Shown here piece after piece: positions 1 through 64,000 of a stretch of 64,000 nt of DNA; the stretch's first letter is position 1, and the number at the start of each line of letters is the position of its first letter. A program made the translations under genes and the position numbers. The notes under the pieces are model-generated. The model was not told the origin of the DNA, did no database searches, and saw nothing but the letters and a program-made list of their open reading frames with translations. Source of the stretch: Minisyncoccota bacterium (GTDB taxonomy: Bacteria > Patescibacteriota > Minisyncoccia > UBA6257 > XYB1-36-10). The stretch is taken from NCBI GenBank assembly GCA_041651415.1, contig JBAZJH010000001.1:87713-151712 (forward strand). Direction: 5' to 3'.

Positions 1-2
1 AT

Positions 3-197
3 GACGATAAATTTGTCGATTTAATTTTAAGCGATGAGAGAAAAATATCCTTGCCTCACGCGATATCGGCTTCCGGCGCCCGTTATGCGAATGCGGACGA
101 AACTTTTGTTTTCTGGAATAAAGGAGATACGGCTTTTATAACCGAAGGGACTGAAAGCGTTTTAACTTTCACCAATTGTGTTTTAAAAACCGATTAG
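3..197 (+). CDS. 5'-truncated ORF at the window edge. The C-terminal fragment resembles MliC-family lysozyme-inhibitor proteins.
   Basis: The frame is open from the window start to TAG at 195-197. The translation DDKFVDLILSDERKISLPHAISASGARYANADETFVFWNKGDTAFITEGTESVLTFTNCVLKTD fits the SGARY...FW.KGD.A pattern I associate with MliC-like proteins. No start codon lies in the window. Confidence 0.35.
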   Translation, partial: DDKFVDLILSDERKISLPHAISASGARYANADETFVFWNKGDTAFITEGTESVLTFTNCVLKTD

Positions 198-245
198 AAA
201 AGATTTGATAAAACTCTGACTTTCTGCGGAAAAAAACTTAAAGAT

Positions 246-270
246 TTCACGGCCTTACGGCCGTGGAGTT
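246..270 (-). repeat. Solitary copy of the terminal GNRA-hairpin module (CACGGCC-GTAA-GGCCGTG) of repeat family A, abutting the mltG stop.
   Basis: tttcacggccttacggccgtggagtttt matches the 3' hairpin of the ~125-nt family A elements at 3733, 7103, 8627 and 36207. Confidence 0.4.
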
Positions 271-1272
271 TTATCTCAGATATTTTTCAATATTAGCTTT
301 GTGTTCCTCGTAAGTTTTGGCGCAATGGATTTCTCCTTCTGTATCATGGAGATAAAACAAGCATTCGGTTTTTGCCGGATTGAGAGCGGCTGAAATAGCG
401 TCAAGACCGGGATTGGAAATGGGGTGAGGAGGAAGGCCTTTATTTTTGTAAGTATTATAAGGAGAAGAAATATTTTTATCGGCTGAGCTTATCGGTTTCC
501 ACCAATCTCCTTCACTTAAATATTTTGTCAGGCCGGAATTGTAATGAAGAGAGGTGTCGCGCGCATATTGGATGGCGCAGTCGGTTTCAAGACGCATATC
601 TTTCAGAAGGCGGTTCCAAAGGACACCAGCGACAAGAGGCATATCGCTTTTGCCAGCAGCTTCTCTTTGAACTATGGAGGCAAGTTTTATTGCTGTTGTC
701 CATTTTATGTTGGCCTTCGCAAATTTTTCGGCATAAGGCTGAAATTTTTCGTTAAATTTATTGATGAATCTTTTGGCGATATCTTCGGGGGATTCGTCTT
801 TTGAAATCAGATAAGTATCGGGAAAATAAACGCCTTCCGAATAATCAGGTTTTTCCGCGGTATATTTTATAACCCAGTCATTTTTTTCTTCGCTGCTCCA
901 ATCGAGTTTTTCCGCAAGAATTTCCGCGATCTGTTCTTTGCGGAGCCCTTCCTGAATGATTACCCATTCCATATACGGTTCTTTCAGGGCTTTAGCCAGT
1001 TGCCAAACATTTTGACTTTTAGAAATTTTATAGCCGCCCGGACGGATTTTTGACACGCCTAAGGCGATTTTGAAACCCCATTCGCTTTTTATAAAACCTC
1101 CAGCGCTTAATTTTTGAACAGCGTCTTCTTTTGTTTCATTTAAAGAAACAATAAATCTTTCCGGTTCGGCGTTTTTTTCCGGCGCGCCGAAGAGATGATT
1201 ATAAAAAAGAACTCCGGATAGAATAAAAATAAAAATGAATATTCCCAGGCTCAAAATAATCTTATTTTTCAT
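271..1272 (-). CDS. mltG: Endolytic murein transglycosylase MltG (YceG-like).
   Basis: 333 aa with an N-terminal TM/signal segment and a YceG/MltG-like core (…GKSDMPLVAGVLWNRL…CAIQYA…NSPYNTYKNKGLPPHPISNPG). The C-terminal PPxPI.NPG motif is typical of MltG. Confidence 0.8.
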   Translation of the reverse strand: MKNKIILSLGIFIFIFILSGVLFYNHLFGAPEKNAEPERFIVSLNETKEDAVQKLSAGGFIKSEWGFKIALGVSKIRPGGYKISKSQNVWQLAKALKEPYMEWVIIQEGLRKEQIAEILAEKLDWSSEEKNDWVIKYTAEKPDYSEGVYFPDTYLISKDESPEDIAKRFINKFNEKFQPYAEKFAKANIKWTTAIKLASIVQREAAGKSDMPLVAGVLWNRLLKDMRLETDCAIQYARDTSLHYNSGLTKYLSEGDWWKPISSADKNISSPYNTYKNKGLPPHPISNPGLDAISAALNPAKTECLFYLHDTEGEIHCAKTYEEHKANIEKYLR

Positions 1273-1404
1273 ATTTTATTTATTATGGCAAAAAGAATTG
1301 CTTTTTGCCATAAAATTAGGGCGCCGAAATTTATAAAGCCGAAGAAAATAAGCGGGGAAGTGGAAAAGAAATGAATTTTTTGGAAAATAGTTTATAATTA
1401 TCGT

Positions 1405-1821
1405 ATGGATAAAAAAATATCATTTATCGCGGTAGCTGTGGTTTTAGTTATCGCGGCAGTGTTTTTTATTATATTTATTTATAAAGAAATAGGAATAACA
1501 AGTTTTGAGGAATGCGCGGAAGCGGGAAATCCGGTAACGGAAAGCTATCCGCGACAATGCACGGCTGACGGAAAAATATTTACTGAAGAGATTAAAATAA
1601 AAGCGACGATAACAAAGGCGGAAGCTAAAACAATCGCAGAAGATGTTTGCATTCAAAACAAAAATGAAGAGACAGTTAAAGCGGGAGAATATAATGAGAG
1701 TACCGGAGTTTGGAGGTTTGGATTAAATTTAAAAGAAAAAAAGGAGGGGTGCAGTCCAATTTGCATGGTTCATGACGCAACCAAGGCGGCGGGAATAGAT
1801 TGGGATTGTGCCAATAAATAA
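1405..1821 (+). CDS. Hypothetical small membrane-anchored/secreted Cys-containing protein.
   Basis: 138 aa with an N-terminal hydrophobic segment (ISFIAVAVVLVIAAVFFIIFIY) followed by a soluble domain with 6 Cys. I recognise no family. Confidence 0.45.
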   Translation: MDKKISFIAVAVVLVIAAVFFIIFIYKEIGITSFEECAEAGNPVTESYPRQCTADGKIFTEEIKIKATITKAEAKTIAEDVCIQNKNEETVKAGEYNESTGVWRFGLNLKEKKEGCSPICMVHDATKAAGIDWDCANK

Positions 1822-1853
1822 AGAGTCGGAATAAAAAAATAAAATTATAAAAA

Positions 1854-2018
1854 ATGGGAAAAGAAAAAATTGTCGGGCAGTGCGGTTCTTCAGGCTTAAT
1901 TTGGTTTGGGGGATGGCTTTTTACTATCGGCTATTTGGGGCTTTCTTTTTGGAAAGGAGTTTTGGCGTTAATAATTTGGCCTTATTATCTGGGAGTGGCG
2001 ATTAGCGCGTTTTTATAG
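1854..2018 (+). CDS. Unlisted 54-aa two-TM micro-protein (MGKEKIVGQCGSSGLIWFGGWLFTIGYLGLSFWKGVLALIIWPYYLGVAISAFL).
   Basis: ATG at 1854 to TAG at 2016-2018 in an intergenic gap. The product is strongly hydrophobic with two predicted helices. It falls below the 60-aa cutoff of the ORF track. Confidence 0.3.
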   Translation: MGKEKIVGQCGSSGLIWFGGWLFTIGYLGLSFWKGVLALIIWPYYLGVAISAFL

Positions 2019-2087
2019 AAACAAGGATATTTTTTTAAAACTGTCTCGAAATAAAAGCGAGGCGGTTTTTATTTGTAAAACTTTTTT

Positions 2088-2117
2088 CATTCCAACATTC
2101 TCAAGAACATTGGAATG
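2088..2117. repeat. Family C palindrome copy C1 (CATTCCAACATTCTCAAGAACATTGGAATG), upstream of the STAS gene.
   Basis: This near-perfect 30-bp palindrome recurs at 44088, 48596 and 50414, with a variant at 5758. Confidence 0.55.
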
Positions 2118-2245
2118 AAAAATTGATTGACAAAGATTAAAGGCGGAAGTAGGGTGAAGATAGAGTTTTGAAAACAAAAAACATTACTTAATAATGAGGC
2201 AAAAAGAGCCCCGACGCTTCGGTCGGGGTAAAAAGGAGAAGGGCG

Positions 2246-2668
2246 ATGAGAAAATGGTTTAACTTCGGAAGGAGAAGAATCATGTTTAAAAAGTTTGACT
2301 TAAGGCGAGAAGAGCGAGAAGGAGGAGTAGAAGTTGTTTATGTGATCGGGTATTTGGACTCCTCAACATTTGTTGAGCTTGATAATTGTTTTAAAGAGCT
2401 AATAGAAGAGGGGAAGGTGAAAATTATTGTCGATATGTCAGAGTTGGAATATATTTCGGCGGCGGGGCTTGGAGTTATCGCAGGAATGTTGGTGGAAGTA
2501 AGAAACAAAATGGGAGACTTAAAACTATGTGGTATGGATTCGAGGATTAGAAATCTTTTTGATATACTTGGATTTTCAAGAACATTGGAAATCTATAGCA
2601 GTCAAGAAGAAGCGATGAAAGAGTTTAAGGAAGAAAAAGGACGGATTTCTGTTCTAGCGCTCAGTTGA
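2246..2668 (+). CDS. STAS-domain protein (anti-sigma-factor antagonist, SpoIIAA-like).
   Basis: 140 aa, …VVYVIGYLDSSTFVELDNCFKELIEEGKVKIIVDMSELEYISAAGLGVIAGMLVEVRNKMGDLKLCGMDSRIRNLFDILGF… fits the STAS fold pattern. An SD AAGGAG precedes the start. No partner kinase or anti-sigma factor is adjacent. Confidence 0.75.
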   Translation: MRKWFNFGRRRIMFKKFDLRREEREGGVEVVYVIGYLDSSTFVELDNCFKELIEEGKVKIIVDMSELEYISAAGLGVIAGMLVEVRNKMGDLKLCGMDSRIRNLFDILGFSRTLEIYSSQEEAMKEFKEEKGRISVLALS

Positions 2669-2758
2669 CATTCTTACTAAAAAAGGAGAGAAAAATGCCA
2701 AAAAGTTATTAATGCCGTCTTGATGAAAATCGAGACGGCTTTTTATTAAAGATCTATT

Positions 2759-2795
2759 CTCAAATTCTTGAGAATTTGAGAATAGATTGGAGCGA
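2759..2795 (+). terminator. Long hairpin downstream of the STAS gene (ctattctcaaattcttgagaatttgagaatag).
   Basis: A roughly 13-15-bp inverted repeat begins about 90 nt after the stop. It is not followed by a clean T-run, so its function as a terminator is uncertain. Confidence 0.3.
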
Positions 2796-2823
2796 TTTTT
2801 AACAGAGAAACAGGAAATTGGAA

Positions 2824-3654
2824 TTAAAGTTTCAGTTTTTTCATTAGGCGGCGCAGAAAGAAAAATCTTTTTTTATGATACTGCTTGCTTTCCGATATTT
2901 TCTTTATTTTTGGCATAAGAGAAATAGCGGCTTGATAACCGGCTGTAATTAACTCTTCTGTTTTATTGAAGTCGGAATAGCCGAAATTAAACAGATTCGG
3001 TTCGATGATGATGTCGGCTTCCCACATTCTTAAAAGACGGCGGTCCATAGAAAGAACAGCGAATGAGTTCAGAAGAACGTCAAAAACATTATGCACGTTT
3101 CTTAAGGAAGTTTTTCTCAAGTTGACTCCAATAGCAGAATCGGCGCCCATTTTTCTGACAACCGATAAGGGAAGATTTTCCGACCATCCGCCGTCAATAA
3201 GTTTTCGCTCATTGATGGTTATCGGAATATAGATGCCCGGAAGGCAGGAGCTTGCCATTAAAGCTTCCGCCAAATTGCCTTTTCGGAGAACAACTTTTTC
3301 ACCTTTTTCAATATCGGTTGCGACAATGGCAAGCGGAATTTTGGCGTCTTCTATATTAACCTCGCCGAAAACTTCTTTGATGAGTTTGCCGAGAGGTTTG
3401 TTGGAAGCTAGACCTAACTTGGAATAAGCGAAATTGGAGATGTTCCGCCAGTTGATTTTTTTGGAAACATCGGCCATTTGCTCATAAGAAAGGCCGAAGG
3501 CGAAGGCGGCAGCGATAATAGAGCCGGAACTGGTGCCGGCGATATAATCTATTTTAATTTTGTTTTCTTCAAGAGCTTTAAGAACTCCGATATGGGAGAT
3601 GCCGAGAGCGGAGCCGCCGCTTAAAGCCAAACCGATTTTATTTTTTCCGAACAT
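2824..3654 (-). CDS. Patatin-like phospholipase.
   Basis: A GGSALG oxyanion motif, a GTSSG GxSxG serine motif and a DGG motif (LIDGGWSENLP) are all present in the right order. Confidence 0.85.
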   Translation of the reverse strand: MFGKNKIGLALSGGSALGISHIGVLKALEENKIKIDYIAGTSSGSIIAAAFAFGLSYEQMADVSKKINWRNISNFAYSKLGLASNKPLGKLIKEVFGEVNIEDAKIPLAIVATDIEKGEKVVLRKGNLAEALMASSCLPGIYIPITINERKLIDGGWSENLPLSVVRKMGADSAIGVNLRKTSLRNVHNVFDVLLNSFAVLSMDRRLLRMWEADIIIEPNLFNFGYSDFNKTEELITAGYQAAISLMPKIKKISESKQYHKKRFFFLRRLMKKLKL

Positions 3655-3732
3655 ATCAAGTTAATACAAAATAAAAAGAAGAAGTTTCCATCTCTTTTTA
3701 TTTTATCTTAAGTAAGTCGATTTTTAAACAGA

Positions 3733-3855
3733 TTATTAAATCTCCACGAAAACCACGCGCGTTAGCTAGGGAGTTGAAGTGGTAAAGATTTAATAAACCC
3801 CGCCTTTAGGGGGGTGAGAAACTCAGGATACCACGGCCGTAAGGCCGTGGAGTTT
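3733..3855 (+). repeat. Repeat family A, copy A1 (~125-nt three-hairpin intergenic element).
   Basis: ttattaaatctccacgaaaacc…ggtaaagatttaataaaccccgcctttaggggggtgagaaactcaggataccacggccgtaaggccgtggagttt is near-identical to the copy at 7103-7225. It abuts the typA stop. Confidence 0.75.
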
Positions 3856-5645
3856 CATTTTTGGCGGGAGTGTTTGATGCGGGCGTTTTCGGTGAGAAAC
3901 TGTTTTCTCAAGCGAATGCTTTTTGGAGTGATTTCCAAATATTCGTCTTCGTTCATAACTCCCATACCGCGTTCCAAAGAAAGCTCCATAGGCGGAGTCA
4001 AACGAATGGCTTCGTCGGAACCGGAGGCGCGCATATTGCTAAGTTCTTTTCCTTTAATCGGATTGACGGTCATATCGTTGCCTTTCGAGACATTGCCGAT
4101 AACCATTCCTTCGTAAACTTCCGTTCCGGCTTTAACATAAAGAACGCCTCTTTCTTGAAGATTATATAAAGAGAAGCCAAGAGCTTTGCCGGTTGCCATA
4201 GAAACCATAGAGCCGAGTTCGCTTTTTTCGATATTGCCGGCATAAGGTTTGAAACCGATGACGCGGGTGTAAAGAATGCCTTCGCCGCGCGTATCGATAA
4301 TAAATTCATTGCGATAGCCGAGAAGAGCGCGGGTGGGAATTTCAAAAATCATAAAGGCGCGATTATTTTCGTGCTTGATTTCGAGCATCTGCCCTTTTCT
4401 TTTGCCGAGGCGTTCAATAACAACTCCGGCCATTTCCTCCGGAACATTTATTGTGGCTTCTTCAAAAGGTTCGAGCTTTGCGCCGTTTTCTTCTTTGATA
4501 ATAACGTGCGGTTCGGAGATTTGGAGTTCGTAGCCTTCGCGGCGCATATTTTCAAGCAGAATGGCGATATGCATTTCGCCGCGTCCGTAAACTTTGTAAT
4601 GGTCGCCTTCGGAAAAATCCACTTTCAAACCGACATTGACTTCCAGTTCTTTTTCCAAGCGTTCTTTAATTTGGCGAGTAGTGACAAATTTTCCTTCTCG
4701 GCCGGCGAAAGGGGAATCATTAACGAGAAAATTAAGACAGATGGTCGGTTCATCGATGGAAATGGCGGGCAGAGCTTTTTGATTTTCATTTTCACAAATG
4801 GTTTCGCCGATAAAAATATCGGGAAGTCCGGCAATCATAACAATATCGCCGGCGACAGCTTCCTCTTCTTCTTTGCGAGCCAGACCTTCGAAAGTGAAGA
4901 GTTTGGTGACTTTTCCCTGGCGGATTTCGCCTTTGTCGTTTTTAATGAAAACTGTTTGGCCATTTTTTATTTTTCCTTCGTAAATGCGGCCAAGTCCGAG
5001 ACGGCCGAGAAAATTGTCGTAAGCGAGATTGAAGGGCTGCATTAAAAGAGGCAAGTTGTTTTTTTCGGCGCCGGAAGCGACAGGCACTTCTTTAAGAATA
5101 ACGTCGAGAAGCGGGGAGAGGTCGGCGGATTTGTCTTCCAGATTTACTTTAGCGATGCCGTCGCGGCCGATGGCGTAGATAGTGGAAAAATTAAGCTGGT
5201 CGTTATTTGCGCCCAGTTCCATAAAAAGTTCCAGAACCATTTCATGAACGGCTTCCGGACGGGCGGCGGCTTTGTCTATTTTATTAATAACGACGATTGG
5301 CTTTAGTCCGAGGTCGAGAGATTTTTTAAGAACAAATCGAGTTTGAGGCATTGGGCCTTCTTGAGCGTCAACGACAAGAATAACGGAATCGATGGAGCGG
5401 AGAACGCGTTCCACTTCGGAGCCGAAGTCGGCGTGGCCGGGGGTGTCGACGATATTGATTTTTGTTTCTTTATAATAAACGGAGGTGTTTTTAGAATAAA
5501 TCGTAATACCGCGCTCTTTTTCGAGCGTGTTGGAATCCATGCTGACGCCGGCTTCTGCCATACCGGTTTGACGCATCAGAGCATCGGTAAGCGTGGTTTT
5601 GCCGTGGTCAACGTGGGCGATAATGGCGATGTTTCTTATATCCAT
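3855..5645 (-). CDS. typA: Translational GTPase TypA/BipA.
   Basis: 596 aa with G1 AHVDHGKTTL, DTPGHADF and NKID motifs, plus full-length EF-G-like domain order and the BipA C-terminal domain. Confidence 0.95.
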   Translation of the reverse strand: MDIRNIAIIAHVDHGKTTLTDALMRQTGMAEAGVSMDSNTLEKERGITIYSKNTSVYYKETKINIVDTPGHADFGSEVERVLRSIDSVILVVDAQEGPMPQTRFVLKKSLDLGLKPIVVINKIDKAAARPEAVHEMVLELFMELGANNDQLNFSTIYAIGRDGIAKVNLEDKSADLSPLLDVILKEVPVASGAEKNNLPLLMQPFNLAYDNFLGRLGLGRIYEGKIKNGQTVFIKNDKGEIRQGKVTKLFTFEGLARKEEEEAVAGDIVMIAGLPDIFIGETICENENQKALPAISIDEPTICLNFLVNDSPFAGREGKFVTTRQIKERLEKELEVNVGLKVDFSEGDHYKVYGRGEMHIAILLENMRREGYELQISEPHVIIKEENGAKLEPFEEATINVPEEMAGVVIERLGKRKGQMLEIKHENNRAFMIFEIPTRALLGYRNEFIIDTRGEGILYTRVIGFKPYAGNIEKSELGSMVSMATGKALGFSLYNLQERGVLYVKAGTEVYEGMVIGNVSKGNDMTVNPIKGKELSNMRASGSDEAIRLTPPMELSLERGMGVMNEDEYLEITPKSIRLRKQFLTENARIKHSRQK

Positions 5646-5757
5646 ATTAGGGTAAATAAAATCCGCTTTTTGGCGGATAAAAATTATCAGCGCTTTTATA
5701 TATTATAGAAGAAAATAGAAAAAAAGCAAGTTTGAGGGATGTTGAGAAACATTCTTA

Positions 5758-5783
5758 TTCCAATGTTGTTGAGAATATTGGGA
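5758..5783. repeat. Family C-like palindrome variant (TTCCAATGTTGTTGAGAATATTGGGA) in the parB-like upstream region.
   Basis: It shares the TTCCAAT…GAGAATATTGG arms of family C. Confidence 0.3.
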
Positions 5784-5934
5784 TAAGGAAGGAAAGAAAG
5801 TTTTTGACAAAAAAAGAGAAAGAGCTTATTTTTTAGGGAGAATTTTGAAACTAAATTAAAGAAATCTGCCTATACTAAGGTTGTGGCAAGACAAAGCTAC
5901 GACGTGAAAAGTCGGGGCACAAAGGAGAAAGAAA

Positions 5935-7053
5935 ATGGAAAAGAAAAGCGTAGTTGATGTTACTGAAATGGTTTATTGCAGGTTAGAAGGAAAAAACATT
6001 TCTGGCGAAAATTGCATAAAAATTTCGGGAATAAAAAAAAACAGGAACGGAGCTTGCATAAGATGCGGTTCGGAATTCAAAAGAGTAAGAAAACCGGTTT
6101 CAACTCCGCCTTTGGATTTTTCAAAGGCAAGAACCGGAAGTTCTGGGGGAAATGGGAAAGTTCATCGAGGGGAAGAGAATCAGGTAATTTTGATTCCAGT
6201 CGGAAATTTAGTTCCTGATCCAGAACAGCCAAGAATGTATTTTGACCTGGTTGCTTTAGAATGCCTAAAAGAAAGCATAAGAGAAAATGGGCAGAAGCAA
6301 CCGATTGTTATTTTTCAGGACGGGGAGAAAAGCATTATTCTTGACGGAGAAAGGCGGTGGAGATGCATTAAAGAATTAGGGTGGAAAGAGATTTCTTGCT
6401 TTATTATTTCGAAACCGAAGGACAAAAGAGAAAAATTGCTGCTTTCTCTTCTTTATAACTTCTGCCGAGAATCACATACGGTTGAAGAAGAAGTCATAGC
6501 CGCAAAGAAATTGCTTGATTCCGGAATGGCGCAAGCCGGCATCGCAAGAGCAATCGGCAAATCACAGATGTGGGTTTCGCAAAGATTGGCTCTTCTCAAC
6601 TTGCGTTCAGAAGTTTTTGGAATGTTGTCTCCGAAATTGCCGGAGGAGAAAAGAATAAATATTTCGGCAGCTTATGAGCTTTCTAAAATTGAAGATAAAG
6701 AAATTCAATTATCTTTAGCTTTAGAAATGGTGAAAAAAAAGATGACTCTTTGCGAATCCAGAACTTTGATTGAAGCGACTTGCAAGGAAAGAGGGTTAGA
6801 TGTAAGGAGAAAAAGGAAGGTGAAGCCGAGCGATATATGGAAGAGAATTACTCCGAAGCTGAGAGCATTTTTATTCAACTTTCGAAGAAATTTGAATGAA
6901 GGGGAAAAGGAGCTAGAGATAATGCTTCGGAAAAGAGAATTGTCGGAGTTGAGGCAGTTAATGAAAGACCTTAGCGAATGCATGGCTCTTTCTTCGCAGT
7001 TTCATATTTTAGTGAAGGGGGTTTTTGAAAAAAAGGGGGGAGTTCATGAATAA
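5935..7053 (+). CDS. Orphan ParB/Srx-fold protein with an N-terminal zinc-ribbon extension and an HTH.
   Basis: A CxxC…CxxC ribbon (CRLEGKNISGENC…CIRCGS) is followed by a ParB N-domain (…QPIVIFQDGEKSIILDGERRWRCIKELGW…) and an HTH (AGIARAIGKSQMWVSQRLALLNL). The GERRxR arginine patch is the ParB CTP-binding motif. No parA is adjacent. Confidence 0.7.
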   Translation: MEKKSVVDVTEMVYCRLEGKNISGENCIKISGIKKNRNGACIRCGSEFKRVRKPVSTPPLDFSKARTGSSGGNGKVHRGEENQVILIPVGNLVPDPEQPRMYFDLVALECLKESIRENGQKQPIVIFQDGEKSIILDGERRWRCIKELGWKEISCFIISKPKDKREKLLLSLLYNFCRESHTVEEEVIAAKKLLDSGMAQAGIARAIGKSQMWVSQRLALLNLRSEVFGMLSPKLPEEKRINISAAYELSKIEDKEIQLSLALEMVKKKMTLCESRTLIEATCKERGLDVRRKRKVKPSDIWKRITPKLRAFLFNFRRNLNEGEKELEIMLRKRELSELRQLMKDLSECMALSSQFHILVKGVFEKKGGVHE

Positions 7054-7102
7054 GAATTATCGGGCCCGCTGAACTTTTTGTAAAAAAGGGAGGCGGGTTT
7101 TT

Positions 7103-7225
7103 TTATTAAATCTCCACGAAAACCCCGCGCGTTAGCTAGGAAGTTGAAGCGGTAAAGATTTAATAAACCCCGCCTTTAGGGGGGTGAGAAACTCAGGATA
7201 CCACGGCCGTAAGGCCGTGGAGTTT
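7103..7225 (+). repeat. Repeat family A, copy A2.
   Basis: Near-identical to A1. It abuts the uppP stop at 7228. Confidence 0.75.
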
Positions 7226-7227
7226 CA

Positions 7228-7995
7228 TTAGAGAGCGAAAAGAAGAAAGATAAAAACAAGGAGAAGGCGATAGACGCCAAAGGAAGCAAAAGAATGACGG
7301 CGGATATAATTCAGAAGGAATTTTATGCTTAAGGCGGCGGAGAAAAAAGAAACGATAAAACCGAGAGCGAGAAGATAAAATTCGGAAGAAGAAAAGGAAG
7401 CGGAAGTTTTTAAAAGGTCGAAAAAAGTGGCGGCGAACATGGTTGGGACGGCGAGAAGAAAAGAAAATTCAACGATAGTTTGACGGGGAATTTTTAAAGC
7501 GAGTCCGCCGATAATAGTGGCGGCGGAACGGGAAATGCCGGGAACAACGGCAAGCGCTTGGCAGGCGCCGATTATCAGGCATTCTTTAAAACTGATATCT
7601 TTGATATCTTTTTCTCCTTTACTTTCTTTAAAAAATTTTTCAAAGAGAATAAGGAAAAGTCCGCCTAAAGCGAGAGACAAAAGAACGATAGCGATATTGC
7701 CAAGAAGGAAGCTTTTAACGGTTTTATAAAGAAGAAAACCGATTAGGCCGGTAGGGAGAAAAGCGACGAAGATTTTTTTCAGAACTTCCAAGTCGAGAAA
7801 TTTTTTAAAGAAAAGGACGATAACGGAAAGAATGGCGCCGCTTTGAATGGCGATTTCAAAAGTTTTGAGGAATTCCGTTTCGGAAATTTTTAAAAGATTA
7901 GAAGCAAGAATAAGATGGGCGGTTGAAGAGATGGGTAAAAATTCGGTGAAGCCCTCAATTAATCCGAGAAGGGAAGCGGTAAAAAAATTAAGCAT
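7228..7995 (-). CDS. uppP: Undecaprenyl-diphosphatase UppP (BacA).
   Basis: 255 aa polytopic protein. MLNFFTASLLGLIEGFTEFLPISSTAHL… and …PGISRSAATI… are UppP signature regions. Confidence 0.9.
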   Translation of the reverse strand: MLNFFTASLLGLIEGFTEFLPISSTAHLILASNLLKISETEFLKTFEIAIQSGAILSVIVLFFKKFLDLEVLKKIFVAFLPTGLIGFLLYKTVKSFLLGNIAIVLLSLALGGLFLILFEKFFKESKGEKDIKDISFKECLIIGACQALAVVPGISRSAATIIGGLALKIPRQTIVEFSFLLAVPTMFAATFFDLLKTSASFSSSEFYLLALGFIVSFFSAALSIKFLLNYIRRHSFASFGVYRLLLVFIFLLFAL

Positions 7996-8048
7996 TGTTT
8001 TATTTTAGCAGGTTGCGCGAAATTTTTAAAAGCACATAATGAAAACAT

Positions 8049-8375
8049 ATGAATAATATGGAAATTTTTCCAAAGTTCGAAAAAAAAGAAGAAAGAGAAA
8101 TTAATGAAGAGGAGTTGATAGAAAAAATGAAAGGCAAGGAGCCGGGTGATGCGGAAGCGGTTGAAGTTTTAAGAAAGTGGGTAGACCAAGAGCAGGGGAA
8201 AACGGAAGATAATCTTGGTTTTAATATTAAAATGGCGGAGGTTTATGAAAAGGCGGGATGGAAGGAACAGGCGAGAGAATCTTTTGAAGCAGCAGCGGAA
8301 TATGCCTACGAGATAGATGATGAAAGATACGAAGAATTATTAGGAAAGGCGGGTGAGATGGAAAAAGGAGAGTAA
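8049..8375 (+). CDS. Hypothetical acidic protein.
   Basis: 108 aa, Glu/Lys-rich. No family recognised. Confidence 0.4.
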   Translation: MNNMEIFPKFEKKEEREINEEELIEKMKGKEPGDAEAVEVLRKWVDQEQGKTEDNLGFNIKMAEVYEKAGWKEQARESFEAAAEYAYEIDDERYEELLGKAGEMEKGE

Positions 8376-8442
8376 TTTTTATTTAAAACTTTTGACAAAA
8401 GCAGTTTTGCTGTATAATTTTTTTATCTAAAAAAATAAAAAA

Positions 8443-8622
8443 ATGCTTTGGATGACTTTTTTGGTTGTTTTAGTTTTTACAATTCTTTCATGGTTTATTT
8501 TTAGTGATTCGGAGAGCTTAGGCTGGCGAGTTCTTTTGACGATGTCGGCTTCCGGTTTGGCGTTTTGGATTATGATGGCGGCGATTGCGGCCTGCGGGAC
8601 ACTCGGGTGTGTGGGAAAATGA
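8443..8622 (+). CDS. Unlisted 59-aa two-TM micro-protein (MLWMTFLVVLVFTILSWFIFSDSESLGWRVLLTMSASGLAFWIMMAAIAACGTLGCVGK).
   Basis: ATG 8443 to TGA 8620-8622. Hydrophobic with no SD. It is just under the ORF-track length cutoff. Confidence 0.3.
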   Translation: MLWMTFLVVLVFTILSWFIFSDSESLGWRVLLTMSASGLAFWIMMAAIAACGTLGCVGK

Positions 8623-8626
8623 AATT

Positions 8627-8746
8627 CTACAGCCTTACGGCCGTGGAATCTTTTAGTTTCACCCTGCAAAAAGTCGGGGTTTTATTAAATCTTCTCCGCT
8701 AAAACTCCTTAGCTGACGCACGGAGTTTTCGCGGAGATTTAATAAA
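8627..8746 (-). repeat. Repeat family A, copy A3 (reverse orientation).
   Basis: The reverse complement matches the A consensus: ttattaaatcttctccgctaaaactcc…ggagttttcgcggagatttaataaa…ccacggccgtaaggctgtag. Confidence 0.7.
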
Positions 8747-8776
8747 AAAATAGGCCTGTTCCGAAGAACAGGCCTT
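8742..8776 (-). terminator. Intrinsic terminator of the 1890-aa surface-protein gene.
   Basis: aggcctgttc-cgaa-gaacaggcct is a 10-bp stem followed on the minus strand by a T7 run. It lies 25 nt downstream of the stop. Confidence 0.7.
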
Positions 8777-8798
8777 AGTGATATAAGGTACTATAATT

Positions 8799-11700
8799 TT
8801 ATTCGACAATTTCCGAGGGGATGATGGCAGTAACGTAACGGTTATACCTATCCTGAAGGAAAACAAAAATGCTGAATTTTACAGGAGTATTAGGCCATTC
8901 TACCATCTCTACTACCCAAACATTCCTCGTGATCTCCGTTATTCGAAAACGGATTTTCGAGGCGAGATCTAAAGAAGTGTCCGCGATAACCAAAGCTCTT
9001 GCCAGATTATCACCTGTTAAAAAACAAGTGAAAACCGGTTCGGTTTTTCCGATTGTCGCTTTAACTACACCGGTAAGAATCATCAGATTCTTTGCCGGAG
9101 GAGTTGGAGTCGGTGGAATCGGAGTTGCGGTTGGCACAAGCGTCGGTGTCGGAGTCGGTGGAACAGGCGTGGATGTCGGAGGAACAGGTGTTGGCGGAAC
9201 CGGTGTCGCCGTTGGTTCCGGCGTGTTTGTCGGAGTTGGCGGAACAGGCGTTGGCGGAACCGGTGTCGTTGTTGGTTCCACAAAAGCTTCGGTGGCATTC
9301 CATACAATCGTGGCTGTCACCGAATTCACTCCGTCACTCGCGACGATTTCGAAACTGCTCGTCGGGCCGATTTCCGTTGCCGAAAACACCAAGTCGGCAG
9401 ACAAATTCGAACCGACCTGCATAACGCTTGTCACCTCTACGACAAATGTCGGAGAGATGACAAAAGCGCTCACGATGTCGCCGTCGTCCGGGTCCGTAAT
9501 TGTTATATGCAATAATTGCGAATCCCCAACGGCTAACTCCGGCGTGGCATCGGTTGGCATCGCGAATACTTCCGGCGATACCGAAATAATCGGCGCTTGA
9601 TTCGCTTTCGGCGTCGGCGTTACAGTCGGCGTCGAAGTCGCGGTTGGAGGCAAAGTTGGGGTCGCGGTTTCCGTCGGCGTTGCAGTCGGCGGAAGCAGAA
9701 CGATGTTGATGCAGAAAGTTTCTTCCTTATCGAAAACCTTAAATCTAAAAATAAACGACCCTTGGTTTCTTTTGGAAGAAAAACTAATTATCAATTGCCG
9801 GTCACTTAATCGTTCCGTGTTGGTTTCCCCGAGCTGAGGAACGCCAACCATTTCTACTCTTCCTGCTTCTACTGAAGCTAAAAATTTTAAATTTCCAGTA
9901 GAAGACATGGCCCCGCTGCCGGAATAAGAAGCTCCAGTTTCCGGATTGGAAAAAGAAATTAAATCCGGAGGTACAGGAGTGTTTGTCATAGTCGGAGTAA
10001 CAGTCGCTGTCGGCAGAACTGGTGTAGTTGTTGGCACCAAGGTTGGTGTCGGAGGCACAGGAGTTTCTGTCGGCGTTGCTGTCGGCGGAACCGGAGTGTC
10101 GGTTGAAGTACAAGTTGGCGTCGGAATTTCCGGCGTTACAGTCGGCAATTCCGGAGTTGCTGTTGGAAATTCCGGAGTTTCAGTTGCTGTGGGCAACAAC
10201 TCTGTTGCTGTTGGCTGAACTGGAGTGTTCGTACTCGTGGGAGTAGGAAGCGCTTCAGTTGCTGTTGCTGTCGGCAATTCCGGGGTATTCGTTGCCGTCG
10301 GCGGGACTTCTGTCGCCGTCGGAGGCACTGAAGTATTGGTCGGTGTCGGCGGAACTTCTGTCGCCGTCGGGGGCACTGGAGTGTTGGTTGGAGTACTAGT
10401 TGGTGTTGGTGTCGGCGCTGGATTGATAGTAAATATAGCGTCAACAAAAGACAGATTGTAATTCGTATTCAAGGCCAAAGTGCCTTGGCAAATCGCATAG
10501 TCTCCGACAGGTTCACCTGGGTCGCGTATCAGCGCGCCCGAGAAGGCGTCGCTGAATGCTAACGAACCCGAAGTAATCTGATAAGTGAACACTGTAGGGT
10601 CCGAATCCCCAAAGGTTTTCGACTTGGGTTCAGCCGCTACCGTAATCTGTCTTGCCGTGACAAGTAAATTGTCACCAACAAATGCCAGATTATAGTTGTC
10701 GCTCAAAGCCAGACTTCCTTGGGTGATGGCGTAAGTGCTGACATTTTCGCCAGGTGCTCGCGTGAGCGAACCCGAGAAGGTGTCAGCTCCGACCAGCGAG
10801 CCTGCGGTGATTTGGTAAGTGAGAGGCGCTGGGTCGGCATCTCCGTAGACTTTCGTCTGCGGGTCGGTAGTGACTTCGATCGTTCTTTTGTTAACTACCA
10901 GGCTCGCCGTTCCACTGCTTGCGCCGTTTTCCGTGTCGCCCGCGAAATTCGCGGCGACTCCAACCGGATATGAACCTTGATTGGTATCAAGGACGATTCC
11001 GGTGAGAGTTGCGACACCGCTACCGTCAGTCAAAGCGTTGCCTTTAGCAACGCCATTAAGCGAAAAGTCAATTTGCTTTCCGCTCATGGCTGGCGAAAGC
11101 GTCGCCGACAAACCGACGATGTTTCCGTAGTTGTCGGTAATTGAAGCTACCGACAAAGACGTGGAAAACACCGAACATGGCTCGTTCAGAGAAAACGGCC
11201 AGTAATCAACATGATCACTGACGGCATTTCCAGTCCCTGTTGGGTTTGAAGAATGAAACGGACCGGTAGGAGAACCCCACCAGTTTCTTTTGGCGTTTGC
11301 GGTCAAATAAACGACATTTGATTCAAAGCCAAAATTATTACCGATTCGATTGAGATTAGCTATAATACTGGTAAATATACCAGTATCGCAACCGCTCTCG
11401 CACTGATATGTCCCGATGCCTGTTCCAAATCCGGTGATGGTGTTATTCATCATCAGTAGATTCAAATTATCGGGGCCATATCCGGCGTCGGCTTCCAAGC
11501 CGACTGTTCCGGTGTTGTCTGGACCGCTGAAGTTAATTACATTGTCCGTAATCACTACATCCAGCGTTCGTACCACCATCGGTTTATTCTGTCTGCCAAA
11601 TCTGGAAGCAGTTTTTCCTTTGGCGGCCGGTTTTTCCGGAACGTCAAACGGCGAGGGAACGATTCCTGGCGGGTCGGAGGCGACTATGCCGTATCCCGAT

Positions 11701-14471
11701 TCGCCGGCTTTGATGGTCTGTAATTCATTACCATCAATTATTCCCGTGCCGTCATAGCTGTAGATGGGAACCTGGCCGTTAGTGACCTGGCTTCCTACCA
11801 CATTAACATCCGCGTAATAACTAAGAATGCTTGATGCCACCCATTTAGTGGCAGAAGCGCTGTTATCATACGCAATGCCGTCAATAGCCGTGTCTTCAAT
11901 CACTGCGGTCAGTGTCCCGAGTGGCGACCCAATATCATAGACTTGGATGCCATTTTGGGCGGTAACGGCAGTCACGCCATAACCTTGCACGTTGTTATTT
12001 TTTATAACAACTTGCAAATTTTTTCCCGCTAGAGCAACGCCATTCTTTTGAAAGTCATGAATGTCATTGCCAAGCAAGTTGATAACGCGCGCGACTCCGT
12101 CATTGTTGTAAGAATAAATTCCTACGCCATGTTGGACGCCGCTGAACGGCGTATCGCGCACGTCTTTTATAACGCAGTTCTCAACCGTTCCGCCGGCATT
12201 CCAAAAAGCGATGCCATCAAAACGATTATTGCTGTTTCCCCGCCCTGCTCCGTCAACGATAATGTCTTTCATTATCAGATTGGCATTTTTGGCGAGAATG
12301 ATTGGTTTGTGGGTTGCGGTGGTTGTGAAGCTCCCCGTCAGAATAACGGGCGACTTGATAAAAGTTCCGCCTGCCATTCCTAGAACAGATAGGTCTTTTC
12401 CGTCATCAATAACTTGTTCTTCAAAAGTTCCGGCAGAAACCAGAACTTTGTCGCCGGTAACAGCAGCGTGGTCAACTTCACCTTGAATCGTTCCGCCGAT
12501 ACGACGGACATTATTAAAGGTGCCGTAACTATTCGGATAAGAATATGTCCGAATATCGTTTGGAGGATTTACTCCTACCACAACGGCTCTGTCAAAAGTG
12601 TTGTTAGTAAAATACGATGCCCAATCAAATTGGGTGTTATCGTAATCACCCCTCGCACGGATATGCTGGCTGTTGCCGGAAAAAGTGTTGCCGGTAATAA
12701 CGGCTCCACCGATTCCATAGACAAACCATGGCACTCCGGTGCCACTTCCTGTGAAGCTGATTGAAGCTCCGGAACCGCTAAAAGCAATTTTGTTATTAGC
12801 GATTACGCGTCCAGAAACCAAACCTGTGTAACCGGCGCCGCTGTTAATATCGATACTGCACTGATTGAGGTAATTTCCCTCAACTAAATAAGTTTGGACA
12901 TGGGAAGTATTGGTTCCCGTGTCAAAGCGTTCATCGCAGAGATAAACTGACGCCCACGGATTGATAGCGGTGGTGTCGGTGATTTCGCAGTATTTTATTA
13001 CCGCGTTATCACCAATAACCGTTACTGTTTTGTTAGTCCCAAGAGTCGGATTTTGCCAGATTTTAAGACCGGTCAAAGTGACATTATCACCTTGAACCCA
13101 GACTCCATCCGGCCCAAAATTATCTGTGGCGTTTGTTTCCACAAATGCCTGAATATTATGGTAATCCGTAATCGGGTTTCCGCTCGCATCCACTCCTTCG
13201 ACTGTTAATCCGTCTTTAGCTAAATAAAGGCCAAAGGTGTAACCGGAATAAGAGCCGGAGGATGGTGTGGAGCGATTGGCCGCTGTTTCGGAATAACTGC
13301 CAGGGAAAACTTTTACAGTTCCACCCGCAGCAACTCCGTCAATACCTTCCTGAATTGTCGAAAAAGCATCGTAGCCGTAAATGTGTCCGTCGGAGCCACC
13401 ATCTGTATAGGCAGCGTCAACGAAAACAGTAGACGGGTTCGGTTCACTTAAAATCGTCATTATGGCGTTGACCCAATAAGGGCCAAAGTCCACCGAGCCG
13501 ACAATTTTGCTTGCGATTAAGGGGCGATAAGCTGTGCCCCACCAGTTTCTTTCAGCGTCCAGTGTTGTGCTGGACAAGTTAACAACATCGCCGTTTAAGT
13601 TGACATTGTTAACTTTCAAAATACCTGACGCAGTGTCGCGAACAACAACAGCGGCAAAGTATTTGCCGGCTTCCGGCGTATAGCCGTTTTTGTTGACGCT
13701 GATACTGCCGCCGGCAACAGCCATATCGACGATGGTTGAGCTGCCAAAGCGCACGCCGTAAGTGTTGTCCGTCGCGTTGTTGGCGACAACATCGATATTC
13801 GTATCTTGGACAACTAAATTACCGCCGCCGCCTTGGTGATTAATTCCGCTATGGACATTAGTCATAGTGGAATTCTTAACCGTGAGATTTAGCGCGTAAC
13901 CTTGAACCGAACCATATAGACCATTTTGGAAAGTGCACTCCTCAATCGTGATGTCTGAGTTGCCATTGCTGGCGCCTCTTTCCAAAACGACACCAAGCCA
14001 AGCTCCGCTCGCTGTACCGTCATAGATAAACCGGCTGCCACCGTCAAAAATGCAATTTTTGACAACAGCGCCATTGACGCCAAAAAGCGAAAGAAGGGTG
14101 CTCGTGGTTATTTCAAAGTCGATATTTTCCACTCGGACGTTATCGTCCATGGAACTATCGAGATTGTAAACGACGGAACCTGCGATTGTCGTCAGGGGAT
14201 TACCGGAACCATCGATGGTTCCTATAAGATTAATTCTTTTCCCCAAGACTTTCGTTGGCGTGATGGTGCCGTTTTTGACATCTTCCGGATAACTTCCGGC
14301 CGCAATTTGAATCGTGTCGCCGTCTGCCGCGGCATTGATTGCCGCTTGAATCGTTGTTTGATCAGTCGGCACATTGATGACAGCCGCACTCGCTTCGCCA
14401 GTGAATCCTAAAAAGAGAATTACCAGCCCTAAAACTGCGAAACCGCTTTTTCTAAACTTACTCTTGTTCAT
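8799..14471 (-). CDS. Giant secreted surface protein (1890 aa) with a signal peptide, right-handed parallel beta-helix repeats, MBG/YDG-type repeats and long Pro/Thr-rich linkers.
   Basis: Signal peptide MNKSKFRKSGFAVLGLVILFLGFTGEASA. Repeated beta-helix rungs with NWWG caps (ERNWWGTAYRP, KRNWWGSPTGP). KVYGD…TYQITAGSLVG…NYNL MBG-like repeats. PTPTPTSTPTNTPVPPTATEVPPT… linkers. Confidence 0.85.
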   Translation of the reverse strand: MNKSKFRKSGFAVLGLVILFLGFTGEASAAVINVPTDQTTIQAAINAAADGDTIQIAAGSYPEDVKNGTITPTKVLGKRINLIGTIDGSGNPLTTIAGSVVYNLDSSMDDNVRVENIDFEITTSTLLSLFGVNGAVVKNCIFDGGSRFIYDGTASGAWLGVVLERGASNGNSDITIEECTFQNGLYGSVQGYALNLTVKNSTMTNVHSGINHQGGGGNLVVQDTNIDVVANNATDNTYGVRFGSSTIVDMAVAGGSISVNKNGYTPEAGKYFAAVVVRDTASGILKVNNVNLNGDVVNLSSTTLDAERNWWGTAYRPLIASKIVGSVDFGPYWVNAIMTILSEPNPSTVFVDAAYTDGGSDGHIYGYDAFSTIQEGIDGVAAGGTVKVFPGSYSETAANRSTPSSGSYSGYTFGLYLAKDGLTVEGVDASGNPITDYHNIQAFVETNATDNFGPDGVWVQGDNVTLTGLKIWQNPTLGTNKTVTVIGDNAVIKYCEITDTTAINPWASVYLCDERFDTGTNTSHVQTYLVEGNYLNQCSIDINSGAGYTGLVSGRVIANNKIAFSGSGASISFTGSGTGVPWFVYGIGGAVITGNTFSGNSQHIRARGDYDNTQFDWASYFTNNTFDRAVVVGVNPPNDIRTYSYPNSYGTFNNVRRIGGTIQGEVDHAAVTGDKVLVSAGTFEEQVIDDGKDLSVLGMAGGTFIKSPVILTGSFTTTATHKPIILAKNANLIMKDIIVDGAGRGNSNNRFDGIAFWNAGGTVENCVIKDVRDTPFSGVQHGVGIYSYNNDGVARVINLLGNDIHDFQKNGVALAGKNLQVVIKNNNVQGYGVTAVTAQNGIQVYDIGSPLGTLTAVIEDTAIDGIAYDNSASATKWVASSILSYYADVNVVGSQVTNGQVPIYSYDGTGIIDGNELQTIKAGESGYGIVASDPPGIVPSPFDVPEKPAAKGKTASRFGRQNKPMVVRTLDVVITDNVINFSGPDNTGTVGLEADAGYGPDNLNLLMMNNTITGFGTGIGTYQCESGCDTGIFTSIIANLNRIGNNFGFESNVVYLTANAKRNWWGSPTGPFHSSNPTGTGNAVSDHVDYWPFSLNEPCSVFSTSLSVASITDNYGNIVGLSATLSPAMSGKQIDFSLNGVAKGNALTDGSGVATLTGIVLDTNQGSYPVGVAANFAGDTENGASSGTASLVVNKRTIEVTTDPQTKVYGDADPAPLTYQITAGSLVGADTFSGSLTRAPGENVSTYAITQGSLALSDNYNLAFVGDNLLVTARQITVAAEPKSKTFGDSDPTVFTYQITSGSLAFSDAFSGALIRDPGEPVGDYAICQGTLALNTNYNLSFVDAIFTINPAPTPTPTSTPTNTPVPPTATEVPPTPTNTSVPPTATEVPPTATNTPELPTATATEALPTPTSTNTPVQPTATELLPTATETPEFPTATPELPTVTPEIPTPTCTSTDTPVPPTATPTETPVPPTPTLVPTTTPVLPTATVTPTMTNTPVPPDLISFSNPETGASYSGSGAMSSTGNLKFLASVEAGRVEMVGVPQLGETNTERLSDRQLIISFSSKRNQGSFIFRFKVFDKEETFCINIVLLPPTATPTETATPTLPPTATSTPTVTPTPKANQAPIISVSPEVFAMPTDATPELAVGDSQLLHITITDPDDGDIVSAFVISPTFVVEVTSVMQVGSNLSADLVFSATEIGPTSSFEIVASDGVNSVTATIVWNATEAFVEPTTTPVPPTPVPPTPTNTPEPTATPVPPTPVPPTSTPVPPTPTPTLVPTATPIPPTPTPPAKNLMILTGVVKATIGKTEPVFTCFLTGDNLARALVIADTSLDLASKIRFRITEITRNVWVVEMVEWPNTPVKFSIFVFLQDRYNRYVTAIIPSEIVE

Positions 14472-14699
14472 TAGTAGTCGCTCCTTGTTTGAGATTTTGG
14501 GATTTTTCCCGTTTCGATGTTCAACAACTAAACTAAAAAAAACAAAGACATTAATGCTCCGCTTTTTTAATTCATTTTTTCTTCATCTCCTTTCTTTTCT
14601 GTTTTATTTTTTATTGTCAAACAGCGCATTTTTCCGATTTTCTTAAAAAAGATAAAGCGGAAAAATTCATTAAGATAATAGCTTAAAATTGCCTGTTTT

Positions 14700-14729
14700 G
14701 TCAAATCATGTTTATTGAAATGATTTGAC
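14700..14729. promoter_or_regulatory. Candidate operator: 10-bp perfect inverted repeat GTCAAATCAT-N10-ATGATTTGAC overlapping a TTGACT(-35)-17-TATTTT(-10) promoter for the 14790 gene.
   Basis: The inverted repeat is read directly from the sequence. A -35/-10 arrangement lies 36 nt upstream of an AGGAGG-led start at 14790. Confidence 0.35.
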
Positions 14730-14789
14730 TTTTTTCAATCTTCCAGGTATTTTAAAAGAAGAAGATTTGAAAAAAAGGAGGCGAAAAAA

Positions 14790-15065
14790 ATGTATATTTT
14801 TCCGGAAGATGCGTTTAGAATGCATCGGAGTTTTTTTAAGGAGATTGCTCTTTCTTATATATATAGGAAAGAGATTGCAAAACGGAGGCAGGAGGTGAAT
14901 GAAATTACAGAAATGGCAAGTAATTCACCTGCCGGCGAGGAATTATTATTTTATAACTGCGCGCCCTTGCCCGTAAGCGCAAAAAAATGGCAAGGACCAT
15001 CATTGGAAAACCGCGCTCTTTCAAAAAAGTTTGGTTTGGGAGAATATATCGATATTTTGGCCTGA
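14790..15065 (+). CDS. Hypothetical protein.
   Basis: 91 aa preceded by a strong SD AGGAGG. No family recognised. Confidence 0.45.
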   Translation: MYIFPEDAFRMHRSFFKEIALSYIYRKEIAKRRQEVNEITEMASNSPAGEELLFYNCAPLPVSAKKWQGPSLENRALSKKFGLGEYIDILA

Positions 15066-15111
15066 CGCGCTTTGTTTTAACAAAGTTAGCCGAGGGCCTT
15101 TTTTATTTTGT

Positions 15112-15162
15112 TTATTAAATCTTCGCGAAAACCCCGCGTGTTAGCTATAAGGGGTTTGACAA
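15112..15162 (+). repeat. Repeat family A, truncated copy A4 (left arm plus first hairpin only).
   Basis: ttattaaatcttcgcgaaaaccccgcgtgttagctataaggggtttgac matches the 5' half of the A elements. Confidence 0.55.
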
Positions 15163-15239
15163 TTTATAAACAGAGAATAGGATAGAAGCAGAATTTGCAT
15201 CTTGACAATTGCATACAATAATGGAAAAGGAGAAAGGCA

Positions 15240-15740
15240 ATGAAAGAGAAAGCAAAGAAGATTTGGAGTTCTTTAACCGGATTAATATCGTTTTTCGGAA
15301 AGGTTTTCGGTGGGTCGGAAAAACTTATCCCCGAGCAGCTTTTTTTGAAAGATATTTTGTCTACCGAATGGCCTAAAGGCAGCAAGCGAAACTTCGAAGA
15401 AAGAGTCCGAATATTACAGCGGAAAGCGAAAATAGTTTTGAACGAAATTGAAGTGGTCTTTATAAAGCTTCAAAAAATTATGCCTCTTTTGCCTTTTCGC
15501 CGCAGAGAATTGGAAATAATGTTAATGAAAGGCGATTCGGTTTGGGAAGTGGCGCAAGCTATTTGCGACCAATATCAGCTTATATCTAGCGTTGAGGCAA
15601 AAGAAAAGTTAATGGGAAAATTTTCCGTCTTAAAGGAAAAAGGGTTTTTAACCGCCAACCTTTTTGTGAAGGAAGAAGGAGGGGACAGAAGCTATCTATT
15701 TCCGTGGGAGGAGCAATATGTCGGGCTTCAAGAAAAATAA
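15240..15740 (+). CDS. Hypothetical protein.
   Basis: 166 aa. It overlaps the next gene by 23 nt, suggesting an operon. No family recognised. Confidence 0.45.
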   Translation: MKEKAKKIWSSLTGLISFFGKVFGGSEKLIPEQLFLKDILSTEWPKGSKRNFEERVRILQRKAKIVLNEIEVVFIKLQKIMPLLPFRRRELEIMLMKGDSVWEVAQAICDQYQLISSVEAKEKLMGKFSVLKEKGFLTANLFVKEEGGDRSYLFPWEEQYVGLQEK

Positions 15741-17208
15741 AATAAGGAGAAAGGTGATGAAACTTAAAAATTCATTCGGACTTTTGGCGATTTTTATGGC
15801 GATGTTTTTTGCGATTAAAGAAATGTCGCCGGTTCTCCCAGTTTTAGCGGCGGATAATTTCGAAAGGGAAGCTGCTGATTTTACCCGGCAACCGGGAAAA
15901 AAGCGGGTGGTTATTTATCCGGTTATTCCGATAGTGGAAGAAGGCAACTTTCGCGAGTTGGAGCTCACGCTTCAAGACCCGTTTATTTATCTGCGGGAGA
16001 TGTTTTCTTTATACAGCAATACTCTTTCGGATTTAGTTTCAGCGCCGGAAGGACAAATGGGAGGCGGTGATATGCCATTCACGGCTGAAATCAATAATTT
16101 TTCGGAAAAAAATATTCCCGGAATTATTGATGCTTTAAGCCGAATCTTTCTGACTTTATGCGAATATTCGGAACAGCGCGTGGAGAAAGTTAAAGCGGGA
16201 GCAGCGGAGAGCTTTTCTTCTATGATAAAAAGCGGTTTTGATGATTGCTTTCGACGTTATGGCATTCAAAATGGCGCGAGAAGGGCGAGCTTTATGGACA
16301 AAAGCTCAATGTCGGAAGAGGCGCTCTTTTATGGGTTTACTGTTGCGTTAGAAGAAGAAAAAAAAGCGGCGCCGATAAAAATAAGCTGGGAGATTTGGAA
16401 GGAAATTTTGCAAACAGTGGATTACGTGATGTTTGGTTCTTACACCGTTTTACAATCTGCGCTGGAATCAGAAAGTGAAATTCGGCTGCGGCTTGATTTA
16501 ACCGCGGTCAATATTCGCACTGGCGAGCGAAGGCAATTCAGTTCGGAAGGTTCCATAAACGAAGTGGCAATTTTGCTTGGCGAAGCGGTATTTGACGCTT
16601 TCCAACGCAATATTTATTCGGAATGGATAAGCCCGCTCTCGCAAATAGAGTGGATTCAAACTCAGCCGGTTAATCTAAGACTTACTTCTTCCGAAGCGCG
16701 CGAATATTGCGAAAGTCAGGGAGGACGGTTACCAACGGCGCGGCAAATGCTTCAAGCATTTCCGGGCGGGCGTTACCTTAACGGCGGCATTGAACTGAAA
16801 CCGAACGAATATTATTTAGTCCGCGACACAACGCTTACCGGCGATTCGTTGTATTTTGTCTATGAAATAAGCAATCGTTCCGGTTCGGAAGGGCCGATTC
16901 GTACGGCGCCCGGCATAAATTTTCGTTCGCTATTTTGGTGCATGCGGGATTTTAACTATCGGGAGCCGATGGAAGATTTAGAGGAAGGTTTAAGAAACAA
17001 GGCACGGATGCTTTTGCGAGAGAAAAGCGAAGCAACCGAAAAGAAAACCAATCTTGTTTTGGAGATTATTTATTTTCTCCAAAATAAGATTGGAGATATG
17101 ACCGCTTTTCCGGAGTATGAGGATAGGTTTGATTTTGATTCTGTGAAAGAGGCGATAGAAATATTGCGGGAAGAGGAGAAAAGTAAAAATGTTTTCAAAA
17201 ACAACTGA
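15718..17208 (+). CDS. Secreted hypothetical protein with a C-terminal DUF1566/C-type-lectin-like module.
   Basis: 496 aa with a signal/TM segment (LKNSFGLLAIFMAMFFAIKEMSPVLPVLAA). The C-terminal …SSEAREYCESQGGRLPTARQMLQAF… resembles the W…YC…GG.WRLPT motif of DUF1566 (Lcl-like) domains, as I recall it. Confidence 0.45.
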   Translation: MSGFKKNKIRRKVMKLKNSFGLLAIFMAMFFAIKEMSPVLPVLAADNFEREAADFTRQPGKKRVVIYPVIPIVEEGNFRELELTLQDPFIYLREMFSLYSNTLSDLVSAPEGQMGGGDMPFTAEINNFSEKNIPGIIDALSRIFLTLCEYSEQRVEKVKAGAAESFSSMIKSGFDDCFRRYGIQNGARRASFMDKSSMSEEALFYGFTVALEEEKKAAPIKISWEIWKEILQTVDYVMFGSYTVLQSALESESEIRLRLDLTAVNIRTGERRQFSSEGSINEVAILLGEAVFDAFQRNIYSEWISPLSQIEWIQTQPVNLRLTSSEAREYCESQGGRLPTARQMLQAFPGGRYLNGGIELKPNEYYLVRDTTLTGDSLYFVYEISNRSGSEGPIRTAPGINFRSLFWCMRDFNYREPMEDLEEGLRNKARMLLREKSEATEKKTNLVLEIIYFLQNKIGDMTAFPEYEDRFDFDSVKEAIEILREEEKSKNVFKNN

Positions 17209-17248
17209 AGCGAAAATTATCAGCATTTTATTTTTAGCGTTATAAATT

Positions 17249-17278
17249 CGCGTCCGATTAATCTCGGACGCTTTTTTT
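17249..17278 (+). terminator. Intrinsic terminator (gcgtccgattaatctcggacgc + T7).
   Basis: A 9-bp stem plus a T-run sits 40 nt after the 15718..17208 stop. Confidence 0.65.
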
Positions 17279-17375
17279 ATTAAATCTCCGTAGAAACATT
17301 GCGCGTTAGCGCAAGGTTTCTACGGCTAAGATTTAATAAAACCCCGTCGTAGGCGGGGTGAAACTCAAGATATTA
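17277..17375 (+). repeat. Repeat family A, copy A5 (lacks the terminal GNRA hairpin).
   Basis: ttattaaatctccgtagaaacattgcgcgttagcgcaaggtttctacggctaagatttaataaaaccccgtcgtaggcggggtgaaactcaagat. The arms CCGTAGAAAC/GTTTCTACGG differ from other copies in a way that keeps the stem paired. Confidence 0.7.
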
Positions 17376-17529
17376 TCGAGTTTCGTTAAGTCTCTGTAAA
17401 AACATTTAATTTTATTAAAAATTTATTTTATCGGAATTGACATTTTGCCAGGGATTATTTCAATGCTAAAATTATTGACACAGGGGGGAGGGGATTTATA
17501 CTTTAAATTGGAAAAAGGCAACATAGCCG

Positions 17530-20500
17530 ATGTTGCTTTGGAGTTTATTTATTAAAATTATTATGGAAAATATTTTTTATATTTTTAGGGCGATAAATTT
17601 GTTTTTTTCAAAGACGGCAAAGTCGGCCGCAAAAAACAAACCGCTTGCTATAGCTTTCGTGGCTTTACTCGCAAGCGGTTTTTTTATTATTAATTATGCT
17701 TTGGCTGTTAATGGAGTAATGATTACTCCCGCAAGCGGAGGGGTTAACATTTCCATTGATACTACTTCTGCTACAGGAGGAACAGGAACTTTTAAATCAC
17801 TGAGTGGACCTGGGATTACTGAAACAACAGCGGGTAATATTTCTATAGGTCTTCACACAATTCAATTACCTTCTGGATATGAATTTGACACAAGTTCTCC
17901 CATCTCAGTTGTTGTTATAGGCGATATAGGTTTAACTTCTACTTCAATAATTCCGAATCAAACATCTTTTACTTTTGAAGTAACTAATATTTCTTCTTCT
18001 CCTAGTATTATTGGTTTTAGTAATTTAAAAGTTAGACCAACGGGAATTATTGCTCCTTCTTCCGGAAATATAACTTATTCCGGTTCGGGTATTGTCAGTG
18101 TTGATGGTAATACTAATTTTGGAACTCTTTCTTTGATTCCTGGAGCAGTTAAAAACCTTGCTTTTTCCACTCAACCGGCCGGTTCTGTTTATGGCGAAAT
18201 TTTAAGTCAACAACCGGTTGTAAAAACTCAAGACCAATTCGGTAATAATTCCGTTAATGGTTTGGCGGAGAGTAAAATAGTATCTATTTCCTTAACTTCT
18301 GGTTCGGGTTCTTTAATTGGAACTACAGAAATTGATATCGGAACCGGCTCCGGAAACGGAACTGCTTCTTTTTCGGATTTATCCGTAAATAATGTCGGTC
18401 CGGGAAAGGTATTAAGCGTAACAGCTGATGGCCTTATTGGTGTTTCGAGTGATTCTTTCGAAATAACAGTAAGGAACATCGAAGTAACGGCTGATAATAA
18501 AACGAAAGTTTATGGTGAAACTGATCTGGGTTTAACCTATCAAATAACATATGGTTCTCTTGTCGGCTCGGATGCTTTTACCGGAAATATTACTCGTGAT
18601 TCTGGGGAAGATGTCGGCGATTATTCTATAAAGAAAGGGGATTTAACTTTAAGCGAAAATTATAATCTTTCTTTTATTCCTGCTTCTTTTACTATCACCC
18701 CGAAAGCCTTATCTGTCTCGGGAATCTCTTCAATCCTTAAAACATACGATGGAAACACCACTGCTGGGGTTGATTTTAGCACTACCTCTCTTGTCGGGAT
18801 TGTCGAGGGCGATGAAGGTTCAGTGACTCTTAACCCATCTTCATATTCCGCTTCTTTTGACAACAAAAATGTGGAAACAGGAAAAACAGTGACTGTTTCC
18901 GGATTAACATTAGATGGAGCCAAAGCAGGGAATTATTCTCTGACTCAGCCGACTCTTAATGACGGAGTAATTACGCCAAAAACTCTCACTGTCACCGCTA
19001 CCGGAATTGATAAGGAATATGACGGCACAACAAACGCTACCGTCACTCTTTCTGATGATAGAGTTTTAGGAGATGATTTAACGTTGGGGTATACAAGCGC
19101 TTTATTCACGGATAAAGATGTCGCTAATGATAAAAGTATTGATGTTACCGGCATTATTATGAATGGCGTTGATGCCGAAAATTATTCTCTTTCAAGCGAT
19201 CACGTTACCGCTTACGCAGATATAAATAAAAAACATATTACCGCATCGCTTATTTTACAGAACAAAACTTATGATGGAGATACGGGCGCAACTTATTCTG
19301 GTGACCATGTTCAATTAGTCGGAGTCATTTCAGGAGATGAGGTTCTTGCGAGTGATGGCGTTTCTAAATCTTTTGCAGATAAAAATGTTGGTGAAAATAA
19401 ATTAGTAACCGCTCTTGGTATTGTCTTAAGCGGCGTGGATTCTGGTAATTATGATTTTGATGGAATCGGGACAGGAACGGCTACAATTTCGAAACGGCCT
19501 ATTATTGTTACTGCTGTTTCTAACAAAAAAATTTATGATGGAACGGCGGTTTCATTGGGCATTCCTGATGTTACGCCAGATGGTTTTGCTACAGCTATTC
19601 AGACAGGCGACACGGCCGAATTTTCTCAAGTCTTCGATAATAAGAATGTCGGTGTGGGAAAAACGCTTACGCCAAGCGGATTAGTTGATGATGAAAATAA
19701 CGGAAACAATTATTCTTATACTTTTGTTTCTGTTTCTACGGGTGAAATTACTATTAAGTCAATTGAAGTTACCGCTCAATCTGATACTAAAGTTTATGAC
19801 GGCACAAATGCATCGAGTGTACCTCCTAAGGTAGACAATTTAGAAGGTGAGGATTTTGTCGGGACAATTCCTACTCAAACTTATGATAATGCGATTGTCG
19901 GAACTGGAAAAACTTTAACCGCCAGCGGTCTAGTGATTGATGACGGGAATGGCGGAGCTAATTATGAAATTCATTATATAATTGATTCAACTGGAGAGAT
20001 TACAGAAAAAGAACTTACCGTCACCGGAGCATCTTCTGTTGAAAAAATCTATGACGGAAATACTAATGCCGAAGTTAATTTCGGTTCTGCCTCTCTTGTC
20101 GGGATTGTCGAGGGCGATGAAGGTTCAGTGACTCTTAACCCATCTTCATATTCCGCTTCTTTTGACAACAAAAATGTGGAAACAGGAAAAACAGTGACTG
20201 TTTCCGGATTAACATTAGATGGAGCCAAAGCAGGGAATTATTCTCTGACTCAGCCGACTCTTAATGACGGAGTAATTACGCCAAAAACTCTCACTGTCAC
20301 CGCTACCGGAATTGATAAGGAATATGACGGCACAACAAACGCTACCGTCACTCTTTCTGATGATAGAGTAGAGGAAGATGTTCTGACTCCTGGGTACACA
20401 AGCGCCGCTTTTGAAGATAAAAATATTGGGACAGAAAAAACAGTGACTGTCTCCGGCATTACTAAATTAGGAACAGATGCGAATAATTATATTCTTGGCA

Positions 20501-23500
20501 ATACAACAGCCAGCGCATTGGCTGATATAACGAAAAAAGATCTTTCCGTCACAATTACTGTTGCTGATAAAGTTTATGATGGAAATACAACTGCTACTAT
20601 TGGTGAGCGCGTGCCGGTTGGTTTGATTTCTCCTGATGTCATTGATTTAAGTGGAGGAACAGCAGTTTTTTCTGACGCAATTGTCGGCAATAACAAGCCT
20701 GTTACTGCTACGGGTGTAATTATAGAAGGAACTGATGCCGGGAATTACGAATATAACGGAACGGCAACAGGAACGGGTAATATTCTTCCGGTACCGACAA
20801 CGGTTTATGTTGATGATGATTTTTCAGAGGAAGGAGGGGCGGGAGATTATACTTTTGGCTATAACGCTTTTGACACAATTCAAGGAGGTATAAATGCGGT
20901 AGAAGTTGGTGGAACGGTAAACGTGGCGGCGGGAAATTATACGGAAGTCGAGCAGATCGTTATCGATAAAAATCTATCCATCGTTGGCGAAAACAAAGAA
21001 ACAACGATTATTAAGCCAGCGCAAAATACAACTAACACGGGTCATGCTGATTCCGCTGCCTGGATTTTAGTTAATAGTGATAAAACATTTAATTTAAGCA
21101 AGGTTACTTTAGATGGTAACGGCCATTTGATAGCTATCGGCATACTTTCTCACGGTCATGGCACTATAAATGATAATATTTTCACAAATATCGCTTATAA
21201 TCCCAGCGGACCTGACTATAAGGGAATGGCGATAGAACTTTACGGTTCGGATATGACAATCGAGAATAATGAATTTGCGAATATCGGAAGAATCGGTGTG
21301 TTTAATGGAAATGGAACGAATTCGCATATTATCGGAAATACTTATACCGGAAAAGGAGCGGGTGATTGGCTGGATTATGGATTTGAAGTGGGACGCGGCA
21401 GCCAATCGGAAATTAGCAATAACATAATAACAAACAACATTGGTGTTGCTTCTGACGGTTCAACTTCCGCCGGTATTCTTGTAACGAGTTTTTTTGGTCC
21501 GGGAATATCAAACGCGACTATAACCGGAAATTCGATCTCTAATTCCACAGACGGAATTGCTGTTGGTTATGATGGAAGCGACGCAAGCATAGTTGTTGCT
21601 CATACTAATAAATTCAGCGGCAACACAAAAGATATAAATTCTACCAAACCATCTGTTGATGGAACGAGAAACTGGTGGGGAACAATAAGCGGAACGGAAA
21701 TTGCTAATAAAGTCGTTGGCGATGTGAGTTATCGCCCATGGTGCACGGAAGTTACTTGCACTGTTATCGATACCAACGGCGCGCCTACGGTAACTATTTC
21801 TTCCGTTGCCGGTTCTTTGACAAAAACTTCTCCAATCCCTATAACCGTAACTTTCAGCGAACCTGTTTATGATTTTAATGAATCTGATGTGACTGTTTCA
21901 TTAAATGCGGGGGTGACAAATTTCTCTGAAGTAAGCGGTAGCACAAGTTATACTTTCGATTTAACTCCAAATGTCGGCGTGGATGAAGGAGAAATAACAG
22001 TTGATGTGGCAGCTGAAAAAGCTTGGGACGAAGCTGGAAATTATAACTTAGCGGCAACGCAATTTGTTATTACTTATGATTCGGTAATTCCTACTCTTTC
22101 TTCTGTTTCTATTTCTTCAAATAATATTAATCATTCTTTAGCTAAGGTGGGAGATATTATTACTTTAAGCTTTACCGCAGATGAAGAGATTCAAAATCCA
22201 ACCGTGATCATTGCTTCTAATTCTATTACCGCCACAAATAGTATTGGTAATGATTGGACTGCGGTTTATACAATGCAAAGTGGCGATGCTGAGATAGTTT
22301 CGTTTGAAATTAATTTTAACGATTTAGCGGGAAATGCGGGAACGAAAGTAACAGCTACAACTGATTTGAGTTCTGTGACTTTTGATGAAACCGCGCCGGT
22401 AGTGGCGATTACTTCTCCTCTGAATGAAACAAGAGTAAATGGTGACACATTGATTTCCTTTACTGATACTTCAACTTCGCCTAAATGTTCGGTAAATAAT
22501 AACAGTTGGACTGTTTGTGAAAGCGGAGTAACAAAGCTCTCTGATATTGCTCAATTTTCTGGATTAGGCCAGGGAATATTTACGCTTTATCTTAAAGATA
22601 TTGATGAAGCGGGAAATGAAGGAACAACAAGTGTGAGTTTAATAAAAGATTCAATTGCTCCTGAAGTGGAATCTTATACCCCGACCAATTTGGCGGTGGG
22701 AGTGGACCCGACCGGAAATGTGACTGCTTTATTCAGTGAGAAAATGAGTTTGGCAACTATTAATTCCACTAATATAGAATTAAAAAAGAGCGGAGAAGTA
22801 ACCGAAGTTGAAACGGACTTAACTTTAAGCGAAGACGGAAAAACTTTAACAATCAATCCGGTCGCGACTCTTCTTAATAACTCCACTTATGAAGTGAGAA
22901 TAACAACCGGCGTAACTGATGAGGCGGGAAATAATTTGGCATCGGAGGAAACGTGGTCGTTTACCACTTCCGGCAGTTATTCGTTCACTTTATCTAAAGG
23001 AACTAAAGGCTGGAACTTGGTTTCTCTCGGAGTTGTACCGAATGACACGAATATTGACGCAGTGCTTGGAAGTGCGAAAAGCAACATTGAATCGGTTTGG
23101 ACTTATGACCCGGTTAATTATTCTTTGAACGGAGGATGGAAAGTTTATAATCCGGCGGAATCAGGAACCAGCAGTTTGTTAAATATGACAGCCGGTTACG
23201 GATATTGGATAAGCTATAAAGGAACAGAAGCGGCGACAGTTTCCGGTCCGGGAAACTTGGTTCTGGAAGGAAATAATGTTCCGCCGTCAAGAACCTTGCA
23301 AGCCGGATGGAATTTAATCGGTTATTACCAAAAAGAGAATACGACAAGCGTTTTGGCATCGCTGGCTTTGAAACATAACCTGGATGATTATTGGACGATG
23401 CTTCTTGGATACAACAACACTACAAAACAAATGACTTCTCTTACAGGCGATAATTTATTGAATCCGGGAGAAGGATATTGGGTGCTACTTGACGGAAAGG

Positions 23501-23541
23501 CAACGGACTCCTATATCTATACTATCGGTGACAGCCAATAA
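17530..23541 (+). CDS. Giant secreted surface/adhesin-like protein (2003 aa) with multiple MBG-type repeats, a right-handed beta-helix region and Ig-like (Big) domains.
   Basis: A hydrophobic signal segment follows basic residues (…KNKPLAIAFVALLASGFFIINYALA). At least 8 K(V/T/I)YDG…GNYS/NYNL MBG-like repeats are present. Beta-helix rungs end in TRNWWGT. Big/SbsA-like segments occupy the C-terminal third. The start could instead be the Met at 17563. Confidence 0.85.
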   Translation: MLLWSLFIKIIMENIFYIFRAINLFFSKTAKSAAKNKPLAIAFVALLASGFFIINYALAVNGVMITPASGGVNISIDTTSATGGTGTFKSLSGPGITETTAGNISIGLHTIQLPSGYEFDTSSPISVVVIGDIGLTSTSIIPNQTSFTFEVTNISSSPSIIGFSNLKVRPTGIIAPSSGNITYSGSGIVSVDGNTNFGTLSLIPGAVKNLAFSTQPAGSVYGEILSQQPVVKTQDQFGNNSVNGLAESKIVSISLTSGSGSLIGTTEIDIGTGSGNGTASFSDLSVNNVGPGKVLSVTADGLIGVSSDSFEITVRNIEVTADNKTKVYGETDLGLTYQITYGSLVGSDAFTGNITRDSGEDVGDYSIKKGDLTLSENYNLSFIPASFTITPKALSVSGISSILKTYDGNTTAGVDFSTTSLVGIVEGDEGSVTLNPSSYSASFDNKNVETGKTVTVSGLTLDGAKAGNYSLTQPTLNDGVITPKTLTVTATGIDKEYDGTTNATVTLSDDRVLGDDLTLGYTSALFTDKDVANDKSIDVTGIIMNGVDAENYSLSSDHVTAYADINKKHITASLILQNKTYDGDTGATYSGDHVQLVGVISGDEVLASDGVSKSFADKNVGENKLVTALGIVLSGVDSGNYDFDGIGTGTATISKRPIIVTAVSNKKIYDGTAVSLGIPDVTPDGFATAIQTGDTAEFSQVFDNKNVGVGKTLTPSGLVDDENNGNNYSYTFVSVSTGEITIKSIEVTAQSDTKVYDGTNASSVPPKVDNLEGEDFVGTIPTQTYDNAIVGTGKTLTASGLVIDDGNGGANYEIHYIIDSTGEITEKELTVTGASSVEKIYDGNTNAEVNFGSASLVGIVEGDEGSVTLNPSSYSASFDNKNVETGKTVTVSGLTLDGAKAGNYSLTQPTLNDGVITPKTLTVTATGIDKEYDGTTNATVTLSDDRVEEDVLTPGYTSAAFEDKNIGTEKTVTVSGITKLGTDANNYILGNTTASALADITKKDLSVTITVADKVYDGNTTATIGERVPVGLISPDVIDLSGGTAVFSDAIVGNNKPVTATGVIIEGTDAGNYEYNGTATGTGNILPVPTTVYVDDDFSEEGGAGDYTFGYNAFDTIQGGINAVEVGGTVNVAAGNYTEVEQIVIDKNLSIVGENKETTIIKPAQNTTNTGHADSAAWILVNSDKTFNLSKVTLDGNGHLIAIGILSHGHGTINDNIFTNIAYNPSGPDYKGMAIELYGSDMTIENNEFANIGRIGVFNGNGTNSHIIGNTYTGKGAGDWLDYGFEVGRGSQSEISNNIITNNIGVASDGSTSAGILVTSFFGPGISNATITGNSISNSTDGIAVGYDGSDASIVVAHTNKFSGNTKDINSTKPSVDGTRNWWGTISGTEIANKVVGDVSYRPWCTEVTCTVIDTNGAPTVTISSVAGSLTKTSPIPITVTFSEPVYDFNESDVTVSLNAGVTNFSEVSGSTSYTFDLTPNVGVDEGEITVDVAAEKAWDEAGNYNLAATQFVITYDSVIPTLSSVSISSNNINHSLAKVGDIITLSFTADEEIQNPTVIIASNSITATNSIGNDWTAVYTMQSGDAEIVSFEINFNDLAGNAGTKVTATTDLSSVTFDETAPVVAITSPLNETRVNGDTLISFTDTSTSPKCSVNNNSWTVCESGVTKLSDIAQFSGLGQGIFTLYLKDIDEAGNEGTTSVSLIKDSIAPEVESYTPTNLAVGVDPTGNVTALFSEKMSLATINSTNIELKKSGEVTEVETDLTLSEDGKTLTINPVATLLNNSTYEVRITTGVTDEAGNNLASEETWSFTTSGSYSFTLSKGTKGWNLVSLGVVPNDTNIDAVLGSAKSNIESVWTYDPVNYSLNGGWKVYNPAESGTSSLLNMTAGYGYWISYKGTEAATVSGPGNLVLEGNNVPPSRTLQAGWNLIGYYQKENTTSVLASLALKHNLDDYWTMLLGYNNTTKQMTSLTGDNLLNPGEGYWVLLDGKATDSYIYTIGDSQ
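18785..19064 (+). repeat. Intragenic exact duplication, copy 1 (280 bp), inside the 2003-aa gene.
   Basis: Identical at nucleotide level to 20090..20369. The offset is 1305 bp, which is in frame (435 codons). Confidence 0.85.
20090..20369 (+). repeat. Intragenic exact duplication, copy 2 (280 bp).
   Basis: See copy 1. The encoded 92 aa (SLVGIVEGDEGSV…TLSDDRV) are identical in both copies. Confidence 0.85.
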
Positions 23542-23561
23542 CTAAACTAAACAAAAGCTTT

Positions 23562-24203
23562 ATGAAGACAATAAAATCTTTTATCCTGTTTTCTGCGTTA
23601 GTTTTCTTGCCGGGCCTTGCTTTGGCCGCCCCGGGAATTCCTAACCAGTTTTATGGAATGGTAAGCTTCACAAATGGCGCGGCTCCGGACAATTTACTGG
23701 TGGAAGCGAGAATAAATAATTCTTTGGTTGGAAGCTCCATAACTAAAGACGGGAAATACGGATATAATCCGGCTCTGCTTTTTGTTCTTGACCCCGATAA
23801 CAGCTTTTCCGGACAGACGATAAAGTTTTTCGTTTCCGGAACGGATACGGGAGAAACGGCTATTTTTGAGAACGGAAAATCGGTCAGTCTCAATCTGACG
23901 GTTCCGGTAGCTTTGGAAACAACTACGCAAACGACAACCACTTCCGGCTCATCGGGAGGCGGGGGTGGCGGCGGAGGAGGCGGAGGCGGTTATTCGTCTT
24001 CGACGACCACAACAACGACGACTTTAAGCGCCGCGGCTAAGCAAGTTGATGCAAATAATGACAATAAAATAGATATTCTTGATTTCAACATTCTGATGGT
24101 CAATTGGGGGAAAACCGGAACCGGTTTGACCGGTGATTTCAACAAAGACGGAAAGGTCGATATCTTCGACTTCAACTCTTTGATGATCAACTGGGGAGCT
24201 TAG
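23562..24203 (+). CDS. Secreted protein with a C-terminal dockerin-like duplicated Ca-binding repeat.
   Basis: Signal peptide MKTIKSFILFSALVFLPGLALA. A Gly-run linker (SGSSGGGGGGGGGGGGYSSSTTTTTT) is followed by two about 22-aa repeats, DANNDNKIDILDFNILMVNWG and DFNKDGKVDIFDFNSLMINWG. Both fit the dockerin D.N.D…D…(F/L) loop-helix pattern. Confidence 0.7.
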   Translation: MKTIKSFILFSALVFLPGLALAAPGIPNQFYGMVSFTNGAAPDNLLVEARINNSLVGSSITKDGKYGYNPALLFVLDPDNSFSGQTIKFFVSGTDTGETAIFENGKSVSLNLTVPVALETTTQTTTTSGSSGGGGGGGGGGGGYSSSTTTTTTTLSAAAKQVDANNDNKIDILDFNILMVNWGKTGTGLTGDFNKDGKVDIFDFNSLMINWGA

Positions 24204-24229
24204 TAAAAATCATAAAGTAAAAAAGAAAA

Positions 24230-24997
24230 ATGATAAAAAAAATTGGAATGGGGGCGGTAATTTTGGGAATAGTTTTAGCGGGAACGGCGCTCGCCGCGTC
24301 TTCGTTTTCTTTAAATCCATCTTCGGTTTCAGTGAATAAAGGAGAAACTTTTTCTTCGGCGGTTTCAATTGCTCCGGGGAGCGAAAAAATTTACACAGTG
24401 AAACTGGTTTTGTCTTATCCTTCCGATAAGCTTGAGGTAACCGGATTCGATTTCGGAAGCGGATGGATGCCGATTGCGGAAACCGGATATGATTCCGGCG
24501 ATTCGTATCCGCAAACTTCCGGAACTTTAATAAAAACAGCCGGCTGGCCGAAAGGATTTAACACAGCCAAAACTTTAGGAACGGTTTCTTTCAGGAGCAA
24601 AGCTTCCGGAACGGGAACGGTGGCAGTTTCAGCGGATTCGTTGCTTTTGAGCGGACAAAATATAAACGATTTAACGGGAACGGCGACGGCAAAAATTTCC
24701 TTAACTATAAAAGAACCGGTAACAGCGCCGATATCGACTTCGACTATTTCTCCGAAATCAAAAGAAGAAGTTGTTTCTAAAGAAACGGAAGAATTGGAGA
24801 AAGAGGCGACGACAACCATAGAGAAAGAGGCAAGCCAATTAGAAAACGGAACAAACGAAATAGTAAATCAGGAAATCAATAGAACGCTTCTTGCGAGAAT
24901 GGGCGGGTTGTTTTCTTTAAAGACAGCTCTATTTTTGATTTTTGTTTTAATGGTAGCGGCGGCAGTGGGAATTTTGGTTTGGAAAAAGAAAAAGTAA
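24230..24997 (+). CDS. Membrane-anchored protein with a cohesin-like beta-sandwich domain (putative dockerin receptor).
   Basis: After a signal peptide, …SVSVNKGETFSSAVSIAPGSEKIYTVKLVLSYPSDKLEVTGFDFGSGWMP…TLGTVSFRSKASGTGTVAVSADSLL…TATAKISLTI resembles the type-I cohesin pattern V.aKpG.tv.V.V.…Y…LEV as I recall it. A C-terminal TM anchor (LFLIFVLMVAAAVGILVWKKKK) is present. Confidence 0.5.
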   Translation: MIKKIGMGAVILGIVLAGTALAASSFSLNPSSVSVNKGETFSSAVSIAPGSEKIYTVKLVLSYPSDKLEVTGFDFGSGWMPIAETGYDSGDSYPQTSGTLIKTAGWPKGFNTAKTLGTVSFRSKASGTGTVAVSADSLLLSGQNINDLTGTATAKISLTIKEPVTAPISTSTISPKSKEEVVSKETEELEKEATTTIEKEASQLENGTNEIVNQEINRTLLARMGGLFSLKTALFLIFVLMVAAAVGILVWKKKK

Positions 24998-25079
24998 ACA
25001 AAGGAAAGTTGAATATAAAAAACAAAGCGGCTTAAATAGCCGCTTTGTTTTTTAAAGGGAGGAGGCGTAGAATAATTTT

Positions 25080-25946
25080 ATGAACGAAATCGCCAAATTT
25101 AAAAAAGACGGATTGTTTTTGATGGCGGCTTTAGACCACAGAACAAGTTTGAAAAAAATGATAAATAGAGAAAATCCGAACGAAGTTTCTGGCGAAGAAA
25201 TGATTGAATGGAAAAAAGAAGCGCTCAAAGCTTTAACGCCTTTTTCTTCGGCGGTTTTGCTTGACCCGGAATTTGGACTTTCGGCTTATAAGGAATTGAA
25301 TTTGGAAGTTCCTTTTCTTTTATCAATGGAAGAAAGCGGATATAAAGAAAGCGAGGAAGGCAGAGAAACAAGCTTAGAATATTCAGCTTCGGAACTTAAA
25401 AAAATGGGGGGAGAAGCGGTAAAATTGCTTGTTTATTACAACGCAAAAGCGGGAGCGGCGATAAAACAGAAAAAGATAATCAGTAAGGCGGCGGCAGATT
25501 GCGAGAAAAATGAAATTCCTTTCTTGCTAGAGATAGTCTCTTACGATTTGGGAGAAGAAAAAAAGCATAAAGGAATTTTAACGGAAGAAGCGGTGGAGGA
25601 TATTTTAAGACTTGGAGCGAAAATCGATATTTTTAAAATAGAATTTCCGGGCAATATTGAAACGGATGGCGGAAAAGATTTGGCTTTTAATTTTTGCCGG
25701 AAAATTTCGGCGAAATTAGGAAAAACGCCATGGATACTTTTATCGGCGGGAGATGATTTCTCCGATTTTAAAGAAAAAGTGAAAATAGCGATAAAAGGGG
25801 GAGCAAAAGGATTTTTAGCCGGCCGGTCTTTATGGAAAGATTTTACGGAGTGCCCGAAAGAAAAACGAACGGAATTTTTTGAAAGAACGGTAAAAAGAAG
25901 ATTTCAGGAAATTATTGAGATTGCGCGGGAATCTTTTAATAATTGA
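25080..25946 (+). CDS. Class I aldolase of the LacD/tagatose-1,6-bisphosphate aldolase family.
   Basis: 288 aa. FLMAALDHRTSLKKM…SSAVLLDPEFGL…AVKLLVYYN…IPFLLEIVSYD aligns by eye with the LacD regions AFDQRGALKRM…SSILLDPEYGL…AVKFLLYYD…IPFFLEVLTYD. Confidence 0.65.
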   Translation: MNEIAKFKKDGLFLMAALDHRTSLKKMINRENPNEVSGEEMIEWKKEALKALTPFSSAVLLDPEFGLSAYKELNLEVPFLLSMEESGYKESEEGRETSLEYSASELKKMGGEAVKLLVYYNAKAGAAIKQKKIISKAAADCEKNEIPFLLEIVSYDLGEEKKHKGILTEEAVEDILRLGAKIDIFKIEFPGNIETDGGKDLAFNFCRKISAKLGKTPWILLSAGDDFSDFKEKVKIAIKGGAKGFLAGRSLWKDFTECPKEKRTEFFERTVKRRFQEIIEIARESFNN

Positions 25947-26020
25947 CGGATAAAAAAAATAGTGTTATATTTCTAAGAGTTTTTTATCGCCTCAAATAAA
26001 AGAAAAAAGGAGAAACGAAC

Positions 26021-26320
26021 ATGTTTAAAGTCGGAGATTCAGTTCTATTAGTTTTAAATGATGGTTTGAGAGCTCATCATAAGAATCTTTATGATGAGAT
26101 GGAGCGAAAGGGATTGGAAAAAATTCAAGGAGAGGTTCGGGAAGTTGCTGAAAAAAAAAATTCCAAGACTAATGAAATGACGATTTGGATCAATTTTTCG
26201 GATTCTCTTGGCGGAAAGAAGAATGAACAATATGGTCTTCCGCCAAAACTTTTAACGGAAGTTTCTTCTGAGAAAATCGTTGCTGCTGAAATTACTCCGG
26301 CGCTTCCTTCCGAATTTTAG
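26021..26320 (+). CDS. Hypothetical protein.
   Basis: 99 aa with SD AAGGAG. No family recognised. Confidence 0.4.
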   Translation: MFKVGDSVLLVLNDGLRAHHKNLYDEMERKGLEKIQGEVREVAEKKNSKTNEMTIWINFSDSLGGKKNEQYGLPPKLLTEVSSEKIVAAEITPALPSEF

Positions 26321-26418
26321 TTTTTTCATGTGTGTCTGATATATGAGCTGATATATGAGATGGCAGAGCTAATCATAATAAAGAGGGTTTCAACCCCTCT
26401 TTTTCTTTAGCATTTTTT

Positions 26419-26454
26419 TAGCATCAATAGGTACATATGTACCTATTGATGCTA
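26419..26454. repeat. Family B palindrome, type 1 (TAGCATCAATAGGTACATATGTACCTATTGATGCTA, a perfect 36-bp palindrome).
   Basis: Read directly from the sequence. It recurs at 28803 and 57873. Confidence 0.8.
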
Positions 26455-26481
26455 AACAGCAGAGCAAAGAAATAAGATTTC

Positions 26482-26519
26482 CCATCTATGTTTGGTATAT
26501 ATGTACCAAACATAGATGG
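26482..26519. repeat. Family B palindrome, type 2 (CCATCTATGTTTGGTATATATGTACCAAACATAGATGG).
   Basis: 38-bp palindrome with 1 mismatch. It shares the GGTA(C/T)ATATGTACC core and recurs at 28744. Confidence 0.75.
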
Positions 26520-26691
26520 AGGGAACAAAAAAATGCTTTAATTTCATAGATATAATTAATGACTTGCGATGCCATTAATTTTAAAAAGTGGAAAACTTTT
26601 CTTTTATTTTTTGCGGTTTTAGGATATGTGTTAATTAGGACTTAAACATTCAAATAGAGCTGTTGAGACGGCTGAACTTGGAAGGAGAAAA

Positions 26692-28653
26692 GTGATGAAA
26701 AGTTTTAAGAAGCAAAGAGCGTTTTTTGCGGCGGCGATTTTTATATTGGCGGCGGCGAGCGGATTTTCAGATTCAGTGAAAGATTGGAGAAAAGATATAG
26801 AGGTTGGGGATATTCTTTATGACCCGATTGGCGCTGTTATTGACTTGAAGATAATTGAATCAGTCAAAACGGGACATATAGGAATTTATGTGGGAGACGT
26901 TGAATATGGAGGAATAATTTGGCCGAATCAAGTGATTGAAGCAACACTTGTTGGTGGCGGAGTTTATATGATTGGAATAGAGGTTTGGGATTATCCGACG
27001 ACGAAAGAAGCTTGGATTCTCAGACCTAAAGCTCCGTCTGAATTAAAGAGAAAGGCGGTAGAATTTACTGAAAGCCAAATCGGAAAAGGATATACAAAGC
27101 TTAACTTTTTTTCAAGAAATCCTAGTCCGAATAACGAGCGTTGGTATTGTAGTGAACTTATTTGGGCGGCTTATTTTCAAGAAGGGAAGGGAATTGATTT
27201 GGCTAGCGTAAATATCGAGGAGGTGGGCGGAATAATAAATTCTGCCGTGTCGCCGCTTGATATTTTTGTTGATGACGACGTTTATTCTGTAAGCTATCAC
27301 GGAGATTACGATGTGATTCCGGAAGATGCTTTCAGAGTGTATAACGCAAATTTAGGGACGAGATATTTTTCCTTAAAAGAGGCGATAGAGGAAAAGTACT
27401 TGCGAGAGGGTGACATTATTTTAATTGAACCCGGAGGTTATCTGGGGGGAGGAAAAGTAGAAGAAAAGGGAGTAGTTTTGCGAGCGGTGGATTTTGACAA
27501 AGAAAGAAGAGTGGCAAAAACGGTAATTAGATCAGTAAAGAGCGTATTACAAACACTAGCTGATCTTGTTTCTTTTGAAGACCGGCCGACGGTGATCACA
27601 ATTTTATCTTCGGATGTGGTTTTAGAGGGGCTAACTATCACCGGGGCTTGGGGGAGCGAGGAAGTCGGAGGAATAAAAATAACAGAAGGAGCGGATAATT
27701 GCCGAATCTCCAATTGTATTTTATTCAATAATCCGTATGGAGTCGGAGCGGTTGATTCCTCCCATCATGTAATCAGAGACAATTCTTTTCTTTTTAACGA
27801 TTATGGCATTGGGTTTGTCCGATCTTACGGCGGCGAAGTTTTTAAGAATAGGATTGAGGGAAGTTTTAAGAAAGGATTTGTCGCAGGTGAGAATGAAGAA
27901 GCGTGCGCTTCAACGGCAGCGGTTGAAGAAATTCCGGGAAGCGATGTTCTTTTGTCTCCTTATAGAGATTTAAGGGATAAAATTCTTAAACCGCAGACAG
28001 TTTCCGATTACTATCGGTTTTCTTTGCCGGTTTTAGAAGTTTTTCGGAAAGATAAAAACTTAAAGAAGGAAGCTAGAGAGCTGATTTCTTTTTGGTCGCC
28101 GAAGATAAAACTTTTTTTTTCTGAAAATAAAGATTTTGAAATTAGAAGAGAAGAGGCGGAAAGAACGGCGGAGTTTTTGGAAAAACTTTCCGGTGGCTTG
28201 GAGAATTCTGAAACAAAAATTTTTGTGGAGAATCTTCTGAAAGAGGCGGAAATATCCGGCGGGAAAAAATTCAGCGAAGCGGTAAAAAATTCCTCGTTTT
28301 TTGAAGAAAAAAAATCTTCCACGAAGGCAAAGACGGAAAATTCCAAAAAGCCGACCTTTGTTTATTTAAATGATTTTTTAAATAACAAAGAATGGTCGGT
28401 TGGAAATTATCCGGAAGGATTGTTCTATTGGTTCTCGCCCGCCGAAATAAATTATTGTTTTAATAATAAAAATTTTTTCGGATTTCTTGGAAACTATTGG
28501 GGAGAGCCGGCAATGTCTTTTTTGGATAAAGACGGGAATGGAATTGGAGACAGCGCTTATGGCAATGATCTTTATCCTTTAATGGAGGGAGAGGATTGTT
28601 ATGGAAAAAAGAAGGCGGAAAAAACGGAAGTTTCGGATTGGATTTTATATTGA
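26692..28653 (+). CDS. Secreted multidomain protein: an N-terminal permuted papain-fold (NlpC/P60-like, His-before-Cys) domain, central right-handed beta-helix repeats and a C-terminal Asp/Gly-rich module.
   Basis: Signal peptide. HIGIYVGD (His) precedes WYCSELIWAAY (Cys) in the order typical of permuted NlpC/P60 (YiiX/YaeF-like) enzymes. Beta-helix rungs are …ITGAWGSEEVGGIKITEGADNCRISNCILFNNPYGVGAVDSSHHVIRDNSF…. The C-terminus is DKDGNGIGDSAYGNDLYPL. Confidence 0.6.
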   Translation: MMKSFKKQRAFFAAAIFILAAASGFSDSVKDWRKDIEVGDILYDPIGAVIDLKIIESVKTGHIGIYVGDVEYGGIIWPNQVIEATLVGGGVYMIGIEVWDYPTTKEAWILRPKAPSELKRKAVEFTESQIGKGYTKLNFFSRNPSPNNERWYCSELIWAAYFQEGKGIDLASVNIEEVGGIINSAVSPLDIFVDDDVYSVSYHGDYDVIPEDAFRVYNANLGTRYFSLKEAIEEKYLREGDIILIEPGGYLGGGKVEEKGVVLRAVDFDKERRVAKTVIRSVKSVLQTLADLVSFEDRPTVITILSSDVVLEGLTITGAWGSEEVGGIKITEGADNCRISNCILFNNPYGVGAVDSSHHVIRDNSFLFNDYGIGFVRSYGGEVFKNRIEGSFKKGFVAGENEEACASTAAVEEIPGSDVLLSPYRDLRDKILKPQTVSDYYRFSLPVLEVFRKDKNLKKEARELISFWSPKIKLFFSENKDFEIRREEAERTAEFLEKLSGGLENSETKIFVENLLKEAEISGGKKFSEAVKNSSFFEEKKSSTKAKTENSKKPTFVYLNDFLNNKEWSVGNYPEGLFYWFSPAEINYCFNNKNFFGFLGNYWGEPAMSFLDKDGNGIGDSAYGNDLYPLMEGEDCYGKKKAEKTEVSDWILY

Positions 28654-28743
28654 TTTTTGTGTTTTCTAAAGCTTCGGTTTAGTCCGGAGCTTTTTATTTT
28701 TTAGCAAGAACTGGGAGTGAAAGTTTTTTTGGAGCAATTCTTT

Positions 28744-28781
28744 GCATCCACGTTTGGTACATATGTACCAAATATGGATGC
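28744..28781. repeat. Family B palindrome, type 2, second copy (GCATCCACGTTTGGTACATATGTACCAAATATGGATGC).
   Basis: An imperfect palindrome with the same core, lying downstream of the 653-aa gene. Confidence 0.7.
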
Positions 28782-28802
28782 GGGAAAATAGAAAAAATTT
28801 TG

Positions 28803-28838
28803 TAGCATCAATGGGTACATATGTACCTATTGATGCTA
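28803..28838. repeat. Family B palindrome, type 1, second copy (TAGCATCAATGGGTACATATGTACCTATTGATGCTA).
   Basis: It mirrors the 26419 copy, so the arrangement around the gene is type1-type2-[gene]-type2-type1. Confidence 0.8.
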
Positions 28839-28970
28839 AATGAAAAAAGTTTTAAATGCGGAGATTTAATAAAAAATAATTTAATAGTAGTGTCAGTTAT
28901 AAATTTTAATGAAAAGATAAAAAAGTTTTCAACACGAGAAAGAAAAATTTTTCTGATATAATTTAAAAAA

Positions 28971-30653
28971 GTGTCTGAAATATTTTTACAACTGGGAATC
29001 GTAATGGGAGTGGCGATTATCGTGACAGCCGCGACGAGATTTTTGAAGCAACCTTTGATTGTCAGCTATATAATCACCGGACTTATTATCAGCGTCGGCA
29101 TTGGCAATGTTTACGATTTTTCCATTTTGGAATCTTTTGCTCATCTTGGAGCAATTTTGCTTTTGTTTTTGGTGGGTTTGGGATTAAATCCGGAACTGGT
29201 TCGAGAAATGAGTCGAACGGCGTTTTTGACCGGACTCTGGCAGATAATTTTTACTTCGGTTTTAGGTTATCTGATTGGGGTGGCTTTAGGATTTAGCGAG
29301 ATCACTTCTTTATATCTTGCGGTAGCTTTCACTTTTTCAAGCACAGTTATTGTAGTGAAGCTGCTGCACGAAAGAAAAGACGAAGAAACTCTTTACGGAA
29401 GAATCGTTATCGGGCTACTTCTGGTTCAAGATTTAGTGGCGATGATTTTTCTTATTTTTGTTTCCGCTTTCAGTAAAATCGGAGAAGGAGGCATAGGAAG
29501 TTTAATGAGTTTATCTTTGTTTAATTTATCGGCGATTACTCTTTGTTCTTTTATTTTAGGATATTACATCATTCCAAAGGTGGATAAGATTTTTGCCAAG
29601 AGTTCCGAAGCTCTTTTTATATTTTCTTTGACGGTGTGTTTTGCGGTAGTGGCGGCTTTTTATCTTCTTGATTTCCCGATAGAAATCGGAGCGCTTTTGG
29701 CGGGCGTGATTTTAGCTTCCTCTCCCTATCAAAGAGAGATAGCATCAAGAATCAAGCCGTTGCGGGATTTCTTTTTGGTTATCTTTTTTGTGATGCTTGG
29801 GTTTTCCATGAATTTGGAAAGCATAACGCAATTTTGGAAGGAAGCGGCGGTTTTTTCGGTTTTTATTTTAATCGGCAATCCGCTTGTGATGATGGTGGTA
29901 ATGAGGCTTCTCGGATATTCCAAAAAAACGGGATTTTATTCAGGGCTGGCAGTTGCTCAAATCAGCGAATTTTCACTGGTGCTTCTTTCGCTTGGAGCGA
30001 CGCTTAATCACATTGACCAAGCGATGGTGAGTTTTGGAACTTTGGTCGGGCTTATTACAATAACAGTTTCTTCATATATGATTTTTTATGCGGATAAGCT
30101 CTATAATATTTTAAAAGATTATCTTTTCATTTTTGACGTGAAAGAGGCGAAAGAAAAAGAAGAAAAAAAGAAACAAAAAAATTATGGCGTGGTAGTTTTC
30201 GGTTTTCATCGGCTGGGAGGAGGAATTTTGAAATATCTGAAAAAAACGAGGACATCTATTTTGGTGGTGGATTATGACCCGGAAGTGGTGGAAGATTTGA
30301 AGAGAAAGAAAATAGACACGCAGTTTGGAGACGCAAGCGATTTGTCCTTCTTGGAAACTTTGCCGCTTCGAAAGGCAAAATTGGTGGTTTCCACCATTCC
30401 GGAAATGGAGGATAATTTGACGATTTTAAAATATCTAAAAAAGATAAAGGCGGGAGCGGCGACAATTGTGGTGGCGGAATATTATGAAGACGCAAAAAAG
30501 CTTTATCGCGAAGGGGCGGAATATGTGGTGATGCCGCCGCATCTTGGAAGAAGGTATATCGGGGAATTAGTCGGTCAGCTTCGTTTTGATAAAAAGAAAT
30601 ACAGTCACGAAAGAAAGAGGCATTTAAAAGAAATAGAAATGGCGGAAAAATAA
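28971..30653 (+). CDS. Monovalent cation:proton antiporter-2 (KefB-like) with a C-terminal TrkA-N/RCK domain.
   Basis: 560 aa with a GTG start. It has about 12 TM helices typical of CPA2, then VVVFGFHRLGGGILKYL…ILVVDYDPEVVEDL…, a Rossmann RCK fold. Confidence 0.85.
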   Translation: MSEIFLQLGIVMGVAIIVTAATRFLKQPLIVSYIITGLIISVGIGNVYDFSILESFAHLGAILLLFLVGLGLNPELVREMSRTAFLTGLWQIIFTSVLGYLIGVALGFSEITSLYLAVAFTFSSTVIVVKLLHERKDEETLYGRIVIGLLLVQDLVAMIFLIFVSAFSKIGEGGIGSLMSLSLFNLSAITLCSFILGYYIIPKVDKIFAKSSEALFIFSLTVCFAVVAAFYLLDFPIEIGALLAGVILASSPYQREIASRIKPLRDFFLVIFFVMLGFSMNLESITQFWKEAAVFSVFILIGNPLVMMVVMRLLGYSKKTGFYSGLAVAQISEFSLVLLSLGATLNHIDQAMVSFGTLVGLITITVSSYMIFYADKLYNILKDYLFIFDVKEAKEKEEKKKQKNYGVVVFGFHRLGGGILKYLKKTRTSILVVDYDPEVVEDLKRKKIDTQFGDASDLSFLETLPLRKAKLVVSTIPEMEDNLTILKYLKKIKAGAATIVVAEYYEDAKKLYREGAEYVVMPPHLGRRYIGELVGQLRFDKKKYSHERKRHLKEIEMAEK

Positions 30654-30655
30654 AT

Positions 30656-30690
30656 ACCCTCTGATGTAATTGTATAGTCAGAGGGTATTA
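30656..30690. terminator. Bidirectional hairpin (ataccctctga…tcagagggtat) between convergent genes.
   Basis: 11-bp stem read from the sequence. A related hairpin occurs at 30975-31003 (ataccctcctaaaataggagggtat). Confidence 0.45.
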
Positions 30691-30711
30691 GATAATGATT
30701 GTGTTTAAAAT

Positions 30712-30894
30712 TTAAAATAACAAAAGTAAAGAAGAAAAAAGAGAAAGAGAAAGGAAGGCGCAAAGAAATAGCCACTTAGCCGCTCTTTTTTCTTCCACTA
30801 ACGCCGCTATAATTGTAGCGACAATGAAACTGATTGAAAGGATGCAGAAAAATAAACAAAGAATGCCAATAAGACTTGAAGGGAAAGAAAACAT
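30712..30894 (-). CDS. 60-aa two-TM mini membrane protein (paralog 1 of 3).
   Basis: MFSFPSSLIGILCLFFCILSISFIVATIIAALVEEKRAAKWLFLCAFLSLSLFSSLLLLF. SD AAGGAG. Its own sigma70-like promoter lies upstream. Confidence 0.5.
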   Translation of the reverse strand: MFSFPSSLIGILCLFFCILSISFIVATIIAALVEEKRAAKWLFLCAFLSLSLFSSLLLLF

Positions 30895-30924
30895 TTTTAA
30901 CTCCTTTTTTTACTTTGATTTTAC

Positions 30925-30960
30925 TTCTTATATTATACTCTCTTTTTTTTAAGTTGTCAA
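30925..30960 (-). promoter_or_regulatory. Near-consensus sigma70-type promoter, TTGACA-17-TATAAT, on the minus strand for the 30712..30894 gene.
   Basis: The reverse complement reads gattgacaacttaaaaaaaagagagtataatataagaagtaaaatcaaagtaaaaaaaggagttaaaaATG. Confidence 0.55.
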
Positions 30961-31030
30961 TCTCCTAGACAAGAAAATGAAATACCCTCCTAAAATAGGA
31001 GGGTATAAGAAAGATTGGAAATAAAAAACA

Positions 31031-31195
31031 TCAGATGGAAAGTAGCAAGGAACAGAACAGCAAAAAAAGAAAAACAACCGCAGAAATGGATGACCATTTA
31101 AAAATCCTGTCATCAGCCGATAAAAAACCGGCTGCGACCGCAAGAGCAACGGAAAACGAAAAAAGCAAAAGAAATAGAAACGAAAGTATAGCCAT
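31031..31195 (-). CDS. Unlisted 54-aa two-TM mini membrane protein (paralog 2 of 3).
   Basis: MAILSFLFLLLFSFSVALAVAAGFLSADDRIFKWSSISAVVFLFLLFCSLLLSI. SD AGGAGAGGG precedes the start. Its promoter and 5'UTR are near-identical to those of paralog 1. Confidence 0.45.
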   Translation of the reverse strand: MAILSFLFLLLFSFSVALAVAAGFLSADDRIFKWSSISAVVFLFLLFCSLLLSI

Positions 31196-31228
31196 TTCCC
31201 TCTCCTTTTTTATTGTATTTTACTTTTT

Positions 31229-31260
31229 ATATTATACTCCTATTTACTAATTTTGTCAAT
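31229..31260 (-). promoter_or_regulatory. Consensus sigma70-type promoter, TTGACA-17-TATAAT, on the minus strand for the 31031..31195 gene.
   Basis: The reverse complement reads agattgacaaaattagtaaataggagtataatataaaaagtaaaatacaa. The 5'UTR is conserved with the copy at 30925. Confidence 0.55.
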
Positions 31261-31304
31261 CTAAAAAAATCCCTCGCTTTTGAAAGCGAGGGGGGAGAAA
31301 AATA

Positions 31305-31757
31305 CTATTCGGAGACAGAGGGGGAGGCAGAAGGGATTTGAGTCGAAGAGAAAAAATCGGTTTCGAATTCTTTATTCTTGTATTGGAAATATTCAGGCGG
31401 TTTTTCTGAAAGAAAGTAGAAATAAGACTTTCCACTCGGTTCTTCTAATCTTACTAACCATTTTCCTTTTTCAACTTCTGCTGAAAAAATGGTTTTCTGA
31501 GGGGTAGAAGAAGAAATAAACCATTCCCTTAAAATAATATCTTCGGGGATAAGAAAAAAAACAAGAAAGAAAACAAAAATTAAAAAGAAAAGGGAACTAA
31601 GAATAGCAAAGAAAACAGATTCTCTTTCTTTTTTCTTCTCTTTTTTTCTTTCCTCTTCTAACTTTGAAAAAAAAGCGAAAAGAGAAAGAAAACTCCCAGC
31701 CAAACAAAAAGAAAAAACCAAAATAAAGGCAACTTTTATTTCAAAAATCGGTTCCAT
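31305..31757 (-). CDS. 150-aa membrane protein (paralog 3) with the same TM/charged-linker/TM N-terminus plus a C-terminal soluble extension.
   Basis: MEPIFEIKVAFILVFSFCLAGSFLSLFAFFSKLEEERKKEKKKERESVFFAILSSLFFLIFVFFLVFFLIP… A TTGACA-17-TAAAAT promoter and an AAGGAG SD are present. Confidence 0.5.
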   Translation of the reverse strand: MEPIFEIKVAFILVFSFCLAGSFLSLFAFFSKLEEERKKEKKKERESVFFAILSSLFFLIFVFFLVFFLIPEDIILREWFISSSTPQKTIFSAEVEKGKWLVRLEEPSGKSYFYFLSEKPPEYFQYKNKEFETDFFSSTQIPSASPSVSE

Positions 31758-31818
31758 TTCTATCTCCTTCTAGAAGGAAAATTGGGTGTAAATAATTCTG
31801 GGCATATTTTATGCGAGT

Positions 31819-32646
31819 TTGTTATTTTTGTCAATATGGCGAGAGAGAGCAGAATATGCGATAATAGACAAGCAAATGAGCAATTATTACAAACCAAACA
31901 GAAATCCGAATTGGAATTATGGCGGAGCGAATTTTCGCTTAAGCCGTTCGAAAATTGATTTATTCACGGAATGTCCGCGATGTTTTTATATAGACAACAA
32001 ATTGGGAGTGGCACGGCCGCCCGGATATCCGTTTTCGCTAAACTCGGCGGTGGACACGCTTTTAAAAAAAGAATTTGATATTCATCGGGCAAAAGGAGAG
32101 CCGCATCCTTTAATGAAAGAATATGGAATTGAAGCGGTGCCATATGTAAGCGAGAGAATGGACGAATGGCGGGATTCTTTAAGAAGAGGAATCCAGTTTT
32201 TTCATGAGCCAACCGGGCTTCTTATTTCCGGCGGAGTGGACGATGTTTGGGAAAACACGAAAGGAGAATTAATAATCGCGGATTACAAAGCGACAAGCAA
32301 AGAAGGAGAAGTGAACTTGGACGCAGAGTGGCAGAACGGATATAAAAGACAGATGGAAGTTTATCAATGGCTTTTCAGGCGAAACGGGTTTAAAGTTTCG
32401 GATATCGGTTATTTTGTTTATGTTAATGGAAAAACAGACCGGAAAGCTTTTGACGGCAAACTGGAGTTTGACGTAAAGATAATTCCATACAAAGGAGACG
32501 ATTCCTGGGTGGAAGGGACGATAAAAGAAATAAAAAAGTGTTTGGACGGAAAGAAGGTTCCGGAGGCGGCGGGGGAATGCGATTATTGCCGGTATCGCGG
32601 AGCGGTGGAAGAGGCAGTTGCCAAAAAACCGCAAAGATTGTTATAA
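31819..32646 (+). CDS. Cas4-like/RecB-family PD-(D/E)XK nuclease with Fe-S cysteines.
   Basis: 275 aa. N-terminal CPRCFY, then GGVDDVWENTKGELIIADYKAT (D…ExK-like motifs II/III), QMEVYQW (QxxxY), then C-terminal Cys (…KKCLDG…ECDYCRYRG). This is the Cas4/AddB-type arrangement. Confidence 0.6.
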   Translation: MLFLSIWRERAEYAIIDKQMSNYYKPNRNPNWNYGGANFRLSRSKIDLFTECPRCFYIDNKLGVARPPGYPFSLNSAVDTLLKKEFDIHRAKGEPHPLMKEYGIEAVPYVSERMDEWRDSLRRGIQFFHEPTGLLISGGVDDVWENTKGELIIADYKATSKEGEVNLDAEWQNGYKRQMEVYQWLFRRNGFKVSDIGYFVYVNGKTDRKAFDGKLEFDVKIIPYKGDDSWVEGTIKEIKKCLDGKKVPEAAGECDYCRYRGAVEEAVAKKPQRLL

Positions 32647-32678
32647 TTCTCAAGAATTAATTGTATAATTAAGAACTT

Positions 32679-34211
32679 ATGTCATATTTTAAAAAATCTT
32701 TTTCTTATGTCAGAAAGCATAAGATAATAACCGGAGTCGCTTTAGCAGTTTTTTTAATCGTTATTTATTATTTTTTCGGCGGGAGCGAAGAAAAATCTCC
32801 TTACGAATTTTATGCGGTGGACAGAGGCGAAGTGGTTCAAGAAGTTTCAACGACAGGAAAAGTAAAAGCGGCAAGCGAAGCGGATTTGTCTTTTGATAAA
32901 TCGGGGATTGTGGCGGGAGTTTTTGTAAGCGAAGGAACTTATGTTTATTCCGGGCAGGAACTGGCAAAAATAAGCGATACGGAATTAAAAACCCAGCTTT
33001 TGGAAGCGGAGGCAAACTTAAGAGCGCAGGAAATAAAATCCGGGCAGTTAAAGGGAGGAACAAGAACGGAAGAAATAAAGATAGCGGAAAATGATTTAAA
33101 CAATGCTTATCTACCGGTAGCGGATATTTTAAATGACGCTAAAAACGGCGTGGAGGATGCTTTGTATAAACAGATAGACCAAATTTTTGACAACGACAAC
33201 ACGGCGCCGCAATTAACTTTCACAATCTCCGACACGCAACTTAAAACGGATTCGGAAGCGGGAAGATTGACGGCGGAGGGAAGCTTATTGGAAATCAAAG
33301 AAGAAATTTCCGCTTTGAAAATAGGCGATCACAGTTCTTTAGATAAATCTTTAAATGCGGTGAAAACTCAACTTTTGAAAGTGGCGGATTTTCTTTCTAC
33401 AGTTTTAAAAACAGTGAATGTGGAAGCCAATTTAAGCGATACGACTGTTGCCACATATAAAACTAATATCGGGACGGCAAGAACAAACACGCAGGCGGCG
33501 ATTGAAGCGATAACAACCCAACAGAAGACAATTTCCAGCGCGCAAAAAGACTTGGATTTGAAAGTGGCTGGTTCAACAGCGGAAGATATAAGCTATCAAG
33601 AGGCGCAAGTAGAAAAAGCGCAGGCGCAGGTTGATAATATCAAAAGCCAGATAATGAGGACTATGATTATTTCTCCGATAAATGCGGTGGTGACAAAAAG
33701 AAATATAGAAGCGGGAGAATTTGTGGGAGCGGGAACAGTGGCCTTTTCGGTTATTTCGAGCAACAGATTTGAAGTTGAAAGCAATGTGCCGGAGGTTGAT
33801 ATAGCAAAAATAAAAGCGGGGAATGTTGCTAAAGTGACTTTAGATGCTTACGGACCGGATGAAGTTTTCGGAGCGAGAGTGGTAAAAATAAATCCGGGAG
33901 AAACGGTGATTGAGGGAGTTTCTACCTATAAGATAACCCTTTCTTTTGATGAATATAATGAAAAGATAAAACCGGGAATGACGGCGAATATCGATATAGA
34001 AACGGATAAAAAAGAAGGAGTAATAAGATTACCACAAAGAGCGATAACGAGAGATGAGGGAAAAAGCATGATAAGAATTTATCCGGAAGAAGATGGAAAA
34101 ACTCCGGAAGAAAAAGAAATAAAAACCGGACTTCGCGGTTCAGACGGAATGGTGGAGATAATTTCTGGGGTGACGGAAGGCGAGAAAGTTATTACTTTTG
34201 AAAAGAAATAA
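32679..34211 (+). CDS. Efflux periplasmic adaptor (MacA/HlyD family).
   Basis: 510 aa with an N-terminal TM anchor, a biotin-lipoyl-like fold, a long coiled-coil hairpin and a beta-barrel (…VESNVPEVDIAKIKAGNVAKVTLDAYG…). Confidence 0.8.
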   Translation: MSYFKKSFSYVRKHKIITGVALAVFLIVIYYFFGGSEEKSPYEFYAVDRGEVVQEVSTTGKVKAASEADLSFDKSGIVAGVFVSEGTYVYSGQELAKISDTELKTQLLEAEANLRAQEIKSGQLKGGTRTEEIKIAENDLNNAYLPVADILNDAKNGVEDALYKQIDQIFDNDNTAPQLTFTISDTQLKTDSEAGRLTAEGSLLEIKEEISALKIGDHSSLDKSLNAVKTQLLKVADFLSTVLKTVNVEANLSDTTVATYKTNIGTARTNTQAAIEAITTQQKTISSAQKDLDLKVAGSTAEDISYQEAQVEKAQAQVDNIKSQIMRTMIISPINAVVTKRNIEAGEFVGAGTVAFSVISSNRFEVESNVPEVDIAKIKAGNVAKVTLDAYGPDEVFGARVVKINPGETVIEGVSTYKITLSFDEYNEKIKPGMTANIDIETDKKEGVIRLPQRAITRDEGKSMIRIYPEEDGKTPEEKEIKTGLRGSDGMVEIISGVTEGEKVITFEKK

Positions 34212-34932
34212 AAAATTGTTTTTAATTGAGGCAAAAAATTTAGAAATGGTTTATGAAGACGGCGACACAAAAACCGTTGCTTTGAAGAATGTTGATTTTT
34301 CAGCGAAAAAAGGAGAGTTTGTGGCTATTATGGGACCTTCCGGAAGCGGAAAATCAACCCTGCTTCATGTGTTAGGGTTTTTAGACCGGAACACTTCCGG
34401 GGAATATCGGTTTGATGGAAAATTAATAGATGAACTAAACGACGAAGAATTGGCGCAAACGAGAAATAAGAAAATGGGTTTTGTATTTCAGGCGTTTAAT
34501 TTACTCTCTAGAACTTCGGTTTTGGAAAATGTGAAGCTGCCTCTTTTATATGCCAAGAAGAGCGATGCGGAAGCGGAGAAAATAGCTACAAAAGCAATAG
34601 AAGGAGTAGGGCTTTTGCATAGAATAAACCATGAGCCGTCTGAACTTTCCGGCGGAGAAAAACAAAGAGTGGCGATAGCGAGAGCTTTAGTGAATGATCC
34701 GCTTGTAATTTTTGCGGATGAGCCGACCGGAAATTTGGATTCGAAATCCGGAGAAAATATAATGGATATTCTTTATGATTTGAGTGAAAAAGGGAAAACA
34801 GTGGTTTTGATAACGCACGAGAGACAAACGGCGGAATATGCCGATAGAATTATTCATTTAAAGGACGGAGAAATGGAAAAAGAGGAAAAACTGCCAAGAG
34901 GAAAAGGGGCGAGAGGAGGAGGCATAAAATAA
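34198..34932 (+). CDS. ABC transporter ATP-binding protein (MacB/LolD-like).
   Basis: Walker A GPSGSGKST, signature LSGGEKQR, Walker B VIFADEPTGNLD and an H-loop. It overlaps the macA stop and probably uses a TTG/ATG start. Confidence 0.9.
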   Translation: MKRNKKLFLIEAKNLEMVYEDGDTKTVALKNVDFSAKKGEFVAIMGPSGSGKSTLLHVLGFLDRNTSGEYRFDGKLIDELNDEELAQTRNKKMGFVFQAFNLLSRTSVLENVKLPLLYAKKSDAEAEKIATKAIEGVGLLHRINHEPSELSGGEKQRVAIARALVNDPLVIFADEPTGNLDSKSGENIMDILYDLSEKGKTVVLITHERQTAEYADRIIHLKDGEMEKEEKLPRGKGARGGGIK

Positions 34933-34933
34933 A

Positions 34934-36190
34934 ATGACTTTAGGAAATACAATAAAAACATCTTTGAGGGGGCTCGCGGCGCACAAAGGGCGTTCGATTT
35001 TGACGATTTTGGGAGTGGTTATAGGCGTGACGGCAATAATTTTAGTGATGTCAATCGGGCAGAGCGCGCAGAATCTAATTCTAAATCAAATTCAGGGTCT
35101 TGGTTCAAAAATGATAATAGTTCTGCCGGGCCGAGAACCGGAAGGAATTTCGGATATGACAACTCTTTTTGCAGATTCTTTAAAGGAAAAAGACTTGGAA
35201 ACGTTGAAGAAAAAAGGAAATGTTCCTTTTGCGGAAGATGTGATGCCGCTTGCTTTCGGAGGCGGAAATTTGTCTTATCTAAACGAGACTTACAGTGCGA
35301 CTGTGATGGGGGTCGGAGATAAAGAAAAAGATGGAGTGGTGGAAAAGATTTTGAATTTTACCGTGGACCGCGGATTTTTCTTTACGGCGGAAGACGTGCG
35401 AGCGAAAGCGAGTGTGGCGGTTATCGGGGATAAAGTCGTGGAAGAGCTTTTTGGAAAAGGAGCGGAGCCGATAGGGGAAAAGATAAAAATAAACGGCAGG
35501 AACTTTAAAATAATAGGACTTCTGCCTTCAAAAGGGCAAGTAGGAGCGTTTGATTTAGACGGAGCGGTTCTTATTCCTTATACAACGGCGCAAGATTATG
35601 TTTTAGGAAAAAAGAATTTTGACAGAATTATAATAAATGCGACAGAAGAAGGATTAGTTGATAGAACTGTTGATGATATAAAAATAACCATCAGAAACAG
35701 CCATGGAGTTTTGGATATTGATAAAGATGATTTTTATATTGAGACGCAGATAGATATTATGGATAAAGTGAGCACAATAACTACGATATTGTCGGTACTT
35801 CTCACTTCAATTGCGGCGATTTCGCTTATTGTCGGCGGAGTGGGCATTATGAACATAATGCTTGTGTCCGTGACGGAGCGGACAAGAGAAATAGGGCTTC
35901 GGAAAGCGATCGGAGCAACCAATAAAGATATATTGACTCAGTTTTTATTGGATGCGGTTTTTCTGACAATGGTTGGCGGAATAGTCGGAATAATTTTGGG
36001 AGCATCTTTTTCATTTTTAGCTTCGATTATAGTAACAAGTCTCTACGCGCTGGATTTCACTTTTGTTTTCCCGGTTTTGGCGGCAGTTCTTGGAATCGGA
36101 GTGTCGGCAGGAGTGGGACTCTTATTTGGCATTTATCCGGCCAGGCAAGCTTCCAAAAAATCTCCGATTGAGGCTTTGAGATACGAATAG
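34934..36190 (+). CDS. ABC transporter permease (MacB/FtsX family).
   Basis: 418 aa with an N-terminal TM helix, a large periplasmic domain and a C-terminal FtsX 3-TM bundle. Confidence 0.85.
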   Translation: MTLGNTIKTSLRGLAAHKGRSILTILGVVIGVTAIILVMSIGQSAQNLILNQIQGLGSKMIIVLPGREPEGISDMTTLFADSLKEKDLETLKKKGNVPFAEDVMPLAFGGGNLSYLNETYSATVMGVGDKEKDGVVEKILNFTVDRGFFFTAEDVRAKASVAVIGDKVVEELFGKGAEPIGEKIKINGRNFKIIGLLPSKGQVGAFDLDGAVLIPYTTAQDYVLGKKNFDRIIINATEEGLVDRTVDDIKITIRNSHGVLDIDKDDFYIETQIDIMDKVSTITTILSVLLTSIAAISLIVGGVGIMNIMLVSVTERTREIGLRKAIGATNKDILTQFLLDAVFLTMVGGIVGIILGASFSFLASIIVTSLYALDFTFVFPVLAAVLGIGVSAGVGLLFGIYPARQASKKSPIEALRYE

Positions 36191-36206
36191 AATCACTTAA
36201 AATTTT

Positions 36207-36330
36207 TTATTAAATCTCCGCTTCAAACCCTGCATGCTATCTTAAGGGGTTTGAAGCGGTAAAGATTTAAAAAACCCCGCCATAGGCGGGGTGAAACTTT
36301 AAGATTCCACGGCCGTGAGGCCGTGAAGTT
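36207..36330 (+). repeat. Repeat family A, copy A6.
   Basis: …atctCCGCTTCAAACCC-tgcatgctatcttaa-GGGTTTGAAGCGGtaaagatttaa…ccccgccataggcgggg…ccacggccgtgaggccgtga. It has a perfect 13-bp first stem and a GTGA tetraloop on the third. Confidence 0.75.
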
Positions 36331-36336
36331 TTTTTT

Positions 36337-36370
36337 CAAAACCGCTTGGTTTTTTCCAGGCGGTTTTTTG
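36337..36370 (+). terminator. Intrinsic terminator (aaaaccgcttgg…ccaggcggttttttg).
   Basis: Stem plus T-run directly after the A6 element. Confidence 0.5.
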
Positions 36371-36383
36371 TTATAATTAAAAA

Positions 36384-37694
36384 GTGATAACAAATTTTTT
36401 TGATTTAGCGACAACGCCGGCGCGGGAAAAAATTTTAGAAATTGCTAATGCCGGATATGAAGCGATAAACGTAAAGAAATTCACGGCGAAAGAAGTGAAG
36501 ATGGAAAAAAACGAGCTTTTTATTTCTGGACAGAAATACGATTTAAAAAAATACCGAAGGATTTTTTTAGCGGCTTTTGGAAAGGGTTCAGGCGATTTTG
36601 CTTTGTCTTTTTCTAAAATCTTAGGAAGCAGATTAACCGGCGGAATCGCGCTAGACGTAAAAGAACCGGAAATTTCCGTTTGGGATACGCTTCCGGAGGA
36701 AATAACTTTTTTAACCGGCACTCATCCATTGCCTTCTTTAAAGAATGTGGAAGCGACAAGAAAAATAATAAGAATGGCGGATAGATTAGGAAGAGACGAT
36801 TTAATTTTCTTTTTAATTACAGGCGGCGGTTCTTCCTTATTTTGCGGTTCGGAAGAAGAAATGGAAGAAGCGGTGCAAATCACAAAACTCTTAACAAGAG
36901 GCGGAGCGCCGATTGGCGAACTTAACATGGTAAGAAAACATTTGAGCGAAGTGAAGGGAGGAAATTTGGCAAAAATCGCTTATCCGGCGAAAGCAATCAG
37001 TCTGATAGTTTCCGATGTTTGTTTTGAAAAAGAAGAAGAAGGAATAAAAATGGTGGCAAGCGGGCCGACGGTTTTTGATGAGACAACAGTTTTTGACGCA
37101 AAAAATGTTTTAATAAGATACGGCATAAATCCGGACGGATTCAAACTGAAGGAAACGCCGAAAGACAAAATGGTTTTTGAAAAAACGGAAAATATAATTT
37201 TTGCTTCCAATCGCGACGCTTTGGTTGAAATGGCAAGAAAAGCGGAAGAGTTGGAACTCAAACCAAAAATTTTTTCCGCAAGCGTGAAGGGAGAAGCCAA
37301 AGATGTTTTTAAAAAAATGGCGGAAGGAATTAAAAAAGGAGAGATAATAATTGCCGGCGGAGAAACAACAGTGATAATAAAAGGAAAAGGCGGCAAGGGA
37401 GGAAGGAATCAAGAAGCGGTTCTCGGCGGCCTTAATTTTCTTGATTTTAAAGATTATTTCGACGAATCGTTTATTCTGGCGGCTTTAGCAAGCGACGGGA
37501 GGGATAATAGCGAAGCGGCGGGAGCAATCGGAGATTCAAAAAGTTTAGAAGAAGCGAAAAGAAAGAGAATAAGTTATAGAAAATATCTGGAAGAACATGA
37601 CGAATTTCCATTTTTTGAACAAATCGGCGGTTTAGTTTTTGCCGACCAAAAAAGTTTCAATGTGGCAGATTTTTTGATGATAGGGAGAATATAG
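36384..37694 (+). CDS. Glycerate 2-kinase (MOFRL family, GckA/TtuD-like).
   Basis: 436 aa. IIIAGGETTVIIKGKGGKGGRNQEAVL matches the GGE.TV….G.GGRNQE MOFRL signature. Confidence 0.7.
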   Translation: MITNFFDLATTPAREKILEIANAGYEAINVKKFTAKEVKMEKNELFISGQKYDLKKYRRIFLAAFGKGSGDFALSFSKILGSRLTGGIALDVKEPEISVWDTLPEEITFLTGTHPLPSLKNVEATRKIIRMADRLGRDDLIFFLITGGGSSLFCGSEEEMEEAVQITKLLTRGGAPIGELNMVRKHLSEVKGGNLAKIAYPAKAISLIVSDVCFEKEEEGIKMVASGPTVFDETTVFDAKNVLIRYGINPDGFKLKETPKDKMVFEKTENIIFASNRDALVEMARKAEELELKPKIFSASVKGEAKDVFKKMAEGIKKGEIIIAGGETTVIIKGKGGKGGRNQEAVLGGLNFLDFKDYFDESFILAALASDGRDNSEAAGAIGDSKSLEEAKRKRISYRKYLEEHDEFPFFEQIGGLVFADQKSFNVADFLMIGRI

Positions 37695-37768
37695 AGAATA
37701 AAATTTTTTAGTTGAATGTCGTTGTGAAAAGTTTAGAAGAAACAAAAAAATTGTGATATAATTTTTTT

Positions 37769-38083
37769 ATGGCGATAAAATTTGAGAGGTCGAGTTTCAG
37801 AAACAGAAAAGACGTAAAAGAAAAAGGAAAGGGTTTTGAAAAAGAAAAAAATTGGCGGGAAGAAAAAAGTGAAACAGCGGCGAAGAGTTTTAATCTCTCT
37901 GATGAGCTGGAAAGAAAGAAAAAAGAACTCTCTGAAAAAGTGGAAGAATTGGAGAAAAAAAGAAAAATAAAAAGTAGCGCGGAAGAATTAGTGAAATTAG
38001 CTAAAGAAAGAGCGGAGAGGGCAAAAGAAGATGCAGAAAAAAAAGGAAAAAAATCACTTAAGGATTATTGGGGCGGAAAATAA
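37769..38083 (+). CDS. Hypothetical Lys/Glu-rich protein.
   Basis: 104 aa, low complexity and coiled-coil-like. Confidence 0.35.
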   Translation: MAIKFERSSFRNRKDVKEKGKGFEKEKNWREEKSETAAKSFNLSDELERKKKELSEKVEELEKKRKIKSSAEELVKLAKERAERAKEDAEKKGKKSLKDYWGGK

Positions 38084-38095
38084 AAAGTTTTTAAA

Positions 38096-40489
38096 ATGAA
38101 GGAACTTACAAAAAAATTTAAGGAAGTGGGAATAAATGATGTTCCAGAAGTGGGCGGAAAAAACGCTTCGCTGGGAGAAATGATTAAACATTTGAAACCG
38201 AAAGGAGTAAAGCTGCCGGACGGATTTATTGTGACAGCTACCGCCTTTCGTTATTTTTTAAAAGAAACGGGACTCGACAAAAGGATTCGGGAAGTTTTGC
38301 GTTATTTAAATACAAGAAATCTGAAGAAATTGGAAGAAAAGACGGCAGAAGTGAGGAAGCTCATTATTCAGGCAAAATTGCCGGACGATTTAAGAGAAGA
38401 AATTGTTTTAGGATACAGAATAATGGAAAAAGAATACGGGAAGAATGTGGATGTGGCAATCAGGTCAAGCGCAACGGCGGAAGATTTGCCGGATGCGAGT
38501 TTTGCCGGAGCGCACGAAACATATTTAAATGTGAGGGGAATAGAAGACGTTTTAAAACACACGCAAATGGCAATGGCGTCTTTGTTTACTCCTCGCGCCA
38601 CTTCTTATCGGGTAGATAAGGGGTTCGATCATTTTAAAATAGCTTTGTCGGTTGGAATTCAAAAAATGGTGCGCGCGGATAAGGCAAGTTCAGGCGTTAT
38701 TTTTACTTTAGACACGGAATCAGGATTTAATAATATAATTCTCATAAACGGAGTTTGCGGATTGGGAGAACTTATTGTGCAAGGGGAAGTGACGCCGGAT
38801 GAATGGCTGGTTTTTAAGCCGCTAATGGGGGAAAGAAAAATAATTCCGATAATAGACAGAAAATTGGGAGAAAAAAATCGGAAAATGATTTATCAGGAAA
38901 ACGGAAACGGGACAAAAATAATCAAGACAAGCGACAAAGAAAAAGAAACATTTGTCTTAAGCGATAAAGAGGTTTTAAAACTGGCGGAATGGTCTTCTTT
39001 AATCGAGGAACATTATTCAATCATAAAAGACAGGTGGCAGCCGATGGATATTGAATGGGCAAAAGACGGGAAAACCGGAGAGCTTTTTATAGTCCAAGCG
39101 AGGCCGGAAACAGTTCATTCATTGAGAGATATGACAAAATTGCGTTCTTATGAAAGACTGCAAAATGGGAAGGAAATTGTGAGGGGAGCATCGGTGGGAA
39201 ATAAAATTGCGGCTGGCAAGGCGAGAATAATAATAGACGTAAAAGATATTCGAAATTTTAAAGCGGGAGAAATTTTAGTGACGGATATGACCGACCCGGA
39301 TTGGGAGCCGATAATGAAAATTGCGGCGGGAATTATAACGGATAAGGGAGGAAGAACAAGCCACGCGGCAATTGTTTCAAGAGAGCTTGGAATTCCTTGC
39401 ATAGTCGGAAGCGGAACGGCGACCAAAAAAATAAAAACAGGAGAAATGGTGACGATAGACACGACGGGAAGCGAAGGAATTGTTTTTGAAGGAGAATTGA
39501 GATTTAAAATAAACGAAATAGACGTGAAAAAAGCGCCGAAAGTCAACGTAAAAATAATGATGAACATCGCGACGCCGGAATCGGCTTTTGAAAAATCATT
39601 TTTACCGAACAGCGGAGTGGGGCTCGCGAGAGAAGAATTTATAATTGCCGGAGGCGTGGGAGTGCATCCGATGGCGCTTATAAAATATAACCAATTGAGC
39701 GAGAAGCTGAAAAAAGAAATAGACAAAAAAACTTCCGGTTGGAAATCAAAAACGGATTTTTATGTTGATAAATTAGCTTTCGGCATTGCCAAAATTGCGG
39801 CGGCTTTTTATCCGAAACCGGTGATAGTAAGATTTTCCGATTTTAAAACAAACGAATATGCGACGCTTCTTGGCGGAGAAGACTTTGAACCGAAAGAAGA
39901 CAATCCAATGATTGGATGGCGGGGAGCTTCAAGATATTATCATCCGAATTTTCGAGCGGCTTTTGATTTGGAATGCCAAGCGATAAAAAAAGTAAGAGAC
40001 GAGATGGGTTTAACAAATACGGCAACGATGATTCCCTTTTGCCGAACAGTGGAGGAAGGAAAAAAAGTAATAAAAATAATGGGGGAAAACGGACTGCAGA
40101 GAAGCGGACGAGACAGAAACGGATTGAAAATTTATGTAATGTGCGAAATTCCGTCCAATGTGATTTTAGCCGAACAATTTCTTGATGTTTTTGACGGGAT
40201 GTCGATTGGCTCAAACGATTTAACACAACTTGCGATAGGAATAGACCGCGATGGCGGAGAACTTCTTCGGGGGATAGCCGATGAGAGAGACGAGGCGGTA
40301 AAAGAACTGATAAGACAGGTGATAAAAATCTGTAAGAAGAGAAATAAATATATCGGGATCTGCGGGCAGGCGCCAAGCGATTATCCGGAATTTGCCGAAT
40401 TTTTAATGAAAGAAGGAATTGAAAGCATGTCTTTAAATCCGGATTCGGTGATGCCGACCTTAATGCATCTTTCAAAGATAAAAAGATGA
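38096..40489 (+). CDS. ppsA: Phosphoenolpyruvate synthase (pyruvate, water dikinase).
   Basis: 797 aa. N-terminal …VGGKNASLGEM…, the phosphohistidine domain GGRTSHAAIVSRELGIPCIVG, and a C-terminal PEP-utilising TIM barrel. Confidence 0.9.
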   Translation: MKELTKKFKEVGINDVPEVGGKNASLGEMIKHLKPKGVKLPDGFIVTATAFRYFLKETGLDKRIREVLRYLNTRNLKKLEEKTAEVRKLIIQAKLPDDLREEIVLGYRIMEKEYGKNVDVAIRSSATAEDLPDASFAGAHETYLNVRGIEDVLKHTQMAMASLFTPRATSYRVDKGFDHFKIALSVGIQKMVRADKASSGVIFTLDTESGFNNIILINGVCGLGELIVQGEVTPDEWLVFKPLMGERKIIPIIDRKLGEKNRKMIYQENGNGTKIIKTSDKEKETFVLSDKEVLKLAEWSSLIEEHYSIIKDRWQPMDIEWAKDGKTGELFIVQARPETVHSLRDMTKLRSYERLQNGKEIVRGASVGNKIAAGKARIIIDVKDIRNFKAGEILVTDMTDPDWEPIMKIAAGIITDKGGRTSHAAIVSRELGIPCIVGSGTATKKIKTGEMVTIDTTGSEGIVFEGELRFKINEIDVKKAPKVNVKIMMNIATPESAFEKSFLPNSGVGLAREEFIIAGGVGVHPMALIKYNQLSEKLKKEIDKKTSGWKSKTDFYVDKLAFGIAKIAAAFYPKPVIVRFSDFKTNEYATLLGGEDFEPKEDNPMIGWRGASRYYHPNFRAAFDLECQAIKKVRDEMGLTNTATMIPFCRTVEEGKKVIKIMGENGLQRSGRDRNGLKIYVMCEIPSNVILAEQFLDVFDGMSIGSNDLTQLAIGIDRDGGELLRGIADERDEAVKELIRQVIKICKKRNKYIGICGQAPSDYPEFAEFLMKEGIESMSLNPDSVMPTLMHLSKIKR

Positions 40490-40610
40490 AACTTCACGGC
40501 CTTACTGCTACAGAGTCTTAAAGTTTCACCCCGACCAAAGTCGGGGTTTATTAAATCTTAGCCGCGAAAACCTCGCGCTAACGCGCGGGGTTTTCGCGAA
40601 GATTTAATAA
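40490..40610 (-). repeat. Repeat family A, copy A7 (reverse orientation), abutting the ppsA stop.
   Basis: The reverse complement reads ttattaaatcttCGCGAAAACC-tcgcgctaacgcgc-GGGTTTTCGCGaagatttaataaa… with a compensated first stem and CCCCGAC/GTCGGGG second stem. Confidence 0.7.
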
Positions 40611-40612
40611 AA

Positions 40613-40640
40613 AAGAAAACCCCGATTAAATCGGGGTTTG
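40613..40640. terminator. Bidirectional terminator hairpin (aaaaccccgattaaatcggggttt).
   Basis: 8-bp stem flanked by A/T runs, between convergent genes. Confidence 0.55.
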
Positions 40641-40658
40641 TAAATTTACGTTTATGGG

Positions 40659-41090
40659 TTATGGGAGAGGAGTTTTTAAAACTTTATCCCTATACTCTTT
40701 CCATTCCTCATCTGTCCAAAACATTCCAAGGGCAATTCTTACAGGCACATGACTGAAACGACCGGAGCGAGCAGTTTGCATTGTTATCTGTCTTGTTTCT
40801 TCCGTTATTTCGGAATCGGGATAATCTCTATCAAAAGGATCGATGGGAACAATCATAGATTTATCTTCTTTCTTCTCTTTAAAATTTTCTTTTACAAGAG
40901 AAGAAAGAGTTTCAGCTAAATAACTGACAAAAATTGCAGCTAAGCATAACACAAAGCAAAGAATAAAGGATTTAAAATCATTAAATACCCAAAGCATAAA
41001 TATTCCGACAAACAGAGAAGATATTCCGATTGTTAAATAGAACCAAAAAGAATTCAGAACTTTTCCAATCATTTCTTTCATTTCCGTCAT
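40659..41090 (-). CDS. Hypothetical membrane protein.
   Basis: 143 aa with two N-terminal TM helices and an acidic C-terminal domain. Confidence 0.45.
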   Translation of the reverse strand: MTEMKEMIGKVLNSFWFYLTIGISSLFVGIFMLWVFNDFKSFILCFVLCLAAIFVSYLAETLSSLVKENFKEKKEDKSMIVPIDPFDRDYPDSEITEETRQITMQTARSGRFSHVPVRIALGMFWTDEEWKEYRDKVLKTPLP

Positions 41091-41171
41091 CTCCTTTTTA
41101 TTTTTATGTTGCTGAAAATAATATAAGCTTTTTTATATTATTTTTCAAATGGCGTGATATAATTTAGAGAA

Positions 41172-42395
41172 ATGATAATAAAGGAAGCGGAAATAAAAAT
41201 AATTTTAGATTCAAGAGGGCAAGAAACGATAGAAGCAGAGCTAGAAAGCAAAAAAGGAAAGAAAGCGAAGTCGTCGGTGCCGTCCGGAAAGAGCCGCAGC
41301 GCTTATGAAGCGTTTGTTTTGAATCCGCAGATAGCGAAAAATATTTTTGAAAAAGAAGTAAGAAAAAAAATAACAGAAAGAGAGTTTCTTTATCAGGACG
41401 AGTTTGATAATTTTTTAATAAAATTGGACGGGACGGAGAACAAGAAGAGATTGGGCGGAAATTTGATTTTGGCTTTAAGTTTGGCTTTTGCAAGGCTAAA
41501 AGCGGAAGAGGAGGGATTAGAACTTTTTGAATATATAAACAAAGTTTATCAAGGAGCGATGCATCGAATCAGTCCGACATTGCCGCGGATGATTTTCAAT
41601 ATGATAAACGGGGGAAGTCATGCGGATAATAATTTGGAAATCCAGGAGTTCCAAGTGATTCCACAGCATGAAACGATAGAGGAGGGGCTTAAGGCAGCGA
41701 GAAGATTTTATGGAGAATTAGAAGAAGAACTAAGAAAAAAATTCGAAGCGGGAGAAATAAAATTAGGGGACGAAGCGGGATTTTCCGCGCCGATAAGAGG
41801 AAACGAACAGGCGATAAAGATTTTGAAAGAAACCGCGAGAGAATTCGCTTTTCGAGAAAAGATTTCTTTTGATTTGTCGCTAGACGCGGCGGCCAGCAGT
41901 TTTTATAAAAAAGACACGGCAAAATATAGGATTAACAGAGAAGAATTAAGCGCTAAGGAGTTGGAAGAGTATTATGAATATCTAATTCATAAATACGGAA
42001 TAATCGCTTTGGAGGACCCGTTTTATGAAGACGCTTTTGGAGAATTTGCGATAATAAACAAAAGAAAGGGAATTTATATCGTGGCGGACGATTTGACTTC
42101 CACTAATCCGCATCGAGTGAAGATGGCGGTGGATGCGGGAGCGGCGGACGCAATAATAATAAAACCGAATCAGGCGGGAAGTTTATCAGAGACTATCGAG
42201 GCGGCAAAAATAGCGCATGAAGCGGGGTGGCAGTTGATAATCTCGCATCGGAGCGGAGAAACGGAAGATGATTTTATTGCAGACCTCGCCGTGGGGTTGT
42301 CGGCTTGGGGAATAAAATCCGGCGCGCCGGAAACCAAATATCGCTTGAATAAATATTTTCGATTAATGGAAATCGAGAAGATTTTAAATAAATAA
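41172..42395 (+). CDS. eno: Enolase (divergent).
   Basis: 407 aa. …ILDSRGQETIEAEL…, IIIKPNQAGSLSE and the hallmark SHRSGETEDDFIADLAV all correspond to conserved enolase regions. Confidence 0.8.
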   Translation: MIIKEAEIKIILDSRGQETIEAELESKKGKKAKSSVPSGKSRSAYEAFVLNPQIAKNIFEKEVRKKITEREFLYQDEFDNFLIKLDGTENKKRLGGNLILALSLAFARLKAEEEGLELFEYINKVYQGAMHRISPTLPRMIFNMINGGSHADNNLEIQEFQVIPQHETIEEGLKAARRFYGELEEELRKKFEAGEIKLGDEAGFSAPIRGNEQAIKILKETAREFAFREKISFDLSLDAAASSFYKKDTAKYRINREELSAKELEEYYEYLIHKYGIIALEDPFYEDAFGEFAIINKRKGIYIVADDLTSTNPHRVKMAVDAGAADAIIIKPNQAGSLSETIEAAKIAHEAGWQLIISHRSGETEDDFIADLAVGLSAWGIKSGAPETKYRLNKYFRLMEIEKILNK

Positions 42396-42445
42396 AAAAT
42401 GAAACCCTTATTAATTTAATAAAGGTTTTTGAAAATTAGAACAAT

Positions 42446-42754
42446 TTATTGATTAGATTTTTTTTGACGATTTGCTCCATCTTTTTCTTGTTTTAGGGTG
42501 CAGGCAGTTTTTAAATTTTCAGCAATAAAGATCAGTTTGTGTAGACCTTCAAGATTGAGAGCAGAAGCAATTTTTTGAAGAGTATTCCAACTGATACGAT
42601 TGCTTCTTTGCCCAGTTTCTATCATGGAAATCATTCCTTGAGAGATTTCCGCTTTTTCCCCAAGTTCTTCTTGAGTCATTACTGCCCTTTCTCTTAAAAA
42701 TTTCACAGCTTCTCCTAAACTTTTTGAAAATGAAGAGTCATCTTTTGCGGCCAT
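42446..42754 (-). CDS. XRE-family HTH transcriptional regulator.
   Basis: 102 aa. …LRERAVMTQEELGEKAEISQGMISMIETGQR… is an HTH_3 pattern. A perfect TTGACA-16-TATAAT promoter lies upstream. Confidence 0.75.
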   Translation of the reverse strand: MAAKDDSSFSKSLGEAVKFLRERAVMTQEELGEKAEISQGMISMIETGQRSNRISWNTLQKIASALNLEGLHKLIFIAENLKTACTLKQEKDGANRQKKSNQ

Positions 42755-42878
42755 TCTTTTTCTCCTTTTTTTTCGTTCTTTTAAAATTATAATTCTTTTT
42801 AATGTTTTGTCAAATAAAATAATTTAAAAAAAATCTCCGTCCACTATCCGCCAACTGGCGGAGGCGGATAATCGGAGA

Positions 42879-42965
42879 TTATTTTTTAGTGGGAATAAAA
42901 GAAAGAATAATAGTCACTAAGACGATAACTATAAGCATCAGAAAAAAATAAAAGGAATCATACAT
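42879..42965 (-). CDS. 28-aa hydrophobic micro-protein (MYDSFYFFLMLIVIVLVTIILSFIPTKK) with its own SD and terminator.
   Basis: GGGAGGAG sits 7 nt before the ATG. The ORF is followed on the minus strand by a hairpin (…cggagattttttt) with a T-run, which in turn abuts the XRE promoter. Confidence 0.35.
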   Translation of the reverse strand: MYDSFYFFLMLIVIVLVTIILSFIPTKK

Positions 42966-43045
42966 TTTCTAACTCCTCCCATTTTATTTATTGATTTCTG
43001 TTTTTATTTTAGCATGCTTTAATAAAATAATGTATAATAAAAAGC

Positions 43046-44053
43046 ATGAAAATAGGCGTTTTTGAGATAAGGGGGTGGGAAAAAGAATATTTGGAAAAAG
43101 CTTTAGCGGGACAAGAAGCGGAGTTTTTTGAAATGGAAGCGAGAGCGGAAAATTTGGCGGAAAATAAAGATTATGAAGCAATTTCGGTTTTTGTCGGTTC
43201 GCTTTTGAATAAAGAAACCCTGGATAAATTTCCTAATTTAAAAATGATAACAACCCGTTCAACCGGATTTGACCATATTGATTTGGATTATTGCAAGGAA
43301 AAAGGGATACAAGTGGCAAATGTGCCGACTTACGGGGAAAATACGGTGGCGGAACATGTTTTTGCTTTGCTTTTAACTTTATCGCATCGGATTTATGAAG
43401 CTTATGACCGTTTGCGGGAGAAAGGCGTTTATTCTTATGAAGGATTGGAAGGATTTGATTTAAAAGGAAAAACGATGGGAGTGGTGGGAACGGGAAATAT
43501 TGGAAAACATACCATAAAAATTGCTAATGGTTTTGAAATGAAAGTGATAGCTTATGATAGTTTTCCCAAAAAAGAATTGGAAAGCGAACTGAATTTTGAA
43601 TATAAAAACAGTTTGGAAGAACTTTTAGTGGAGGCGGATGTGGTAACGCTTCATGTGCCATATTTGCCGGAAACGCATCATTTGATAAATAAAGATAATA
43701 TTTTGAAGATGAAAAAGGGGGCGATTTTAATAAACACAGCGCGAGGAGCGGTGGTGGAAACGGATGCGCTCGTTAAAGCGCTTAAGAGCGGACACTTGGG
43801 CGGAGCAGGGCTTGATGTGTTTGAAGAAGAAGGAGCGATAAAAGACGAGATGGGATATTTGTTGCAAGGAGAAGACAAAACCGATTTGAAAGTGCTTCTG
43901 GAAAATCATATTTTGATTGATATGAATAATGTGATTGTGACTCCGCATTCGGCTTTTAATACAAGAGAAGCTAAAGAAAGAATTTTAAACGCAACTATTA
44001 AAAACATAAAAACTTTCTCTGATTTAGGAAAAACAGAGAATTTAGTTTTTTAA
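43046..44053 (+). CDS. D-isomer-specific 2-hydroxyacid dehydrogenase (D-lactate dehydrogenase-like).
   Basis: 335 aa. NAD-binding GVVGTGNIGKHT and the catalytic region …TLHVPYLPETHHLIN…ARGAVVETDAL… are present. Confidence 0.8.
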   Translation: MKIGVFEIRGWEKEYLEKALAGQEAEFFEMEARAENLAENKDYEAISVFVGSLLNKETLDKFPNLKMITTRSTGFDHIDLDYCKEKGIQVANVPTYGENTVAEHVFALLLTLSHRIYEAYDRLREKGVYSYEGLEGFDLKGKTMGVVGTGNIGKHTIKIANGFEMKVIAYDSFPKKELESELNFEYKNSLEELLVEADVVTLHVPYLPETHHLINKDNILKMKKGAILINTARGAVVETDALVKALKSGHLGGAGLDVFEEEGAIKDEMGYLLQGEDKTDLKVLLENHILIDMNNVIVTPHSAFNTREAKERILNATIKNIKTFSDLGKTENLVF

Positions 44054-44087
44054 ATTAAAAAAGAGCCGATTTCTCGACTCTTATTTT

Positions 44088-44117
44088 TATTCCAATATTC
44101 TCAAGAATATTGGAATA
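44088..44117. repeat. Family C palindrome copy C2 (TATTCCAATATTCTCAAGAATATTGGAATA).
   Basis: Near-perfect palindrome between convergent genes. Confidence 0.55.
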
Positions 44118-44120
44118 GAT

Positions 44121-44393
44121 TTAGGCAACTTCTTTTTCTTTTTTAAGCTCTCTAAGCCAAGCAGGCTTTTGAGAGCAAGAGGTTTGAAGTCCGGTTTTTC
44201 TTCCGAACTTAATTAAATCGTGTCCGTTTGCGTTTGATTCAACGAGAATGGTTTTTTTGTTTTTTCCTCTTACCACTCCTGTCGTTTCAAATCTTTTTCC
44301 TCTTTTTAATCCGGGGATAACGATTCCCACTAAGGTTTCGATTTCTAAATTTTCCAACCACTCTTGCTTAGGGTGTTCGTCTCCGTTTCCCAT
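44121..44393 (-). CDS. Hypothetical protein.
   Basis: 90 aa. No family recognised. Confidence 0.35.
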   Translation of the reverse strand: MGNGDEHPKQEWLENLEIETLVGIVIPGLKRGKRFETTGVVRGKNKKTILVESNANGHDLIKFGRKTGLQTSCSQKPAWLRELKKEKEVA

Positions 44394-44530
44394 TTGACCT
44401 TCCTCCTTTTAAATTGTGCTGTGGTAAATATAGAAAATTGAGAGAATTTGTCAATAGGTGGATAACTTTAAAAGCTTTAGAAGAAAAAAATATAATTTTA
44501 AAAAATATTTTTTTATGGTAATTTAAGGGT

Positions 44531-45589
44531 ATGGAAAATGTTTTATGGTGGGTTTTGGGAGGAGCTTTCGTCGTCTTGGCTTTTCTATGGTGGAAATTAT
44601 GGAAAAGGATAGATAAAGGCGCAAATGAGGGGGAAAAAGGCCAAGGAGAGGGGTTTTTGATGATGCAGGGGCAACTGAAAGACATCAGTAGGATTTTGGA
44701 CGAGCGGATGAAACAAACTTCGGAAGTGATTGAGGGGCAGTTTGGGAAAAGCGCTTCTATTATAAGAGATGTCACGGAGCGTCTGACTAAGCTTGATGAA
44801 ACGAACCGCCAGGTGGTGGGTTTTGCCGACCAGTTAAAAAGCTTTGAAAATATTTTAAAGAATCCGAAGCAGAGAGGAATTTTAGGAGAATATATGCTTG
44901 AGACGGTTTTAAAAAACATTTTGCCGCCGGCGGCTTATGAGTTGCAATATAAATTTCAAGATGGAGAAATTGTGGACGCGGCGATTTTCACTAAAGAAGG
45001 AATTGTGCCGGTGGACTCCAAATTTTCTTTGGAAAATTATAATAAAATAGTGGAAGAAAAAGACGAAACGAAAAAAGAAGAACTGGAAAAGATATTTAAG
45101 GCGGATTTGAAAAGAAGAATAGACGAAACTTCCAAATATATCCGGCCGAAAGAAAACACGACTGATTTCGCTTTTATGTTTATACCGGCGGAGGGGATTT
45201 ATTACGATTTGCTTGTTAATCAAGTGGGAGCGATAAAAGTGAACACAAGAGATTTGATTGAATATGCTTTTCGCGAGAGGCGGGTGATAATTGTTTCGCC
45301 GACGACTTTTTATGCCTATCTCCAAACGATTATGCAGGGACTAAGGGCTTTAAAAATAGAAGAATCGGCGAAAGAAATCAGAAAGCGGGTGGAGGATTTG
45401 GGAAAACATCTCGGAGCGTATGAGAGTTATTTTAAAAAAGTGGGAAATAATTTATCAATGACAGTGAATAGTTATAATTCGGCTTATAAGGAACTGGGAA
45501 AAATAGACAAAGATGTCATTAAAATAAGCGGGAGTTCATCCGGGGTGGAAGTCGAAATGTTAGACAGGCCGAAAAGCGAGGAAGAATAG
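44531..45589 (+). CDS. rmuC: DNA recombination protein RmuC.
   Basis: 352 aa with an N-terminal TM helix and a coiled coil. The C-terminal region (…FAFMFIPAEGIYYDLL…VIIVSPTTFYAYLQTI…) resembles the RmuC nuclease-like core. Confidence 0.7.
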   Translation: MENVLWWVLGGAFVVLAFLWWKLWKRIDKGANEGEKGQGEGFLMMQGQLKDISRILDERMKQTSEVIEGQFGKSASIIRDVTERLTKLDETNRQVVGFADQLKSFENILKNPKQRGILGEYMLETVLKNILPPAAYELQYKFQDGEIVDAAIFTKEGIVPVDSKFSLENYNKIVEEKDETKKEELEKIFKADLKRRIDETSKYIRPKENTTDFAFMFIPAEGIYYDLLVNQVGAIKVNTRDLIEYAFRERRVIIVSPTTFYAYLQTIMQGLRALKIEESAKEIRKRVEDLGKHLGAYESYFKKVGNNLSMTVNSYNSAYKELGKIDKDVIKISGSSSGVEVEMLDRPKSEEE

Positions 45590-45634
45590 AAAAAGTTAAA
45601 AGTTAAAAAGTCAATAAAGTTTATAAAGTAAATA

Positions 45635-46291
45635 ATGGAAAGCGTTTTAGAAGAAAGAAAAAGGGATGTGTTGCGGGATAAAAAGTGGCTGAAGTTTTTA
45701 AGGCAGGCGAAATGGTTTCGGCACCTTCCCTTTATAGAGCTTGTTTTTGGGACTGGTTCTATGGCGGTCGGAAACATTAAAAAAGATTCCGATTTTGACG
45801 TTTTAATCAGAACAAGAGTCGGCCGGATTTTTACCGCCAGATTTTTCAGCAAAACTTTATTTGGAATTTTGGGATTAAGCCGAAAACCAAGGCACGGAAG
45901 AAGCGAACAGAAAGATAAAATCTGTTTGAGTCATTTTTTTACAACGGAGGTGAAAGACCCGGGATTGCCTTATGACGAAGAGCGAGCAGTTTTGCATCTT
46001 TATTTGGTTCCGCTTTTCGGACCGAAAGAAGAAATGAAAAATTTTTTTGCCGGATTGGAGAAAGTGGAAAAGAAAAGAAATTATGAAGAAGATTTAAGGC
46101 ATTTTGCGGAAGAAGGAAGTTTTATAAAAAAATGGGGAGAAAAAATTTTAGAAGGAAAAATGGGCGATAAAATTGAAAAGTTTTTGAGGTGGGTGCAAAT
46201 AAGGAAAATCGAAAGGAAAATGAAAGGAATTGAGATTTCCGAAACCGGCATCGCGCGATATACCGACCAAGAAATAAAGTTTCATTACTAA
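45635..46291 (+). CDS. Nucleotidyltransferase-fold protein (Pol-beta superfamily).
   Basis: FGTGSMAVGNIKKDSDFDVLI fits the hG[GS]x9-13Dh[DE]h motif. Confidence 0.55.
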   Translation: MESVLEERKRDVLRDKKWLKFLRQAKWFRHLPFIELVFGTGSMAVGNIKKDSDFDVLIRTRVGRIFTARFFSKTLFGILGLSRKPRHGRSEQKDKICLSHFFTTEVKDPGLPYDEERAVLHLYLVPLFGPKEEMKNFFAGLEKVEKKRNYEEDLRHFAEEGSFIKKWGEKILEGKMGDKIEKFLRWVQIRKIERKMKGIEISETGIARYTDQEIKFHY

Positions 46292-46379
46292 TTGACGGGA
46301 AAATGAAATAAGTTTATAATAGGCGGTGTATTTAAAGTACTCAACGAGGTCGTCTATAAAGTAAAATTAATTTAAAAAA

Positions 46380-46667
46380 ATGATAAAACCACTTTTTAAT
46401 AAGGTTCTGATAGCGCCGGAAAGCTTGGAGAAAAAAACCGAGTCCGGCATTGTGCTTCCCGATACGGCGAAGGAAGAAAATTTAATAAAAGGAAAAATTG
46501 TAGCGGTCGGTTCGGGCAAGAAAAACGAGAAAGGAGATATTATCTCTATGTCGGTAAAAGAAGGAGATCTAGTGCTTTTTAGAAAAGGATATTCGGCCGA
46601 TGAAATTGAGATAGAAGGAAAGAAACATTATTTAATAAGCGAAGACGAGATCTTGGGGATTTTATAA
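46380..46667 (+). CDS. groES: Co-chaperonin GroES.
   Basis: 95 aa. IKPLFNKVLI…ESGIVLPDTAKE…GKIVAVG is canonical GroES. Confidence 0.95.
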   Translation: MIKPLFNKVLIAPESLEKKTESGIVLPDTAKEENLIKGKIVAVGSGKKNEKGDIISMSVKEGDLVLFRKGYSADEIEIEGKKHYLISEDEILGIL

Positions 46668-46687
46668 TTAAGACAAGAAAAAAATAA

Positions 46688-48334
<1,647 letters not shown>

Positions 48335-48595
48335 ATAGAAAATAAAGTTTTAAATTAAATTAAAAGGCTTCGGTTAAAATCCGGAGTTTTTTATAAATTA
48401 AAAAACTCCGGTGAGGACGGAGTTCTGTGTGGCCCAAAAGGGCGCTGTTGTACAAAAAGGAGAAAAGCAAAGGAATACCTCACAAGAAGCGGAAGAAAGG
48501 GAAAAAAGACGCTTCTTATTCCTTTTCTAGAAGAAAAAAGAGGAACTTCTTTTAGTTTATTTTTTTTGTAGTTTTTTGTCAATGACCTCTGCTTT

Positions 48596-48645
48596 CATTC
48601 CAACATTCCTGCCTACCAGCAGGCAGGCTTAAGAATGTTGGAATG
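48596..48645. repeat. Family C palindrome copy C3, with an inserted inner hairpin (CATTCCAACATTC-ctgcctaccagcaggcagg-cttaaGAATGTTGGAATG).
   Basis: The outer arms match family C. The inner 7-bp stem is extra. Confidence 0.5.
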
Positions 48646-48696
48646 AAGATTTTAGAAGAAAAAAGCCCCGATTTTGTTCGGGGCGAGAGAAATGTT

Positions 48697-49143
48697 TTAA
48701 AGAATTGAAGTAATTTTTTTCTCCCCGTGAAGAGAATTTTCGTCTGTTATGATTAGAATTTTATCTGATTCTCTTGGAGTTTTCCAAACAAAACCGGGAG
48801 AAATTTCCGGAACTTTACAAAGAAATTTAATCCCATCCTTCTCTAAAACAATAGCCAGACAAGAAAGAGCTTTAAGAGGTATTAGATCTCCGTTAATTTC
48901 ATACTCTCCGTCTTTCAAGTCTTCCAATTTATAAATAAAATCATTCATTTTTCTTTCAAATCTAATGGAGAAGATTTGAGTGGATTTGAAGAAAAGAAAA
49001 ATTAACGGAATAAAGATAAACCAAGGCTCTTTCCTGAAAATAAGCATCAAAATCGCTGAGAAGACGATTAATAAAAACAGAAAAAAAATGAAAAAGATGT
49101 TGGTTTTGGGCATTGTTTTGCCCTCCTTTTTTATTTTTTGCAA
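48697..49143 (-). CDS. Hypothetical membrane-anchored protein.
   Basis: 148 aa with N-terminal TM helices. A downstream terminator hairpin (gccccgaacaaaatcggggc + T-run) is present. Confidence 0.45.
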   Translation of the reverse strand: MQKIKKEGKTMPKTNIFFIFFLFLLIVFSAILMLIFRKEPWFIFIPLIFLFFKSTQIFSIRFERKMNDFIYKLEDLKDGEYEINGDLIPLKALSCLAIVLEKDGIKFLCKVPEISPGFVWKTPRESDKILIITDENSLHGEKKITSIL

Positions 49144-49158
49144 ATGGAGCTTTTGATA

Positions 49159-50415
49159 TTATACATTCTTTCTGGTTTTTTTCAAGCTGTTATATCGAGC
49201 GAGCCATTTTTCTTTGAACTCTTTAAAGTTGCCGGCTAAAATGGATTGCCTTATCTTTTCCATCAGACTTTGGAACCAGAAGATATTATGAAGAGTCAGG
49301 AGTCTTACGGCTTCACTTTTTTCTTTTTGGGAATTAGATTTGAGCATTTTTTTCAGGTCTTTTTTTGTTTTAGAAAGACAAGCGGGACAAGGGCAATTTT
49401 TTTCAATAGGATTTTTATCGCCTGGTTTTTCTCCTTTATGCAAATCTATTCTTCCAAGCGAGGTATAAACCGAGCCGTGGCGGGCTTCGCGAGTCGGAAT
49501 AACACAATCAAAAGTGTCCAGTCCTTTTTCTACTCCGGAAAAAATATCTTCGGGTTTGCCTATGCCGAGAAGATGGCGGGGAAGTTCCGGATACTTATTT
49601 AAAATCGGAGAAAGCCAGCCGAGAATTTTTTTCATATCCTTTTTGTTTTTGCCGAGCGGTCCGCCGACAGCGATTCCTTTAAAAGGGAGGTTAGAAATAA
49701 ATTTGGCGGATTTTTCTCTTAAATCTTTAAATTCTCCGCCTTGGATAATGCCGTAGGCGGCTTGCTTGCTTTTTTTAAACTTCAAAAAATCTTTTGCCCA
49801 AGCGTGCGTTCGTTTCAAGGATTTTTTCGTGTAAGCGTAGGAATGAAAAGGAGAGGTGCATTCGTCAAAAGCGAGAATAATGTCGGCGCCGATTTTTTCC
49901 TGAATTTTGACGGATTCTTTCGGTCCTAAAAATTTTCTTTTTCCTTTTTCGTCGGTAAAGAAAGCGCCATCGTCAGTTATCTTAACAAGATTTTGGTCAG
50001 TTTTAACCGGCTGATTTTTTTCAGGAAAAAAACCGATTTTCCCGATGCCGTGTTCGCGGCCGAAGCCGAAACTGAAAACTTGAAATCCGCCGCTGTCGGT
50101 TAGAGTCAAGCCGGAAAAACTCATAAACTTAGCGAGTCCGCCGGCTTTTTTTATCCCGTCTGCTTTTTTAGTGCGAAGTCCCAAATGATAAGTGTTAGCA
50201 ATCAAGGCTTTGACGCTCTTTGAAGATTTTTTATCAAGCATGCGGATTTCGGCGTCGGTGCCGGCAAAAACATAAAGGGGAGTGGGAAATTCGCCGCGGG
50301 CGGTTTTAATAAGCCCGGCGCGGGCATAGCTGTTTTTTACTTTTTTTATTTCTTGGAAGGAAAACATTTTATAAGAACAATAAATAAAATAAAGGAATAA
50401 ATCAATTTTTATCAT
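49159..50415 (-). CDS. tgt: tRNA-guanine transglycosylase (queuine tRNA-ribosyltransferase).
   Basis: …LLGIGKPEDIFSGVEKGLDTFDCVIPTREARHG… and the Zn site CPCPAC…H. The true start is probably the internal Met MFSFQEIKK at about 50367. Confidence 0.85.
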   Translation of the reverse strand: MIKIDLFLYFIYCSYKMFSFQEIKKVKNSYARAGLIKTARGEFPTPLYVFAGTDAEIRMLDKKSSKSVKALIANTYHLGLRTKKADGIKKAGGLAKFMSFSGLTLTDSGGFQVFSFGFGREHGIGKIGFFPEKNQPVKTDQNLVKITDDGAFFTDEKGKRKFLGPKESVKIQEKIGADIILAFDECTSPFHSYAYTKKSLKRTHAWAKDFLKFKKSKQAAYGIIQGGEFKDLREKSAKFISNLPFKGIAVGGPLGKNKKDMKKILGWLSPILNKYPELPRHLLGIGKPEDIFSGVEKGLDTFDCVIPTREARHGSVYTSLGRIDLHKGEKPGDKNPIEKNCPCPACLSKTKKDLKKMLKSNSQKEKSEAVRLLTLHNIFWFQSLMEKIRQSILAGNFKEFKEKWLARYNSLKKTRKNV

Positions 50416-50442
50416 TCCAACATTCTCAAGAATATTGGAATG
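50414..50442. repeat. Family C palindrome copy C4 (CATTCCAACATTCTCAAGAATATTGGAATG).
   Basis: Overlaps the annotated tgt start region and lies in a divergent intergenic region. Confidence 0.55.
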
Positions 50443-50544
50443 AGATTTTGGCAGTTTTTGATTTTTTAGCGACGACTATTGACTTTTTATTTAGGAGTGG
50501 TATAATAGAACATAGAATAAAAAAACTAAAAAAGGAGATGGAAG

Positions 50545-50811
50545 ATGCTGAGAATAGTGCCTCCGAATCAAAAGTATGCAAAAGGTTTTTTGTTTTATAC
50601 CCCCAAAGAATGGGGTATAAATCGTGATGAGTTGCAGAAAATTCATTCGGATGTTTTTAAAGGTGCGCATCCCTTGAAGATTGAAGAGTTAAATTTGTTT
50701 CTTTTAATGGAGAGTTATATGTCTATCTCTCCGGAAGATTTGGGGAATTTGGTTTTAAAAATATTCAAGGAGAAGGAGAAGAAAGATGTTGATAAAAAAA
50801 GCTCATCTTAA
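50545..50811 (+). CDS. Hypothetical protein.
   Basis: 88 aa with a GGAG SD. Confidence 0.4.
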   Translation: MLRIVPPNQKYAKGFLFYTPKEWGINRDELQKIHSDVFKGAHPLKIEELNLFLLMESYMSISPEDLGNLVLKIFKEKEKKDVDKKSSS

Positions 50812-50968
50812 TTATTTTTCGGAGCCAGTTTTGCTGAAAAGAGCAGGTGGCTTCGGATTGGTAGTTTTTGCTTCTTTTCTTTTTGGATGCCTGCCGCTTG
50901 GCGGGCCGTATAGCATAACCATCGGTATGGTTGTTGCGGCGGCGGGTTTGTCTTTGATAACCTGCTAA
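50786..50968 (+). CDS. Hypothetical small membrane protein.
   Basis: 60 aa, hydrophobic. It overlaps the previous ORF. Confidence 0.25.
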   Translation: MLIKKAHLNYFSEPVLLKRAGGFGLVVFASFLFGCLPLGGPYSITIGMVVAAAGLSLITC

Positions 50969-51084
50969 TCTCTTTTTTTCTTTTGATTCAAATCCCCCTT
51001 GTTTTATAGGGGGTTTTTATTTTGACATAAGAGGAGCAGTTTTCTATAATAAACTCATTATAAATAAACACTACTTTTAAGTTT

Positions 51085-51636
51085 ATGAGCTTTTTTTATC
51101 TTTTTCTTTTTCTTTTAGCCATTGTTATTATTTGGCTAGTTTTTACTTTTAACAGATTAGTGGTTTTGAGAATGAGAGCGAGAGAGGCCTTATCGGACGT
51201 GGATGTCCAATTAAAGAGGCGTTTTGATTTAATTCCCAATTTAGTCGAGACAGTGAAAGGATATATGGAGCATGAAAGAGAAACGTTGACGAAAGTGACG
51301 GAAGCGAGAAGTCAGGTGGCAGGAGGGGGAAATGCGCTTGAAAGAGACAAAGCGGAAAATGCTCTTTCAAACACTTTAAAAACATTATTTGCGGTGGCGG
51401 AAGGGTATCCGGATTTGAAAGCTAACGCCAATTTTTTGGATTTACAGAGAGAGCTGGCGGACACGGAAAATAAAATTCAAGCGTCGCGCCGTTTTTACAA
51501 CACGACAACCATGGAATTAAACACCAAGATTGAAACTTTTCCGACTAATCTGTTGGCAGGAACGCTGGGATTCAAAAAATTGGAATTTTTCGCGGCGGAA
51601 GAGGGAGAACGGGAAAATATCAAAGTGTCTTTTTAA
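51085..51636 (+). CDS. lemA: LemA family protein.
   Basis: 183 aa with an N-terminal TM helix. …FNRLVVLRMRAREALSDVDVQLKRRFDLIPNLVETVKGY… is the LemA core. Confidence 0.8.
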   Translation: MSFFYLFLFLLAIVIIWLVFTFNRLVVLRMRAREALSDVDVQLKRRFDLIPNLVETVKGYMEHERETLTKVTEARSQVAGGGNALERDKAENALSNTLKTLFAVAEGYPDLKANANFLDLQRELADTENKIQASRRFYNTTTMELNTKIETFPTNLLAGTLGFKKLEFFAAEEGERENIKVSF

Positions 51637-51654
51637 AAATTAATAAAAAAATAA

Positions 51655-52116
51655 ATGTCAACTTATTATTTATCAGAAGAAAGAATAGCGGAGTTGCAGG
51701 AAGAGCTTAAGGATTTAACAACCAATAAAAGGATGGAAATCGCGGAAAAACTGAAGAGAGCGAAAGAGTTTGGGGATCTGTCGGAAAATTCCGAATACAA
51801 CGAAGCGAAAGACGAACAGGCGAGACTGGAGCGAAGGATTATGGAAGTGGAAGACGTTTTGAAAAATTCAGAACTGATAAAAAAATCAGCTAAAGGAGAG
51901 GCAGTGGAAATCGGCTCAACGGTGACGGTGGAGAAAAACGAAAAAGAAAAAATAACTTATACTATCGTGGGGTCGCAGGAAGCCAATCCGGATGAAGGGA
52001 AAATATCCAACGAATCACTCGTGGGTGGAGCGCTTTTGGGAAAAGCGGCAGGAGAAACAGTGAGAGTAAAAACTTTGAGCGGAGAAAATTCTTATAAAAT
52101 AATTTCCATTGAATAA
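51655..52116 (+). CDS. greA: Transcription elongation factor GreA.
   Basis: 153 aa. GDLSENSEYNEAKDEQA is the GreA hallmark (GDLSENAEY). Confidence 0.9.
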   Translation: MSTYYLSEERIAELQEELKDLTTNKRMEIAEKLKRAKEFGDLSENSEYNEAKDEQARLERRIMEVEDVLKNSELIKKSAKGEAVEIGSTVTVEKNEKEKITYTIVGSQEANPDEGKISNESLVGGALLGKAAGETVRVKTLSGENSYKIISIE

Positions 52117-53568
52117 ATGATTGAGGAAATAATAAAAGAAAGAAAAAAAAAGATTGAAAAGATAAGAAAGGCGGGAATCGAGCCATATCCCGCAGAAGTG
52201 GAAAAAGCCGATGCTATCGGGGAGGTTTTGAATAATTTTTCCAAACTGGAAAAAGGAAAGAAAAAAGTATCTTTTTCCGGAAGAATAAGAGGTTTAAGAA
52301 ATCAGGGAAAGATAATTTTTTCGGATTTGGAAGATGAAAGCGGACGAATTCAGCTCGTCATAAAAAAAGAAAATCTGGAAGATTTTGATTTATGGGTTGA
52401 CGTTATAGACACAGGCGATTTTCTGGAAGCGGAAGGAAATCTTTTTACCACAAAAAGAGGGGAGAAGAGTTTGGAAGTGAAAAAAATGAGAATACTCTCA
52501 AAATCTTTAAGAGCTTTGCCGAGCGATTATTATGGAATAGGAGACACGGAAACTCGGCTTCGCAAGAGATATTTAGACCTTGTTTTAAATAAAGAAACAA
52601 AGGAACTTTTTTTAAAAAAAGCGAAGTTTTGGCAATCTTTCCGCGATTATCTTTTGAAGGAAAATTTTCTGGAAGTAGAAACGCCGATTTTGGAAACTAT
52701 GCCGGGAGGAGCGGATGCCGAGCCGTTTAAAACCTATTACAACGCCTTAGGAGAAGATTTTTATTTGAGAATATCTTTGGAAATCGCTTTAAAAAAATTA
52801 TTAGTCGGCGGATTTGAAAGAATTTTTGAAATAGGCAGAGTTTTTAGAAATGAAGGAATAGACGCGGAGCATTTGCAGGATTACACTCAGCTGGAATTTT
52901 ATTACGCTTATGCCGATTATAACGATTTAATGAAGATGGTGGAGAAAATGTATAAGTTTGTCATAAAAGAAACTTTCGGGAAAATGGTTTTTGAACAAGA
53001 CGGAAAAAAGGCGGATTTTTCAAAAAAATGGGAAGTGATTGATTATTACGAAATTTTTAAAAAGAAATCGGGAATTGATTTAAAAGTTTGCGCAAAAGAA
53101 GATTTATTAAAAAAAGCCAAAGAATTGAAGCTTGAAGGAGTAAAAGGTCTTGGCAAAGGAAGATTGATTGATTTAATTTTCAAGAAAACAGCGCGGCCGG
53201 CAATCATCGGTCCGGCTTTTCTTGTTAATCCGCCGGCAGATATCGAACCTCTAGCTAAAAGGCATAGAAAGGAAAAAGAGCGGGTGGAAAGATTTCAGGT
53301 GATGGCTTTTGGTACCGAGCTTGGCAAGGGATTTTCGGAAGCTAACGACCCAATTGACCAAAGGGAAAGATTTGAAGAGCAGATGAAACTTAGAAAAGGC
53401 GGGGATAAAGAAGCGCAAATGTTAGATGAAGAATTTTTGGAAGCTCTGGAATATGGCATGCCGCCGGCAGCCGGGTTTGGAGTTTCCGAGAGATTATTTT
53501 CAGTTTTATCGGGGAAACCGATAAGAGAATGCGTTTTTTTTCCGGCAATGAGAAAAAATAAGGATTAA
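52117..53568 (+). CDS. lysS: Lysine--tRNA ligase (class II).
   Basis: 483 aa with an OB anticodon-binding N-domain and class II motifs (FLEVETPIL; MPGGADAEPF; …FRNEGIDAEH…; GFGVSERL). Confidence 0.88.
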   Translation: MIEEIIKERKKKIEKIRKAGIEPYPAEVEKADAIGEVLNNFSKLEKGKKKVSFSGRIRGLRNQGKIIFSDLEDESGRIQLVIKKENLEDFDLWVDVIDTGDFLEAEGNLFTTKRGEKSLEVKKMRILSKSLRALPSDYYGIGDTETRLRKRYLDLVLNKETKELFLKKAKFWQSFRDYLLKENFLEVETPILETMPGGADAEPFKTYYNALGEDFYLRISLEIALKKLLVGGFERIFEIGRVFRNEGIDAEHLQDYTQLEFYYAYADYNDLMKMVEKMYKFVIKETFGKMVFEQDGKKADFSKKWEVIDYYEIFKKKSGIDLKVCAKEDLLKKAKELKLEGVKGLGKGRLIDLIFKKTARPAIIGPAFLVNPPADIEPLAKRHRKEKERVERFQVMAFGTELGKGFSEANDPIDQRERFEEQMKLRKGGDKEAQMLDEEFLEALEYGMPPAAGFGVSERLFSVLSGKPIRECVFFPAMRKNKD

Positions 53569-53586
53569 AATTAATTTCTAAAAAAT

Positions 53587-54825
53587 ATGCTTGATATAAA
53601 AATAATAAGAGATGAACCGGAAATGGTGAAAGGAAAAATTTCTTTAAAAGGCGTGAAGGCGGAAGTAATTGATGAATTTTTAGAGGCGGACGAAAAATGG
53701 CGGGAACTTGTTTCTAAAAGAGATGAAGCGAAAGCCAAGCAAAAAATTTTAGGCGAAGAGAAAAAGATAGAAGAAGCGAAAGAGATGAAAACACTCATTC
53801 AGAAGTTTGAGCCGCAAATAGAAGAATTAGCGGAAAAAAGAGCTTTGCTTTTGGAAAAAATTCCTAATTTGCCGGATGACAGCGTGACAGTAGGGAGAGA
53901 CGATTCGGAAAATCCGGTTTTAAAAGAAGTGGGAGAAAAAACTAAATTTGATTTTGAGCCGAAAGATTATATGGAAATAGCCGAAAAGCTTAATTTGATT
54001 GACACAAAACAAGCGGGAAAAATTTCCGGTTCCAGATTCGGATATTTATTCAATGAAGCGGTTTTGTTGGAATTCGGCTTAGTGAGATTAGCTTTTGACA
54101 CTCTTTTAGAAGAAGGATTTATTCCGGTGGTACCGCCCGTGATGATTCGGGAAGAATTTTATCGCGGCATGGGAAGATTAGCCGGGGACCAGAAAGATGA
54201 AAGATATTATTTAAAAAATGACGACTTGTTTTTGGTCGGAAGCGCGGAACACACAATCGGTCCGATACACGCGGATGATACTCTTCTGGAAAAAGATTTG
54301 CCGAGACGGTATGTTGGTTTTTCAACATGTTTTCGAAGAGAAGCCGGGTCGTATGGAAAAGACACTAAAGGAATTTTGAGAGTTCATCAATTTGATAAAG
54401 TGGAAATGTTTTCTTTTTCGCTTCCGGAAAAATCAAAAGAAGAACACAAATTTCTGCTTTCCATGCAGGAAAAACTGGTTCAAAAATTAAAACTTCCTTA
54501 CAGAGTGGTGGAAATTTGCACAGGAGATATGGGTTGGACGGATGCAAAAGCTTATGATGTGGAGACTTGGATGCCAAGCCAAAATAAATACAGGGAAACC
54601 AATTCCTGTTCCAACACGACTGATTTTCAATCAAGGGGAATAAATGCCAGATATAAAAAAGCGGACGGAACGGGAGTGGAATATCTGCACATGCTAAACG
54701 CGACCGGATTCGCTGTCGGCAGGATGATTATCGCCATAATCGAAAACTATCAAACCAAAGAAGGTTTTGTTAAAGTTCCGGAAGTTTTACAGCCCTATGT
54801 CGGAAAAGAAATCATTTCTCGCTAA
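53587..54825 (+). CDS. serS: Serine--tRNA ligase.
   Basis: 412 aa with an N-terminal coiled coil (MLDIKIIRDEPEMVKGKI…) and the class II core (…FRREAGSYGKDTKGILRVHQFDKVE…). Confidence 0.9.
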   Translation: MLDIKIIRDEPEMVKGKISLKGVKAEVIDEFLEADEKWRELVSKRDEAKAKQKILGEEKKIEEAKEMKTLIQKFEPQIEELAEKRALLLEKIPNLPDDSVTVGRDDSENPVLKEVGEKTKFDFEPKDYMEIAEKLNLIDTKQAGKISGSRFGYLFNEAVLLEFGLVRLAFDTLLEEGFIPVVPPVMIREEFYRGMGRLAGDQKDERYYLKNDDLFLVGSAEHTIGPIHADDTLLEKDLPRRYVGFSTCFRREAGSYGKDTKGILRVHQFDKVEMFSFSLPEKSKEEHKFLLSMQEKLVQKLKLPYRVVEICTGDMGWTDAKAYDVETWMPSQNKYRETNSCSNTTDFQSRGINARYKKADGTGVEYLHMLNATGFAVGRMIIAIIENYQTKEGFVKVPEVLQPYVGKEIISR

Positions 54826-54847
54826 AAACGCTGGAAAATTTTAACGG

Positions 54848-55558
54848 ATGCTGAAAATAAATTCGGAGAGGAAAAGAAAGAAGAAAATAGCCATTCTTGT
54901 TCTTATCGCTGTTTTTTTTGTCGGTTTGATTTATGCGGTTTTTTTCACGAATTTTTTTAAAGTGCAGAAAATAAAGGTGGCTGGAAACAAAATAGCTTCG
55001 GAAGAAGAAATTAAAAATGCTTTCGGTTTTTCTTATATTTTTTGGCCGGCGGAAGAAAAAGAACTGCCGATTACGGTTAAAGAAGCGCAGGTGATAAAAA
55101 GTTTTTTCAAAAGAGAGGTTTTGATAGAAATAAAGGAAAGAGAACCGTTCGCTCTATGGTGTTTTCTTAAAGAAGGAATAGAGGATTGCCGTTGGTTTGA
55201 TAAAGAGGGATTCGTTTTTATGGATAGCCCTTTGACTAAAGGAGTTTTTATAAAATCAATCAAAGGGGACAAAGAAGTTGAAATCGGCAATTTTGTAATG
55301 GCGGAGGATTTATTTAAAAATTTAAAAGAAATCTTAAATATATTTGAGCGAAGCGATATTTCCGTTTCGCGGTTTGAAACAGGGGATTTAAAAAATGAAG
55401 AATTGACGGCTTATGTCGGAACTTTGCCGATATTTTTCAGTTTGAGAATCGACCCGAAATTTACCGAAAAAGCGCTGGAAACTCTTAAGACTAAATTTTC
55501 CGGATTGGCTTACATAGACCTGCGTTCGGAAAATAAAGTTTTTTATAAAAATAAATAG
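54848..55558 (+). CDS. FtsQ/DivIB-like POTRA-domain protein.
   Basis: 236 aa with one N-terminal TM helix, then FKVQKIKVAGNKIASEEEIKNAF, a POTRA-like region. It is not in a dcw cluster. Confidence 0.45.
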   Translation: MLKINSERKRKKKIAILVLIAVFFVGLIYAVFFTNFFKVQKIKVAGNKIASEEEIKNAFGFSYIFWPAEEKELPITVKEAQVIKSFFKREVLIEIKEREPFALWCFLKEGIEDCRWFDKEGFVFMDSPLTKGVFIKSIKGDKEVEIGNFVMAEDLFKNLKEILNIFERSDISVSRFETGDLKNEELTAYVGTLPIFFSLRIDPKFTEKALETLKTKFSGLAYIDLRSENKVFYKNK

Positions 55559-55559
55559 C

Positions 55560-55590
55560 CCCCTCGCTGAATTTGCGGGGGGCTATTGAT
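55560..55590. terminator. Bidirectional GC-rich hairpin (tagccccctcgctgaatttgcggggggcta).
   Basis: 8-9-bp GC stem between convergent genes. Confidence 0.5.
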
Positions 55591-55841
55591 TATGCGCAAC
55601 AGCAACTTGTGTCTCTGCTGCGGCACATTCCGCATTGCGTTATGCCGTCTTTATTGATAATGGCTTTCGCTTTGCAGTAATTGCATTGTTGAATATTATT
55701 ACTATGATTTTCTGTTAATTCTTCCTGTAGAAAACGGTGAAGTTTTGAAGCTGTATCTTCTTTGTCATGATAATCAAAATATCCGGGGCTTCGGAGCATT
55801 GCTATAGCATCTTGAATTGCTTTTAAAACATCCTCGTTCAT
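55590..55841 (-). CDS. Small Cys-rich protein (zinc-ribbon-like C-terminus ending in CCCA).
   Basis: 83 aa. The C-terminal 31 residues (…CNYCKAKAIINKDGITQCGMCRSRDTSCCCA) hold 8 of the 9 Cys. Confidence 0.45.
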   Translation of the reverse strand: MNEDVLKAIQDAIAMLRSPGYFDYHDKEDTASKLHRFLQEELTENHSNNIQQCNYCKAKAIINKDGITQCGMCRSRDTSCCCA

Positions 55842-55904
55842 CTTTTTTTCTCCTTTTTCGGTTTTTATGAACTTCTGCTATTTTATATCTTTATTATTTT
55901 TATG

Positions 55905-57890
55905 TCAATTCAGTTTATAAATGAAGATGGAAGTGCCGGCGCGATAATCGGAAAGAGGAACGTCAGAATAGTTTTGAGGGACATTTCTTAAAGTTTTAAG
56001 CCAAAGATAGCTGTCTTCCGGTTTTCTTGCTGATTCCATGCCGGGGGCGAGATCTGCCATTGCCCCTTCTAGAGTGTTAACAGAAACTGCCAGCCAATTT
56101 ATGCCTTCTTCTTGAGGATTATTTTTAGCCGACTGCCAAGGAATGGCTTTATCTCCAAAACGGTAAGCAAGATTGTCGCCGCCAAAATAGTCCACGGCGA
56201 TTTTATCAATATTGTTTTTTTCGACAAAAACCGCAAGCTCTTTCAAATCCTGGCCCCAATCATAGTTGGAATCAGTGACAAAGCGATAGCCATTTTTTGT
56301 TCCGCCGCCAAACTCGTTAAAATAAGAAAGATAATTGGGATAAGCGAGGGCGGACTCAATTGAAAACCAAAGCAAAACAGCAAAAAGAATAACCAACTTA
56401 TTGGCGTTCTTTGAAATAAGGCCGAGAGTTTTAAAGAATCCGGAGAACCAGGAAGATGATTCTGATTTTGATTCAAAATAAAAAGATTTTTTCAGAGCGG
56501 AGACGGTTAAAATGTAAATGAAAGGAATAGTCGGCAAAATATGGCGGACACCGATATTTAAGGGACTGCTTACGCTATAAGCCCAATAAAAAACCACAAA
56601 GACCAACATAGAAAATTCCGCAAAGTTAGTGTTTAGATATTCGGCGATTTTTATATGGCCTGGCTTTAGAGAGCGGAAAAGGCGGATAACGGCCGAATTG
56701 AAGGCAAAAAGGATAAGAAGAAGAACCGGCAGAGCTTCTTTTAGAAGATAAACGACGGGGAAATAATACCACCAGCCGCCGCCGCCGACTTCTCCTAAAA
56801 AGAAAGCGGTGTTTCCTCCGGAAGACCTTTGCATAACCATAAGAACGCCTAAGAGATATTCAGCCGCGGGACGAGTGAGAGAATTTCCAGCCAGCCAAAT
56901 ATCAAGGTCGGCCAGGCATCTTTTTCCCGAACAGGTTTCTCCGACTGGAGTGGGGCTGCCGGCAAAGGAAGTAAGAATTTCTCTAGTGTCATCGACTTGC
57001 CTTTCTACCGGATAATTAAATGTAAAAACAAAATAAACGGCATAAACTAAGAGGAAACCGATAAAGAAGATAGAGAAAAGCCATAAGATGTAAACGCCGG
57101 CTTTTTTAAAGAAAAATTTTATTTTGTGGTTCGGGGCAAAACGGCTAAAACCTTTTAAGCTGACAAGAAAATGAATAAGAGCGATAAAAATAAAGAAAGG
57201 AATAAGAAGGACGGCGGAAAATTTCAAAAGTTGCGCTATGCCAAAAACCAAACCGGCTATGATTAAATTTTTTCTGTTCGGTTTTTCCAGAAAATTCAAA
57301 AAGGAAAAAGTGGCGGCAAAAATGCCGAAAGCGGCGGCAAGGTCGGTTGTGACATAATGACCGTGAGCGAGAACGATGGGAGAAAAGGCAAAAAGAAAAG
57401 CGGGCAAAATTCCCCACCATTTTCCAACAAGCTTGGCAGACCAAAAATAAATCAGAAAAACAAGAAGAATAGTCAAAAGAATAGGAGCGAGGCGGGACCA
57501 AAAAATGATGGCGTCGGCGTTGTTTCCCGATTCAAAAATAAACTGGGTTCCCACCCACCATTGGCCGTTTATTTCTTCCTGCCAAGATTCTTTTTCTAAA
57601 GGAAAGTTTAAATCCATAAAAACAAGAGGCAGAGCGGAAAGCGCTTTCAAAAGCGGGGGATGTTCGGGATTCAGGCGAAAGTCAAAATATTTATCGTAAC
57701 TAAAGCCGGCGGGAATATGCGCCAGTTCATCCATAATGGCTGAATCGCGACTTGAGGCAGAAAGCATTAAAAATAAAGAAAGAAGAGCGACTAAAGATAT
57801 AATTAAAAAAGGAGCGGAGAAAATTGTTTTTTTTATCATAGTAAATTTTAAATTATTAAGCGTTTTTTTCTTTAGCATCAATGTGTACAT
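55905..57890 (-). CDS. GT-C fold glycosyltransferase (PMT/ArnT-like, family 39-type).
   Basis: 661 aa polytopic protein with a first-loop DE motif (MDELAHIPAG), about 11 TM helices and a C-terminal soluble domain. The annotated start lies inside the B3 palindrome, so the real start is probably the Met at about 57839. Confidence 0.7.
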   Translation of the reverse strand: MYTLMLKKKTLNNLKFTMIKKTIFSAPFLIISLVALLSLFLMLSASSRDSAIMDELAHIPAGFSYDKYFDFRLNPEHPPLLKALSALPLVFMDLNFPLEKESWQEEINGQWWVGTQFIFESGNNADAIIFWSRLAPILLTILLVFLIYFWSAKLVGKWWGILPAFLFAFSPIVLAHGHYVTTDLAAAFGIFAATFSFLNFLEKPNRKNLIIAGLVFGIAQLLKFSAVLLIPFFIFIALIHFLVSLKGFSRFAPNHKIKFFFKKAGVYILWLFSIFFIGFLLVYAVYFVFTFNYPVERQVDDTREILTSFAGSPTPVGETCSGKRCLADLDIWLAGNSLTRPAAEYLLGVLMVMQRSSGGNTAFFLGEVGGGGWWYYFPVVYLLKEALPVLLLILFAFNSAVIRLFRSLKPGHIKIAEYLNTNFAEFSMLVFVVFYWAYSVSSPLNIGVRHILPTIPFIYILTVSALKKSFYFESKSESSSWFSGFFKTLGLISKNANKLVILFAVLLWFSIESALAYPNYLSYFNEFGGGTKNGYRFVTDSNYDWGQDLKELAVFVEKNNIDKIAVDYFGGDNLAYRFGDKAIPWQSAKNNPQEEGINWLAVSVNTLEGAMADLAPGMESARKPEDSYLWLKTLRNVPQNYSDVPLSDYRAGTSIFIYKLN

Positions 57891-57908
57891 ATGTACCTAT
57901 TGATGCTA
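57873..57908. repeat. Family B palindrome, type 1, third copy (TAGCATCAATGTGTACATATGTACCTATTGATGCTA).
   Basis: Perfect 36-bp palindrome in the GT-C promoter / mpg divergent region. Confidence 0.8.
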
Positions 57909-57970
57909 TGAATTTTTATTTCGGCGAACTTGCCGGAAAAAATGTTAATATGCTTAAATTATAAAACAAA

Positions 57971-58513
57971 ATGGCAGGTATGTTAATAAAAAAAGAAGAT
58001 TTTTTATTAAAAAACACGCCGAGTTTGGCAAAAAAGCTTTTGGGGAAAATTTTAGTAAAAAAAATCGGCAATAAGGAAATGCGAGCGGTGATTTTAGAAA
58101 CGGAAGCTTACAACGGATTTTTAGACAAAGCTTCCCATGCGCATAAAGGAAAAACAGGAAGAAACATGATTATGTTTCAAGAAGCGGGGGGCTGGTATGT
58201 TTATTTTGTTTATGGAAATCATTTTATGCTGAATCTTGTGACGGGGCCGAAAGAATATCCGGCGGCGATTTTGATAAGAGGCGTGGAAATTTTACCGGAA
58301 AGAAAAAGAATAGACGGGCCGGGACGGCTGACAAAGTTTTTAAAAATCGATAAAAATTTGAATGGAGAAGCGGTCGGAAAAAAGAGCGGGTTGTGGATTG
58401 AAGACGGCGGAGTTAGAATAAGCCAAAAAGAAATAGAGGAACTGCCTCGGGTAGGAGTGGATTACGCAGGAGAAGAATGGGCGGGAAAATTGTGGAGGTT
58501 TAGATTAAAATAA
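57971..58513 (+). CDS. mpg: DNA-3-methyladenine glycosylase (Mpg/AAG family).
   Basis: 180 aa. …RAVILETEAYNGFLDKASHAHKGKTGRNMIMFQEAGGWYVYFVYGNHFMLNLVTG…AAILIRGVE… matches the Mpg core (ETEAY…D.ASH…T.RN..MF…YVY..YG.H..LNVV). Confidence 0.8.
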   Translation: MAGMLIKKEDFLLKNTPSLAKKLLGKILVKKIGNKEMRAVILETEAYNGFLDKASHAHKGKTGRNMIMFQEAGGWYVYFVYGNHFMLNLVTGPKEYPAAILIRGVEILPERKRIDGPGRLTKFLKIDKNLNGEAVGKKSGLWIEDGGVRISQKEIEELPRVGVDYAGEEWAGKLWRFRLK

Positions 58514-58516
58514 AAA

Positions 58517-58560
58517 AAGGCAGCTGGTAAGTCGGTCATGTTTCGAATTGTTTCAAAACA
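58517..58560 (+). terminator. Long hairpin after mpg (gcagctggtaagt…acttactagctgc).
   Basis: 13-bp stem with 1 mismatch. No clear T-run follows. Confidence 0.35.
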
Positions 58561-58809
58561 CTTACTAGCTGCAATATCATCATGAATCACTTATGTATAT
58601 TGAAGACCTAGGTAAAATATATCATAAATAACAAACTAAGTCAATATTAGAATATGAAACTCTCAATGGGCATTGTCGGGACACAATCGGACATTATTAC
58701 TATCAGGCAGAGGTTAAAGTTGTGCCGTTTTCTTTTTCTATAAAAATACCATCATCTCTAAAAAGGGGAGTGGATTATGGGTTTAGGAGAAAGCAAGTTT
58801 ATAGATAAT

Positions 58810-59400
58810 TTAATTTTTGTATTCTAAAACTACAATTAAAGATTTATTCCATTCTGTTTTAGAGGTATTTTTCTTCAAGTAATTTATTTCTTTTTTATTG
58901 TTTCTGGTTATTAAATAGATTGCCGACACTTTTATTTTAGAAAGTTTGTTATGCCATTTTTTAACTGATTTTAGATACTTTTCCGGATAATAAGGTTTTT
59001 CTTTAGGATGTTCTTTTTCCAAAAATTTTTGGTCGCTTAAAATCTCCACCTCATCAATTACGGGAAGCTCTAAGTTTTTAACTATTTTTAACTTATTTAT
59101 GTTTTCAAAATACACGGCTTTTATACCTATCCTTTTCAAATAGGATATTAAAAAGTTTTTAGCAAAATAAGTTTTTCCTTCATCTGTTTTACTAACTAAA
59201 AACACACTCTTTTCGTTTTTGAGAGATTTTACTATTTTTTTTGCCAAAACCTCCATTTCTTTTGGAGTTTTGTATTTGTTAAGCATTTGTTTAATTATAA
59301 TCTTTATGAAAAAAAATAGGGAGGATGATTGTATCCTCCCAAAGCTTTGATAGAAGGCACCTTTTAAGTGCGGCAAGAACTGTTTTTGGGGGTCTTGCAA
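58810..59400 (-). CDS. Hypothetical protein with degenerate Walker A/B-like motifs. The likely true start is the internal Met at 59286.
   Basis: VFLVSKTDEGKTYFA is P-loop-like and LPVIDEVE is Walker-B-like. The first 38 codons of the listed ORF cover a minus-strand terminator hairpin (gggaggatacaatcatcctccc + T8) and a TATAAT box, so they are probably not coding. Confidence 0.4.
   Translation of the reverse strand: MQDPQKQFLPHLKGAFYQSFGRIQSSSLFFFIKIIIKQMLNKYKTPKEMEVLAKKIVKSLKNEKSVFLVSKTDEGKTYFAKNFLISYLKRIGIKAVYFENINKLKIVKNLELPVIDEVEILSDQKFLEKEHPKEKPYYPEKYLKSVKKWHNKLSKIKVSAIYLITRNNKKEINYLKKNTSKTEWNKSLIVVLEYKN
59320..59345 (-). terminator. Intrinsic terminator between the rSAM gene and the P-loop-like gene.
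   Basis: gggaggat-acaatc-atcctccc is followed by T8 on the minus strand. Confidence 0.6.
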
Positions 59401-59457
59401 TTAGCGCCTGCTTTTGAATGCTTGGTGAGACAGGAATGTTCGGGAACTGTTTGCGAC

Positions 59458-60768
59458 TTATACACCTTGAGCGGTTTGTAGCTTTTCTTCATTTTCAATT
59501 CTCCTTCTGTTGTAGAGATGAGTGATGTTACACTTATGCTCTACAGGTTTTCGGTAATCTCCATTTTCTATCAAAGCAATACCAATACAACTATCACAAT
59601 AATCTTTCAAAGAGCATCCCATGCATTTAGGAATGTCTTTAATAGAAAAAACATTTAGAAAAGAACCTCTTTTTTTCAATATTTCATTTATTGGCTCTTC
59701 CTTGATGTTACCCATTTTCAATCTTAGGTCAAGACAAGGGTGGACATAGCCATCCGGGTCAATGACTATCTGGTCTCTTCCGGCATAACAAACAGTGTCT
59801 TGAGTTCCGCAACTTCTATACTTGTCTACGGCCGGAAAACCGTCAATTTTATCAAGGAAATTGTAGAACTTGCCATTCAGGTCTTCTTTTGAAAGACGCA
59901 ATTTTGTTTCTTCTCCGATACTACCCCTGTTTGGAGTAATATAAGGGCTGTAGGATACGCTTATCTTTTCTCCAAAGGTAGAAATGAGCTTATCGTGCCA
60001 TTGTTCTATTTGGTTGATGTTGTGATTACCAACGGTTACAGAAAGAGAAGTCCTTACTCCGAGAAACATCAGAAGATTTACATTTTCCGATATTTTACTA
60101 AAATTGTAGTTTGAACGAGTGAAGGCAGAATGGCCATTCTTAATCTCATAAATTGAAACTTGTAAATCATAGATTTTAATTTTGGAAAGAAAATCTATGA
60201 TTTTATGATTTAGAAGCGAGCCATTTGTTTTTATTTCTATGGCAAATCCAAGTTCATTTAAGAAGGATAATATCTCAAGAATATCCGGTCTTAAAAAAGT
60301 TTCCCCGCCAGTTAGGAGAATAAATATTACCCCTACCTCTTTTAACTCTTTAGCAAGGGGTAGTAGATATTTTAACTCCAGTCCTTTCTTTGTGAGTTCT
60401 TCCCAGTAGCAATGTAGGCAATTTTGATTACACTTGCTTAGAAGTTCAATGCTGGCATTTATCACTTGCCAATTTTGACGAGCATATTTACAGAGATTAA
60501 CCATAGAATAATTAATTTCCGATTTTGCTCCCGATATGTTTTTTGTCTGATGTTCATCTTCTTCTAAAAAACCTCTTACAGATTTTTGCAACAAAAGAAA
60601 ATCCTTTTTTTGTTCGCGGTTCTTGGGAAGCTGAATGTTTTTATTCACTAAGATTTCAGGGACTTTATTTGCTAAGGTTCCTTCAAAAAAGATGGAACTC
60701 CAATTCTCTCGGTTCATAATAAAAGCGGCATCTTGGTAGGTTCTGACTATTAAATCATGCTTTTTCAT
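59458..60768 (-). CDS. Radical SAM enzyme with a C-terminal SPASM domain and an N-terminal extension of about 110 aa (possible RRE-like peptide-binding domain).
   Basis: CNQNCLHC (CX3CX2C) sits at about residue 113, GGE is present, and C-terminal auxiliary-cluster cysteines follow (…CYAGRDQIVIDPDGYVHPC…CMGCSLKDYCDSCIG). A strong SD AAGGAG and a TTGACA-type promoter lie upstream. Confidence 0.85.
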   Translation of the reverse strand: MKKHDLIVRTYQDAAFIMNRENWSSIFFEGTLANKVPEILVNKNIQLPKNREQKKDFLLLQKSVRGFLEEDEHQTKNISGAKSEINYSMVNLCKYARQNWQVINASIELLSKCNQNCLHCYWEELTKKGLELKYLLPLAKELKEVGVIFILLTGGETFLRPDILEILSFLNELGFAIEIKTNGSLLNHKIIDFLSKIKIYDLQVSIYEIKNGHSAFTRSNYNFSKISENVNLLMFLGVRTSLSVTVGNHNINQIEQWHDKLISTFGEKISVSYSPYITPNRGSIGEETKLRLSKEDLNGKFYNFLDKIDGFPAVDKYRSCGTQDTVCYAGRDQIVIDPDGYVHPCLDLRLKMGNIKEEPINEILKKRGSFLNVFSIKDIPKCMGCSLKDYCDSCIGIALIENGDYRKPVEHKCNITHLYNRRRIENEEKLQTAQGV

Positions 60769-60895
60769 GATTTCATCTCCTTATTTAGTTGTATATTTTG
60801 CTTTTTATAAAGTATATCCTTTTTACTAATTTGTCAATCTTACGTAAAACTCCGCCTCTCAAGAGGGGGGGATTATGGGTTTAGGAGGAAAGTTT

Positions 60896-61375
60896 TTATA
60901 TGTGTTTAACTTTACCTTCTTTCTCTAAATGGCTTTCAGTTTTAATTTCGTCAATAAAATTAACTTTTTCAAGTTCCGAAAGTTTGGTATAAAAACAAAC
61001 TCTACCTTTGGCCGGCTTTCCCTTCCGGTGAACTATCTCGTGAGGCAGTTTTTCTATATCGCAAAGAATGTATTCCTTAGCGTATCCGCCGCCTTTCCAA
61101 CCCCTTAAATTAGCCAACTCTTCCGCCTCAAATAATTCTTCCTTAAAGTAATCTTCATTAGTTTCAACAACTCTGGACTCCTTTACCTTAGCTATATGAG
61201 TAATAGCGCTTGGTAAATAATTTCCGTTTTCGTCTTTTCTACCAACTAAAAGAAAAGCTATATATTTAGCATCTTTTTTATCAGCAGCTTGATTGGCTAT
61301 CTTGCGTCTTTGAACTACTCGCCACATCTCTGGACGGGTATAAGCTACGAGAACTTCGGCTTTATGGTTGTTCAT
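60896..61375 (-). CDS. Hypothetical protein (159 aa).
   Basis: No family recognised with confidence. A PUA/EVE-like fold is possible but unsupported. Its start overlaps the stop of the upstream gene, indicating an operon. Confidence 0.4.
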   Translation of the reverse strand: MNNHKAEVLVAYTRPEMWRVVQRRKIANQAADKKDAKYIAFLLVGRKDENGNYLPSAITHIAKVKESRVVETNEDYFKEELFEAEELANLRGWKGGGYAKEYILCDIEKLPHEIVHRKGKPAKGRVCFYTKLSELEKVNFIDEIKTESHLEKEGKVKHI

Positions 61376-61376
61376 T

Positions 61377-62204
61377 TTATGTTCTACTAGATATGTCGGC
61401 TATTAACTTATCTTTTAGATTAGAAAGACAAGAATAAAAAAGTTTTGCTTCTTCATAATATTTTTCAAAGTAGGTTTTAGTGTCCGAAGAAGATATATTA
61501 TCTATAAAATTAAAATTACGATAATTCATTCTCAATCTCATTAAATAGAAAAAATCAAAAACAGATACTATCATTTTATCCTTAAACTTTTCAACCTTGT
61601 CTTTATTTTTTTGACTTTTTATATTTAATATACCGTTTGCTATTTTATAGTTTTCAATTTTTTCTTTAGCAACCTTTTTCATTAACAGCTTAAAAACCTT
61701 TTCGTCTACTACATTTGTTTTTAGGTGTTCTCCTGGAGCTTCCTTGAATAGAAGTATATTTTTATCGTAAACATTATTAAATAACGGTTCGCTAAATTGT
61801 AATTCTTGATTAATTAACATTTTAGAAAAACCATCAATACAGCCAGAATGTTTTATTGAAAGAGAAGTTTCTTCTCCTGTTAAAATATAATTAATTACAC
61901 AAAGAATGTGATAAATCAGGTAATATGTTTTTATAGGTAGCCAAAGAACTGCTGCGGTTGAGTATTCTTTATCAAATAATACTATTTCATGTTCATCTTT
62001 AATTGATTGTTTTGTAAGTTCAATAAGTTTTTCTTTATTTTTCAGATTTTTAATTTTGTCTTTATTTAGCAAAGGAACAACAGAGCAAGATAAAGAAAGA
62101 CCTTCTGATAACTTTACTAATCGGGATATGTATTTTAGATGGGTTCTAAAATCTAATCTATCATTATTCTGAAACCTTATTTTTATTTCTTTAATAATGG
62201 GCAT
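61377..62204 (-). CDS. Hypothetical protein (275 aa).
   Basis: No recognisable motifs. It lies in an AT-rich region and is the first gene of a two-gene operon. Confidence 0.4.
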   Translation of the reverse strand: MPIIKEIKIRFQNNDRLDFRTHLKYISRLVKLSEGLSLSCSVVPLLNKDKIKNLKNKEKLIELTKQSIKDEHEIVLFDKEYSTAAVLWLPIKTYYLIYHILCVINYILTGEETSLSIKHSGCIDGFSKMLINQELQFSEPLFNNVYDKNILLFKEAPGEHLKTNVVDEKVFKLLMKKVAKEKIENYKIANGILNIKSQKNKDKVEKFKDKMIVSVFDFFYLMRLRMNYRNFNFIDNISSSDTKTYFEKYYEEAKLFYSCLSNLKDKLIADISSRT

Positions 62205-62402
62205 CTTATAGGGTGTTTACTTTAGGGCTGTTTTATACTAAAATTAAATCATAATTGAATATAGTGTAAAGACCTAAACCATAGCTTCGGCTGTGGCATG
62301 GCCAAAAAATCGTTCAACGCATTATACCCGTCATCAGGGCGCGTTGAACGTTACAGGAGGAAACTTCTGTAGAGACTGCGAGGTCTTACTGGTGGCGGGT
62401 TT

Positions 62403-63455
62403 GTGTTTTTATCCGCTACCAGATTTATAAAAAATATAAAGAATATGCGTAGTGGATTTATACAAACACCAATACTTATAATCTTAGCCGCAATAGGTAT
62501 TTTTATTGTAGGTAACGCAAGTTATCGTTTTCTTGATGATAATAAGACGAATAAAGATGAAGAAATTAAGGTTTTAGAAGAAAAGCCAGATAAAACTAAA
62601 GAGGTAGATTTGAGTAATATCTTTGGGGAAGAAACGGAAGAAAAAATATCTACCAATTCAGAATCTAAAATAAGATTATATCCTTCCTCCGAACCGGAAG
62701 AAGAGCCGGCGGCGGAAGTTGTCAGTCAAACTGCCGGCGATGCGGATAATAACGCTGAAACTGAAACAAATGATTATGTTGATGACTTGGCCGACAGAGT
62801 GGCAAAAGAGATAAAGCAACCGCTTTATCTTGGAGAGTTAGATGACGACATTGATGACTTTAATCGTATCATAAAAGCGGTTCAAGACGACCGAGAACGA
62901 TACATATCTTTCGCGGAAAAAGCAGCCAGACAGAGATTAGATGCATTAAACGGATTTATTTATCTTGCTACTGACCCGGGAATAAAAAACTTCGTACAAA
63001 GTTTAGCCGATGACGAAAAGAAAAATAGTGATGAAGCTCGTAAGAGCTACACTGAACTCTTTGGATTTCTTGAGAGTGAAATTACCGATTACATAACCAA
63101 ACTGGAGAATGCCAAAGAAGAAATAACCGAAGACAAGTTCATTGGAAGTGTTGACGACCTGTTATCTCAAAACACGAAACAAAAAGAATACTTCATCGGG
63201 CTTATGCCGCAATTCACTAAAAGCGCTCAAGAATTAGAAGAGAGAAAAGCTGATAATTTTTCTGACGGAATATCATATCTCCATAATCTATTGGCTGTAA
63301 GCGAAACACTTTCCTCTGTGAACCAAAAATTATCTCAAATAGAACAAGAAGCACGCGAAAACATTGTCTCTAATGACGAGGTAAATTGCTGGGCAACCAC
63401 AGAATATAGTGGCGGACTGAATGGAACTTCAAAGACAAGAGTTAGGTGTGAATAA
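62403..63455 (+). CDS. Hypothetical membrane-anchored acidic protein. The likely start is the ATG at 62445 (MRSGFIQTPILIILAAIG…).
   Basis: N-terminal TM helix, then a D/E-rich soluble region. The listed start at 62403 falls inside a GC-rich hairpin. Confidence 0.45.
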   Translation: MFLSATRFIKNIKNMRSGFIQTPILIILAAIGIFIVGNASYRFLDDNKTNKDEEIKVLEEKPDKTKEVDLSNIFGEETEEKISTNSESKIRLYPSSEPEEEPAAEVVSQTAGDADNNAETETNDYVDDLADRVAKEIKQPLYLGELDDDIDDFNRIIKAVQDDRERYISFAEKAARQRLDALNGFIYLATDPGIKNFVQSLADDEKKNSDEARKSYTELFGFLESEITDYITKLENAKEEITEDKFIGSVDDLLSQNTKQKEYFIGLMPQFTKSAQELEERKADNFSDGISYLHNLLAVSETLSSVNQKLSQIEQEARENIVSNDEVNCWATTEYSGGLNGTSKTRVRCE

Positions 63456-63589
63456 TATAATGACTAAAATTAACTAAAAATGACTGAAAAAATAGTAGAA
63501 ACTATAGACGACGGTTGGCTTTTTATCATTCTTCAAAATTATAATTTTCTCGGGCTAAATAGTTTTATAAGAAGAAAACAAGAAGAATA

Positions 63590-64000
63590 TGAAAAACGAC
63601 TTAGAAAAAGCCGAAACAGGTAAGCCGATTACTCTAAAAAGTTATGCGGTTATTGACCGGAAGGGCAGAGATACAGGAAAAAGGTTTTTAAGAAAGGAGG
63701 ACGCGGAAAAGTATCAGAAAACTTTGCTTGAAATTGAAGATAAAAAGTTCTTTCGGGAAATGTATGGACAGCTCTTGGATTATGTAGATGACTATTTAAT
63801 TTCTAACTGCGCGGAGTGGGGTTATGACGCTTATAAAAAATATCTAACCCAAAAGAATCTTCAATCAAACAATCCTTTAATTTTTATTATTGCCGCGACT
63901 ACGGCTGTTATCATCGGACATTTTGGCTATAAGGCCTACAACGACCATTTTGACGAAGAAGGGATTATTGAGCTTAATCCACTGGACTTGGATTTTGAGC
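63590..64000 (+). CDS. 3'-truncated hypothetical ORF (runs off the window).
   Basis: ATG 63590, open to the end of the window. The product MKNDLEKAETGKPITLKSYAVIDRKGRDTGKRF… ends in a TM-like segment (PLIFIIAATTAVIIGHFGY). Confidence 0.35.

Follow-up and report, generated by a model that had tools for sequence, protein, structure and literature searches.

Several described families of radical SAM (rSAM) enzymes with a SPASM domain resemble the enzyme analysed here. The streptide maturases SuiB and StrB combine an N-terminal RRE, an rSAM barrel and a SPASM domain with two auxiliary clusters; they belong to Streptococcus quorum-sensing operons, have a short precursor encoded beside the enzyme, and their product, streptide, has a Lys-Trp C-C cross-link. 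RREs (PqqD-like) adopt a winged-helix fold with a three-stranded sheet followed by three helices, and PqqE/PqqD and MftC/MftB likewise involve SPASM rSAM enzymes that bind a small peptide via a PqqD-like RRE. In sactipeptide systems the precursor has conserved Cys; among their maturases, SkfB carries an N-terminal [2Fe-2S] and a Twitch domain. In ranthipeptide clusters (SCIFF/PapB-type), which often have no other tailoring genes, the gene for a SPASM maturase adjoins that for a short precursor containing Cys; the core motifs are of CxxxD/N type, and the acceptor residues are acidic or amides. The anSME enzymes, with an rSAM core and a 7-Cys SPASM domain, act on the C/S-x-P/A-x-R motif of sulfatases. 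The genomes of CPR bacteria (Patescibacteria) are tiny, and very few natural-product clusters have been recognised in them. In the literature collection that we searched there was no described CPR rSAM RiPP of the kind reported below.

We analysed a 64-kb stretch of DNA (the window) from a Minisyncoccota bacterium. Sequence comparison and structure prediction point to a peptide-maturation cassette of the rSAM/SPASM type that is self-contained, belongs to an uncharacterised family restricted to CPR bacteria and lies in a variable island. The locus as a whole is best explained, with good probability in our judgement, as a three-gene cassette in which an rSAM/SPASM enzyme would modify a 42-aa peptide and is accompanied by a small P-loop NTPase. 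The features referred to in the text are as follows.

58668..58800, minus strand: conserved non-coding 3' element of the ATPase unit, holding one copy of an 18-nt repeat
58810..59286, minus strand: stand-alone P-loop NTPase, 158 aa (Walker A SKTDEGKT, Walker B VIDEVE)
59309..59340, minus strand: intrinsic terminator, 8-bp GC-rich stem and T8, 23 nt past the peptide stop
59364..59492, minus strand: precursor-type peptide gene, 42 aa, MKKSYKPLKVYKSQTVPEHSCLTKHSKAGANCKTPKNSSCRT, recognised from homologous small ORFs and codon pattern
59458..60768, minus strand: putative rSAM/SPASM peptide maturase gene, 436 aa, assigned from Pfam, homologues, AF2 model and PDB folds
59500..59505, minus strand: Shine-Dalgarno (SD) sequence AGGAGA of the peptide gene, 7 nt upstream of its ATG
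59530..59790, minus strand: SPASM domain with seven conserved Cys (C327, C345, C382, C385, C391, C394, C413)
60409..60432, minus strand: CX3CX2C radical SAM cluster motif (C113, C117, C120), from the alignment of 39 family sequences
60469..60768, minus strand: N-terminal RRE-like domain, residues 1-100, from predicted structure
60811..60837, minus strand: promoter-like site ahead of the rSAM gene, TTGACA-15 nt-TATACT (consensus match only)
60861..60890, minus strand: second copy of the 18-nt repeat (exact core, CTCCTAAACCCATAATCC), past the p159 stop and ahead of the rSAM promoter
60896..61375, minus strand: p159, neighbouring gene outside the cassette, 159 aa, no relative in rSAM loci
61377..62204, minus strand: p275, conserved CPR 'hypothetical' protein outside the cassette, 275 aa, 82 homologues
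62271..62387, plus strand: LOOT sRNA gene, island boundary (Rfam RF03000, 75.4 bits, gathering score 46.4)

The island between the LOOT sRNA gene and mpg

The four minus-strand ORFs that an earlier note on this DNA had listed between these two genes are all present where it placed them, and the 'GC-rich hairpins' that it saw on one flank turned out to be the LOOT sRNA gene, matched over the full length of the covariance model with a score above the gathering threshold. The visibly AT-rich stretch that it described was borne out: GC content across 58810-62204 is 31.8%, compared to 39.5% for the whole window, and is the lowest among 607 sliding windows of the same size (mean 39.6%, sd 3.3%). The dip differs from gene to gene (ATPase gene 25.6%, p275 25.2%, rSAM 35.1%, p159 37.1%) and does not extend to tetranucleotide usage, for which the distance of this stretch is unexceptional, with 6.6% of windows equally far or farther. 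In a syntenic, 85% identical relative, the rSAM-peptide pair is missing at the equivalent position. These data support the assignment of the region as a low-GC, variable island.

Within it, p275 and p159 appear to be separate passengers. Their stop and start codons, previously taken to overlap, are 1 nt apart. The p275 homologues are 42-79% identical to it; for p159, a collection of 1.8 billion proteins yielded only 23 representative clusters. Neither protein had a match in Pfam, where the individual family members were scanned too, or in profile searches of PDB; p275 had none among GenBank phages, and no indication of a phage origin for either was obtained from IMG/VR (no relatives) or PHROGs. 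By tblastn, none of about 55 rSAM loci contained a relative of p275 or p159, and in other genomes these two genes are unlinked. We therefore rejected a four-gene system, and the earlier grouping of all four genes as one locus does not hold.

The earlier note had left the function between peptide modification and defence. A role of the island in anti-phage defence or as a toxin-antitoxin locus, with the ATPase, p275 and p159 acting together with the rSAM enzyme, would fit the neighbourhoods of p275 relatives, which adjoin serine recombinase, N6/N4 methyltransferase, HTH_17, restriction (Eco57I)-type and HARE-HTH genes. It would also fit some p159 relatives with C-terminal fusions, one of which (P0230) carries a PD-(D/E)XK nuclease domain (PDDEXK_4, 1.6e-6), the weak nSTAND3 matches of the ATPase, and the matches of PADLOC pVip models to the rSAM protein. 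These last, however, are generic viperin-type matches limited to the rSAM core, and no other PADLOC model matched any of the four proteins (the ATPase, p159 and p275 gave nothing), so that the locus corresponds to none of the anti-phage systems known to PADLOC. Moreover, neither p275 nor p159 accompanies the rSAM gene in any other locus, and the rSAM enzyme differs from viperins in its SPASM and RRE-like domains and in having a peptide partner. We consider a defence role highly improbable; the peptide-modification half of the claim is supported, as a probable maturation cassette with a precursor-type gene.

The rSAM/SPASM enzyme and its N-terminal domain

In Pfam, the 436-aa protein matched Radical_SAM (5e-14; PF04055, 53 bits against a cut-off of 29.5) and SPASM (2e-10; PF13186, 41 bits against 21.5). 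C113, C117 and C120 are invariant in 39 of 39 aligned sequences, all of which also match SPASM, and the seven SPASM Cys columns are invariant or nearly so (alignment A1). The CX3CX2C motif thus lies near residue 113, as the earlier note had it, preceded by an extension of ~105 aa. About 45 full-length homologues, all from CPR bacteria and 37-70% identical, are followed by a gap in score from 233 to 119 bits. None of the 59 NCBIfam families that matched did so above threshold (best score 86 bits, every cut-off at least 170), which by these cut-offs places the enzyme outside the named rSAM-RiPP maturase families (AlbA, StsB, PapB, WgkB, ScmE/F, SbtM and others). The best PDB sequence match was SkfB (9e-24), and for the full-length AF2 model (pLDDT 91.5) the best PDB folds were SuiB, CteB and SkfB (413-459 columns), with anSME ranking lower. 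The protein is a radical SAM/SPASM enzyme and most likely a peptide maturase.

Its N-terminus was predicted with high confidence to fold as beta-beta-beta-alpha-alpha-alpha, and the best fold matches were RRE domains, with weak scores. At the sequence level, PqqD (PF05402) gave no match at E ≤0.5 in any of the 39 aligned sequences, and an N-terminal profile search of PDB sequences retrieved no RRE. The RRE-like N-terminus suggested earlier is thus consistent with the predicted fold but is not matched by PqqD/RRE sequence profiles. The accompanying proposal, that the layout is that of an RRE-bearing RiPP maturase and not of anSME, gained support from the full-length model, which aligns over ~450 columns with SuiB, CteB and SkfB but over ~383 with anSME, because the latter lacks an N-terminal recognition domain.

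The enzyme might instead mature another protein or a metabolite, in the manner of anSME or of heme/cofactor SPASM enzymes such as NirJ and AhbD, with the small ORF at its 3' end unrelated to it. NirJ2 and AhbD indeed gave the best NCBIfam scores (86 and 80 bits), and anSME fits the fold of the core and SPASM region well. Yet the NirJ2 and AhbD scores are far under cut-offs of 500 or more, and anSME, NirJ and AhbD all lack the N-terminal domain, whose predicted fold matches RREs, if with weak scores. The small ORF, for its part, overlaps or directly follows the rSAM 3' end, co-occurs with the enzyme in three CPR phyla and evolves under amino-acid-level selection. Among the best 25 NCBIfam matches listed for the enzyme there was no anSME model, and no sulfatase gene was present in any rSAM neighbourhood examined; together with the conserved 105-aa N-terminal domain, the latter sets it apart from anSME. 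We regard a substrate other than the peptide as quite unlikely, and retain the assignment as a peptide maturase.

The peptide, the ATPase and their distribution

The peptide gene is unannotated, and its product is absent from this genome's protein collection. The earlier reader overlooked this 42-codon ORF, which starts within the rSAM gene and overlaps its 3' end by 35 nt. About 30 distinct versions occur in the same position in Parcubacteria, Saccharibacteria and Peregrinibacteria, directly 3' of the rSAM homologue in nearly every locus with downstream DNA, and nearly every ORF listed has an AGGAGG-type SD 5-9 nt before its start codon. Differences among them at the three codon positions number 513, 480 and 2302, so that 70% of pairwise differences are third positions, and codon differences are more often synonymous than nonsynonymous (1804 vs 705). 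The ORF is under codon-level purifying selection on its amino-acid sequence. Because of the third-codon-position pattern and the SD sites, we read this conserved stretch as a gene and rejected an RNA, for which Rfam gave no match anywhere within 58500-61000.

All versions share the core C-x2-K-[H/Q]-S-K-x(2-4)-C, in which C, K, S and K are invariant (alignment A9). The core has two or three Cys (always at least two), many Lys, and no aromatic or acidic residue, and is preceded by a basic leader of the pattern M-K-K-x-Y-x-x-x-[R/K]-V... with beta-strand character. The 42-aa peptide itself is very basic with no obvious cleavage motif, and CxxK[H/Q]SK...C had no match in Pfam, NCBIfam families or PDB sequences. 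As in RiPP clusters, a short precursor gene adjoins the maturase gene and is co-conserved with it. Since the rSAM gene adjoins a small gene conserved across many CPR bacteria, an uncharacterised family of enzyme-modified peptides is most likely.

The earlier note had credited the rSAM gene with its own promoter, SD and terminator. The TTGACA box (60832-60837) and an AAGGAG SD are there, but the terminator follows the 42-codon ORF and not the rSAM stop. Enzyme and peptide would be co-transcribed from the TTGACA-type promoter, with transcription stopping at the hairpin past the peptide, and their translation is probably coupled, because the peptide start sits within the end of the rSAM gene.

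The NTPase (158 aa from the ATG, or 196 aa if started at an upstream TTG) recurs beside the rSAM-peptide pair but is dispensable, and it forms a transcription unit of its own. Only 7 nt separate its ATG from a TATAAT box, which makes a leaderless mRNA probable. The protein has the Walker A (GxxxxGK[ST]) and Walker B (hhhhDE) motifs of ASCE P-loop NTPases, with G37, K38 and E79 invariant, D78 nearly so and T or S at position 39 (alignment A3). Described earlier as degenerate, it does have Ser in place of the first Walker A glycine, but this is the sole change and homologues carry GxxxxGKT. No specific Pfam family reached its gathering score; the only matches were generic, sub-threshold ASCE ones (nSTAND3, DEAD, AAA_22, midasin AAA), and we therefore rejected its identification as TsaE, as a kinase or as the nucleotide-binding domain of an ABC protein. 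The NTPase gene (37-68% identity) follows the rSAM stop by 175-250 nt, on the same strand, in about 20 distinct loci.

The non-coding 3' element accompanies the ATPase gene in three other genomic contexts (L065, L066 and L067), and the ATPase-unit matches in the first two are about 85% identical to the window. It had no Rfam match, and four close sequences gave weak folds and no usable covariation for an attC-like or structured RNA. The repeat copies at 58763-58792 and 60861-60890, with 87% identity over 30 nt (alignment A2), bracket the rSAM-peptide-ATPase cassette; two exact matches occur in the window, compared to 0.06 expected by chance. We rejected a genome-wide element, as the window holds only these two. 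The exact 16-nt core was absent from 21 other loci searched, and near-exact copies (1-2 differences) lie within the 3' element of L065, L066 and L067.

Partial cassettes also occur: the ATPase gene is found without rSAM and peptide genes in L065 and L066, and peptide and ATPase without rSAM in L067-L069; rSAM is truncated in L007 and L023, and the peptide is frameshifted in the L003 group. Parts may therefore serve elsewhere, or the cassette may often decay. In all Peribacteria loci an ABC exporter (ABC_membrane and ABC_tran) occupies the ATPase position, directly 3' of the peptide and 205-271 nt past the rSAM stop, and ABC exporters are found flanking the cassette in three further lineages (L006, L008 and L001). 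There is no exporter near the cassette within this window, and no leader peptidase is conserved beside it in the loci examined.

The peptide could also be the precursor of an intracellular cofactor in PqqA/PqqE or MftA/MftC style, not secreted, with the ATPase an accessory in assembly. The sub-threshold relatives of the enzyme include PqqE and MftC, neither a protease nor an exporter lies near the cassette in the window, and a core so strictly conserved across phyla would be less usual for a bacteriocin than for a cofactor. Against this, MftC scored 74 bits with a cut-off of 265 and PqqE 48 with one of 381, the tailoring genes PqqB/C/F and MftD/E/F are absent from the neighbourhoods examined, the Peribacteria exporter directly follows the peptide, and the cassette is accessory, being missing at its position or decayed in close relatives. 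A cofactor precursor is thus unlikely, and we favour a modified and probably exported peptide.

For such a peptide, the N-terminal RRE-like domain would bind the basic leader, and the radical SAM site would take hydrogen from the core, assisted by two SPASM auxiliary [4Fe-4S] clusters. The product would most likely carry intramolecular Cys-to-carbon thioether cross-links of sactipeptide or ranthipeptide type, a guess based on residue content, namely the Cys, at least two in every version, and the lack of aromatic or acidic core residues. The ATPase may handle the peptide or confer self-protection, without being obligatory.

It is possible, though we put this forward only tentatively, that the cassette represents a CPR-wide RiPP class with new cross-link chemistry on C-x2-K-[H/Q]-S-K, for example Cys-to-Lys or Cys-to-Ser carbon thioethers or Lys-derived links, and with an ATPase in maturation, handling or self-protection. 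We know of no rSAM RiPP pathway with a dedicated mini P-loop ATPase as partner. The product could then be among the few conserved secreted effectors of episymbiotic bacteria, a molecule that they may use on hosts or competitors. Conserved across Parcubacteria, Saccharibacteria and Peregrinibacteria, the cassette could reveal new radical chemistry, and it illustrates that small ORFs overlapping rSAM gene ends escape standard annotation.

Comparison with known systems

Compared to anSME, the enzyme shares the rSAM core and 7-Cys SPASM domain (Foldseek E about 3e-11) but has a conserved N-terminal domain where anSME has no peptide-recognition domain. With PqqE the match is significant in both fold and sequence, yet the enzyme falls well under both the PqqE and MftC family cut-offs; moreover, the RRE-like domain is fused here, cofactor genes are absent downstream and the peptide motif is another. 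Ranthipeptides likewise have a short precursor with Cys encoded next to a SPASM maturase, but the cassette differs from them in its PapB score (56 bits, cut-off 340) and in a peptide with no conserved Asp, Glu or Asn.

The sactipeptide maturases come closer, with SkfB the best PDB sequence match and CteB a top fold match, and with conserved Cys in both precursors. The AlbA and StsB models align from about residue 105 of the rSAM protein onward, and the N-terminal offset is therefore the same. The scores, however, are far from the cut-offs (AlbA 54 bits vs 850, StsB 57 vs 625), and in place of the N-terminal [2Fe-2S] and Twitch domain of SkfB the enzyme has RRE-like and SPASM domains. Over its full length the model is closest in fold to SuiB and StrB (5V1Q/5V1T; Foldseek E 6e-16, 445-459 columns, TM 0.58-0.62), which share the domain order, with the RRE predicted here, and a short precursor encoded beside the enzyme. 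Identity to them is nevertheless only about 16%, the core here has neither the Trp of the streptide cross-link nor any other aromatic residue, and the cassette belongs to CPR bacteria and not to Streptococcus quorum-sensing operons.

The rSAM enzyme and the peptide gene that follows it

An earlier note had read the region 58560-62444 as an AT-rich island of four minus-strand ORFs, all of which were present where it had placed them, and its call of a radical SAM/SPASM enzyme (rSAM, 436 aa; MFA5172916.1 in the source genome) held, with Pfam matches to Radical_SAM (5e-14) and SPASM (2e-10) and the CX3CX2C motif at C113/C117/C120. When the protein was aligned with 38 homologues, these three cysteines were invariant, and the SPASM residues C327, C345, C382, C385, C391, C394 and C413 invariant or nearly so, across the 39 sequences; the cluster ligands are intact. 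We found ~45 full-length homologues at 37-70% identity, after which scores fell from 233 to 119 bits, and all those with a named source were from Patescibacteria. No NCBIfam model reached its cut-off for rSAM (the best was NirJ2, 86 bits versus 500), and the AlbA and StsB models matched from residue ~105 on, indicating the same N-terminal offset.

A family-profile search of the PDB placed SkfB first (9e-24), then PqqE, YydG/EpeE, CteB and SuiB. For the AlphaFold2 model (pLDDT 91.5, pTM 0.90), the top Foldseek match in the PDB was SuiB (E 6e-16, 445-459 aligned columns, TM 0.58-0.62), followed by CteB, SkfB and PqqE, with anSME next at ~383 columns. The modelled N-terminal 100 residues contain strands at 6-11, 14-19 and 25-29 and helices at 33-41, 51-74 and 87-98, in the strand-helix order of PqqD-like RiPP recognition elements (RREs). 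Folded alone (pLDDT 83), this domain matched the TbiB1 lasso-peptide RRE with its bound leader at Foldseek ranks 1-5, weakly (E 0.16-0.4). The predicted rSAM fold resembles those of RRE-bearing RiPP maturases.

The hairpin previously assigned to rSAM as its terminator was found to lie not after the rSAM stop but after a small ORF:

59458-60768, minus strand: rSAM gene
59492 (ATG) to 59364 (stop), minus strand: precursor-type peptide gene, 42 codons, product MKKSYKPLKVYKSQTVPEHSCLTKHSKAGANCKTPKNSSCRT
59340-59309, minus strand: intrinsic terminator, 8-bp stem and T8, 23 nt past the peptide ORF

The peptide ATG falls 35 nt within the 3' end of the rSAM gene, with AGGAGA 7 nt upstream. Because the only good intrinsic terminator of the region comes after the peptide ORF, the rSAM and peptide genes form one transcription unit. 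The annotated protein set of the source genome (a Candidatus Paceibacterota MAG) lacks the peptide, which had no match in Pfam or NCBIfam families or PDB sequences. A small ORF occupied the same place in nearly every rSAM locus having downstream DNA (~55 loci fetched), yielding ~30 distinct peptides of 29-44 aa. In their alignment C21, K24, S26 and K27 are invariant, H or Q always lies between K24 and S26, a second Cys always follows downstream, and most copies end in ...CK-x-x-K/R-x-x-x-CR. An AGGAGG-type SD stands 5-9 nt ahead of the start codon in nearly all copies listed. Pairwise differences among 25 aligned 13-codon cores numbered 513/480/2302 at codon positions 1/2/3, with 1804 synonymous versus 705 nonsynonymous codon differences. 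The SD sites, third-position bias and synonymous excess show the conserved stretch to be a translated gene and not an RNA element; the peptide is under protein-level selection. As judged from these loci, rSAM and peptide are co-conserved across three CPR phyla.

A variant peptide, MYKKIKISKGIGKLNSLGPKHDPNKCCKTSTLVSCKRKVS, after a divergent rSAM homologue (39% identity; locus L043, 1567-1690) suggests that the precursor family is wider than the CxxK[H/Q]SK motif. Separately, loci from the organism of P0015 (L003, L004, L005, L010 and L028; for example, L003 7290-7416) carry a 1-nt G insertion in the peptide gene directly past the C-S-S-K codons, parting MKAKYISISAAISHGAKSCSSK from HSKAGAGCKMAQLVPCRKN; it is common to the JGI, NCBI and Logan assemblies. 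The gene may be a pseudogene or contain a frameshift site, or the assemblies may share an error.

The ATPase, flanking repeats and cassette decay

A P-loop protein gene follows rSAM and the peptide in the window, completing what we term the cassette:

58810-59286, minus strand: ATPase gene, 158 aa
59287-59299, minus strand: ATPase promoter region with TATAAT box, in an arrangement kept in loci L065 and L066
58668-58800, minus strand: ~135-nt non-coding element 3' of the ATPase gene, travelling with it
L065 1497-1630, L066 5985-6116 and L067 4493-4626, strand not given: the same element, making four contexts with the window

Walker A reads SKTDEGKT in the window and GxxxxGKT in homologues, and Walker B is hhhDEVE; a TRN motif is also conserved in the alignment, where several aromatic residues do not vary. 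Profile and per-member searches returned only sub-threshold generic ASCE matches (nSTAND3, DEAD, AAA_22 and midasin AAA, the midasin modules at 4e-7). The gene follows the rSAM stop by 175-250 nt, in the same orientation, in ~20 distinct loci (37-68% identity), and lies upstream of rSAM in two. In the window it is downstream of the terminator, with a TATAAT box of its own ending 7 nt ahead of the ATG and no SD, and so should be a separate transcription unit whose mRNA is probably leaderless; L065 and L066 show the same arrangement.

All Peribacteria-type loci lack the ATPase, which is not obligatory for the cassette. These loci encode a shorter peptide, ...ECNGK[H/Q]SKNAC[R], followed by an ABC exporter (ABC_membrane + ABC_tran) that is co-oriented with rSAM and lies 205-271 nt past its stop. 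ABC exporters also adjoin the cassette in L006/L011 and L008 and lie ~3 kb off in L001/L007; none is near it in the window. The ATPase could help to handle the peptide, could provide self-protection, or could be an unrelated passenger that uses the same insertion site. Transglutaminase-core (papain-like) genes occur within 1-2 kb of the cassette in L006 (8829-9362) and, in L070 (3023-3931), next to ATPase homologue P0130 and ~1 kb from an rSAM/SPASM gene that is unrelated; their products could be leader peptidases. The L070 ATPase homologue itself lies ~2 kb from that rSAM/SPASM gene, which is of a different family.

The unit moving between contexts corresponds to window 58661-59327. Its 3' element closes with ...GTTGTGTCCCGAC and contains an 18-nt core, CTCCTAAACCCATAATCC, a second exact copy of which lies at 60870-60887, past the p159 stop and ahead of the rSAM promoter (2 copies observed versus 0.06 expected by chance). 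With copies in the 58668-58800 element and at 60870-60887, the rSAM-peptide-ATPase cassette is bracketed by repeats, consistent with insertion or recombination at the 18-mer. The element had no Rfam match and folds from the four close sequences were weak; it may act as a recombination site or terminator module, or may specify an sRNA.

The ATPase genes of highest protein identity (76-85%) were found in other cassette states. L065 shares synteny with the window, with ~85% DNA identity (tRNA synthetase, SerRS, PMT_2, mpg); there the ATPase unit is next to a pyrophosphatase gene, and rSAM, peptide, p159 and p275 are all absent from the locus; in L066 a lone ATPase lies between Bro-N and guanylate kinase genes. 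L067-L069 (L067 3635-3920), from contigs of three samples, retain both peptide (MKKDYKPLKVYKSQAVPKHSCLTKHSKTGANCKTPKNSPCRT) and ATPase, with rSAM down to its last 17 codons and fused to an unrelated 60-aa ORF, which suggests either recent decay or use of unmodified peptide with the ATPase. In L007 (4285-5322) and L023 (4001-5038; Candidatus Liptonbacteria RIFOXYD1_FULL_36_11), which hold the closest genome-collection relative of rSAM (70% identity), that gene is truncated past ~residue 346, within the SPASM domain, and neither peptide nor ATPase follows. These states (L065-L069, L007, L023) show that the cassette is accessory, is both gained and lost, and decays piecemeal.

p275, p159 and the composition of the island

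The remaining two ORFs of the island, and the gene beyond them, are:

60896-61375, minus strand: p159 (WC435_00735)
61377-62204, minus strand: p275 (WC435_00740)
62271-62387, plus strand: LOOT sRNA gene (RF03000, 75.4 bits versus a gathering score of 46.4), 66 nt from the p275 start

The supposed stop-start overlap of p275 and p159 proved to be a 1-nt separation, and the "GC-rich hairpins" noted beyond p275 are the LOOT gene. The p275 family (82 matches at 42-79% identity, all "hypothetical") is well conserved in CPR, where its neighbours include serine recombinase, N6/N4 methyltransferase, HTH_17, Eco57I-type and HARE-HTH genes; it had no match among GenBank phages. p159 is rare (23 representative clusters among 1.8 billion proteins), and forms the C-terminal half of P0230, P0223, P0231 and P0228 (244-345 aa); one such fusion has an N-terminal PD-(D/E)XK nuclease domain (PDDEXK_4, 1.6e-6), which hints at a role in nucleic acid recognition. 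Neither protein had a Pfam, PADLOC or PDB match. The earlier proposal that they partner rSAM was rejected, as both are absent from every rSAM locus (~55 fetched) and they are not neighbours of each other elsewhere; they seem to be passengers of a variable region of mobile-element type, situated between mpg and the LOOT gene.

The AT-rich character of the island stood as regards GC: 58810-62204 has 31.8% versus 39.5% for the window, the lowest of 607 equal-size sliding windows (mean 39.6%, sd 3.3%). Its tetranucleotide distance is unexceptional, 6.6% of windows being as far or farther. Most of the dip is due to p275 (25.2%) and the ATPase gene (25.6%), rSAM (35.1%) and p159 (37.1%) being near normal. 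Elsewhere in the window are two very large ORFs, at 8799-14471 (minus strand, 1890 aa), within a stretch of 46-54% GC well over the window mean, and at 17530-23541 (plus strand, 2003 aa).

A further LOOT gene in the Wolfebacteria locus L059 (7950-8074, plus strand; RF03000, 74.4 bits) is separated from a p275 homologue by 3 kb that include a serine recombinase gene. tRNA genes lie 175 nt upstream of rSAM in L001 and ~570 nt upstream of a p275 homologue in L063. LOOT genes may, like tRNA genes, mark integration sites of CPR mobile elements.

Proposed pathway and relation to known maturases

In the pathway we propose, the RRE-like domain would bind the basic leader of the peptide, which has predicted beta-strand character, and the rSAM/SPASM core would form intramolecular cross-links in C-x2-K-[H/Q]-S-K-x(2-4)-C. 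Because the conserved core holds two or more Cys but lacks any conserved aromatic or acidic residue, we tentatively favour Cys-to-carbon thioethers, of the sactipeptide or ranthipeptide type, over streptide- or cyclophane-type links. The modified peptide would then be exported, as the recurrence of ABC exporters near the cassette suggests.

The precursor motif matched no Pfam, NCBIfam or PDB entry, and no description of the cassette was found in the literature searched; there is a fair, though less than even, chance that its chemistry or its ATPase partnership is new. The cassette enzyme falls below the curated NCBIfam thresholds of all named families, but, like the SuiB, CteB and AlbA systems, the cassette probably combines a RiPP maturase of fused RRE, rSAM and SPASM domains with a precursor encoded next to it.
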